From: Antedon mediterranea
Taxonomy: Eukaryota; Animalia; Echinodermata
DNA: 64,000 nt
Assembly (NCBI RefSeq): GCF_964355755.1
Contig: NC_092672.1
Span: 12,400,001-12,464,000 of the forward strand
Direction: 5' to 3'
Below the pieces are notes generated by a model. It saw nothing but the letters and a program-made list of their open reading frames with translations. It did not search any database and was not told the origin of the DNA. The first letter of the stretch is position 1, and every line of letters starts with the position of its first letter. Shown piece after piece: positions 1 to 64,000 of this stretch. A program made the translations under genes and the position numbers.

Positions 1-1031
1 TTATCACAAAATGAGTCCAAATTTTTGATTTGGACTCATTTAAAGAAAACCCAATTTGCGTTTTGTATGTAATATTAGGGTCGAGGGATGGGAAAGCGGA
101 TAGGTACAAAGAGGAACAATTTTTAAATATATTCTTTATCCACTCAGTAACAAAATATTTTTTTATGTTTTATACGCCTATAAATAATATACCTTTAAAT
201 ACAATAAAACATTTGCGATTTAATACTTTGTTAAAACTGTCACTGTCATAATCGATTGAAATATTAAAGTACATGTTACGATACACCACTACGACCTTTA
301 TATTGTTGGTAATTATTAATTAATACAAACAGTAGAGCCTATCCACAATCTCAGTAATAACGTTTTTTTGTATATATTTTTATATTACATCTAACAGTAC
401 GAACATTCACAGTAAGAAATGTTCGATTCAAATGAGGACCAAAAATAATTAATTACAGTATTGCAAGTTTATTCTCAAAGGGCCCATATATTTACCTACC
501 GTATATGTAAACCTAGGGCTCATAAATTTACCTACTTGTGTTAAATCAAACTCTGGCAGACTGAGAGATTGGGATGTTCCATTAATCGCAATCAATACAT
601 TTGTATAATCGTATATTAAATCTATCAAAATAGTATTTTTTAAAGAAAATCGGCCTGTCTTCAACATTATGATGCTGTACTCTAGCTGTTCAACCGGTTT
701 TCACCTATTAAAAACAATTATCGTAGGAGGAGATAGGAAAATGCGAAGCCTCCTCGCATTTTTGTGGCGGGTATTTTTCAAGATGAACATCCATTAGGCA
801 GTGTATACCACGATCGGAAAACACCCCTATTTGAGGCAAATCGTTGAACCTAAATTCGTTTTAATCGTCAATAACTAATTATCTAATTTAATTTAATTAG
901 TAAATAGGGTTACATCAGGTGGTTAAAATCAGTACCGAAAGTACGAACCAACTTTATTTACCATCGAGTAAAAATTCTAGAAGTAAGGCGCGATTTACTG
1001 AATTTTGCCCTTACGTAAATTTATATATAGA
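1..1031 (-). mobile_element. Non-autonomous Helitron, 5' portion (continues off window)
   Basis: Reverse complement of 1932-~2965, beginning TCTATATATAAATTTACG. Confidence 0.75.
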
Positions 1032-1405
1032 AGAATCTCACTAATGCCAATTTCTGTATTTTAATGAATAATTATATTACAATAGTCTACAATCACTGCA
1101 CCAAACTTACTATAAACAAGAAAACCAAATAATAACTCTATAAATGTTGTCATATTGCATTAGAGCTCCTCTAATGTTTTTAAATGGTTCAAAGAACAAA
1201 ATATTGATTCTAATATATTTTCTGATAAGGAATGTTTTGTCATGACTGTTATAGAGAACATGTATACATGATTTGAAATATATGAGCACTTCATCTATTG
1301 TAATGGTAAAAACACTATTTAACTTGTATTAAAAATGCTGTATATTGATGAAGATCATAATATATTTTATTGGTGCATGTTATAAAATATCTTTGTTATT
1401 ATTAC

Positions 1406-1562
1406 CTTTGTCCAAGCATGGCCTTTACACAGCTAGTTTTGCCGGCACCTTCTTTCCCGAGAAACATACATCTTGAATTTACAACTGCAATCTCACCATT
1501 TTCAAGTTCATTTTGAAATGATTTAATGGCTCTCTCTCCTCTAGCTAATATTTCTATTGGAA
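1406..1562 (-). CDS. Exon: start of Roc GTPase domain with P-loop
   Basis: 157 nt between tttag and gtaata. Encodes [51 protein letters not shown]: a GxxxxGKT/S motif preceded by the PxEILARG helix typical of invertebrate ROCO proteins. Confidence 0.85.
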
Positions 1563-4500
1563 CTAAATTGCAATTAAAATAAATGTAAAATATACAAAAA
1601 CAACTGTACTAATACAAATATTTTACACTTAAGAATCAATTCAACGTCATAGTTTTAAAAATGTCATTATGACAGCTCATCTTCGTCACATTGATACAGT
1701 TCAAATGTTCAGTACAATGTTCAATGTGTGTCATTAGTAATACACAGTTTAATATTCATGATGCAAAACTCAATCAAGTGTATTAATACAAACTTACTGT
1801 CAAATAACTTCAGTATCTTATTTTTATTCTCTTTGGAGATAAAATTATTACTCTTCAAAACAGATGCTGGTGTTTGTCCTTGCTATACAAAAAAAAATGT
1901 ATTAAAGTATTATCCACTGCTACTTTACTAATCTATATATAAATTTACGTAAGGGCAAAATTCGGTAAATCGCGCCTTACTTCTAGAATTTTCACTCGAT
2001 GGTATGTAAAGTTGGTTCGTACTTTCGGTACTTATTTTAACCGCCTGATGTAACCCTGTTTACTAATTAAATTGAGTTAGATAATTAGTTATTGACGATT
2101 AAAACGAATTTAGGTTCAAAGATTTGCCCCAAATAGGGGTGTTTTCCGATCGTGGTATACACTGTCTAATGGATGTCCATCTTGAAAAATACCCGCCAAA
2201 AAAATGCGAGGAGGCTTCGCATTTTTCTATCTCCTCCTACGATAATTGTTTTTAATAGCTGAAAACCGGTTGAACAGCTAGAGTACACCATCATAATGTT
2301 GAAGACAGGCCGATTTTCTTTAAAAAATACTATTTTGATAGATTTAATATACGATTATACAAATGTATTGATTTGCGATGAATGGAACATCCCAATCTCT
2401 CAGTCTGCCAGAGTTGGTTTAACACAAGTACTGTAGGTAAATTTATGAGCCCTTGGTTTAACACATACGGTAGGTAAATATATGGGCCCTTTGAGAATAA
2501 ACTTGCAATACTTTGACAATACTGTAAATACCTATTAACTATTTTTCATTTGAATCGAACATTTCTTACTGTGAATGTTCGTACTGTTAGATGTAATATA
2601 AAAATATATACAAATAAACTTTATTACTTAGACTGTGGATAGGCTCTACTGTTAGATATACAAATAAACTTTATACTGACAGTTCCTTCTCAACGTTTGT
2701 ATTAATTAATAATTACCAAAAATATAAACGTCGTAGTGGTGTATCGTGACATGTACTTTAATATTTCAATCGATTATGACAGTGACAATTTTAACAAAGT
2801 ATTAAATCGCAAATGTTTTAGGCCTACTGTATTTAGAGGTATATTATTTATAGGCCTATAAAACATGAACAAAATATTTCGTTACTCAGTGGATAAAGAA
2901 TATATTTAAAAATTGTTCCTCTTTGTACCTATCCGCTTTCCCATCCCTCAACCCTAATGTTACATAGCGAGGAGGCTTCGCATTTTCCTATCTCCTCCTA
3001 CGATAATTGTTTTTAATAGCTGAAAACCGGTTGAACAGCTAGAGTACACCATCATAATGTTGAAGACAGGCCGATTTTCTTTAAAAAAATACTATTTTGA
3101 TAGATTGCTAGAGTACACCATCATAATGTTGAAGACAGGCCGATTTTCTTTAAAAAATACTATTTTGATAGATTTAATATACGATTATACAAATGTATTG
3201 ATTTGCGATGAATGGAACATCCAGTAGTTTGGTTTAACACAAGTACTGTAGGTAAATTTATGAGCCCTTGGTTTAACACATACGGTAGGTAAATATATGG
3301 GCCCTTTGAGAATAAACTTGCAATAGGTTCGGAAAATGTTAAAAACCAATTTCTATTATTTGAATCGGTAAACAGTTTCCATTTATTATACATTGATAAT
3401 GAAACATGAAATATTCCTATTTATGTCCCTCGAGGTTCATTACTTTTTATATTTAGTAGTCCCACGGACTTCATCTTAGCCACTCCCCCGAGTGCTAAGG
3501 CCAAATTTATGATACCCTACTTTCTATGTAGTTACAGTTAGTTCTTGACGATAATAATAATACAACGAATTTAGGTTACACCCTTCGGCCGCGAAAACGT
3601 TTCTGTACAAATATGATACCGATTGGCTTTATTTCATTCAACAGCGACCATAATCTCGGCAATTACAGGATAGATAAACTATTTTATTATTGATGTGCTT
3701 ATAAATTAAGACTCATGTAAACAGCTTGATTACATCATTTTACAGACAAACGAAACTTTTTTAAACCTACTGTTTCAATAACTGAGTATAATACTGTATA
3801 CGTTTTCATAAGTAAGTGCATATACATTTTCGTGTTTTCATTGACGAGATTGTAATAGTAACTTCAGTAACTATTACAGTACTTATTTATTATACGACAC
3901 AAGACAATTGTATCTGACAGGTACGTACATTATTCTAAAAAATAAGTCTAGATAGATCCCTTAGGCGTCATAAATCACAGGCCAACAAATCAGTACTCAT
4001 GACAGAAATTCGACCCAGTTTGGTTCACACAAATGTTTACAGGAAGTTCAACACCACAACCGATGATTTGCCCTAAATATTTAGGTAGACTACAGTTTAA
4101 TTTTTCACTGAATAGGAGCTTGAATTTCCGATTTCCATTTCGCAGAATGTCTAGGTCTATTTATTTAGTTTGGTTCTTATAATATATAAATACAATCAAC
4201 TTTATTACTGCGGTTCCATCACCACCACCACGTGCTGCCGCCCAATTCCCGTACATACATTTCCATTTCTCCCTAATTTCTTTAATCCACATAAATTAAT
4301 TGTCCTTTATGGAATCCAGTATTGGTTTTGTTGTCTCTATTTCTGAATACCCCAATTAGGGGGACACTTCCGTTTTTGTTTAGTGTCCCAAAAAAGTCCC
4401 CGTCCGTGGATTCTACTGTATTCGAGAACCATCTGTGAGCACCCCTAGATGGTACGCGAGCGAAGCGAGCGTGCCATCTAGTACTAGTAATTTACATTAT

Positions 4501-7500
4501 GATTGTAATAAACACATTCCTAGGCTAACAGTGTGCACACACGCAAACATGACACAATCTGAGTACCTTTGCACTAACCAACTACAACACTACTCACCAT
4601 TTAATATTTAATGTGATTGAATACACTTTAAAAATGCAATTGAAAAATATTATAAAAGAATAGTCGATACTGATTAAATGTACATGTAATTATCGCATCT
4701 ATGAGAATTTACCACCAGGCTAACATAATGGCTTTAAATAATATTGGCGCCCTTTCTGATATTCTTTGACTCCATCAAGATGATGATTACTGTGTATAAG
4801 TTAACAAAATATTTGTAATATTTGAAGTTAATAACATACTCCTAATCACAATATGAGTATACCTTGGATATACGCGTAATGGTTTGCTTAAGAAGCACAA
4901 TTTAAAAATGCAAATGCAATTTTGAATTAATTGACGGTACCTTGTTTCTTGCTTTAAGTGATGCTCCAAGAGCTATGAGACTGTTCACTATTTCTAAATT
5001 ACCACCAAACAAAACGTGTTCATGTAACGTTGTGTTTCCCTCCAGGAAAGCAGAAAGGTTTTATGTATTATAATATACATTTTACACTTTAGATACTAGA
5101 ACTAAGGTTTAAACACATTTAATATTGTATTCATGCTCCTACCATTATAACAGGCAATTAACTACTGCTGCATATAGTTATTGTATAGGCCTAATTTGCT
5201 TCGCGTGGGCTACTCGTCTTTCAGTAGGTAACTTCGATTATCATCAATGCTAAATCGTCAGGCTTGCGCCCGGGAATGGGTCCGACGGATGCACACCCGG
5301 GAATGTGTCAGGTGGGTGTAGGCGATTATGCACAAGTCCAATTATTTAAACTGGAGAAATGCGTCTGGCAGGTGGACAGCAGGGAGCGAGTCCAACGGAT
5401 GTAATTCCGTGATTGCAAGCATATATGTCTATCGATTATAGAATGAAAGTTATATGATAAATCTGAATAGGGGTAAAAAATTGACTTCAGTAATGTAAAC
5501 GGGGTCCCATCGTTTTATTATAAGCCATGGGCACGCATAATGATTTAAACATCATACACATAAGAGCCATTACTCGTTCGGCATCAAAGTCCGCATGGTC
5601 TATGGTCAAGAAATTGTCACAATTTACTTGACCAAGTAAATGGAGTATGTTGTTAATTGTCTACGACATTAGACCACAATATAACAGTACTGTAAATAAT
5701 ACAACTAATTGATTTTAATTGGGACGTGGAGCAATGAACATACTTTTGAAAGTATTGGTATTAGCGTCTTGTTAAATGACACAGCTAATGATGTTTAAAA
5801 TACTTATATTTACTTTGATAAATAAACTTTTTACACAATGAAAATAAATTAAACAAACACAAGGTTTGTTTATACGGGAGCTCATTTAGATTAACTTTTA
5901 TTGCTAACTGACACAAAATAATAACATTAATCATTTTTTAAACCATTGTAAAAGAGCAATTTACACTGTTTGTTGCTGTGATTGAAGCTCCATGAGCTAT
6001 GAGACTGTTCACTATCTCTCCATTACCGTCCCCAGACTTAACGTGTATATGTAGCGGTGTGTTTCCTCTCTGGAAAGAAGAAAGTTATATTAAACTTGAC
6101 GCATTTTTTTACAGATATTCTTATATTACATATTTATCCTTGCCTCAAGATTAAACTTGAGGCATTATTATACATATTTATCCTTTTCTATATTCATTTT
6201 GTAGTTCATTTAGAGTGATTGTAAATTATATAAAACGAGCTGGTATTAAGAAAATATAAAGAACTTGCTGATTTTAATTATTATAATACAGAGAGTTAGC
6301 ACTGAACACATTTTAAAGTATTACTTTAGCGTCTTGTTTGATCTAAATTGCTACAGCTACACGATTTTTAAGATATTTTACATTGTTTGTTGCTGTGATT
6401 GATGCTCCGTGAGCTATGAGACTGTTCACTATCTCTACATTACCACAGACAAACTCAACGTGTTCATGTAGCGGTGTGTTTCCCTTCTGGAAAGAAGAAA
6501 GTTAGATTAAACTTGACGCATTTTTTTTCAAGAATACAGATATTATTATATTACATATTTTTCTTTTCTATATTTCAGTTTGTAGTTCAATGAGAGTGAC
6601 TGTAATTTATATAGAAAGACCTGGTATTAAGAAAAGAATACAACTTGCTGATTTTAATTATTATAATACAGAGGGGTTAGCACTGAACACATTTTAAAAG
6701 TATTAATGTATCGTTTTGTTCAATCTAAAACGCTACAGCTACACGATTTTTAATGTATTTTAAATTGTAATTTTGCTTTGATAATAACTATACATTTATC
6801 CAATGAAAACACATTAAACGAATCTGGGGTTTGTTTATAACGGGAGATAATGTAAATTAAGTTGTAGTGTTAACTAATACGAATAATTACGTTATTGATT
6901 TTTAAATCATGGTAAAAGAGTAATTTACATTGTTTGTTGATGTGATTGATGCTCCGTGAGCTATCAGACTGTATTATTATATTATTACATATTTATCCTT
7001 TTCTATATTTCATTTTTTAGTTCATTGAGAGTGAATGTAAATTATATAGAAAAATCTGGTATTAAGAAAATAATAAAACTTGCTGATTTTAATTATTATA
7101 ATACAGAAGGGTTAGCAATGAACACATTTTAAAAGTATTGATTTAGCGTCTTGTTCTATCTAAAACACTACAGCTACACGATTTTAGTATATTTAAAATT
7201 GTATTTTTGCTTTGATAATAACTATACATTGATTCCAATGAAACACACAATACACGAATCTAGAGTTTGCTTATAACAGGACACAATTTAAAATGACTTG
7301 TAATGTTAAGTAATACGAATAATTACGTTAATGATTTTCAAATCATTTTAAAAGAGTAATTTACATTGTTTGTTGCTTTGATGGATGCTCCGTGAGCTAT
7401 GATACTGTTCACTATCTCTACATTACCATGGCCAACCCTAACGTGTTCATGTAGCGGTGTGTTTCCATTCTGGAAAGAAGAAAGTTAGAATAAACTTGAG

Positions 7501-10500
7501 CCATTTTTTTCAAGAATACAGGTAGTATTATATTACTTTTTTTTCTATATTTCATTTTGTAATTCATTGAGAGTGACTGTAAATTATATAGAAAGACCTG
7601 GTATTAAGAAAATAATACAACTTGCTGATTAAAATTATTATAATACAGACGGGCTAGCAATGAACACATTTTAAAAGTATTAATTTAGCGTCTTGTTCAA
7701 TTTAAAATGTTACAGCTATTCTATTTTTAATATATTTTAAATTTTATTTTTGGTTTGATAATAACTATACATTTTTTCCAATGAAAAACACATTAAACGA
7801 ATCTAGGGTTTGTTTATAACGGTAGATAATGTAAATTTACTTGTGGTGTTAACTAATGCGAATAATTACGTTAATGATTTTTAAATCAATTTAAAAGAGT
7901 AATTTACATTGTCTGTTGCTGTGATTGATGCTCCGTGAGCAATGAGACTGTTCAATATCTCTACATTACCACAGCCTCGCAAAACGTGTTTATGTAGCGG
8001 TATGTTTCCATCCTGGAAAGAAGAAAGTTAGAATAAACTTGAGCCATTTTTTTCAAGAATACAGGTAGTATTATATTACTTTTTTTTTCTATATTTCATT
8101 TTGTAATTCATTGAGAGTGACTGTAAATTATATAGAAAGACCTGGTATTAAGAAAATAATACAACTTGCTGATCTTAATTATTATAATACAGAGGGTTAG
8201 CAATGAACACATTATAAAAGTATTAATTTAACGTCTTGTTCGATCTCTAAAACGCTACAGCTACACGATTTTTAATATATTTTAAATTGTATTTTTGCTT
8301 AGATAATAACTATACATTTTTACAATGAAAAACACAATAAACGAATCTAGGGTTTGCTTATAACGGGAGAGATAATGTAAATTAACTTGTAGTGTTAACT
8401 AATACAAATAATTACGTTATTGCTTTTTAAATCATTGTATAAGAGTAATTTATATGGCAAGCCTCAGCTGTCTGAAGTATTCAAAATATTATATTATTAT
8501 ATCATTTTTTATTATATTATATATTGTATTGTAATGAATTTTACGTTTTGCGTTATATTACTTGGTTTTAGCATTATATTATATCTATTTCTAATATATT
8601 ATGTGAAAAATGTAACAAATTATTGACTTTTTGTATTATATTATTCGGTTTTGGCATTATATTATGAACATTTACTATTATATTATTAATAAAATACCTT
8701 ATATTATAATATAATTGTATTATATTAAACGCATTTACTTTACTTTATAACATACAACATTATTTATTATTATTTTATATGATATTTATTATACGTCACG
8801 GCTTATTTCAGTTCTTCTAACTCTTTCTCTCCCTCCCCCTGTTCACTAGCAATCAGCGGCAGAATCTGAATTGTGTGACTGTCGAAGGATAACTATTATC
8901 TTTACTAAGTACTAGGCCTAGCCTAGGGCCTAGGCCTACCAGGGGATCTAGCCTAGACGTAGCTAGTTAGACAAGTGACCAAGGACCACCGGACAGCTAC
9001 AACTAATACTACAATACAATAATACTACTACAAACAATAACTACTACTGCTACTACCTAGGCCTAGCTAGTAGAGTAGGTAGCTACGGATCCGGTAGCTA
9101 CTACTAGGCTCGTAGAGCGTATGTATGATATATTAACTACTAGTACTAGGCCTAGGCTAGGCCTACTAGTACTAGGCTAGGCCTAGACTTAAGTTGTAGT
9201 AGTCTAGAGCCGGGCCTGCTGCCTTAGGCTAGGCTACTACTACTACTACTAGGCAGCCAGCCCATGATGGGTACGAGTAAGCCAAAATTTTGGATATAAA
9301 TAAACCAAAATTTGGGTACGAGCGAGTTGGCATTGGTACGGGTTGACCTGTATCATTCTAGCTAATCGTACTAGGCCTAGGCCTCAAGTAAGTCTACGCT
9401 ACCCAGTCCGGCTACAATATGGTCTATTTTGTTTTATAGCTTTATTCATAGCTGGGTTCAAATCTGGGTTGGGACGGCTTTTTCTCATTCTAAAACTCAT
9501 TTCCTTCTCATAATAAAATAATATATGAATTTATTTGTAATATTGTAATGTATACATAATATAAGTAGGCCCTAATTGACATTGCATTTATTATTATTAA
9601 TTATATATTATACGGTTACCCCTTAATTATACTATAGTATAATTTCCTTGTTATATTTTACAATATTTTCTTCATAATTCTACAATTTTGTCTTTCACAG
9701 CACAAATTTATCATACTGAATCATCACACACCAAGTCTCATAAATCTCTACTGTATTTGTCCAAGCTACTCCAGCTACATGGTATTGCCTTGAGGCTAAA
9801 CTACACGGTATACTGGCACTACCATCATTCCTGGCTCGTCAACCTGGACCACATAAGCGCAGTTTCAGTTTCAGTTTATTTACCATTTCAATTTATGAAC
9901 ATAAGAGATGAACAACTTATATGGATGGATAACCGTAAGAGCGAAGCTCGTTTACCGGTCACCCGTTAGTGCAGTGGCTTTACAGACAACATAAAGACAG
10001 GACAAAGGTGCAATACATAACAAGACATGTGAACACTTGTGTTTGCAACCTCTTGGATAAAATTAGAAAGTTAGATATTATATTTCTTTTTGATCATACA
10101 ATGATAATTTTTAAATTACTTCTTAAGAAGTAATACTACTGATTCAAAATACTGTAGTGACTTACACCCTTTGGTCAAGGCTTTATTTGCTCTTATGCTT
10201 ATTTCCTCCAACATACAGAGTACATAGGACTTTTTTTATTCATAACTGTTGAATTGTTTCCCAATACATAGTACCTATTGGTATTATATCTAAAAATACA
10301 AAGGCGGCTAACACAGATAGTTCCATATATACAGTACACTTTTTTAAATAGATGTATCTCTCCAAACTACTCCCAACTACCTAATCTAATTATTACAGTC
10401 ATTAAAGTACATTATTACAGAGATTTTTTTTTTGTGCAGAATTCAAAGTTATGTGTATAGAAAGCAGTACTCGTATTAAAAACTAAGCAGGTTCCAGATC

Positions 10501-13500
10501 TTGAACGCAAACTGGCAGGATATTTTTTATTCTTGAAATGAATTGAATCCTAACTTAATTTTCTACGAACTGGAGACGAAGACATATTATGACCCTTTTA
10601 TTTAAATTCATTTGAATAGACCTCCATGTAAAGTCATTAAAGGCTACATGATTGTTTTATATTTTAATATGTGATAGTAGAAAATCATTGTGTATAATGA
10701 GGACTATGAATCTGATATTTACTTGCATTCTCATCTTTTTAAATTATTATTTATAATGCTGGTAATGAGTTTAAAATTTAATTATATTGACTATTTTTGA
10801 TAATCATCATGTCCTTATAAATGTATTTATATTTCTTTTGTGTAATATAGTTCATATATTATGTATTAATTAAATTGGTAAGGCCCTATATTGTTATTAT
10901 TTAAGGAAAGTTTATATACACTATTATTTAAATGCCTACCAATATTAGTATTAATTGTTTATGTAAATATTTTGTCTAATTGTCTTGATTTTTTGTATAG
11001 GCCAATGGCATCAATGTTTTTCTCAACGCAAATTAGCCTAATAATGCCATATTTAGACACATGATTCATTGATTTCTGATATTCTGTACTTGTGTATGCA
11101 TTACTAAAATAGTAGTTAATATATTTTATAATGTATGTATAAACATATATTCATATTTCTTTAAACATTTTTAAATTTAAAAATTATTATAATACCTATC
11201 TACCTTTCTGATATTGTTACTATTATATAATATTTTTTGAGGCAGCAATAAAAAAAATTAAAACAGTTAATTTGACTTATACTGTACTATGTTAGTTCAG
11301 GAGATGAAGTGTGTGTGGGCAGAAACTAGTGTGTTGGAAGTTGGTGGTGTGAGGTGTATAGTTGTCACTTTAAGACCTAAATTAGATGTTTTCTGAAGAA
11401 AAGAAGTAAGCGGATACGCTTTCAAACAACTCCAAGAAGATTCACACAAAAAAAATTACTTTCCAATAAAATAGTATAACAGTGTATATTACAGTACATT
11501 GAATAAACTCGAGCGGAATAATAACGCACATAAAAAAAACATTCATTTTCTTGTCGAAAAGTGCCCTCTCTGGTTTTCTATTAATTTATTAATAATTATT
11601 ATTAATTGATGAGTAATATGAACATATTTTTAACATTCAATGCTGGAAGCTGGTTCTACTCCTAACAAAGTTTCATACCTCCAAATTTCATCAACGTATT
11701 CAAAGCACTTCAATATTAAATATCACATTTAACATAAAAAATTCGGGTTTTGGATAGAATTTTCCTTAAAAACATATACAAAAAACATCGATAAAAAATA
11801 CTTTTCGTGTTCAAAAACATTTGATACTTGGTATAAATGTTCACTATAGGTTGCTCTATTCACAGAAACAAAATTGCATTCATGAACGTTTTTTTGTTGG
11901 TTGTGTTTTCAAAATAGTTGTTAGCTTGAAAAAAATGAGTTGGAATTGTATGGTCTTTCATAAGTGTACATTTTGTAAAAACGTAAATTTAAAAAATCAG
12001 TGATATGGCTTGATAGTTATTTTTTTTTTGCAATATGGATGCAACCTATATTGAACATTTATACCAAGTATCAAATGTTTTTGAATACGAAAAGTATTTT
12101 TTATCGATGTTTTTTGTATATGTTTTTAAGCAAAATTATATCCAAAACCTGAATTTGTAATGTTAAATGTAATTTATTTAAGTGCTTTGAATACGTTGAT
12201 GACATTTGGAGATATGAAACTTTGTTAGCAGTAGATACAGTTTCCAGCATTAAATTTTAAAAATATGTTTATATTACTCATTAATTGATAATACTTATTA
12301 ATAAATTAATAGAAAACTAGAGAGGGCACTTTTCGACAAGAAAATGAATGTTTTTTATGTGCGTTATTATTCCGCTCGAGTTTATTCAATGTACTGTAAT
12401 ATACACTGTTATACTATTTTATTGGAAAGTAATTATTTTTGTGTGAATCTTCTTGGAGTTGTTTGAAAGCGTATCCGCTTACTTCTTTTCTTCAGAAAAC
12501 ATCTAATTTAGGTCTTAAAGTGACAACTATACACCTCACACCACCAACCTCCAACACACTAGTTTCTGCCAACACACACTTCATCTCCTGAACTAACATA
12601 GTACAGTATAAGTCAAATAAATTTTTTTTTTTTATTGCTGCCTCAAAAAATATTATATAATAGTAACAATATCAGAAAGGTAGATAGGTATTGTAATAAT
12701 TTTTAAAATTTAAAAATGTTTAAAAAAATATGAATATATGTTTATACATACATTATAAATGAAATATATTAACTACTATTTTAGTAATGCATACACAAGT
12801 ACAGAATATCAGAAATCAATGAATCATGTGTCTAAATGTGGCATTATTAGGCTAATTTGCTTTGAGAAAAACATTGATGCCATTGGCCTATACAAAAATC
12901 AAGGCAATTAGACAAAATATTTACATAAACAATTAATACTAATATTGGTAGGCATAAAATAATAGTGTATATAAACTTTCCTTAAATAATAACAGTATAG
13001 GGCCTTACCAATTTATTTAATACATAAAATATGAACTATATTACACAAAAAAAGTATAAATGAATTTATAAGGACATGATGATTATCAAAAATAGTCAAT
13101 ATAATTAAATTTTAAACTCATTACCGGCATTATAAATAATATTTTAAAAAGATAAGAATGCAAGTAAATATCAGATTCATAGTCCTCATTATACACAATG
13201 ATTTCCTACTATCACATATTAAAATATAAAACAATCATGTAGCCTTTAATGACTTTACATGGAGGTCTATTCAAATAAATTTAAATAAAAGGGTCATAAT
13301 ATGTCTTCGTCTCCATTTCGTGGAAATTGAAGTTAGGATTCCATCATTTCAACAACAAAAAATATTCAAAATATTCTGCCAGTTTGCAATCAAGACCTGC
13401 AACCTGCTTAGTTTTTAATACGAGTACTGCTTTCTATACACATAACTTTGATTTCTGCCAAAAAAAAAACAACTCTGTAATAATGTACTTTAATTACTGT

Positions 13501-16500
13501 AATAATCTAGGTATAGATTATGTTGACCGGGCCAGTGAGAGGGCGATCGACTGTACTACCATAAGTCCTGTAGGTGTATACAACTTATTTCTTGTCTACA
13601 AAGTGTATAGTAGTATGCTAATAGTACTATTATTAGATTAGGTAGTTGGGAGTAGTTTGGAGAGATACATCTATCTATAAAAGAGTACTGTATATATGGA
13701 ACTATCTGTGTTAGCCGCCTTTGTATTTTTTGATATAATACCAATAGGTACTATGTATTGGGAAACAATTCAACAGTTATGAATAAAAAAAGTCCTATGT
13801 ACTCTGTATGTTGGAGGAAATAAGCATAATAGCAAATAAAGCCTTGACCACAGGGTGTAAGTCACTACTTTGAATCAGTAGTATGACTTCTTAAGAAGTA
13901 ATTTAAAAATTATCATTGTATGATCAAAAAGAAATATTATAATATCTAACTTTCTCCTTTATATAAATATATTATTTTATCCAAGGGGTTGCAAACACAA
14001 GTGTTCACATGTCTTGTTAAGTATTGCACCTTTGTCCTGTCTTTATGTTTTCTGTAATGTCACTGCACTAACGGGTGACCGGTAAATGAGCTTCGCTCTT
14101 ACGGTTATCCATCCATATAAGTTGTTCATCTCTTATGTTCAGAAATTGAAATGGTAAATAAACTGAAACTGAAACTGTGCTTATGTGGTACAGGTTGACG
14201 AGCCAGGAATGATGGTAGTGCCAGTGTACCGTGTAGTTTAGCCTCAAGGCAATACCATGTAGCTGGAGTAGCTTGGACAAATACAGTAGAGATTTATGAG
14301 ACTTGGTGTGTGATGATTCAGTATGATACATTTGTGCTGTGAAAGACAAAATTGTAGAATTCGGAAGAAAATATTGTAAAATATAACAAGGAAATTATAC
14401 TATAGTATAATTAAGGGGTAACCATATAATACATAATTAATAGTAATAAAGGCAATGGCAATTTCTTATATTATGTATACATTACAATATTACAAATAAA
14501 TTCATATATTATTTTATTATGATAAGGAAATCTGTTTTAGAATGAGAAAAAGCCATCCCAACCCAGATTTGAACCCAGCTATCAATAAAGCTATAAAACA
14601 CAATAGACCATATTGTAGCCGGACTGGGTAGCGTAGACTTACTTGAGGCCTAGGCATAGTACGATTAGCTAGAAGGATACAGGTCAACCCGTACCCATGC
14701 CATGCCAACACGCTCGTACCCAAATTTTGGTTTACATATATCCAAAATGTTGGCTTACTCGTACCCATCATGGGCTGCCTAGTAGTAGTAGTAGTAGTAG
14801 TAGTAGTAGCCTAGCCTAAGGCAGCAGGCCCGGCCCTAGCCTACTACAACTTAAGTCTAGGCCTAGCCTAGTACTAGTAGGCCTCTAGGCCTAGCCTAGG
14901 CCCTAGTAGTTAACATCATACATACGCCCTAGAGCCTAGTAGTAGCTACCTACTACTCACTAGCTAGGCCTAGGTAGTAGCAGTAGTAGTTATTGTAGTA
15001 GTATTATTGTATTGTAGTATTAGTTGTAGCTGTCCGGTGATCCTTGGTCACTTGTCTAGATCCCCTAGTAGGCCTAAGCTATAGGCCTAGTACGTAGTTA
15101 TTCTTCAGCAGTCACACAATTCAGATTCTGCCGGCCGCTGATTGCTAGTGAACAGGGGGAGGGAGAGAAAGAGTTAGAAGAACTGAAATAAGCCGTGACG
15201 TATAATAAACATCATACAAAATAATAATATAACTAACGAATCCGTATAATATAATAATGTTGTATGTTATAAAGTAAAGTAAATGCGTTTAATATAATAC
15301 AATTATATTATAATATAATGTATTTTATTAATAATATAATATTAAATGTTCATAATATAATGCTAAAACCAAATAATATAATACAAAAAGTCAATAATTT
15401 GTTACATTTTTCACATAATATATTAGAAATAGATATAATATAATGCTAAAACCAAGTAATATAATGCAAAACGTATAATTTATTACAATACAATATATAA
15501 TATAATAAAAAAATGATATAATAATATAATATTTTGAATACTTCAGACAGCTGAGGCTTGCCATAAATTTACATTGTTTGTTGCTGTAATTGATGCTCCG
15601 TGAGCTATGAGACTGTTCACTATCTCTACATTACCACTGCCAACCATAACGTGTCTATGTAGCGGTGTGTTTCCATCCTGGAAAGAAGGAAGGTAGATTA
15701 AACTTGAGACATTTTTTTTAAGAATACAAGTATTATTATAATTATTACTTTTTTTTCTATATTTCATTTTGTAGTTCATTGAGAGAGACTGTAAATTATA
15801 TAGAAAGACCTGGTATTAAGAAAATAATACAACTTGCTGATCTTAATTATTATAATACAGAGGGTTAGCAATGAACACATTATAAAAATATTAATTGAAC
15901 GTCTTTTTCGATCTCTAAAACGCTACAGCTACACGATTTTTAATATATGTGACCCGATCTGGCAAAACCCTACTTTTGTCGGAAATATTCATTTTGTATT
16001 TTTTTATATATTTGGATTATTTGAATCATAAGCTTTGTAGTGGTGTTTATTTCATAAAAATTGAGTAAATATTTAAAAAGTTATTACATTTTAAAAACTT
16101 ACAAATCATTCAATTAGTTTACGAGAAAATCGCGTTTGAAGTTTGCAATGAAATTCTTTTTGATACGCGCTGAAAACTCAATTCGTAGCAACGCGGTATT
16201 TTGGTCTAAGGCACAATGACGTCATACCAGGAAGTGTGTGCGATATAATAGCAGCGTGCACATCATAGTCAATTTGACTGATTTCAGACGCCGTTTTAAC
16301 CTATTTAGTCACTCGAATTAACTATTTTGCACTATTGAAAAGCAGCATTATAACGTCAAGCTTATTTTAACTGGTTTCGGAGGTGTTTACGATATCAACA
16401 GCGAAAAACCAAGCAGGCCTAGGCCTAGCTAGGCCTTTTCAGATTTTCGCCGTCATCGCCTGTACTGTATTAAGACCTACTGATGGGTGTTTATCAGGTC

Positions 16501-19500
16501 GTGTATGGCAGCGGTGCATCGACATTGGGGCTGGAGTTAGTAGTAAACTAGCCTAGACAAGCTTGGCGCCTTGCAGAGTCACAGCTTGCTAGCTACTAAC
16601 ATTGTATTGACGATTTAATACATTTTAATTTTTTTTATAACGTGGAAGATTCGCTGTAATGTTTGGACTTGAATCCAATGAGTTTAAAAAACATTTAAGA
16701 TGAAAGGACTGGACAATAAATTAACGCCGTGGCTAAAGATACGGTACCGTATTCTAACTTCTGTTTACTAAAGGTACGGTAAAATTGCATTACGTCATAA
16801 CCAGCCAATGGGGTGCTGGTACGTGTGTGACGTCATCGTATAAGGACTTTGTGGATTTTTTTCATATCGCGAAAACAGTGATCAACCGCATTTTCTTGAT
16901 GCTTTATTTATCGCTATTATCGCCGTCGTGTGTGACAAAAACTAAATGTAGCCTACGTCTGTTATTATTATTGAAAAGCCAAAACATGTTGATTTTAATT
17001 CTAGAATACAGAAAACCGTTTCAAAAGAGGCCTAGGCCTACTTACTACGTACTATAACCTCATTATATGAGTTTAATTGTTTGTGTAGAGGGAAAGCGAT
17101 GTCAGGCTGGGGCCAGCTACATGTGTGCGCTGATTTCTGTGACTCGTCAGCCCTGGGGCTACTGTCTAAATCATAGTATTTGAAGACCCCTTTATTGTCC
17201 GCATTTGCTTGTTGTTTATGGTCACCATTGTAAACAAAGTTTAATAAAAAATATAGGCCTAAATATATAGGCCATTTGGAATAAAAATAAAACCCTCATC
17301 TGCAGCGCACACACATCCACGCAGCCTGGCGCCGCCGATAGGAATTCTACATATATAATATAATAGTAATACAAATACAACAGACGCGATATGAAAAAAA
17401 ATCCCAAGTCCTTATACGATGACGTCACACGTACCAGCACCCCATTGGCTGATTATGACGTAATGCAATGTTACCGTACCTTTAGTAAACAGAAGTTAGA
17501 ATACGGTACCGTATCTTTAGCCACGGCGATAAATTAAATAAATAATTAAAAGCCGATTGGATATATAAAATGTATAAAGAAAACTATTTATTGACAATAA
17601 AGCTAGGCCCAGTAGTAGTAGTAGTAGGCCTACAAAACCATAATAAAATTAAGGCCTAGCCCAAAGAAATATAGAAAATACAATTGAATTTATGACATGA
17701 ATTGTCTATTTCAATATGGTATAAACAAATACAGGCTACAGCTATTACAGAACACGCCGAACCCTTTACTTTGAATATTAAAATCGTTTTTATTCCAATT
17801 TAGGACATGCTGTGTGTAAAATGAAAATAACCTCACAAAAATGTAAACAGCTTTTTATTTCCGCGCGTAGAGCGTATAACATCTAGCGCGTTGACCAATA
17901 ACGTTTGTTATTGCGATGATGCGCCATAGCAACACACGCAGTTCGCTGTTCCAGAAACTTCGAAGAACCGAATTTTCTGAAATTATGTCATAGTAAATCA
18001 AAGTTTTCATTGGTTCCTTCTTTAAACTCCGACCTAATACTTCCATATTTGGAATGTCAAATGGATGAGCTTTATTTTGATGTGTGACCTTTCAACATTG
18101 TGCAGCGAACTGGCGATCAAAATGTCGTCAAACTCGGCAACTTTCAACTGAATTTACGCAAAATTTTAGCGTAGATCGTGAATAAATTGTTAGGCTTGAG
18201 GAAAATACATGTTTTTAAAACTCTCTTTTTTCATAATTTTAATTAAATTTTGGGAGTTTAAATCAGGTAGACGTATTCTTAAATAGTGAAACATTTCGAA
18301 AATGCAAAAACATGAAATCTGCCAGGGTAGTCGATTTGGACTTATTCTGACTGATTACGTGAATTTTGAATTGCCGACAAAGAGAGGGTTTTGCGGGGTG
18401 TCACGAAAGCTCAGACCACGACAGCTCAGACCCCCTAAGACCTAAGATCACGAAAGCTAAGACCCAACACCTAAGATTACAAATACTAAGATATACTACA
18501 GCTTAAAAACAATACTTGTTTATCCATACATAATTTTAAACACAGTAGGTTTCATTTATTACCATAAATATAATTTAATACTACCGCAAAACATAGATAA
18601 ACTCACATTATTTTCGCCCGTTGAGTAAATGTATATTTTTTCTTTACAACAAACAAACTTGACGGGTTGTTTGTTGGTATATATTTACTCCAATGTGTTG
18701 GTTCAGAGGATGTTTTTCTTACGCACCTGCCTTTCTTGTATTTTGACTCCAAATTTGTTGACTAACTTTATCCTGAACACCACACTTTAAAATTAGGACT
18801 TATAAGTACTTTCAGAAGGAGAAACACATAATAACAAATAAATAAATCCTTTAAATTGATGATTTTACAGATGTGTTTCTTTGTATTCTGTAATGACAAT
18901 GTAACTCCTCAAGCTCCCCATGCTCAATGTTTTTGTTTCTATGGAGCGCCAAAAGAGCAACAATAATAGTACAAGTATAAAAACAGAAAGAAAACGAAAC
19001 AAAAAAACTTATCATGATTTTTAAATTAAAATTTATTTGCCAGTATTTATTTCTTCGTACTTGCATGATTATACTATTATCATTACAATTTTAATTTTAC
19101 ATTGTTCCATCCACACTGTAGATGGACTCCACAGAGTTTTCAGCCCTCTATATAATTTTTGCTCTTTTGACGTTCCATAGAAACAAAAACATTGAACATG
19201 GCCCATGGGCCTACTGTACTGTAGGCTAGTCATTTTGTGTGCGAGAAAAACGTCTGTAAAATCATCAATTTAAAAATGTATTTGTTACTTTTTATGAGAT
19301 TCTTTTTCATGAAAGTGCCAATTCTAAGGTGTGGTATTCAGAATAAATGTTAGGAGTTAAAATACAAGGCAGGTGCGAAAGATAAATATTTGTAATCTTA
19401 GGTGTTGGGTCTTAGCTTTCGTGATCTTAGGTCTTAGGGGGTCTGAGCTTTCGTGGTCTGAGCTTTCGTGACACCCGGGTTTTGCGAGATCGGGTCACAT

Positions 19501-22500
19501 ATTTTAAATTGTATTTTTGCTTTGATAATAACTATACATTTTTACAATGAAAAACACAATAAACGAATCTAGGGTTTGCTTATAACGGGAGAGATAATGT
19601 AAATTAACTTGTACGTAAATGCTTTTTAAATCATTGTATAAGAGTACTTTACATTGCTTGTTGCTGTGATTGATGCTCCGTGGGCTATGAGACTGTTCAC
19701 TATCTCTACATTACCACCGCCATACACAACATGTTTATGTAGCGGTGTGTTTCCATGCTGGAAAGAAGTCACACAAGTCACATCACAAATCAGTTTATTT
19801 GATCCAAAAGAAAAAAAAAAATACAAAGCAAAAAATATACAAAAGGACCAGGGAGACGTCCATTAAGGCCAAAAGCCGCATGCATGGAAGCCACCCGAAC
19901 AGTTTAAATAATATCTAATTTTCATGTATATAATATAATTTAAAAATTAACAAATCATAACATTAACAACATCATATCAGAACAGCTACAACCCATCTCT
20001 ATTACAAATATAACAATTTTGGATATAACATACATCATCATATTCTGAAATAAAATTCTTTTTTAAATATGTAGAAAAACCTTTCAAAGAATGTGTATTT
20101 ACCTTTTCAGTAATCAAATTTACAGTATTGTTAATTAATAAAGGTAGGCTATACCTAATACACCTCTTTGCAAACTCATGATTGACCCTCACAACATGAA
20201 AGTTGTCTTTAATACGTGTGTTATACAAATGTAAAGCTGAATTTAGTTCTAAAGAAAACCTTTGAAAATAATCAGGTAACATATTATTTGAATATTTATA
20301 GTAAAATTTTAATTGGCATAGTAGTTTATGAATATCACATACATTTAGAAATCTGAATTTTTTTTAATGAGGTTCTGAATGGGCATTGTATTTACTTTGA
20401 GTAATAATACGTAAAGCTTTTTTCTGCAATATTGTTACTCTTTTACAAACATAACCCCAAAGCAGTATACCATAATTTATGTGTGAAACAACTAAAGAGT
20501 TATATAAAATATTCATAACATTTGCTGGGATAAAGCGCTTGAGTTTATTAAAAATGCCAATAGTTTTGGAAATCTTATTTGAAATATAATCACCATGGCT
20601 ATTCCATTTTTATGGCAAGCCTCAGCTGTCTGAAGTATTCAAAATATTATATTATTATATAATTTTTTATTATATTATATATTGTATTGTAATGAATTTT
20701 ACGTTTTGCGTTATATTACTTGGTTTTAGCATTATATTATATCTATTTCTAATATATTATGTGAAAAATGTAACAAATTATTGACTTTTTGTGTTATATT
20801 ATTCGGTTTTGGCATTATATTATGAACATTTACTATTATATTAATAATAAAATACCTTATATTATAATATAATTGTATTATATTAAACGCATTTACTTTA
20901 CTTTATAACATACAACATTATTATATTATACGCATTCGTTAGTTATATTATTATTTTATATGATGTTTATTATACGTCACGGCTTATTTCAGTTCTTCTA
21001 ACTCTTTCTCTCCCTCCCCCTGTTCACTAGCAATCAGCGGCAGAATCTGAATTGTGTGACTGTCGAAGAATAACTATTATCTTTACTACGTACTAGGCCT
21101 AGCCTAGGGCCTAGACCTACCAGGGGATCTAGCCTAGACGTAGCTAGTTAGACAAGTGACCAAGGACCACCGGACAGCTACAACTAATACTACAATACAA
21201 TAATACTACTACAAACAATAACTACTACTGCTACTACCTAGGCCTAGCTAGTAGAGTAGGTAGCTACGGATCCGGTAGCTACTACTAGGCTCGTAGGGCG
21301 TATGTATGATATTAACTACTAGTACTAGGCCTAGGCTAGGCCTACTAGTACTAGGCTAGGCCTAGACTTAAGTTGTAGTAGGCTAGAGCCGGGCCTGCTG
21401 CCTTAGGCTAGGCTACTACTACTACTAATACTAGGCAGCCAGCCCATGATGGGTACGAGTAAGCCAAAATTTTGGATATAAGTAAACCAAAATTTGGGTA
21501 CGAGCGAGTTGGCATTGGTACGGGTTGACCTGTATCATTCTAGCTAATCGTACTAGGCCTCAAGTAAGTCTACGCTACCCAGTCCGGCTACAATATGGTC
21601 TATTTTGTTTTATAGCTTTATTGATAGCTGGGTTCAAATCTGGGTTAGGACGGCTTTTTCTCATTCTAAAACAGATTTCCTTATCATAATAAAATATTAT
21701 ATGAATTTATTTGTAATATTGTAATGTATACATAATATAAGTAGGCCCTAATTGACATTGCATTTATTATTATTAATTATATATTATACGGTTACCCCTT
21801 AATTATACTATAGTATAATTTCCTTGTTATATTTTACAATATTTTCTTCATAATTCTACAATTTTGTCTTTCACAGCACAAATTTATCATACTGAATCAT
21901 CACACACCAAGTCTCATAAATCTCTACTGTATTTGTCCAAGCTACTCCAGCTACATGGTATTGCCTTGAGGCTAAACTACACGGTATACTGGCACTACCA
22001 TCATTCCTGGCTCGTCAACCTGGACCACATAAGCGCAGTTTCAGTTTCAGTTTATTTACCATTTCAATTTATGAACATAAGAGATGAACAACTTATATGG
22101 ATGGATAACCGTAAGAGCGAAGCTCGTTTACCGGTCACCCGTTAGTGCAGTGGCTTTACAGACAACATAAAGACAGGACAAAGGTGCAATACATAACAAG
22201 ACATGTGAACACTTGTGTTTGCAACCCCTTGGATAAAATTAGAAAGTTAGATATTATAATTTTCTTTTCTTTTTGATCATACAATGATAATTTTTAAATT
22301 ACTTCTTCTTTTTTTTCTCTTTTGTGGCGCAAACACCACTTTTATTCACATTCATATTATCTCATATTACATAAGATCGTATTATTTAACTTGTAAATGT
22401 CGTTACAGTTCATAAGTAACATTTTTACATATATGAATTCTGTATTACTCCTTTTTTCATTAATTTTCTTATATTTTGTTATACACTTGACAGGATCATC

Positions 22501-25500
22501 ATTATCATCTATCCCGTTTTAAAATAGTTCACACATTTTCATTTGTTTGTTTTCATTTTACAACCCGGATTATACAATATATTTATATACATGATAAAAA
22601 AAAACAATAATTGCTCAGTACCACCAGTAACCCGTATCACTGTAATTCCTTTTCGGTTAATCGTATCAAATTAGAAATTATATTATCATAATCTTATTTC
22701 TTAAAGCTACCCATTTTTCTATACTTGTTTCTTTATTGTTATATGTTTCACATTCAATGTTATATAACATATTGCTTTTAAATGAATTCCATAAAGATTT
22801 ACCCACTGGCTTATTTAGTGCAGATATCATTTTTATTCTATAAATAGTAAATGCTGCAAAAGTGTAAATATAATCTATTAGCTTATCTCCCGTTCCTAGT
22901 ATTAATTGTTTAAATGATATATTATTGTGATTTAAACTTACAAAGATACTAAGCATTTTCCTCCAATATTTCTGAATAAATCTACAACTAAAAAACAAAT
23001 GATTTTCATTTTCAATTTCTCCACATTTGTCACACGTTTGTGTTTCCTTAACTTTCCACTGATACAGCCGTTTGCTGGTAGGCAGTATTCTATGTAACAT
23101 CTTATAATTGAATTGTGCTAGTTTCTTATCTTTCATTTTACATACTTTCCGTAACCAAGAAGTTTTCCAATCAATGTTGTTATCATTGAAGTACTCTTCC
23201 CATTTTAGTTGTGACATTGGAATAATGAAATATTCTTTCACAAACCATGAGTATATTAGTTTGGTAGTATTAATCTCATACTTAGTCCCAACTACTTCAT
23301 CATTATCATCACAATTGAAAATATCTACCTCCTTAATAATACGTTTCCATTGAATTGGTATTGCCTTAATAATGCACAAATACTCATTTAACCAGTTTGT
23401 TTTACATTGTAGTTTCACCAGTATTTCGTTTGATGTTAAAAAAGTGTTCTTATTAACAATGTCTTTAATACTGATAATGCCACTGTCAATCCAATGCTTG
23501 TAGAAAAGCGTTTTTTTTTAGAGATTCTGTTATAATTTATGTAGACTTTTATCATATTTTTGTAAAACAGTGGAATTTTATCAGAATTAACATCAATAAT
23601 GTTATAACATGACATATTAAGTAAAACATTAACATCACATATTTTTTTAATATAATACATTGGAATATTTTTCCATTTAGCACCATCATCATTCATAATT
23701 CTTTTTAACCAGCCACACATGAGTGCGTTAACATGAAGAGTAAAATCAGGCATTTTAATGCCTCCCATCTCAACATCACCAATTAGAGTTTTTCTTTTTA
23801 TCTTTTCCCTTTTATTGTTCCAAATAAAATTATATATTAGATTTGTAACTTGTGTATATACATATTTTGGAACATCAGTGATATTTGCAGCATATGTTAA
23901 TTTAGATAGTGCAAGACTTTTCAGGATTATTATTCTACCAAAAATTGAGAGATTTCTAGCATTCCATTGTTTTAAAGTCTTTTCTAGCTCTATTAATTTA
24001 ACATCCCAGTTTTTTCTGGTACATTCTTCTGTATTACACCCTACATATATGCCTAAAATTTTGATCGGGTGTTTTACCCAATTTAATTCTAAAGGTCTAT
24101 CTATTCTGTTCTTCCATTTACCAATCCAAAAAGCATTGGTTTTTTTTTATTTAGTGTCATTCCAGATACTTCACAAAAACGTTCAATTACACTGACTGCT
24201 GACTTAATACTTTTGTCATTACCAACATACAAAACAGTATCATCGGCTAATTGGCTTATTCTAGCTTCTATGTTATTTTCATTATTTGGAAGTTTAATAC
24301 CCTTATAGTCATCTTTGTTTCTTATTCTAGATGCCATTACTTCAACCACTAAAATGAATAAATGAACAGATAGAGGACAACCTTGTCTAATACCTCTTTC
24401 CATTTTAAAATTGTTTGAAACCCAACCATTGTTAACTGTGACACATTCAACGTTATTGTATAATACTTTTACCCAGTTACAAAAGAACATTCCAAAGTTA
24501 AACTTTTCTAGAACATTGAACATAAAATCTCTACTAATAGAGTCAAAAGCCTTCTTAAAATCTACGGTAATTATTGCCCCTTCGATATCATTACACTTAC
24601 ACTTAAATTACTTCTTAAGAAGTAATACTACTGATTCAAAATACTGTAGTGACTTACACCCTTTGGTCAAGGCTTTATTTGCTCTTATGCTTATTTCCTC
24701 CAACATACAGAGTACATAGGACTTTTTTTATTCATAACTGTTGAATTGTTTCCCAATACATAGTACCTATTGGTATTATATCTAAAAATACAAAGGCGGC
24801 TAACACAGATAGTTCCATATATACAGTACTCTTTTATAAATAGATGTATCTCTCCAAACTACTCCCAACTACCTAATCTAATTATTACAGTCATTAAAGT
24901 ACATTATTACAGAGATTTTTTTTTTTTTTGCAGAATTCAAAGTTATGTGTATAGAAAGCAGTACTCGTATTAAAAACTAAGCAGGTTCCAGGTCTTGAAC
25001 GCAAACTGGCAGGATATTTTTTATTGTTGAAATGAATTGAATCCTAACTTAATTTTCTACGAACTGGAGACGAAGACATATTATGACCCTTTTATTTAGA
25101 TTCATTTGAATAGACCTCCATGTAAAGTCATTAAAGGCTACATGATTGTTTTATATTTTAATATGTGATAGTAGAAAATCATTGTGTATTATTTATAATG
25201 CTGGTAATGAGTTTAAATTTAATTATATTGACTATTTTTGATAATCATCATGTCCTTATAAATTCATTTATATTTCTTTTGTGTAATATAGTTCATATAT
25301 TATGTATTAATTAAATTGGTAAGGCCCTATACTGTTATTATTTAAGGAAAGTTTATATACACTATTATGTAAATGCCTACCAATATTAGTATTATTTGTT
25401 TATGTAAATATTTTGTCTAATTGTCTTGATTTTTTGTATAGGCCAATGGCATCAATGTTTTTCTCAACGCAAATTAGCCTAATAATGCCATATTTAGACA

Positions 25501-28500
25501 CATGATTCATTGATTTCTGATATTCTGTACTTGTGTATGCATTACTAAAAGAGTAGTTAATATATTTTATAATGTATGTATAAACAAATATTCATATTTT
25601 TAAATTTAAAAATTATTACAATACCTATCTACCTTTCTGATATTGTTACTATTATATAATATTTTTTGAGGCAGCAATAAAAAAAAAATTAAAACAGTTA
25701 ATTTGACTTATACTGTACTATGTTAGTTCAGGAGATGAAGTGTGTGTGGGCAGAAACTAGTGTGTTGGAAGTTGGTGGTGTGAGGTGTTCTAAATTAGAT
25801 GTTTTCTGAAGAAAAGAAGTAAGCGGATACGCTTTCAAACAACTCCAAGAAGATTCACACAAAAATAATTACTTTCCAATAAAATAGTGTATATTACAGT
25901 ACATTGAATAAACTCGAGCGGAAAAATAACGCACATAAAAAAACATTCATTTTCTTGTCGAAAAGTGCCCTCTCTAGTTTTCTATTAATTTATTAATAAT
26001 AATTATTAATTAATGAGTAATATGAACATATTTTTAACATTTAATGCTGGAAGCTTGTTCTACTCCTAACAAAGTTTCATACCTCCAAATTTCATCAACG
26101 TATTCAAAGCACTTCAATATTAAATATCACATTTAACATAAAAAAAATCGGGTCTTGGATAGAATTTTGCTTAAAAACATATACAAAAAAACATCGATAA
26201 AAATACTTTTCGTATTAAAAAACATTTGAAACTTGGTATAAATGTTCACTATAGGTTGCCCTATTCACAGAAACAAAATTGCATTCATGAACGTTTTTTG
26301 TTGGTTGTTTTATCAAAATAGTTATTAGCTTGAAATAAATGAGTTCGAATTGTATGGTCTTTCATAAGTGTACATTTTGTAAAAACGTAGATTAAAAAAA
26401 TCAGTGATATGGCTTGATAGTTATTTTTTTTTTTGCAATATGGATAGAGCAACCTATATTGAACATTTATACCAAGTATAAAATGTTTTTGAATACGAAA
26501 AGTATTTTTTATCGATGTTTTTTGTATATGTTTTTAAGCAAAATTCCAACAAAACCTGAATTTGTAATGTTAAAATGTGATATTTATTGAAATGCTTTGA
26601 ATACGTTGATGAAATTTGGAGGTATGAAACTTTGTTTGGAGTAGAACCAGCTTCCAGCATTAAATGTTAAAAATATGTTCATATTACTCATTAATTAATA
26701 ATAATTATTAATAAATTAATAGAAAACTAGAGAGGGCACTTTTCGAAAAGAAAATGAATATTTTTTTATATGCGTTATTATTCCGCTCGAGTTTATTCAA
26801 TGTACTGTAATATACACTGTTATACTATTTTATTGGAAAGTAATTATTTTTGTGTGAATCTTCTTGAAGTTGTTTGAAAGCGTATCCTTTTACTTCTTTT
26901 CTTCAGAAAACATCTAATTTAGGTCTTAAGGTGACAAATATACACCTCACACCAGATTCTGCCCACACACACTTCATCTCCTGAACTAACATAGTACAGT
27001 ATACAGCTCCTGGTCACAAGAAGAACTGCAAACCATTGTGAACATCTTGAACAAAGTTTGTCTGGAATTTGGTCTAAGAATTAGTGCCCCCAAAACAGAA
27101 ACCATTATATGGAACTGGAAAGAGGAAGTTGAAGAATACCCAAGATGCATCATACAAATTGGCGGCGTACACATTAACAACGTAACACACTTTAGATACC
27201 TTGGTGTATGGGCTACCTACAATGATGTTCATATTGGAGATCAAGAAGTAAAATACAGAATCAATTCAGCCAAAGGAGCATTTGCAGAGAATAGGGCATT
27301 GCTTACCAACAGAACGATCCACCTACAAACAAGAATGATGTTTCTTAATGGTCTAGTTAGGAGTAGACTCACCTATGGTTGCCATGCTTGGAGGGCAACA
27401 GGAAGTGAAATGTCCAAACTTAGCACAACATACAAAACCTTCCTAAGAAGAATGCTAGTGAATGGCTTTCAAAGAGTCTGCCCACAAAACCATGTAGACA
27501 TATCCTCAGATGAAGAAACAGATGAAAACTATATAGACTGGCGTTACGTAATTGATAATGACGATCTCTACAAAATTACTGGCTGTCAACCGCTAGAAGA
27601 ATATGTCTACAAGCAACAATTCAACTGGATCGGACATGTAATTAGAAAAGAAAATGAAGATCCTACAAAAAATCTTACTTTTCACACAACACAAAGTAAA
27701 CGAAGAGGTCGGAAGATACCATCAGTACTTGATAGAGTTGTACAACAAAGTCAACTTACTAGATGCAACTTCATTAGAGCCTGCTTCAACAGAAATTTAT
27801 AATTCCCAGCAATGTTTTAACTGTATATATGAACTGTTTTATAAGTTGTTTTGTGACTGTGTAATTTGGTAGTGGTCACTCTCATACTGTAGGCCTACAT
27901 TTAAAAGTAACACATCCAAATGCCAACTTCAAATCAATGGCTACCAGATGTCTCTGTGAGACGGTTATTTGAACCAGTACCAGTACCAGTACCAGTATAA
28001 GTCAAAATAATTGTTTTAAATTTTTTTTTATTGAAAACAATCTGCCTCAAAAAATATTATACAATAGTAACAATATCAGAAAGGTAGGTATTGTAATAAT
28101 GTTTAAATTTAAAAATGTGAAAAAAAACTGAATGTTTATACATACATTACAACTGAAATATATTAACTACTAAGTTATTTTAGTAATGCATACACAAGTA
28201 CAGAATATCAGAAATTAATGAATCATGTGTCTAAATGTGGCATTATTAGGCTAATTTGCTTTGAGAAAAACATTGATGCCATTGGCCTATACAAATAATC
28301 AAGGCAATTAGACAAAATATTTATATAAACAATTATACTAATATTGGTAGGCATAAAAGTGTATATAAACTTTCCTTAAATAATAACAGTATAGGGCCTT
28401 ACCAATTTATTTAATACATAATATATGAACTATATTACACAAAAGAAATATAAATGAATTTATATGGACATAATGATTATCAAAACTAGTCAATATAATT

Positions 28501-31500
28501 AAATTTTAAACTCATTACCAGCATTATAAATACAATTTTAAAAAGATGAGAATGAAAGTGAATATCAGATTCTTAGTCCTCATTATACACAATTTTCTAC
28601 TATTAGTATCACATACTAAAATATAAAACAATCATGTAGCCTTTAATGAATTTACATGGAGGTCTATTCAAATAAATTTAAATAAAAGGGTCACAATATA
28701 TCTTCGTCTCCAGTTTGTAGAAAATGAAGTTAGGATTCCATTTATTTCAACAATAAAAAATATTCAAAATATCCTGCCAGTTTGCATTCAAGAGTACAAC
28801 CTGCTTAGTTTTTAATACGAGTACTACTTTCTATACACATAACTTTGATTTCAGCAAAAAAAAAAAAATCACTGTAATAATGTACTTTAATTACTGTAAT
28901 AATCTAGGTATAGATTATGTTGAGAGGGCCAGTGAGAGGGCGTTCGACTGTACTACCATAAGTCCTCTAGGTGTACACAACTTACTTCTTGTCTACAAAG
29001 TGTATAGTAGTATGCTAATAGTACTATTATTAGATTAGGTAGTTGGGAGTAGACTGGAGAGATACATCTATTTATAAGAGAGTACTGTATATATGGAACT
29101 ATCTGTGTTAGCCGCCTTTGTATTTTTAGATATAATACCAATAGGTACTATGTATTGGGATGCAATTCAACAGTTAAGTTCAAAAGTCCTATGTACTCTG
29201 TATATTGGAGGAAATAAGCATAAGATAAAATAAAGCCTTGACAAACAGGGTGTAAGTCACTATTTTGAATCAGTAGTATGACTTCTTAGGAAGTAATTTT
29301 AAAATTATCATTGTATGATCGAAAAGATAAATATATTATTTTATCTAAGGGGTTGCAAACACAAGCATTCACATGTCTTGTTATGTATTGCACTTTTGTC
29401 CTGTCTTTATGTTGTCCGTAATGTCACTGCACTAATGGGTGACCGGTAAACGAGCTTCTCTCTTACGGTTAACCATCCATATAAGTTGTTCATCTCTTAT
29501 GTTCAGAAATTGAAATGGTAAATAAACTGAAACTGAAACTGTGCTTATGTAGTCCAGGTTGACGAGCCAGGAATGATGGTAGAGCCAGTATACCACGTAG
29601 TTTAGCCTCAAGGCAATACCATGTAGCTGGAGTAGCTTTGACAAATACAGTAGACATTTATGAGACTTGGTGTGTGTTGATTCAGTATGATAAATTTGTG
29701 CTGTGAAAGACAAAATTGTAGAATTATGAAGAAAAAATCGTAAAATATAACAAGGAAATTATACTATAGTATAATTAAGGGGTAACCGTATAATATATAA
29801 TTAATAATAATAAATGCAATGGCAATTACTTATATTATGTATACATTACAATATTACAAATAAATTCATATATTATTTATTATGATAAGGAAATCTGTTT
29901 TATAATGAGAAAAAACCCATCCCAACCCAGATTTGAACCCAGCTATCAATAAAGCTATAAAACAAAATAAACCATATTGTAGCCGGACTGGGTAGCGTAG
30001 ACTTACTAGAGGCCTATGCCTAGTACGATTAGCTAGAAGGATACAGGTCAACCCGTACCCACATGCCAACTCGCTCGTACCCAAATTTTGGTTTACTTAT
30101 CAGGGAAAAATTTCATTTTAAAATTTTGTTTAGCAATTATTGCTAATCAAACTGATTTTTTAGTCGAGAAACATAGTTTTGTATTGTCTTTGTTGCTACA
30201 CAATTTTAGAAATGTGTAGCAATAAGGTTGTTTTGTTTAGCTTTTGCTATGCTACACTGGCGAAATTATTCCCTGCTTATATCCAAAATTTTGGCTTACT
30301 CGTACCCATCATGGGCTGGCTGCCTGGTAGTAGTAGTAGTAGTAGTAATAGTAGCCTAGCCTAAGGCAGTAGGCCCGGCCCTACAACTTAAGTCTAGGCC
30401 TAGCCTAGTACTAGGCCTAGCCTAGTAGCTAGGCCTAGACCTAGTAGGCCTAGTTAACATCATACATACGCCCTAGTAGACTAGAGCCTAGTGTAGTAGC
30501 TACCTCTACTAGCTAGGCCTAGTAGTAGCAGTAGTTGTTATTGTAGTAGTAGTATTATTGTATTGTAGTATTAGTTGTAGCTGTCCGGTGGTCCTTGGTC
30601 ACTTGTCTAGCTAGCTACGTCTAGGCTAGATCCCCTAGTGCCTAGTACGTAGCTAGTAAAGATAATTAGGCCTAGGCCCTAGTTATTCTTCACAGTCACA
30701 TAATTCAGATTCTGCCGCTGATTGCTAGTGAACAGGGGGAGGGAGAGAAAGAGTTAGAAGAAGTGAAATAAGCCGTGACGTATAATAAACATCATATAAA
30801 ATAATAATATAACTAACGAATGCGTATAATATAATAATGTTGTATGTTATAAAGTAAAGTAAATGCGTTTAATATAATACAATTATATTATAATATAATG
30901 TATTTATTAATAATATAATAGTAAATGTGTAGGAATTTCACACACATATTTGCGTGTGTGCGCTCAACGCGTAAAGTTATGCAAATTGCTGTTGTAAATA
31001 TAGCGAACGCGCAACGAGCGATCTCTCTCTCTCTGCGTCAAGTTTTCAACGAGAAGACATCGACATTTTTATGAGCAAACCATTGCGAGTTTTAATACAA
31101 GTTTTACGATAATAATTAGTTGTCCTAATTATTAGCACTATTACATTTTGATATTTAGCGTTTTAACTTTACATATTCTACTACGTGTTACTGTATGTTA
31201 TCGTGTTTCAATTATTGTACCGTTGTATATATTATTGTCCTGAACTAGCCTAGCCTATTAACCTTACACTGCGCACGTACGTACGCGCTTCGTGTGGATA
31301 TGTGGTTTCTACACTCCGTATAGTTTATTTACTTCGAGCCTAGGATACTTCCAGCTTTGGACATCGTTTGACTGCTACAATACTCCATTACCGTATTCTA
31401 AATAGGGTAAGTAAAGACCGAATTACTTATACCCTAAAGTGGTGACCCCGACGTGATTCGTATGGACTAGTGGAGTATTCATCTGTAGGCTGTACTTCTT

Positions 31501-34500
31501 GTATGTAACATTTGTATTATTAGCGATACTCGGCCTATCTAAGCCTATCCTGTGTACGAGGCAGCAAACAGCATTGATCGTACTATATATATAGTACTAC
31601 GTACAACTATTTTTGAAAACATTTCTGTTACACAGTTTACTTTTAATTATAAGGTAGGCCTAAAACAATTATTAATTTTTTGAGGCGAAAATGGAAGATC
31701 CTCCTCCAGCCGAAGCAGCAGTTGCTGTGGATCAAGCGGGAGGTAATGCTGGGGTACCAGTCGCCACGCAACGCGCATTACCTTTAGCGGCATTTACCCT
31801 CAAGCTACCACCATTTTGGGCTAACGATCCCGTGATATGGTTTGCCCAAGTGGAAGCGCAGTTCGCAACTCGCAATATTACCACGGAAGCTACGAAATTT
31901 GCCTATATCGTGGCGTCGTTACAGCCTTCGATCGTCCAGGAGGTACGTGATCTGCTCTTAGCTCCTCCTGCTGAGGGTCCATACAGCAAGTTAAAGGAAG
32001 AGTTAATTAAGCGGACCTCCGATTCGGAGAAGAAACGGTTGCACCAACTGCTCACTACGGAGGAATTGGGTGACAGAAAAACAACACAACTATTGCGCAA
32101 AATGTATCAGTTGTTAGGCAGCCGCACATTAGAGGATTCGATCTTGAAACAGTTGTTCATTCAGCGATTGCCCAATAACGTGCAATTGATTTTAGCCGCA
32201 ACAGGCGGAAACGTTACCGTCGCTCAGATAGCGGAATTAGCCGACAGAATTTTAGAGGTGTCTCCCAGCCAACCCAGAGTAGCCGCAATCTCTAACCCCA
32301 CAAGTGCTAACGCCGACCGAAACGAAATTCAAACGCTACGAGCTGAAATTAACAAGTTGACTGCAATGGTATCATCCTTGGCAAACGATCAACATCGGGA
32401 TAAGAGCAGGAGCAGAAGCCGAAATCGGAACCGTTCTTCCAGTGCTAAACGAACACAAACCAATGAAAATGACTCAGAGCAGTGCTGGTATCACACCCGG
32501 TTTGGCAAGGCAGCACGTAGGTGCAGGTCGCCATGCAGTTTCCAACTTCGGAAAACTCCAAAGCCCGCGAATAACTGCGACGAATTCGTCCGGCAACGTT
32601 TCTGATAGTCGCTTATTTCACATTTATGATAGAGATACTGGACTAAAGTTTTTAGTAGATACAGGAGCCGAGATTAGCGTCCTTCCTGCAACAAAACAAG
32701 ACCGTCAACAGCGAAAAAGTGATTTTGTTTTGCAAGCAGTTAACAACTCTCAAATCAACACCTATGGTGAACGATCTTTAACACTTGATTTTGGTTTTAG
32801 ACGGACATGCAGATGGGTGTTTACTATAGCCGATGTTCCCTCAGCAATTGTCGGCGCAGACTTTCTGCAACATTTTGGTTTGTTAGTCGATGTTAAACAC
32901 CGCAAGTTAATTGATTCTACTACTAATTTAAGTGTGCAAGGTACTGCATCTAAGCTCTGCTCGCTTAGTCCTGTTTTGCCTCGACCTGTGATTGATTCAC
33001 GTTATGAATCAATACTAGGCAAATATTTTCCAAAATTACACGTCCGAGTTTCAAAGAGGCCAAACTAAAGCATGATGTCACTCATCGTATAACTACCAAA
33101 GGTCCATCGATCGCTGCCCGACCTCGGAGATTGGCTCCACAGAAACTCAAAATCGCACGAACTGAGTTCGACCATATGCTTCAGCTGGGCATTATTCAAC
33201 CGTCAAAAAGTTGCTGGTCTTCGCCGCTTCACATGGTTGCGAAGCAAACAGAAGGTGATTGGAGACCATGTGGAGACTACAGAGCCCTCAATAATGCTAC
33301 AGTTCCGGATAGATATCCAATCCCTCATATTCACGATTTCACAGCTACGCTTCAGGGAAAGAAAGTTTTCTCTAAGATTGACCTGGTACGAGCCTATCAC
33401 CAGATACCTGTTGCACCAGAAGATGTGCCGAAAACCGCAATAACGACACCATTTGGGATGTTCGAATTTTTAAGAATGCCGTTTGGACTTAGAAACGCAG
33501 CACAGACATTCCAGCGGTTCATCGATAAAGTTTTACGTGGTTTGGATTTTGTATACGCATACATCGACGATCTTCTCATAGCCAGCAATGACGAACAAGA
33601 ACACGAAATTCACCTCAAGTTGTTGTTCGACCGTCTTGAAGAATTTGGTATTGTAGTTAATCCTGTCAAATGTGAATGGGGAGTTTCGTCTTTGACATTT
33701 CTGGGACATCATATCGATGACATGGGTATCCGACCACTACGTTCCAAGATAGAAGCTATCGAAACATTTCCTGTACCCGACACAGTCCGTAAACTGCGTG
33801 AATTCTTAGGATTAATCAACTTCTACAGGCGTTTTATTCCTCGATGTTCAGATATAGTTCATCCGTTGACTGATTTACTGGCAGGTAAACCTCGAAAATC
33901 AATTACATTACCACCGACGGCGATTACGGCTTTTGAGGCTGTTAAGGTAGCACTTGCAGAGGCAACTTATCTGGAACATCCCGATTCATCCGCCACATTA
34001 TGTTTAATGGTTGATGCATCTAACTTTGCGGTTGGTGGTGTGCTACAACAGATGGTAAAAGACGTCTGGCATCCTATCGCATTCTTCTCGCGCAGAATGA
34101 ATCCAGCTGAAACAAGGTACAGCGCATTCGGACGAGAACTGTTAGCCGCTTACCTTGCTATCCGACATTTTCGTCATTTGCTTGAAGCAAGGGAATTTTT
34201 CATCCTCACAGACCACAAACCGCTCACATTTGCACTGAAAGCAAGCTCGGACCGCTACTCACCTCGAGAGATTCGTCACCTAGATTACATCTCACAATTT
34301 ACCACCGATGTCCGACACGTTAAGGGTTCGCAAAACGAAGTTGCAGACGCATTATCTCGCATCAATCTTAACACCTTTAACACACCTGTCCTTACTGCGA
34401 AGTCGTCAGATGTCATTGACTTCACAGTCATGGCCGAGCAGCAGAAGAATGATGAGGAGTTACTTCGTCATTTGCAGGAGTCAACTTTTGATTTACATGA

Positions 34501-37500
34501 CGCACCAATAGCCACCAGTGATGGAACTATCGTATGTGACATAAGTACGGGCACTCCTCGACCTTTCGTCCCTAAGGAGTTGCGCAGGGCCGTTTTCGAT
34601 TCGTTACATTCACTATCGCATCCTGGAATTAGGGCTACATTGAAGTTAGTGAGTACTCGATACGTTTGGCCTAGCATGAATTGAGACGTACGTAACTGGG
34701 CGAAGTGTTGTGTTCAGTGTCAAAAGGCAAAAGTACATCGCCACACTATTACACCGTTGGGAACTTTTGCCACACCAGACGCGCGTTTCGATCATGTCCA
34801 CATCGACCTTGTTGGTCCGCTTCCACCGTCTGATGGCAACAGCTACCTATTGACATGCATTGACCGTTTTACGAGATGGGCAGAAGCCATACCTATTCCC
34901 GATATTTCGGCAGCAACCGTCGCTAAAGCTTTCGTTTGTAAATGGGTGTCCATGTTTGGGGCACCATCGACCATTACTACCGACCGTGGCAGCCAGTTTG
35001 AATCATCGCTGTTTAATGCGCTAGTGAACTTACTGGGTACGAAACGCATACACACTACATCATACCACCCAATAGCCAATGGATTAGTAGAAAGGTTCCA
35101 TCGCCAACTCAAAGGTTCGCTTAAAGCCCTCGACGACCCTCAGTTATGGTCAGATGCTTTACCGCTAGTACTTCTTGGTCTTCGAACGGTGGTCAAGGAA
35201 GACTTGGGGCTATCGTCAGCAGAATTAGTTTTCGGCACCACGTTACGTTTGCCAGGGCAGTTTGTTACGCCTTCTTCCACTAATGCTGACTTGGACCCTA
35301 GTAACTATATTCATCGACTGCAGCGCATTATGCAAAACATACGTCCAACACCGACGCGACACAATTCTCGTAAGGTACACGTACATACAGATTTAGCTAA
35401 GTGTACACACGTTTTCATTCGCTGTGATAAAGTCCGCAAGCCTCTACAGTGCCCTTACAATGGCCCGTTTAAAGTTGTTAGCAGGAGCGACAAATTTTTC
35501 GTTGTACAACTCGCAGGAAAACAGACTGAAACCGGCTTACTTAGATACGGATCAAACTAATTCTACGGACCTAGTCAGGCAGCAACATCATACGACAGAG
35601 ACGCACATTGCAATCGCACCGTCGCCACCCCGCCAAACTCGCTCTGGACGACACGTACATTGGGCATGACTGTACCTGAATACTTTTTACTAACTTTATG
35701 AACTTATTTTTTCTATCGCTCTCACCTAGCGGCAAAGAGCTAGGGGGGAGCTATGTAGGAACTTCACACACATATTTGCGTGTGTGCGCTCAACGCGTAA
35801 AGTTATGCAAATTGCTGTTGTAAATATAGCGAACGCGCAACGAGCGATCTCTCTCTCTCTGCGTCAAGTTTTCAACGAAAAGACATCGACATTTTTATGA
35901 GCAAACCATTGCGAGTTTTAATACAAGTTTTACGATAATAATTAGTTGTCCTAATTATTAGCACTATTACATTTTGATACGTGTTACTGTATGTTATCGT
36001 GTTTCAATTATTGTACCGTTGTATATATTATTGTCCTGAACTAGCCTAGCCTATTAACCTTACACTGCGCACGTACGTACGCGCTTCGTGTGGATATGTG
36101 GTTTCTACACTCCGTATAGTTTATTTACTTCGAGCCTAGGATACTTCCAGCTTTGGACATCGTTTGACTGCTAAAATACTCCATTACCGTATTCTAAATA
36201 GGGTAAGTAAAGACCGAATTACTTATACCATAAAGATGTTCATAATATAATGCCAAAACCGAATAATATAGTACAAAAAGTCAATAATTTGTTACATTTT
36301 TCACATACAGTAATATATTAGAAATAGATATAATATAATGCTAAAACCAAGTAATATAATGCAAAACGTATAATTCATTACAATACAATATATAATATAA
36401 TAAAAAAATGATATAATAATATAATATTTTGAATACTTCAGACAGCTGAGGCTTGCCATACATTTTAGATGTTCATTAATTATTATACCAAGGAAGTTGA
36501 AATTATGAACCCGCTGAATCTTAACATTGTCAATTTCTATATCCAACGTATCAACACAACGTTTACTCATATGAAATATCATATACTTCGATTTCAACAC
36601 ATTTAAAGATAATTTGTTTAATTTAAGCCATTCACTAACTTTATCAAGTTCAATGTTGAGAATGTTGTTAATTGGATTACATGTCCTGAGGGTGCTTAAA
36701 AGTGTTGTATCGTCTGCATAATTATAGTTTTAAAAATAGTGCTAACGTTTGCGATATCGTTTATGTATATGATAAACAAAAGCGGACCCAGTATTGATCC
36801 TTGTGGAACACCTGTAGTTATCTGTAAAATATCAGATTGAGTTCCATTAATGTCCACATATTGTTTACGATTAGTTAAATTAATAATCCTTCATAAGATT
36901 AAGTGAATTCGAATGAAGGCCATAATGATTCAATTTATGCAACATTATTTTGTGATCCAATGTATCAAATGCTTTTGATAGGTCCAAATATATGTTAAGT
37001 GGTATTTCATAATTGTCCATGTCTTGAATAACTTTATCTACAAGCCCAAGTATTTATTTGAAAGTGCAAAAATAATTGGTTGTAAATTACTTTTTAAAAA
37101 ATTTGGATATTGCAGGGAGCAACGAAATTGGACGATAATTTGTAAAACAAGAGTTATCACCATTTTTAAACAAAGGTATAACTCTGGCTATTTCCAGTTT
37201 ATCAGGAAAAATACCTGTGTTTATCATTTGATTTATAATTATTGTGAGTGGTTTGATTATAATTGATTTAATTGATTTAATTAATTTCGTTGATAAACCA
37301 TCCCAACCACAACTTGACTTTGATTTTAATTTATCTATAATTTCCAAAACTGTATCTTCATTAACATTTTCAAAATGAAAGTTATTTGTTTTATTTGAGA
37401 GAAAATGTTCAAAAGATTTGTTACAGCTGTCAGTATTGATTTTATTTGCAAGGTTTGGGCCAATATTTGTGAAATATAAATTAAATTTATTTGCTATTTC

Positions 37501-40500
37501 TAATTGATTTGTTATTGATCGATCATCATCTTTAAATAATTCAGGAAACTTTCTACAATTTTTTGCTTTTATTTAGAACATCATTTATGGTTGACCATGT
37601 TTTACGAACGTCATCTTTTTACATTTGGAAAAGCATGATTCATAATACATTTTATTTAGCTGTCCTAATATTACATTTAAGAATGTTGTTATATGTTTTA
37701 AGATTTATTTTTAATGTATCATGCTCATTTGATGTTATTGGTGTTCTTTTTAATTTTAGGTGTAATTTATCCCTAAACTTGATAGATTTGATTATTCCAC
37801 TAGTATTCCAATTTGATTTTGTGTGTTTATGTTTATTGAATTTTACAATTTTATAAGGCATACATTTATTGTTAGCAGTCGTTATAAGATTATTCATGAT
37901 ATTATAATTTATGTTGGGGTTTGTAGCAGGGTCATGATCTAATTTTAAAAGTATGTCAGAGTTTTCTATTTCATTAACAAATTTGATGATGTCACTATGA
38001 TTATAACTTTTAACATGGTGAACAGGATTTGCTTTTTTAAGAGATGTATTTAGTATATCAAGACATAGAAAATAAGGTTGATGGTCACTGAATTTCTTAA
38101 TCATAATACCGGAATTAGCACTATTTGATGATTTATTTAATCTGCAGAAAAAGTTATCGATCCGAGTTCCACTTCGGTTTGAAAATCTAGTTGGCAATGT
38201 GATATAGGGGAAATAACTGAAACGTGTCAATGTATCAAACACATTACTAAAACATTCTTTTTCATTTATTTTAAGTAGATTAATGTTTGTGTCTCCAGTT
38301 ATAATAATCTCTTGATTGAGTTTGTCAAAACGTGTAAGTCCAGGGACCAACTCCTGTATAAATCTATTGTAATTTTCATTTAGATCTTTAGGTGGGCGAT
38401 ATATATTACCAAGGAGTATGTTTTTCACCAAATTATTCCCTGTTATTTCAAGAAATTGACCTTCCCATTCAGTATAATGAACAACACTTGATTTCATAGT
38501 GTAATTAAAATCTTTATGTAGGTATATAATCAAACCCTCTTTTGAGCTACAAGATTTACCCTGTGAAATACATACATAATTATCAAGTTCAATTTGTGAA
38601 GTATCGGCAGTGTCACTCAACCATGACTCTTGTATACAAATAGCAGAAAAAAAACCTGTTTAGTTGCTAAATCATTTAAAAATACAACTAATTCATTGAA
38701 TTTAGCATGTATTGATTGGATATTCGTGCTAAGTATACAGAAATTGTTTTTTCGTAACTCAAGAAAATTCAACATAGAATCACAATCATAATATGGAGAG
38801 TGTTTAAGTAACTGAACTGGATTATCACTTAAATCATTTTCATCAAGACACAAAATGTTTTGTAGAGAGTTACCATCTACACCACCATAATTTTGCAATA
38901 TTGAATTATCAAGCGTATTCATCATTAAACTGTATAAAACTTAAATATATTGACATTATCCCAAAATACATAACTATGTTTGGGTCTAAATAATCTAGAA
39001 CATTTCTGTAAGGCATAACAAAAAAAAAAAAAAGGTGAAACATCAGAAAAGATTTATAAAAACAAAATAAATTTGCCAACTTGTATCGCCTTATCTAAAG
39101 GTCAACCAGCTCATATTGTTAGTTATAGAATGTCAATCATTGTTATATATTTATAGTTCAAGCTTTTAAATCGTTTGGGTTCCGAGATAGATCTAGTTGA
39201 TTACTGATGGTAAGTTTTTTCATGCCGTTGGTAAAAATAAAGATCTTGTCGTCAAGTGTCCATGTAGATTTAATGAACTTCGCATATTTGGTTTTTATGA
39301 CTCGTAATAGCTCCGAGCGTTTCAGGGTCAGATTCTCATGTATGAAGTATTTAGTCCCTTTAAATTGCTTCTTTGCATTAAATACTTCTCTTCTTTTGTT
39401 GTAGTTTGAGAATTTAATGATAACACGTCTAGGTTTGTTAGCGTCTGAGACCTTACTTTGTCCTAGTCTATGAGTTCTATCTATGTCGGCAATTCCAACG
39501 CTGACATTAAGCTTTTCTTGAAGCAGATTGATAATCTTGGTATCCGTGCACTCGTTACTTGATTCGGGAACGCAGCAATTACGCCTGGAATATTGTTCAG
39601 CTTTATCACTATTGTTTTCTAAAATCATGATTTTTTCTTCAAGGCCTGCTATCTTATCGTTAGAAAGTCTTATTAATATCAAAGTGTAAAGAATCTCTAA
39701 TAAGATCGGTGAGCTTACCAATTAGATGTTCTTGTACGGAATTGATACAGCTGCAGCAATGTTCTTCATAAATGTGGAGTCAGGTGCTAAGCATTTCATA
39801 AGCTCTAGGTTGATCAGTTCTTTAATTTCTGTTTTTTCAGTAGGCCCAATGGATTCAGCTTGGTTTCCAGATCCACCGGAGTCAGCTACGTTTTCTCCGG
39901 AATCTTTAGGAGTCGGTTTTTTCTTACTACCACCAGCCATCAGCAGTGTAATTGTAATAATGAAATAGGCAGGTGGACGGCTTGGGCTTGAGAGCGTAGT
40001 AATCTGATTGGTTTGTATCTAACAATAGGAGCCGTGAGAGCTACGTTTAGGCACGTCCGTTCGCCATGGCTGCTAATTCATGGCTGAAGAAAGTTAGTAT
40101 TATTATATTCCATATTTATCCTTTTCTATTCATTTTCTAATTCATTAAGAGTGACTGTAAATTATATAGAAAAATTAAGAAAATAATGACTAACTGATTT
40201 CAATTAGGATTAGGATTTAGCAATGAACATCATTTTGAAAGTTTTGATTTTAGCGTCTTGTATAATCTAAAATTCGTCAGCTGTACATGATGTTTAAATA
40301 TCCTAATTTATATGGTGTTGGTTAATAACTATATAAATAATATAATTTATGAATTTAATAAACATATTCCTACGACTAGAAATTTCGTTTAGATTCAAGT
40401 AAACTTTCATGAATACTGAATTTGTAAATCTGTATTTATCAAACCGCCTTCAAAACATAATTGCAAATTCCAACAATACACTCTACGGTACATTCAATAA

Positions 40501-43500
40501 ATATTTTGTTATATTATCAATCTACTATCCATCCCACTTTCATCCTACAATGAAAAAAAAATATTACATAATTCGTTTCTCCCATTTGCTATGAGGATTT
40601 TGAATGCAAACTATGTGTATGTATCGAGTTATGACATTTGCCTTTTTGTTATATTTGTTGCATTTGTATTTTTTCTTATAGGTGTCATACTGTCTGTATT
40701 TTACCAATTTTGTTTTAACTACTACAAATAATAACGTTAATAATTTTAAATAATAGTAAATCTCTGTCAACGCTACCAAACTGTATCAATAATGTGTCGT
40801 ACTGTATTTTACCAATTTTATCATATATTTACTATATTTATTTAATATGTGACAAGCAGGACAATTTGTTTTACATTTCTCAGAGCTTGTTGGTATTTCA
40901 TCATTATTACATTTTTCACGAATTAAAATATTGTGGTTTAGGGCCTACATAGTTATTATCAAACATTCTCATATACAGTACTTCATTGCCTCTTTGTACT
41001 GTATTTCACCTTTCCTAGCTGTGGATGCTTGCCAACGTCGCATAACATGCTCGTTTAACTAACAAATAAACAAGTAGCAAAATCTGTCTCACCACATTTG
41101 GCCAGTGTCATAACAAACTTCTTGGAAGAGAGATGATGATCTCAAAATCACAATAAATGCGTTAAAATTGAATCAAAAAACAATAATAACAAACTACTAT
41201 TTATCAACTGTGAGATTTAAATGCATGCTTGAGTTGAGAGCAAGCAAATCCGTCAAAAACAACAATGTATCTCGTCTCTTTCCCTCAACCTTGCCGTTAA
41301 ATAATTATAGAGGGGGTAGGGTAGTTTCAATAAACGTTGGCAGACGGCAAACATACAATGTATAGAGTGCGTTTAAAAAAAATATTTTCTGAGCTTAGTA
41401 ATAAGATCAGTATTTGTAGTAGACATAAGGACAATATTTTTTAATTTAGATGGATTATTTGTGTAAGAGGAAAACATATACTTAGTTCTACTATCTGAAT
41501 AAACTAAAGAGAATTCATCTTAAATTGAGTGTAGAGAGCATAATTTGCATAGTCTATCATTTCTATTAGGCCTAATACGATTCCATCATCCTTTTTCTAG
41601 TTATAATATTCCTAGTCTTAGTTTAGTCACAATGTGTCTATGTTTGTAATTTTAAATAAGAATTCTTCCATTCCAACATAATTTATATTGAATGCGTGTG
41701 AAATATTGAAACCTATTATCTCAAAGAATTGTGTCGTTCAATAAGCCTCGCCTTTGTTTACATTTTGAAATAAAAAATATCATGCCATGTTGCCAAATCC
41801 ATTTATACATAATAAGTTTTACATCATTGACCCAAATCGCTCATTTTGTTGCGTTTTTCTATCATAACATTGTTTAATGAATTTTTCATAATCTATTTGG
41901 CTTACTCTCAGCCACTAACGAATTAAATTAATGATACTTGGAGTTTGGATAGGGAATCCTTACATTCTCCTCTCATTACATCACTTGGAGCAGAATTTTC
42001 TATTCTTAAAAGATATTTTTATTCTAAAATCAAAATATAGTGGTATGAAGAAGTTGTTCATCTGCTGGAAAACTACAAGTCAGTCGATGCTACAAACCAC
42101 AAGGGTTCAGAGAAGTCAAGCAGGCAGAAATTCATTATATCTCAGATGAAGTATGTGGTCAATGCACGTATTTAAGATTGATGACTCAGGATAATATTCC
42201 TTCTATTTCTCTAATATTATCTAAATCCAAAGTTACCCCAGCTAAAAAAAAAACAAGACAAATCTAAAAAGGTATCAAGTTTGTGTAGCTAACTGGGTAC
42301 AAAAACCAACGATGCAACTTCCATAGAAAACATCTTCTAATCCAAGTGATATAGTCAGTACAGCCGTGCGTTCTACAGTAAGCAATTGATTTCAGATACC
42401 GGATGGGTGAGTAGTTCTACAATTCTTCACCAGGTAGGTCTTAACAAAAAAGGCGGTTGGGCGATTAAATTGATAACGAATCGCGTAAAGTTGTTGCTTC
42501 AGAAGTAAAATATATTTACTCATTCCACACTAATTTTGACAAAGTTGTTTCAGAATGGTTTTATAACAGACAGATAAAATGAACTATAAATCACATTAAA
42601 TGTATTGAATGTTCATTCCCCTTAAAGGAGCCAACACGTAGTAATGCATATTGTTTAGATATGTCTATCAATGGTAAACTTAACAGTGATATGTGTGATG
42701 CGTTTGTTACACGGAAGTGAGCCCTCTAGAGTAAAAGAGGTGAGAGGAATAAAGATGGACGACAACTACAACGTGTTTTGTTATGTTCTTATTGTTGGTT
42801 TCAGCCTAAAGGCTGGTTACGTTTCCTGTCGACGTAAGAAGTCGAATTTTGCAACGATTCTTGCGTTTCATACGTTTCTTACGTCTCTTACGAAAGTTGA
42901 GAAAAACTTGACGTTGTTGACCTTAGTCAAGATCGTGTCGGGCCGCATAGAAACATCTGTAGTTATGCTGCTCCCGAAAGTTGAAATTTTGGCTGTGAAA
43001 CACACGTCGTATGCTTACGTCGATGTTAGTGTTGTTACGAAAGTTGAAATTTTTTTCTTACGTCGGTCGGATTTATGACGTATTTGAAACAACATCTCTG
43101 ATTGGCGTTTCTTTTTAGAGCGGGTTTTATCATTATTCGCGCGAAATGTTGAATGTTATTGTACCTGTAGCTACTCAGCAGCAGTGTCAGTGCAGCACAC
43201 CAACATATTATTTTCAGTAGGCTAGGCCCTAGTATTAGTAAAATACTTAATTAATACTGTATTAATAGGAATTGGATTTGACCAAATAATCAAACTAGCC
43301 TAGGCCCCTAGCCTATTATTATTAGACCTACCTAGGCCCTAGGCTAAGCATTGGCCTATGGGCCTATACATCTAATCGAGCATGATATAGTACTAACCGC
43401 AGTAAGATACCCATTATTTACAGGCCTATAATAAGAATAAATTTAACAAAACAATATAAATTATACAAAATCAAGCAAACAATTTTTTTTAAAAGTTACA

Positions 43501-46500
43501 TAATAATATTATATTGCTTACAAAGGGGCTTTCTATATCTTATCTTGTTGCAAATGTTCATTTTCGCGACGTTTCTACCGATGCTGATTGTTTATTGCAC
43601 GTCCATAAATAAGAGTATTAGATTTTGATATGAGTTGTAAACCAATTCAATTCAATTCATCGATATTTTTATTCCATAATCAATATAAAAACATATACAA
43701 ATACAATACAAATAATAAGATAATGGAATGGGATACAAAATAAGCACAAGTGCTTTAAGCATGTAACCCTAACAAAAACATCAAACAATTAGTACAAACA
43801 AAAAGAACCAACCAAAATAACATAATGTGATTTACTTAACTTAAATATTTCTATTGTTATAATATTGCTTTAATCTCTGTTTAAACAAACTTAAAGTGGG
43901 GGATTGTTTTATATAGTCTGTTAAATTGTTCCAAATATGTGTTCCTTGGTAGGAAATACATTGCTGTCCGACTTTGGTGCGTTTTAGTTGTGGACAGTAG
44001 TTTGACCTGTTTCTAGTTGAGTAATTATGGAATGAGGCAGATGTACTAAATAAGTTATTAAATGATTCAGGTAATAGATTATGTTTATATTGATACATAA
44101 ATATAGCAGTGTGTTTCGTATAAAGGTCAAAAATATTTAATGTTTGGGTCGAAATAAAAAGTGGATGAGAAGGATGCATAAAATGAACATGACAAATATT
44201 TCTAAGTGCTTTTTTCTGGAGAATATGTATACGGTTTAAATTTGTAGCAGAAGTAGCACCCCATACTGTGATAGCATACGTTATTCTAGGTAATAATATA
44301 AGTGCATTGTATACCGTTAACAAGATGTTACTTGATAACATAGACTTCACTTTGTTTAAGACACCAATTATTCTAGAAATACTGTTTGCTACCTCATTTA
44401 CATGAAAATTAAACGATAAACTCCCTGATTAGAACATTATTATGCCTATATTGAAACTACTGTGCATTTGTAAAGTATGTAGGCCTACAACATCGTAAAG
44501 TGGGCTAAAATTATAGTAGTAAATACATACAAATGTTATTGTCCGGCTTTATTTCACTATAAGGACATACATATTACGTCATAACTCTTGTCGCTCATTG
44601 GTTGCTTGTTACGATTGCGCTTACGTCTCTTGCGAAAGTTGACTTCAAGTCAACTTTCGTAAAGGCTGGTTTCCTGTCGACGTAAGAAGTCGAATTTTGC
44701 AACGATTCTTGCGTTTCATACGTTTCTTACGTCTCTTACGAAAGTTGAGAAAAAATTGACGTCGTTGACGTTAGTCAAGATCGTGTCAGGCCGCAGAGAA
44801 ACATCTGTAGTTATGCTGCTCCCGAAAGTTGAAATGTTGGCTGTGAAACACACGTCGTATGCTTACGTCGATTTTAGTGTTGTTACGAAAGTTGAAAATT
44901 TTTTTCTTACGTCGGTCGGATTTATGACGTATTTGAAACAACATCTCTGATTGGTGTTTCTTTTTAGAGCGGGTTTTATCATTTTTCACGCAAAATGTTG
45001 AATGTTGTTATTGTAGCCTACCTGTCAGTGCAGCACACCAACATGTTATTTTCAGTAGATAAGCTAGGCCAGTATTAGTAAAATACTTAATTAATACTGT
45101 ACGGTACCGTACTAATAGGAATTGATTTGACCAAATAATCAAACTAGCCTAGGCTAGTAGGCCTATGTATTATTTGTATGAATCAAAATATGAATTAATT
45201 ATCCTGGCCCTCTAGGCATAGCCTTAAATAGTTTTCAAAATTAAAAAAAGGCAAATCATTTCGAGATTCCTATTATTATTAGACCTACCTAGGCCCTAAA
45301 CTAGGCATTGGCCTATTGGCCTATAAGCATATCTAATCGAGCATGAGATAGTAGGCCTACTACCGCAGTAAGATACCCATTATTTACAGGCCTATAATCT
45401 ATATATAAATTTACGTAAGGGCAAAATTCGGTAAATCGCGCTTTACTTCTAGAATTTTTACTCGATGGTATATAAAGTTGGTTCGTACTTTCGGTACTGA
45501 TTTTAACCACCTGATGTAACCCTGTTTACTAATTAAATTAAGTTAGATAATTAGTTATTGACGATTAAAACGAATTTAGGTTCAACGATTTGCCCCAAAT
45601 AGGGGTGTTTTCCGATCGTGGTATACACTGTCTAATAATGGATGTCCATCTTGAAAAATACCCGCTACAAAAATGCGAGGAGGCTTCGCATTTTCTTATC
45701 TCCTCCTACGATAATTGTTTTTAATAGCTGAAAACCGGTTGAACAGCTAGAGTACAGCATCATAATGTTGAAGACAGGCCGATTTTCTTTAAAAAATACT
45801 ATTTTGATTTAATATACGATTATACAAATGTATTGATTTGCGATGAATGGAACATCCCAATCTCATACAGTCTGCCAGAGTTTGGTTTAACACAAGTAGG
45901 TAAATTTATGAGCCCTTGGTTTAACACATACGGTAGGTAAATATATGGGCCCTTTGAGAATAAACTTGAACAATACTGTAAATACATAATTACCTATTTT
46001 TGGTCCTCATTTGAATCGAACATTTCTTACTGTGAATGTTCGTACTGTTAGATGTAATATAAAAATATATACAAATAAACTTATTACTGAGATTGTGGAT
46101 AGGCTCTACTGTTAGATATATAAACACATTATTATATACAAATAAACTATACTGACAGTTCCTTCTCAACGTTTGTATTAATTAATAATTACCAAAAATA
46201 TAAACGTCGTAGTGGTGTATCGTGACTATATTTCAATCGATTATGACAGTGACAGTTTTAACAAAGTATTAAATCGCAAATGTTTTACTGTATTTAGAGG
46301 TATATTATTTATAGGCCTATAAAACATGAAAAAAATATTTCGTTACTGAGTGCATAAAGAATATATTTAAAAATTGTTCCTCTTTGCACCTATCCGCTTT
46401 CCCATCCCTCAACCCTAAAACTCCCTGATTAGAACATGATTAGGCTAAAATTATAGTAGTAAATACATACAAATGTTATTGTCCGGCTTTATTTCACTAT

Positions 46501-49500
46501 AAGGACATACACATTACGTCATAACTCTTGTCGCTCATTGGTTGCTTGTTACGATTGCGCTTACGTCTCTTGCGAAAGTTGACTTCAAGTCAACTTTCGT
46601 AAGAGACGTAAGAAACGTGACGCAAGGGCGTTCATTCAAGCGTAAGATAAAAAATCCCGGTTTCCTGTAAAATCGGAAGAAAACGTCGTAACGCAACAAT
46701 TGTTAGGTCATCGGTTTCCTGTAAAATCGTTTGTCGTTACCATTTTTCTTACGTTGCGTCGATTTTGTAAATTTTCGATCGTAATCGGTTTCCTGTAAAA
46801 TCCGCATTTCTTACGACAAATCGACGTAGTCGCAACAAAAGTGATGTTCTTACGTCGACAGGAAACCAGCCTTAACGAGCGAGCCCGTAACAAATTGGGG
46901 GGTCATCCGGGAACAAAGTACGGAATTGTAGTTGTAGATCGAACTGATGGTAATTTTAGTTACTTATTCTAAGCTGGTTTTAGGTTTAGATGCGTTTTAT
47001 AACGAACGAGGTTTGGCGGTCGTCGAGCCAGTACACTGTGTTGTTGTTTTAGGCTTGTGTAGGCTTGCCTGTGATACTAGAAGTCGGTTTGGCTTTGATT
47101 TTAGGGGTCTAGTTATTGAGACCACGGCGCACGGTAGGTTTAATACTGTGTGGGCTTGGCAGGTAATTTATTACTGGTGCCTTAATTATCGACATATTGG
47201 TTATTATTATAACCTGTGTTTTTGTTTGTTTGTTTCAAATAGAAACTATGTCAGAAAGTGATTTTGACGAGGAATTTTTGGATAGCATGTCCATTGAGGT
47301 GGTAGCTCAGCTATCAGAGGAACGTTTGCGACTCCTAGGTACTAGGGTTGGAGCATCTATAAATGATTCCATGAATAAATATGACTTGATAAATGTGATT
47401 GGAAGTCATGTTGGTTTAATTACACATGAATCCGTAACAACTGCGGGGAATGAGGTCGAGTTGGCTAGAATTGAGTTGGAACGTGAACAATTAATTTTTG
47501 AAAGAAGAAAAATAGAGATTCTAGAGATGCAAACTCAAAGGGAAATGGAAAAAGAAAAACATGAATTTGAGTTAAGGAAATTAGAATTAGCTAACCAAAT
47601 GGGTCACACCACACGGGTTTCTACACCTAATGATTCAGAGATTACTCAGAATATTAAATAGGTTCCCAAGTTTAATGAGGACGAGGTAGAGACATATTTT
47701 TTAGCTTTTGAGAAAATTGCTAATAGATTAAAGTGGCCTGCTAGACACTGGACTGCTAGACACTGGACTGTGTTGTTACAAACTGCTCTTGTGGGTAAAG
47801 CCCAAGAGGTATTTTCTGCATTGGCTGATGATCAATGTGAAAGCTATGATGTGGTTAAAACTGCTGTTTTGTCAGCTTATGAGTTAGTTCCAGAGGCGTA
47901 TCGTCAGAAATTTAGGAACTTAGGTAAACCTTATGATCAAACGTTTACAGAATTTGCACGTAAAAAGCAGATTCTTTTTGATAGATGGTGTAGTTCGGAA
48001 GGAGTAAAGGGTGAATTTGGAAAGCTTCGTGAGCTTATGTTAGTTGAGGAGTTTAAATCTTGTTCCCCTACTGAAGTTCGTACACATCTAGAGGAGCAGA
48101 AAGTTGATAATTTAATGAAAGCGGCTTCTGTTGCCGATAATTATGTGCTCACGCACAAGGTGGTGGATACCAAATCGGTTTCAAAATTTGTTGATGATTC
48201 TAAGGTCCAAAGTCAGAAAACTACAGTTAATAGTAGTAGTAAATTTGTCAGAACTTGTTTTTACTGCAAGAAAAAGGGTCATATAAAGGCAGATTGCTGG
48301 TTGTTTCAAAGCAAATCTAAAGAGGATAATAAGAAACCCCAATCACTTCCAAACACGTTAGTTAATACAGTCCCGTTGAAAGTGACAGCAAGTCATCAGC
48401 ATGAGAAGCGTTATTCTACTGTTGAGAAGGAGACATTAGCTTTGATGTCAGCGTTAAAGCACTTTGAAGTGTATCTTGGATCTACTCCGTTTCCAATTGT
48501 AGTTTGGACTGACCACAACCCATTAACGTTCTTGGCAAGAATGAAGGACAAGAATCAACGCTTGTTGAGATGGAGTTTAGCAGTTCAAGAAATGAATCTG
48601 GAAATTCATAATATCAGAGGAAAAGACAATGTTGTAGCTGACGCTTTGTCAAGAGTTTAGATAAAACATGCATGAAATGATTTTAAAAGTTTTGTTGATT
48701 TTAAAAGTGTTTATTTAATCATAATATGTTAGTTGTGATAGAGTGATGCATTAATGGCATACACGGATTTAAAGTAATTAGAACTTGTGAAATTTTAAAG
48801 AAGCAGTTGAAGTAAATTTATATCAACGACATGTTAAAATAACTACTGTACAAGAAAAGATTTAAGATGTTATAGTAAACAGTTATAAGTTTAATCATTA
48901 TCAAACTTTCTTTAAGTGGGGGTGTGTGATGTTTGTCACACGGAAGTGAGCCCTCTAGAGTAAAAGAGGTGAGAGGAATAAAGATGGACGACAACTACAA
49001 CGTGTTTTGTTATGTTCTTATTGTTGGTTTCAGCCTAACGAGCGAGCCCGTAACATATGAGAAAACAAAACACATGCAATAATTTAATATGAAAAGATTG
49101 GTGTAAATATTGCAAGGAGACATGTAACGGCAGTATGTGTAACTGAGTTAATGATTATGTAATTTTCGTTGAAGGTATGCTCATCGGGAATAATTTGCAT
49201 AAAATACCATGTTAGCCTACGTATATTAGAAATCTCAGTAGCTAGTGTAGTTAGTTGAGACGATTCTCTATCCTTAGATGTATTGCGATTTCTAAATGTT
49301 ATGTCATGCTATTATACAATAAGTCATCTCCATTGTGGTAATGATTACACGGATTCTGTCTTTCTATTACGTTTTATCTCAACTCAAAGAAGTGGCAAGT
49401 GAGGCCGCAGTTATAGTATTGAGTAGATTGTGTGTTTGTTATTGGTTCTTAGTAAATGTTTCCATATAAACATTATATAAAAGTTTTCTTGTTTTTCACC

Positions 49501-49828
49501 CTTGAGTTTACCGTAAACATGGTGATGATTTATATCATATTCAAATTCAAATAAATATAGTTTCTATACCTCATCTACGGAGTTCACAAGATGTGGATAT
49601 GTTTTACATATTTCTTCAATTTCTTTCAAATTTCCATATACTACAGTTCTTAGCAATACGTTTCTGAAAATAAAGAAGATAAAAATGAATCATAGCAAGA
49701 ATACTCGGTTTGATGATGTTAATATGTTTATTTGTCATGTTTCTAAACAATAATAAATACAATTTTCTTTGAACTATTTAACATATTATACGTTTGTTGG
49801 ATATAAAATATAAAGCTTACTTTGCCAT
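1406..49828 (-). CDS. Spliced gene (3' end outside window): ankyrin-repeat protein with Roc-type GTPase domain (ROCO-like)
   Basis: Exons 49828-49821, 49663-49570, 19757-19653, 15677-15573, 8012-7908, 7469-7365, 6486-6382, 6069-5965, 5039-4941, 1882-1798 and 1562-1406 have GT-AG borders and compatible phases (2,0...0,1). They join into one stop-free frame: [15 protein letters not shown]...([34 protein letters not shown])n...QGQTPASVL...[10 protein letters not shown]...GKEGAGKTS. Confidence 0.8.
1798..1882 (-). CDS. Exon: C-capping ankyrin repeat/linker
   Basis: 85 nt, tatag...gtaagt. Encodes [28 protein letters not shown] plus A, which completes ATT with the next exon. Confidence 0.8.
1932..4487 (+). 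mobile_element. Non-autonomous Helitron, complete
   Basis: A|TC 5' end, 3' hairpin ctagatggtacgc...gcgtgccatctag (4445-4481), then CTAG|T, with no TSD. Internal duplications at ~2966-3323. Confidence 0.85.
4941..5042 (-). CDS. Ankyrin exon (divergent; homologous acceptor AG mutated to TG)
   Basis: (E)[33 protein letters not shown], donor gtacc. Acceptor reads ttcctg instead of ttccag; an in-frame GAG lies 3 nt downstream (exon start 5039). Confidence 0.6.
5965..6069 (-). CDS. Ankyrin exon, 105 nt, phase 0-0
   Basis: [35 protein letters not shown]; ttccag/gtaaa borders. Confidence 0.85.
6382..6486 (-). CDS. Ankyrin exon, 105 nt, phase 0-0
   Basis: [35 protein letters not shown]; ttccag/gtaaa borders. 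Confidence 0.85.
6929..6972 (-). pseudogene. Truncated ankyrin pseudo-exon
   Basis: Only the 3' part ([14 protein letters not shown]) and the donor remain. The 5' half and acceptor are deleted relative to sister units. Confidence 0.85.
7365..7469 (-). CDS. Ankyrin exon, 105 nt, phase 0-0
   Basis: [35 protein letters not shown]; ttccag/gtaaa borders. Confidence 0.85.
7908..8012 (-). CDS. Ankyrin exon, 105 nt, phase 0-0
   Basis: [35 protein letters not shown]; ttccag/gtaaa borders. Confidence 0.85.
8453..15565. mobile_element. Foldback non-autonomous DNA transposon, IS3EU-like termini, copy 1
   Basis: TATGGCAAGCC...GGCTTGCCATA ends, 6-bp TSD AATTTA (8447-8452, 15566-15571), inverted arms 8453-11854 and 12041-15565, ~186-bp spacer, no transposase ORF. 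Confidence 0.85.
15573..15677 (-). CDS. Ankyrin exon, 105 nt, phase 0-0
   Basis: [35 protein letters not shown], inside ORF 15543..15779. Confidence 0.85.
16725..17528. mobile_element. Mutator-like non-autonomous element, nested
   Basis: ~145-bp TIRs starting cgccgtggctaaag; 9-bp TSD ATAAATTAA (16716-16724, 17529-17537). Confidence 0.8.
18396..19476. mobile_element. Mutator-like foldback element nested in the host's right TIR
   Basis: ~90-bp TIRs gggtgtcacgaaagctcagacc with internal subrepeats; 10-bp TSD GGGTTTTGCG (18386-18395, 19477-19486). Confidence 0.8.
19653..19757 (-). CDS. Ankyrin exon, 105 nt, phase 0-0
   Basis: [35 protein letters not shown], inside ORF 19626..19826. Confidence 0.85.
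22308..24602 (-). mobile_element. 5'-truncated L1/Tx1-clade LINE
   Basis: RT motifs GIRQGCPLS and QLADDT; C-terminal CxxC...HLFFSC zinc motif; A-rich tail; 14-bp TSD TTAAATTACTTCTT (22294-22307, 24603-24616); frameshifts. Confidence 0.9.
27004..27992 (+). mobile_element. 5'-truncated RTE-like LINE
   Basis: ORF 27038..27802 with [15 protein letters not shown] and LTYGCHAW (RT C-terminal part); (CCAGTA)n tail; TSD CAGTATA. Confidence 0.85.
30101..30275. mobile_element. 175-bp MITE, 5-bp TSD (possibly hAT-type)
   Basis: TIR cagggaaaaatttc/gaaattattccctg; TSD CTTAT; absent from the other three arms. Confidence 0.8.
31440..31457 (+). promoter_or_regulatory. Primer binding site (tRNA-Trp)
   Basis: TGGTGACCCCGACGTGAT, complementary to the 3' end of animal tRNA-Trp. 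Confidence 0.9.
31691..32605 (+). CDS. gag: Gag of CsRn1-like element
   Basis: KLPPFW...WFAQVEAQF and [18 protein letters not shown] motifs. Confidence 0.88.
   Translation: MEDPPPAEAAVAVDQAGGNAGVPVATQRALPLAAFTLKLPPFWANDPVIWFAQVEAQFATRNITTEATKFAYIVASLQPSIVQEVRDLLLAPPAEGPYSKLKEELIKRTSDSEKKRLHQLLTTEELGDRKTTQLLRKMYQLLGSRTLEDSILKQLFIQRLPNNVQLILAATGGNVTVAQIAELADRILEVSPSQPRVAAISNPTSANADRNEIQTLRAEINKLTAMVSSLANDQHRDKSRSRSRNRNRSSSAKRTQTNENDSEQCWYHTRFGKAARRCRSPCSFQLRKTPKPANNCDEFVRQRF
32550..35560 (+). pseudogene. pol: Pol (protease, RT, RNase H, integrase), disrupted
   Basis: LVDTGA, YIDD, TDHKPL/ADALSR, HIDLVGP/TDRGSQF/NGLVER motifs; frameshift near 33030; TGA at 34682-34684. Confidence 0.9.
36461..38925 (-). 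pseudogene. LINE ORF2 (APE endonuclease + RT), frameshifted
   Basis: ORF fragments 38617..38925, 37652..38620, 37087..37347 and 36301..36600. Confidence 0.85.
39158..39940 (-). pseudogene. LINE ORF1 (coiled coil + RRM-like), interrupted
   Basis: [22 protein letters not shown] and FIHENLT motifs; broken reading frame near 39720. Confidence 0.8.
43642..44417 (-). mobile_element. 3' fragment of CR1/L2-group LINE
   Basis: ORF 43841..44350 (YAITVWG, LQKKALR, HNYSTR, IWNNL); (TTGAA)n tail. Confidence 0.85.
45398..46417 (+). mobile_element. Helitron copy 3, 3'-truncated
   Basis: A|TC start; matches 1932-~2957. Confidence 0.8.
47228..48660 (+). pseudogene. SCAN-like capsid Gag + CCHC knuckle fused to RNase H C-terminus
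   Basis: [13 protein letters not shown] and [14 protein letters not shown], then RYSTVEKE...TDHNPL...ADALSRV; internal TAG at 47659-47661. Confidence 0.85.
49570..49663 (-). CDS. Exon: N-capping ankyrin repeat
   Basis: 94 nt, ttttcag/gtatag. Encodes [31 protein letters not shown] and ends in phase 0, matching the xGNTPLH exons. Confidence 0.75.
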
Positions 49829-49919
49829 TTAAAAAATGCAGTCCCCCTCAGTTTGAAGATATAACTTATTCATCCATTGAAAGAAGTGCACTCTGTAGTT
49901 GCCAATCATTCTGTGGTTG
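49821..49919 (-). CDS. Exon with putative start codon (ATG at 49828-49826) and 5' leader
   Basis: ttttccag acceptor and ATG GCA AA|gtaagc donor. Phase 2 fits the next exon, giving MAKNVLL. Confidence 0.65.
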
Positions 49920-51441
49920 CTGGAAAATGAAACATAAACTTTAAGCATAATGTATTTTTAATATTTTATTTTCTGTTCATTTTTCAATATTTCAATATTT
50001 TGCAATACTAGAAGTTCTTTTTCTAATATTTCATATTAAATTGAAAAATGAAGAGTAAACAAAAATAAAATACATTTGTATATTTTAGGCCTAATTGTCT
50101 TAGAAGAATTTACAAGAATTGATATTTATTCGAGCAGACCAACCATAAACGGCTTTGTTCTAGTATATCATTTACTGTCAATATTAGTATTTTTGTCAAA
50201 GCATTGTACCAATCATTTTATAAAAACATGTTAGGATTTATATACATTTTTCAAGTTTGTATTTTAACATAAATTATATAATTCCCGGTGGGAGCTAATA
50301 GATAAACTGCCGATATCAGATTTAAGAAGTTTCTTCCCAAAGGTAAGAAACATATCATCTCTTCTCGCCTTAAGTGAAGTAAGACACTGCCTTGGTCCTA
50401 CCAGAACCAAAATAAAAAAACTATAAACCCAATTAGATTGTAATTAATTACAAATGACCTTACAGATCATTACATATACACTGCTTTGGTTCTTCCGACA
50501 ACCACACTCCAACAGATAGACATCCCCTACAACTTGCTGATAGAATGATCTAGCACATTGTAAATAAGGAATATAAAATGAGCTATTACAGACTACCTAC
50601 TTTGCATAGTACTGCCTTAGTTCTATCATCCCCATCTGAATATAGGGTACAATATCTCATCTGAGCTATCTTTTGGTACCAGAATATAAATACCAATATT
50701 CCCGCAAGAAATAAAAACAAATTTAATTGAATAAAGTTGATGTATATCAGTACATTCATCTATTTGCAAATTAGAGTCATTAAAATGATCATAAACAAAA
50801 ATAGATTAAAACCATTAAAAAGGAAAACTTGTTTAATGGTTTCTTTTAAAATGTATAAGCTAATAATAAAATCTCAGTTTCCAACGTATGATGAGGTTGG
50901 AATTCCAACCTGACCAAACTCAATTTTACAGAAAATAACTTTAAAATAATAGTTTTGTTTAGGTACAGTATATATATATATATTTATATTAAACCGATGG
51001 TAACCATAAAATCGGTATATGAGAGAAATATGGGTTATTCTGTAAATTTACACGATTAGATGGTTACCTAAAAACAGTATATTTTAACATTTAAAGTTTA
51101 CTGTCCTAGTCATTGCTCAGAACTTGTATCATCTTTACTGTTTTTTGTCACAGATACATCTTCAAAAAGGTTGTCTGAATGCCTAAACCAGTCAGACATA
51201 TAAGCGAATTAGAAAGCTGTATTTTACAGTATTGAAATAACTAGTATTTACTAGTACTTTACTTTTTTTATTTTCAAATAGTAAACAGTATACAGAATAA
51301 TTATATAGTAGAAACTCACACACGTCACTGCATTAAGTAAATGTAGTGTACTATACATTATGTATTCATGTGTGAGATCCTAACATTGGTAGCCGGTGGC
51401 ATATGCAATACTGTATCGAAGGTAGGCTCCATGGGTCTGGG

Positions 51442-51783
51442 GGACGATTTTTTTTTTCGTACATAAGTTGGGGACCCCATGTGAAAGAAAGCCGAATTAC
51501 TTCCTAAATATAACTAAACCTAACCCTCTAAATAATCTCTCTCTCACTATAAAGTAAAACAATTAGCTCATGGGAGTCGAACCCCATACATCGGCATGTA
51601 AAGTCCATAGTGTTATCCACTCGACTACACAGACGGCTCGACAGAAATCGTTTGCATTAGTGAATTGTAGTTAGCTTAATTCTTACGTCGAACCTTATGG
51701 ATATGACTAATGAATATTCATGTTTATTTTGTGACGTTTCACGATGGGTCCCCAACTTATGTACGAAAAGAAATATCGCGTCC
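51442..51783. mobile_element. MITE with internal tRNA-like segment
   Basis: Inverted ends ttcgtacataagttggggaccc / gggtccccaacttatgtacgaa; B-box-like ggttcgactccc on the minus strand at ~51572-51586. Confidence 0.6.
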
Positions 51784-52396
51784 GGGGGTTTGTAATCGAA
51801 ATTTAGCGGGGTCTTTGGTATTCCAATGTTCTAGATCATAATGGTTTCTGATGCTATCTACAATAGAATAGCTTAGTTGGGAGAAAGGGGGTCTCTATAG
51901 TCAAATTATAGAGCGTCTGGTACTTGCGGTGCCGTGGACAATTAGTCTCTTGTTACCCATTTAGTACTGTATGAACTCAACTTGTTTATTTTACATTAAT
52001 TGTGAGTGGTATCTTACTCATCATATATACTTCCCATTCTTTACGTCCTCCTTAGGGGATCTGGCTTATTGCAAGAGATAAAATATCTGTCGTTCGTGAA
52101 TTTGGTAGGAGAATGTCATAGTATATAGTGATGAAATTACAGTAGCTGGTATCTCTCTTATCTCATTGGTACCAATTCGGGGTTCCCCACGTCTATACGC
52201 AGCAGGGGGATACCCAGCAGGGGGATACCCGACAGGACATAGGGAAATATGTAATAAAAAAAAAAATACATATACAAACAAAAAAGTTAATTGTCTACAA
52301 TTTATTTGACAAATTTGCGCATAGCAAGATACGATACCTACCCAACCATGTAGCATAGCATTAGCAATAAGATAAATTTAGCGATTCAATATTTAA

Positions 52397-53822
52397 CTAG
52401 ATTTAATTCGTCACTATGACGAATTATAGGTTATATGCATTGATTAAAATAAAATAATTGATTTTGAAAAGATATATTGATTGATTGATTTTCTCAGAAT
52501 CCTTAATTATTTATAATATATGATAGGGCGTGACCTGGCCTTGCTAACGCGACAACCATAGCCGGTATCACAATCCGATCAAAGATCCATATGCGTATAA
52601 TGTCATAAACCACATTTGTTGTTACATAATAATAAAGACATAAGTTAATTTTTATCTAGATTTCATTATAAATCATGTGTATAATCTATACATTAAGAAA
52701 TAAATTTGAACAAACAATACGGATATTAAAAAAAAAAATATCTTATTTCGTTTCCCAAGGTGAGACTCGATCTCGGTACCTTGAATGCCATAGACACGAG
52801 CACAGACCATCGAGCCATACACCACTGACTAGAAGTTGTAGAAAAATTCCTCCGTGTATTTACTATGCAGTAACCAGTTTGGTGCAAATAGATTATTACA
52901 TACCGCAATGAATTATAATGTTTTACTATGATGACATCTTTAAAAATTTTAAAAAATGATGCACTGTCAAACTATATACTTTTAACTTTGATATATGAAC
53001 TTTGGAAGGAAGAAAGTTAATGTTAAGTTTGTTATTTTGGCCTAAGAAAATGTCATAATTTGTTTGATTGTCGAAATTATGTTTTTTTAATTTAATATGC
53101 AATTAATGATGACTTAATCAACTTTTGTTCTCTTAATTTGATAATAAATCATACATATGATACATACACTTCAAGAAAATGAAATAAAAAATAGGTGTTC
53201 CCCTGCATTCTGACGATATATATTAATTTAAAAATTTAGCATATTTTCACCATTTTGTTAACTTATACGTGCGTAGCCAGTCACTTTTGACGTGCTCGTA
53301 TAACGCAATTTCGAGTTGAAACGTGAATCAAATATGATGATATTATTAAAGAAAGATTGTAAAACAGAAATCGGGCAAAAAGAGTGCGCATTAACGTTTA
53401 ACGCGCAGTGCGCGTGCAAAAATCTGCGCACTCATGGTAATTTTTTAAACGCTTAAAATTGCCTGAAACGTACTCTAATTTCATCGAAAATTAATTTTGA
53501 CAATTTTGAACATTTTAAGCGCGCGTACGCAAGCGTTATATGCGCTACGCACGTAATTGTATTGCCATATGATGAAATATGACCTGAAATTTATGAGTAC
53601 CAAATTTTGTTTAATTGTGATTCATGCTTGTGAAGATATGATTACAAACGTGATTTCGTAAAATCGCGCGTAGACCGCGTAATTTTTGATTGCGCATCGT
53701 GAAAATATAACCACATCTATTCCTGGCCATAAGGAATATACTCTGAAAAATTGACTTAGATAGATGAAACTGATATCAAGATAATTCACGGACAAAATAG
53801 TGCTAAGGAAAGAATAAATAAA
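52397..53822 (-). mobile_element. Helentron/DINE-1-like family A copy
   Basis: Reverse complement of 58680-60093; 3' subTIR + hairpin aattcgtcatagtgacgaatt + CTAG. Confidence 0.7.
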
Positions 53823-55445
53823 CTAGAACTTAAACTCGTCACTTGAGGACGAGTTTGGTTATCCGCCAGCAACAAAGCGTATCTTGCGTATTCAAGTACT
53901 TCCAAGTTATGACTTTTCCAAAAAAAGTAGGCTATTCAAAATTAAAACTGCCCTCTCAGTGTAATAACCAACTAAACCCTTTTAATTAATTGTTTTCCCG
54001 TGACGGGACTCGAACCCGGTACCTCTGATACCAAAGTCGGTTGCATTACACATCGAGCCATATGACCACCTGCTGACGGAAATCCGAAGAAAGAGTCCTC
54101 GTTCATTCGGTATGTCGTGAACCCCCTCGAACCCCCTTGGAATGTTTAACAATTTTTTGGAGATTAGAAAGTTTTCGCGTAAATTGCGTTTGAAATATTT
54201 AACTCTTCTTATTTTGTGCACACTGTTTCTCTTCAACGTGTAAACATAATATGTTGTAACTTGTTCAGCATTTAGACATTTTACTGAAGTTGTCCAGCCA
54301 AGCTTTTTGACGATGTCAGAGCCGCGTAGCGTAAGGTACGCGTGATTTTCTGAAAATCTTAAATTGGTTATAACTTCGAAACAAATGAATATTTTTTAAC
54401 GTCATTTTCAGCCACGTTTGCTTCACATCAATAGTTAACTTTTTTAACGCTACCGCAATTTGTAACATTAGAAAGTGCGCGCGTAAATGGCGTTTGAAAT
54501 TTTAAAATGCTTCAAATCAATTTCTGATTAAATTAGAGCACGATTCAGGTCATTTTAAGCGTTTAAAAAATTACCACTGGTGCGCACATTTTTACGCGCG
54601 CACGGCGCAGGGAACACGTATGAGCATTTTTTTTACACTATTTGTGTTTTTAAATCTTCGGTTAACAATTTTACGTTATTTTATTCACTTTTCAACTTGA
54701 AATGGCGTTCTACGAGCACGTTAAACATGACAGGTTGCGCACGAAAACGTCAACAAATTGTGAAAATGTTCCAAAATATGTCTACTTTTAAAAATGAAAC
54801 AGTTCATCAGAATGCAAGGTTACCCCCATTTTTTATTTTAATTTCTTGCAGTGTATGAATCATAGGTCTGATTTATTATAGTGTTGAATGCTAAAACGTG
54901 TTTGATGGCTACATTATTTGCATATTAAATATAATTTTTGAAATATTTATCATCAAACAAACATAAACTTATTCAAAGAGCAAAACAATAAACATAACAT
55001 TTATCTTTTTTCTTTACATGTTAATATATAAAACTTGAAAGTATGTACTTTCATAAAATATCAGCGTTTAAAATTTTTGAAGATTTCATCATAGTAAAAT
55101 TTATGATTTAAGTTTGATATGTAATAATCAACTTGCATCGAGGGGGTTCACGACATACCGAATGAACGAGGACTCTTTCTTCGGATTTCCGTCAGCAGGT
55201 GGTCATATGGCTCGATGTGTAATGCAACCGACTTTGGTATAAGAGGTACCGGGTTCGAGTCCCGTCACGGGAAAACAATTAATTAAAAGGGTTTAGTTGG
55301 TTATTACACTGAGAGGGCAGTTTTAATTTTGAATAGCCTACTTTTTTTGGAAAAGTCATAACTTGGAAGTACTTGAATACGCAAGATACGCTTTGTTGCT
55401 GGCGGATAACCAAACTCGTCCTCAAGTGACGAGTTTAAGTTCTAG
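53823..55445. mobile_element. Rearranged family B copy with two inverted 3' ends
   Basis: 53823-54130 is the reverse complement of 55138-55445. Confidence 0.75.
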
Positions 55446-58400
55446 TTGGTTATCCGCCTCAAGCGGATAAGCCCTTGGAATTGTAGTGTTTCTTTTTGGT
55501 TATCCGCCTCAAGCGGATAACCTTTGTTATTGTAGTGTTTCTTTTTTTTTTTATTATTCTTCTTTCTTTCCGCCACTTTTGTTCGCGACGTTTTTCTTCA
55601 ACGTGTTAACATAACACGTTGTAACTTGGTCAACATTTAGACATTTAACTGAAGTTGTGCAGCCAAGCTTTTGGACGCTGTCAGATACGCGTAGCGTAAG
55701 TTACGCGCGATTTTCTGAAAATCTTAAATCGGTCATAACTTCAAAACCGATAAATATTTTTTAACGAAGTTTTCAGCCACGTTTTCTTCACATCAATGGC
55801 TAACTTTTTCGATCTCTACCAAATTTTTGGAGACTAGAAAATTTTCGCGTAAATTGCGTTTGAAATTTAAAAATTCTCCAAATTTGTACACGCTGTTTCT
55901 CTGCAACGCGTTAACATAACATGTTGTAACTTGGTCAACATTTTGACATCTAACTGAAATTGTGCAGCCAAGCTTTTGGACGCTGTCAGAGGCGCGTATC
56001 GTAAGTTACGCGCGATTTTCTGAAAATCTTAAATTGATCATAACTTTGAAACAGATAAATATTTTTTAACGTAATTTTCAGCCACGTTTGCTTCACATCA
56101 ATTGTTAACTTTTTTAACCCTAACGAATTTTGTAACATTCGAAAGTGCGCGCGTAAACGACGTTTGAAGTTTGAAAATGCTTGAAATTAATTTCTGATTA
56201 AATTAGAGCACGATTCAGGTCATTTTAAGCGTTTAAAAAATTGCCACTGGTGCGCACATTTTTACGCGCGCACGGCGCAGGGAACGCGTATGAGCATTTC
56301 TTTTACACGATTTATGTTTTTACATCTTTGGTTAACAATTTTACGTTATTTTATTCACTATTCAACTTGAAATGGCGTTCTACGAGCACGTTAAACATGA
56401 CTGGTTGCGCAGAAAAACGTCAAAAAATTGTGAAAATGTTGCAAAATATGTCTACTTTTAAAAACGATACAGTTCATCAGAATGCAAGGTTACCCCTATT
56501 TTTTATTTTTATTTCTTGCAGTTTATGAATCATAGATCTGATTTATAATAATTTTTAATGTTAAAACGTGTTTGCTGGCTACACTATTTGCATATTAAAT
56601 ATAATTTTGGAAATTGTTATCATCAAACAAACGATAACATTTTCAAAGAGCAAAACAATAGACATAACTGTTATATTTTTTCTTCACATGTTAATATATA
56701 AAACTTGAAAGTATGCTCTTTCATAATATGTCACTGTTTAAAATTTATGAAGATTTCATCATAGTAAAAATTATGATTTAGTTCGATATGTAATAATCAA
56801 CTTGCATCGAGGGAGTTCACGACATACCGAACGAACGAGTAATCTTTCTTCGGATTATCTTCGGCAGGTGCTCATATGACTCGATGTGTAGTGCAACCGA
56901 CTTTGGTATCAGAGGTACCGGGATCGAGTCCCGTCACGGGAAAACAATTAAATATAAGGATTTATTTGGTTGTTACACTGAAAAGGCAGTTTTAATTTCG
57001 AATAGGCTACTTTTTTGGAAAAGCCAAAAACTGAAAAGTACTTGAATGCTCAAGATATGTTTTGTTGCGGGCGGATAACCAAACTCGTCCTCAAGTGACG
57101 AGTTCAGATCTAGTTTTTTATTATTCTTCTTTCTTTCCGCCACTTTTTGTACGCGACGTTTCTCTGCAACGTGTTAACATAACATGTTGTAACTTGGTAA
57201 ACATTTAGAAATTTAACTGAAGATGTGCAGCCAAGCTTTTGGACGCTGTCAGATCCGCGTAGCGTAAGTCACGCGCGATTTTCTGAAAATCTTAAATTGA
57301 TCATAACTTCGAAACCGATAAATATTTTTTAACGTAACTTGCAGCCACGTTTTCTTCACATCAATGGCTAACTTTTTCAATCTTTAGCACATTTTTGGAG
57401 ACTAGAAAGTTTGCGCGTAAATTTCGTTTGAAATTTTAAAATGCTCCAAATTTGTACACGCTGTTTCTCTGCAACGCGTGAACATAACATGTTGTAACTT
57501 GGTCAACATATAGACATTTAACTGAAGATGTGCAGCCAAGCTTTTGGACGCTGTATCATGATCTTATCGTAAGTTACGCGCGATTTTCTGAAAATCTTAA
57601 ATTGATCATAACTTCGAAACAGATAAATATTTTTTAACGTAATTTTCAGCCACGTTTGCTTTACATTAATTGTTAACTTTTTTATCCCTACCGAATTTTG
57701 TAACATTAGAAAGTGCGTGCGTAAACGGCGTTTGAAATTTTAAAATGCTTCAAATCAATTTCTGATTAAATTAGAGCACGTTTCAGGTCATTTTAAGGGT
57801 TTAAAAATTGCAACTGGTGCGCACTTTTTTACGCGCGCACGGCGCAGGGAACGCGTATGAGCTTTTCTTTTACATAAATTGTGTTTTTCAAACTTAGGTT
57901 AACAATTTTACGTTATTTTATTCACTTTTCAACTTGAAATGGCGTTCTACGAGCACGTTAAACATGACTGGTTGCGCACGAAAAAGTCAACAAATTGTGA
58001 AAATGTTGCAAAATATGTCTACTTTTAAAAGTGATACAGTTCATCAGAATGCAAGGTTACCCCCATTTTTTATTTTATTTTATCACATTCTATGAATTGT
58101 AGATCTGATTTATTATAGTGTTGAATGTTAAAACGTGTTTGATGGCTACATTATTTGCATATTAAATATAATTTTCGAAATTTTTATCATCAAACAAACA
58201 ATAACATATTCAAAGAGCAAAACAATAAACATAACGTTTATATTTTTTCTTTACATGTTGATATATAAAACTTGAAAGTATGCACTTTGCTAATATGTCA
58301 CTGTTTAAAATTTGTGAAGATTTCATCATAGTAAAAATTATGATTTAGTTTGATAAGTAATAATCTATTTGCATCGAGTGGTTCACGACATACCGAATGA

Positions 58401-58679
58401 ACGAGTAAACTTTCGTCGGATTTTCTTCAGCAGGTGCTCATATGGGTCGATGTGTAGTGCCACCGACTTTGGTATCAGAGGTACCGGGATCGAGTCCCGT
58501 CACGGGAAAACAATTTAATAAAAGGATTTATTTGGTTGTTACACTGAAAAGGCAGTTTTAATTTCGAATAGGCTAATTTTTTGAAAAGCCATAACTGAAA
58601 AGTACTTGAATGCGCACAAGATACGTTTTGTTGCGGGCGGATAACCAAACTCGTCCTCAAGTGACGAGTTCAGATCTAG
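55446..58679 (+). mobile_element. Two nested Helentron/DINE-1-like family B copies
   Basis: Two heads ttggttatccgcctcaagcggataa (55446, ~55496); bodies end ggcggataaccaa + hairpin + CTAG at 57113 and 58679; internal ~310-bp tandem repeat. Confidence 0.75.
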
Positions 58680-61548
58680 TTTATTTATTCTTTCCTTAGC
58701 ACTATTTTGTCCGTGAATTATCTTGATATCAGTTTCATCTATCTAAGTCAATTTTTCAGAGTATATTCCTTATGGCCAGGAATCGATGTGGTTATATTTT
58801 CACGATGCGTAATCAAAAATTACGCGGTCAACGCGCGATTTTACGAAATCACGTTTGTAATCACATCTTCACAAGCATGAATCACAATTAAACAAAATTT
58901 GGTACTCATAAATTTCAGGTCATATTTCATCATATGGCAATACAATTACGTGCGTAGCGCATATAACGCTTGCGTACGCGCGCTTAAAATGTTCAAAATT
59001 GTCAAAATTTATTTTCGATGAAATTAGAGTACGTTTCAGGCAATTTTAAGCGTTTAAAAAATTGCCATGAGTGCGCAGATTTTTGCACGCGCACTGCGCG
59101 TTATACGTTAATGCGCACTCTTTTTGTCCGATTTCGGTTGTACAACCTTTCTTTAATAATATCATCATATTTTATTCACTTTTCAACGCGTAATTGCCTT
59201 ATACGAGCACGTCAAAAGTGACAGGCTACGCACGTGTAAGTTAACAAAATGGTGAAAATATGCTAAATTTTAAAATTAATATAGATCGTCAGAATGCTCG
59301 GGAACACATATTTTTTATTTCATTTTCTTGAAGTGTATGTATCTTATGTATGATTTATTATTAAACTAAGGGAACAAAAGTTGATTAAGCCATAATTAAT
59401 TGCATATTAAATAAAAAAAAATTCATTTCGACAATCAAACAAATTATGACATTTTCTTAGGCCAAAATAACAAACTTAACATTAACTTTCTTCCTTCAAA
59501 AGTTCATATATTAAAGTTAAAAGTATATAGTTTGACAGTGCATCCTTTTTGTACATTTTTAGAGATGTCATCATAGTAAAAAATTATAATTCATTGCGGT
59601 ATGTAATAATCTATCTGCACCAAAGTGGTTACTGCATAGTAAATACACGGAGGAATTTTTCTACAATTTTTAGTCAGTTGTGTATGGCTCGGTAGTGTGT
59701 GCTCGTGTCTATGGCACTCAAGGTACCGAGATCGAGTCTCACCTTGGGAAACGAAATAAGATTTTTTTTTTATTATCCGTATTGTTTGTTCAAATTTATT
59801 TCTTAGTGTATATATTATACACATGATTTATAATGAAATCTAGATAAAAAATAACTTATGTCTTTATTATTATGTAACAGCAAATGTGGTTTATGACATT
59901 ATACGCAGAGGGATCTTTGATCGGATTGTGATACCGGCTATTGTATTCGCGTTAGCAAGGTCCTATCATATATTATAAATAATTAAAGAATCTGAGAAAA
60001 TCAATGAATCAAAATATCTTTTAAAAATCAATTATCTTTATTTAAATCAATGCATATAACCTATAATTCGTCATAGTGACGAATTAAATCTAGTTTATTT
60101 ATTTATTCTTTCCTTAGCACTATTTGTCCGTCAATTATCTTGATATCAGTTTCATCTAACTAAGTCAATTTTTCAGAGTATATTCCTTATGGCCAGGAAT
60201 CGATGTGGTTATATTTTCACGATGCGCAATCAAAAATTACGCGGTCTACGCGCGATTAAACGAAATCACGTTTGTAATCATATCTTCACAAGCATGAATC
60301 ACAATTAAACAAAATTTGGTACTCATAAACTTCAGGTCATATTTCATCATATGGCAATACAATTACGTGCGTAGCGCATATAAAGCATGCGTACGCGCGC
60401 TTAAAATGTTGAAAATTGTCAGAATTTATTTTCGATGAAATTAGAGTACGTTTCAGGCAATTTTAATCGTTTAAAAAATTGCCATGAGTGCGCAGATTAT
60501 TGCACGCGCACTGCGCGTCAAACGTTAATGCGCACTGTTTTTGTCCGATTACGGTTGTATAACCTTTCTTTAATAATATCATCATATTTTATTCACTTTT
60601 CAATGCGAAACAGCGTTATACGAGCACGTCAAAAGTGACAGGCTACGCACGTGTAAGTTAACAAAATGGTGAAAATATGCTAAATTTTAAAATTAATATA
60701 TATCGTTAGAATGCTCGGGAACACCTATTTTTTATTTAATTTTCTTGAAGTGTATGTATCATATGTATGATTTATTATGAAATTAGAAGAACAAAAGTTG
60801 ATTAAGTCATCATTAATGGCATATTAAATTTAACAAAATTAATTTCGACAATCAAACAAATTATAACATTTTCTTAGGCCAAAATAACAAACTTAACATT
60901 AACTTTCTTCCTTAAGAAGTTCATATATTAAAGTTAAAAGTATATAGTTTGACAGTGCATCATTTTTTAAAATTTTTAAAGATGTCATCATAGTAAAACA
61001 TTATAATTCATTGCGGTATGTAATAATCTATCTGCACCAAAGTGGTTACTGCATAGTAAATACACGGAGGAATTTTTCCATAACTTTTAGTCATTTGTGT
61101 ATGGCTCGGTGGTCTTTGCTAGTGTCTATAGCAGTCAAGTACCGAGTTCGAGTCTCACCTTGGGAAACCAAACGAAATAAGATTTTTTTTATTATCCTTA
61201 TTGGTTGTTCAATTATATTTCTTAGTGTACAGATTATACACATGATTTATAATGAAATCTAAATAAAAAAACAAATGTGGTTTATGACATTATATACGCA
61301 GAAAAATCTTTGATCGGATTATGATACCGGCTATTGTATTTGCGTTAGCAAGATCCTGTCATATATTATAAATAACTAATGATTCTGAGAAAATCAATCA
61401 ATCAATATATCTTAAATCAATCAATTATCTTTATTTAAATCAATGCATATAACCTATAATTCGTCATAGTGACGAATTAAATCTAGTTAGGTTATATGCA
61501 TTATCATGCATATAACCTCTTGATTCTGTCAAAATCTTTATTTATTTA
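58680..61548 (+). mobile_element. Two family A bodies (58680-60093, 60094-61486) plus a family A head (61487-61548)
   Basis: ~1.4-kb direct repeats. Head taggttatatgcattatcatgcatataacct is complementary to the 3' subTIR tgcatataaccta. Confidence 0.75.
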
Positions 61549-64000
61549 TTGGTTATCCGCCTCAAGCGGATAAGCATTTGTTATTGTAGTGTTACTTTTT
61601 TTTTTTTTTTATTGGTTATCCGCCTCAAGCGGATAAGCATTTGTTATTGTAGTGTTACTTTTTTTTTTTTTTTATTATTCTTCTTTCTTTCTCAGATTTT
61701 GTGTACGCGTTTTCTCTTGAACGTGTTAACATAACATTTTGTAACTTGGTCAACATATAGACAATTAACTGAAGATGTACTGCGAAGCTTTTTGACAATG
61801 TCAGATCCGCGTAGCGTAAGTTACGCGCGATTTTCTGAAAATCTTAAATCGGTCATAACTTCGAAACCGATAAATATTTTTTAACGAAATTTTCAGCCAC
61901 GTTTTCTTCACATCAATGGCTAACTTTTTCGCTCTTCAGCAAATTTTTGAACACTAGAAAGTCTGCGCGTAAACTGCGTTTGAAATTTTAAAATGCTCCT
62001 AATTTGTGCACGCTGCTTCTCTGTAACGCGTTAACATGACATTTTGTAACTTGTTCAACATATAGACATTTTACTGAAATTGTCCAGCCAAGCTTTTTGA
62101 CGATGTCAGAGCCGCGTAGCGTAAGTTACGCGTGATTTTCTGAAAATCTTAAATTGGTTATAACTTCGAAACAAATGAATATTTTTTAACGTCATTTTCA
62201 GCCACGTTTGCTTCACATCAATAGTTAACTTTTTTAACGCTATCGCAATTTGTAACATTAGAAAGTGCGCGCGTAAATGGCGTTTGAAATTTTAAAATGC
62301 TTCAAATCAATTTCTGATTAAATTAGAGCACGATTCAGGTCATTTTAAGCGTTTAAAAAATTGCCACTGGTGCGCACATTTTTACGCGCGCACGGCGCAG
62401 GGAACAGGTATGAGCATTTCTTTTACACGATTTGTGTTTTTAAATCTTCGGTTAACAATTTTACGTTATTTTATTCACTTTTTAACTTGAAATGGCGTTC
62501 TACGAGCACGTTAAACATGACAGGTTGCGCACGAAAACGTCAACAAATTGTGAAAATGTTCCAAAATATGTCTACTTTTAAAAATGAAACAGTTCATCAG
62601 AATGCAAGGTTACCCCCATTTTTTATTTTAATTTCTTGCAGTGTATGAATCATAGGTCTGATTTATTATAGTGTTGAATGCTAAAACGTGTTTGATGGCT
62701 ACATTATTTGCATATTAAATATAATTTTTGAAATATTTATCATCAAACAAATATAAACTTATTCAAAGAGCAAAACAATAAACATAACATTTATCTTTTT
62801 TCTTTACATGTTAATATATAAAACTTGAAAGTATGTACTTTCATAAAATATCAGCGTTTAAAATTTTTGAAGATTTCATCATAGTAAAATTTATGATTTA
62901 AGTTTAATATGTAATAATCAACTTGCATCGAGGGGGTTCACGACATACCGAATGAACGAGGACTCTTTCTTCGGATTTTCGTCAGCAGGTGGTCATATGG
63001 CTCGATGTGTAATGCAACCGACTTTTGTATCAGAGGTACCGGGTTCGAGTCCCGTCACGGGAAAACAATTAATTAAAATGGTTTAGTTGGTTATTACACT
63101 GAGAGGGCAGTTTTAATTTTGAATAGCCTACTTTTTTTGGAAAAGTCATAACTTGGAAGTACTTGAATACGCAAGATACGCTTTGTTGCTGGCGGATAAC
63201 CAAACTCGTCCTCAAGTGACGAGTTTAAGTTCTAGTTATTCTTCTTTCTTTCTCAGATTTTGTGTACGCGTTTTCTCTTGAACGTGTTAACGTAACATTT
63301 TGTAACTTGGTCAACATATTGACAATTAACTGAAGATGTACTGCCAAGCTTTTCGACAATGTCAGATCCGCGTAGCGTAAGTTACGCGCGATTTTCTGAA
63401 AATCTTAAATCGGTCATAACTTCGAAACCGATAAATATTTTTTAACGAAATTTTCAGACACGTTTTCTTCACATCAATGGCTAACCTTTTCGCTCTTCAG
63501 CAAATTTTTGAACACTAGAAAGTCTGCGCGTAAACTGCGTTTGAAATTTTAAAATGCTCCTAATTTGTGCACGCTGTTTCTCTGTAACGCGTTAACATAA
63601 CATTTTGTAACTTGTTTAACATATAGACATTTTACTGAAGTTGTCCAGCCAAGCTTTTTGACGATGTCAGAGCCGCGTAGCGTAAGTTACGCGTGATTTT
63701 CTGAAAATCTTAAATTGGTTATAACTTCGAAACAAATGAATATTTTTTAACATCATTTTCAGCCACGTTTGCTTCACATCAATAGTTAACTTTTTTAACG
63801 CTACCGCAATTTGTAACATTAGAAAGTGCGCGCGTAAATGGCGTTTGAAATTTTAAAATGCTTCAAATCAATTTCTGATTAAATTAGAGCACGATTCAGG
63901 TCATTTTAAGCGTTTAAAAAATTGCCACTGGTGCGCACATTTTTACGCGCGCACGGCGCAGGGAACAGGTATGAGCATTTCTTTTACACGATTTGTGTTT
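61549..64000 (+). mobile_element. Two further nested family B copies (run off window)
   Basis: Heads at 61549 and ~61612; first body ends CTAG at 63235, second body follows. Confidence 0.75.

Follow-up and report, generated by a model that had tools for sequence, protein, structure and literature searches.

The window, a 64,000-nucleotide stretch of Antedon mediterranea DNA, probably contains the 5' portion of an ankyrin-Roc (Roco) gene of crinoid type with tandem-duplicated exons and selected binding-face codons, and its product would be a sensor of fast-changing foreign ligands. The variable codons change far faster than the introns, which suggests a fast-diversifying intracellular sensor, possibly an immune one. 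A role in sensing such ligands inside the cell is also the likely reason for the diversification of the binding-face codons.

The gene lies on the minus strand and spans from 49828 to below 1406, well past the 4941 to 19757 range of the original prediction. It has seven phase-0 exons of one ankyrin repeat each, all of which had been predicted, together with an eighth unit that is broken, an N-terminal capping exon, and a Roc exon (Table 1). The joined exons form 357 codons with no stop and no frameshift. All ankyrin-exon donors are GT, and every internal exon is phase 0-0. The repeats are identified as ankyrin by the TPLH motif and by the Pfam match of exon 5. One repeat per symmetric exon is the arrangement of the brown-algal ROCO type. 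The LRR repeats of that type are not present, and because the repeats here are ankyrin, the array would work like an LRR-ROCO but is not one.

Table 1. Features of the ankyrin-Roc gene and of the mobile elements within it.
Feature	Coordinates	Strand	Basis
Predicted start, ATG plus 5 nucleotides (M-A-K, phase 2), end of upstream exon	49821..49828	-	inferred from sequence
N-terminal capping ankyrin exon, phase 2-0	49570..49663	-	tblastn; AG/GT sites
Ankyrin exon 1, 105 nt, phase 0-0	19653..19757	-	sequence
Ankyrin exon 2, 105 nt	15573..15677	-	sequence
Ankyrin exon 3, 105 nt, GNIPLH	7908..8012	-	sequence
Ankyrin exon 4, 105 nt	7365..7469	-	sequence
Broken eighth unit; ankyrin exon reduced to its 3' half by deletion of the acceptor and 5' half	6922..6972	-	
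Ankyrin exon 5, 105 nt	6382..6486	-	Pfam Ank, E 2e-6
Ankyrin exon 6, 105 nt	5965..6069	-	sequence
Ankyrin exon 7, terminal-type repeat, 99-102 nt	4941..5042 (5039-4941, 99 nt, from the in-frame AG)	-	
C-cap/linker exon, 85 nt, phase 0-1	1798..1882	-	
First Roc exon, 157 nt, phase 1-2, P-loop GKEGAGKTS	1406..1562	-	
Tandem exon-plus-intron units, ~420-550 bp each	5694..8455	-	
Large inverted-repeat (foldback) DNA transposon, in exon 2-3 intron	8450..15565	.	self-BLAST, end sequences
Element with terminal inverted repeats, in exon 1-2 intron	15949..19499	.	
LINE-like element directly upstream of exon 1	19769..40085	-	Exo_endo_phos, E 5e-5, below cut-off

The flanking exons were placed by comparison with related Antedon proteins. 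The capping exon matches residues 5-35 of P0001 at 77% identity (tblastn), exon 7 matches the final repeat of that protein at 88%, and the C-cap/linker exon matches residues 51-78 of P0002 at 79%. The Roc exon has no Pfam match by itself; it is 92% identical to P0001 and P0002, the latter of which has a Pfam Roc match above the cut-off. The nucleotide-binding domain is thus Roc, with the G1 P-loop, as in Roco proteins. The remainder of Roc-COR, and any DED, would lie beyond base 1 of the window. At the other end, the predicted start directly follows an in-frame stop, and its phase is compatible with that of the next exon. Three exon-like pieces at 50254-50759 have no Pfam match and none from crinoid relatives. 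Rfam and ARAGORN returned nothing within the window.

The closest relatives are crinoid (feather-star) ANK-Roc-COR-(DED-like) proteins, which form an expanded family with 30 Antedon and 35 Anneissia records and with C-termini that are DED-like, Death, HEPN, or ZU5 domains. The prediction of an animal ankyrin-exon array ahead of a Roc GTPase is supported, the array being of crinoid type. In a tree of the Roc start, which has 51 columns only, the gene groups with four Antedon proteins of the LHxHV-repeat subgroup (P0001, P0002, P0029, and P0314) with support of 97/91. Of the G3/G4 motifs, WDYAG is present in P0002, P0029, and P0314, and the first two also contain THMD and a COR-A match (E ~1e-15). 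Pfam DED matches in the relatives are below the cut-off (E ~1e-4 to 1e-7), and a DED profile run against PDB matched FADD and vFLIP weakly (E 0.04-0.9), below chance hits. No NACHT or NB-ARC match was found among the 30 relatives scanned, nor was a kinase match found in the relatives scanned. P0001 is the sole close database protein with the full array. The ankyrin-region search returned P0001 and then, among the 120 matches listed, only generic ankyrins of at most 42% identity. The representative search was dominated by ankyrin proteins; of the 10 looked up, nine are from crinoids and one is an abalone ankyrin-repeat protein.

The seven repeats are nearly identical save for four or five codons of the predicted binding surface. 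Positive selection is favored at ankyrin positions 3, 13, and 14 and at an inserted loop residue, with position 10 borderline. These results come from seven short sequences, a home-made codon model, and naive posteriors. With two trees, 2∆lnL was 30.8 and 35.2 for M1a vs M2a, 30.6 and 34.8 for M7 vs M8, and 30.6 and 34.9 for M8a vs M8, with omega of ~15-17 at codons 1, 11, 12, and 14. The M1a/M2a comparison gave 2∆lnL of 20-35 and omega of ~9-21 in all eight settings, of which the six beyond these two trees were all significant (19.7-35.2), multi-nucleotide mutation included. Multi-nucleotide mutation as the cause is ruled out by the models that allow for it. Diversifying selection on the predicted binding-face codons, as originally proposed, is therefore likely from these site models.

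The same codons were compared with the flanking introns, as had been suggested. Copies differ pairwise by 0.58 at bases 1-2 in the six variable codons, against 0.13 and 0.16 in the introns. In the framework the difference is 0.046 at bases 1-2 and 0.08 at base 3. The lower value at framework third bases than in the introns rules out a greater age of the exons. The framework is also less variable than the introns overall (8/58 vs 107/301 variable columns, p = 0.001). Of 35 codons, four have at least five distinct triplets across six copies, against none of 263 three-base windows of the aligned introns. Exon 7 is omitted from the six-copy tests because its introns fail to align with the others. 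Whole exon 2 does not differ significantly from its flanking introns (p = 0.14). The residue and codon lists of the original prediction match the sequence, with the exception of exon 7 (below), and the motif that it gives as GNTP is GNIP in the third exon and GNTT in the seventh. Its claim that third codon positions are kept holds fully only at variable positions 10 and 13; position 3 has three states.

The same positions vary across the six repeats of P0001, the closest Antedon protein (Spearman 0.74 for the variability profile), and P0024 likewise varies at positions 13-14 and in the loop. The repeats of the paralog P0030 are near-invariant.

Relaxed surface constraint combined with local mutation hot spots, without positive selection, would also concentrate changes in a few codons. 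This explanation is very unlikely. The log-likelihood of a hot-spot model is within 1-4 units of that of M2a, and one of six settings does not reject the model (intron-derived codon frequencies, p = 0.12); the other five reject it with p of 0.004-0.007. Uniform-rate neutral simulations at intron-matched divergence reached the observed triplet count in 0 of 4000 runs. With strong codon-level rate variation, 1-3% of simulations reached the count at the divergence of the introns and 8-44% did so at higher divergence, so extreme variation of this kind can produce it. The minimum number of changes in the variable codons, 19 at bases 1-2 and four at base 3, is not significant alone (p = 0.076). Against hot spots, the introns contain none of this sort among the 263 windows (gamma shape of at least 1.1), the adjacent codons 10, 15, and 16 are invariant, third bases included, and the variable codons are mostly outside CpG sites.

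The fast sites also coincide with positions used in binder libraries. Variation is enriched at the classical randomized positions of DARPins, fixed in advance (p = 0.0025). The overlap claimed in the original prediction holds in part, for positions 3, 13, and 14. Position 5 is invariant, positions 2 and 33 are nearly fixed, and position 11 is His rather than Ala. DARPins lack the two-residue insertion that makes up the fourth selected site. This insertion extends the variation into a lengthened loop between helix 1 and helix 2, in repeats of 34-36 residues. Variation is likewise enriched at ANK-N5C positions fixed in advance (p = 0.0056; positions from PMC4308713). A constant framework with a variable beta-turn and helix 1 (positions 3, 10, 13, and 14) is common to the crinoid repeats and these libraries (PMC4308713).

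An alignment-based model of P0001 has an ankyrin fold (pLDDT 89) that matches ankyrin and DARPin structures. Its alignment consisted of 40 general ankyrin proteins, with crinoid rows excluded. The variable residues are located in the turn, in helix 1 at i, i+3, and i+4, and in the following loop. We infer from ankyrin anatomy and secondary structure that they are on the binding face, in the beta-turn, in helix 1, and in the loop at the end of that helix. Folding P0001 from its sequence alone gave a beta model of low confidence (pLDDT 43), which was discarded.

The seven exons probably arose by tandem duplication of exon-plus-intron units, in which the inter-exon introns differ by 4.6-14%. The exon 2-3 intron is a recombinant mosaic (observed value reached in 0 of 3000 permutations, best of 60 triplets), which points to unequal crossover or conversion. 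The mosaic, the dead unit, and the differing number of repeats (internal plus terminal, six in P0001 vs seven here) indicate recombination of the units. Phase-0 symmetry would permit repeats to be gained, lost, or swapped without a frameshift, so that point change and unit shuffling could jointly remodel one continuous binding groove.

Because all internal exons are phase 0-0, any skip would also preserve the frame. The exons could then serve as true cassettes that alternative splicing skips or combines, in the manner of Dscam or brown-algal ROCO, with one gene encoding many binders. Splicing of this sort is reported for algal ROCO genes (PMC11378527). P0001, by contrast, is one model with all six repeats in series, in a single-member cluster with no isoforms, and among the relatives compared a single pair (P0005/P0031) shows isoforms that differ by one repeat. 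Cassette splicing is unlikely.

A mechanism for this sensor can be predicted by analogy with Roco and NLR proteins. Ligand binding would shift the nucleotide and dimer state of Roc-COR. The C-terminal DED-like domains would then be exposed or clustered and could recruit a death or inflammatory pathway of the FADD/caspase-8 type. The ligand may also be something other than a pathogen, with selection acting on self/non-self recognition, symbiont control, or conflict with selfish elements. Sequence tests reveal diversification only, and allorecognition genes are among the fungal analogues whose repeats are conserved (PMC4986451, PMC2873952). Family expansion with death-fold and HEPN C-termini, on the other hand, fits systems that counter invaders (PMC8195603), and the predicted N-terminus has no signal peptide or membrane segment apparent by eye, which makes recognition at the surface unlikely. 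A target of this other kind is unlikely.

The design itself is already described in brown algae and fungi. The brown-algal LRR-ROCO genes (Zambounis et al. 2012, PMC3341825; Teng et al. 2024, PMC11378527) share with the crinoid gene one repeat per exon, an array that precedes Roc-COR, exon shuffling, positive selection on the binding face, and a clustered birth-and-death family, and function is inferred in both. The analogy drawn in the original prediction is sound in these respects. The crinoid gene differs in its ankyrin repeats, its animal host, and the DED-like, Death, or HEPN C-termini of its relatives; alternative splicing, reported in algal ROCO (PMC11378527), is hypothetical here. Fungal analogues include NLRs with highly conserved ANK repeats, such as Podospora Pa_3_8560 (Dyrka et al. 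2014, PMC4986451), and the HNWD WD40 genes (PMC2873952). Internally conserved repeats make up 0.8% of metazoan ANK/TPR/WD repeats (PMC4986451). The fungal ANK-NLRs have a NACHT/NB-ARC ATPase switch, a C-terminal sensor, and an N-terminal effector (PMC4986451), whereas the crinoid gene has a Roc GTPase switch, an N-terminal sensor, one exon per repeat, and a two-residue loop insertion. DAPK1 has the ANK-Roc-COR-death-fold order of the crinoid relatives, and MASL1 is a Roco without a kinase, and the relatives scanned have no kinase match; DAPK1 is not described in the text seen of that source as an expanded family with hypervariable repeats (PMC6320773). A literature search that covered few subscription papers found no paper on a crinoid family of this kind or on animal ankyrin-exon Roco arrays.

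If the sensor reading is true, a way of diversifying receptors known from brown algae and fungi, in which the repeat framework is conserved, binding residues are selected, and repeats are shuffled, would also operate in a deuterostome animal. The parts would be combined in a third manner, with an ankyrin sensor, a Roc-COR switch, and a death-fold output. An unannotated, expanded crinoid gene family is named as a concrete immune candidate, with four or five residues per repeat as mutation targets. The family would also offer a simple system, free of a kinase, in which to study the control of a Roco GTPase by a repeat domain. The overlap of the natural positions with engineered libraries, plus the variable inter-helix loop, is relevant to binder design. 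The broadest reading is a natural DARPin library of crinoids, composed of expanded intracellular ankyrin-Roc-COR-DED receptors with selected, recombined, and perhaps combinatorially spliced exons, and with a GTPase death switch rather than an NLR ATPase. It is doubtful.

The canonical acceptor of exon 7 is TG instead of AG. The next AG is 3 nucleotides downstream and preserves the frame; with the acceptor shifted, the E listed before GN in exon 7 is probably not encoded. The loss of the usual acceptor means that this gene copy may be decaying, as a member of a birth-and-death family, with a selection signal that would be historical. Consistent with decay, TPLH is altered in exons 3 and 7, one unit is dead, ~31 kb of insertions are present between 8450 and 40085, and a LINE separates exon 1 from its original branch point. 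The 357 uninterrupted codons, the in-frame rescue AG, the GT donors, the intact P-loop, and the 92% identity of the Roc exon to its relatives argue for an intact copy, and decay is improbable. The exon 7 acceptor, the LINE near exon 1, and the dead unit had been overlooked in the original prediction.

The inverted-repeat transposon is inserted a few bases beyond the exon 2 donor. The LINE-like element lies 11 nucleotides from the exon 1 acceptor, on the upstream side. It is split by a foldback transposon (~20609-36459) with further nested elements, and the original upstream intron of exon 1 is now found at ~40086-40333.

The ankyrin array in the window is genuine and follows a known gene design in a variant that had not been annotated before. 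The exons identified are listed in the table. The gene probably starts at position 49828 (minus strand), and its remaining part lies beyond window base 1. Exon phases are compatible throughout, and the joined sequence is 1073 nucleotides in length without a stop.

Exons and ankyrin units of the Roco-type gene (window positions)
Feature	Position	Strand	Remarks
Capping-repeat exon	49663-49570	minus	upstream of ankyrin exons
Ankyrin exon 1	19757-19653	minus	105 nt, ttccag acceptor, GT donor
Ankyrin exon 2	15677-15573	minus	105 nt, ttccag acceptor, GT donor
Ankyrin exon 3	8012-7908	minus	105 nt, ttccag acceptor, GT donor
Ankyrin exon 4	7469-7365	minus	105 nt, ttccag acceptor, GT donor
Ankyrin exon 5	6486-6382	minus	105 nt, ttccag acceptor, GT donor
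Ankyrin exon 6	6069-5965	minus	105 nt, ttccag acceptor, GT donor
Ankyrin exon 7	5042-4941	minus	usual acceptor reads TG
Eighth ankyrin unit	~6972-6922	minus	acceptor and 5' half gone
Linker exon	1882-1798	minus	downstream of ankyrin exons
First Roc exon	1562-1406	minus	P-loop GKEGAGKTS

Each of the seven ankyrin exons encodes one ankyrin repeat (35 residues in exons 1-6, 34 in exon 7). The 35-residue repeats exceed the 33-residue consensus by two because of an insertion that follows helix 1 in the alignments. Exon 7 has an AG three bases past its lost acceptor; the frame is preserved and the first residue dropped. The window copy may be decaying, which is compatible with the best explanation offered here, a putative immune role. 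The variable residues and codons of the seven exons agree with those in the original prediction. Position 11 is invariably His, where ankyrins usually have Ala and other crinoid paralogs Tyr, and the variable loop contains Cys or His in three exons. Exon-like segments on the minus strand at 49821-51215 and 40990-41130 have splice-like ends and stops in the obvious frames, and are possibly 5' UTR exons or another gene's remains. Three of these pieces were tested and gave no match to Pfam or to relatives.

The original prediction called for comparison with introns and for codon site models. Among exons 1-6, whose pairwise comparisons are not mutually independent, the six variable codons differ at 104 of 180 comparisons for bases 1-2 (0.58) and 24 of 90 for base 3 (0.27), versus 385 of 2923 (0.13) in the upstream and 241 of 1518 (0.16) in the downstream introns. 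The framework differs at 40 of 870 (0.046) for bases 1-2 and 35 of 435 (0.08) for base 3. Without column preselection, at least three bases occur in 8 of 105 exon columns versus 7 of 301 intron columns (p=0.03), and at least five triplets in 4 of 35 codons versus 0 of 263 intron windows.

Site models were run in the author's own implementation on ML and star trees, with 2dlnL of 30.8 and 35.2 for M1a/M2a, 30.6 and 34.8 for M7/M8, and 30.6 and 34.9 for M8a/M8, respectively. Approximately 12% of sites have an omega of 15-17 on these trees. These are codons 1, 11, 12, and 14, which correspond to ankyrin positions 3, 13, and 14 and to the second residue of the insertion. Significance held in all six additional settings (tree, frequencies, multi-nucleotide mutation), with 2dlnL of 19.7-35.2 and omega of 9-21. 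Position 10 (codon 8) is added in the four six-copy settings (posterior 0.66-1.0) and is absent from the seven-copy settings. Excess amino-acid change at the variable codons is well supported, with omega imprecise for seven short sequences. Neither the comparison of exon 2 as a whole with its flanking introns (p=0.14) nor that of bases 1-2 with base 3 (p=0.076) reached significance.

Relaxed constraint combined with mutational hot spots could also produce this pattern. A raised-mutation class with omega 1 survives in one of six settings (p=0.12) and is rejected against free omega in the other five (p 0.004-0.007). Neutral simulations at intron divergence met the observed count in 0 of 4000 runs with uniform rates, 1 of 4000 with per-base gamma rates, and 1-3% with extreme per-codon rate variation. 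Across the rate models, the figures are 0.05-12% at 1.4x and 6-44% at 2.4x intron divergence, and the test is weaker when the statistic is relaxed to four or more residues. Cases of high divergence with hot spots are less likely because rate variation is slight in the introns and base 3 of the framework differs less than they do.

A single-sequence model of P0001 (XP_071944626.1), the full-array relative, was unsuccessful. An alignment-based model of its residues 1-295 (pLDDT 89, pTM 0.85) matches ankyrin and DARPin structures. Helix 1 of repeat 1 spans residues 40-47, which places the variable residues in the turn before GxTPLH, on helix 1 at i, i+3, and i+4, and in the following loop. The classical DARPin variable set is positions 2, 3, 5, 13, 14, and 33. 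PMC4308713, its numbering taken as equal to that used here, assigns library positions 2, 3, 5, 10, 13, and 33 to the beta-turn and helix 1, which make up a concave binding surface. Residue variety is enriched at the classical (p=0.0025) and PMC4308713 (p=0.0056) sets by permutation over columns. Overlap with the DARPin positions is partial: position 5, which is in both library sets, is invariant in the ankyrin exons. Selection may vary residues lining a single groove.

Per-position variety in the six P0001 repeats correlates with that in the window repeats (Spearman 0.74), a comparison only partly independent owing to shared ancestry. Window and P0001 repeats agree at up to 29 of 29 framework positions, and exons 1-6 agree with P0001 repeats at 0-3 of the six variable sites. 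Paralog P0024 varies at positions 13-14 and the loop, and P0030 hardly varies. The exon 2-3 intron is similar to the intron before it over the first half (8 of 221 differences) and to the one after it over the second half (4 of 195). This mosaic, the best of 60 triplets, was equalled in 0 of 3000 permutations; therefore, exon-plus-intron units have recombined. Symmetric exons would permit repeat gain, loss, and exchange. They may also be splicing cassettes, which is compatible with the putative immune role.

A Roc-exon search gave 27 matches from 32 candidates, every one of them from Antedon mediterranea or Anneissia japonica, both crinoids. A Roc-COR search also gave 27 matches, all crinoid; it was word-limited, and other taxa may have such proteins. 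The records collected number 30 for Antedon and 35 for Anneissia, counting fragments and isoforms, with the G1 motif in 23 and 27, respectively. In full-length relatives, ANK-Roc-COR precedes domains of the DED-like (below the Pfam cut-off), Death, HEPN_DZIP3, or ZU5 type, and a scan of 30 relatives matched no kinase domain. The window Roc exon clusters with Antedon proteins P0001, P0002, P0029, and P0314 (support 97/91, tree of 51 columns). All four are on a same-sized contig and three have consecutive accessions, which suggests a gene cluster. P0001 has the same cap and linker as the window gene, and six repeats of its type. The terminal repeat has 34 residues in these two and 36 in P0002, P0029, and P0314. 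The N-terminus of the P0029 model matches 5357-5401 (minus strand) in the intron upstream of exon 7, so this model probably begins within an intron. The P0002 model likewise starts in an ankyrin exon in a different reading frame. The cluster's RefSeq models seem to be fragmented. An abalone protein, P0179 (XP_048241358.1, Haliotis rufescens), has approximately 27 near-identical 33-residue ankyrin repeats varying mainly at about positions 12-14; a Roc motif was looked for and not found.

The predicted likeness to brown-algal LRR-ROCO exon arrays holds for gene design, with LRRs there and ankyrin repeats here (PMC3341825, PMC11378527). In fungal NLRs, conserved ankyrin repeats show this selection pattern too, coupled to a different switch (PMC4986451). 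Anemones and Aplysia are noted to have Roc-COR proteins that carry TIR or Death domains (PMC5094078, PMC9334734). Literature searches turned up no account of this crinoid family or of animal ankyrin-exon Roco arrays; supplements to crinoid genome papers may list the expansion.

Structure, frame, homology, selection signal, and recombination are shown for the window gene. By analogy, ligand binding would change the Roc-COR nucleotide and dimer cycle, for which models disagree (PMC6320773), and DED-like domains would engage in death or inflammatory signalling. Bacterial repeat-AP-GTPase-COR-effector proteins are described as conflict systems (PMC8195603). The array may recognise something other than pathogens; the innate receptor originally proposed, a putative immune role, is somewhat favoured as the most likely reading.

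Nested transposons (approximately 31 kb) occupy introns within 8450-40085. A LINE lies 11 nucleotides upstream of the exon 1 acceptor, with the original branch point moved to ~40090. Positions 8450-15565 and 20609-36459 are two copies from one family of large foldback DNA transposons, with inverted arms several kilobases long and apparent target duplications of 6 bp. In the first copy, no coding capacity was noticed. The second contains a Gypsy-like LTR retrotransposon (30928-36235; LTRs 93% identical) with broken gag/pol-like frames. A second LTR-type element (42692-49038) has short matching ends (118 bp, 97%), an internal deletion, and a frame matching SCAN, zinc knuckle, and RNase H families. 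Upstream of the gene, 52394-64000 holds units of 1.3-1.6 kb with 306-bp subunits, arranged in a complex array that is both tandem and inverted. An element with ~1-kb inverted arms (66-2966) surrounds the linker and Roc exons, and a related arm is located at 45398-46418.
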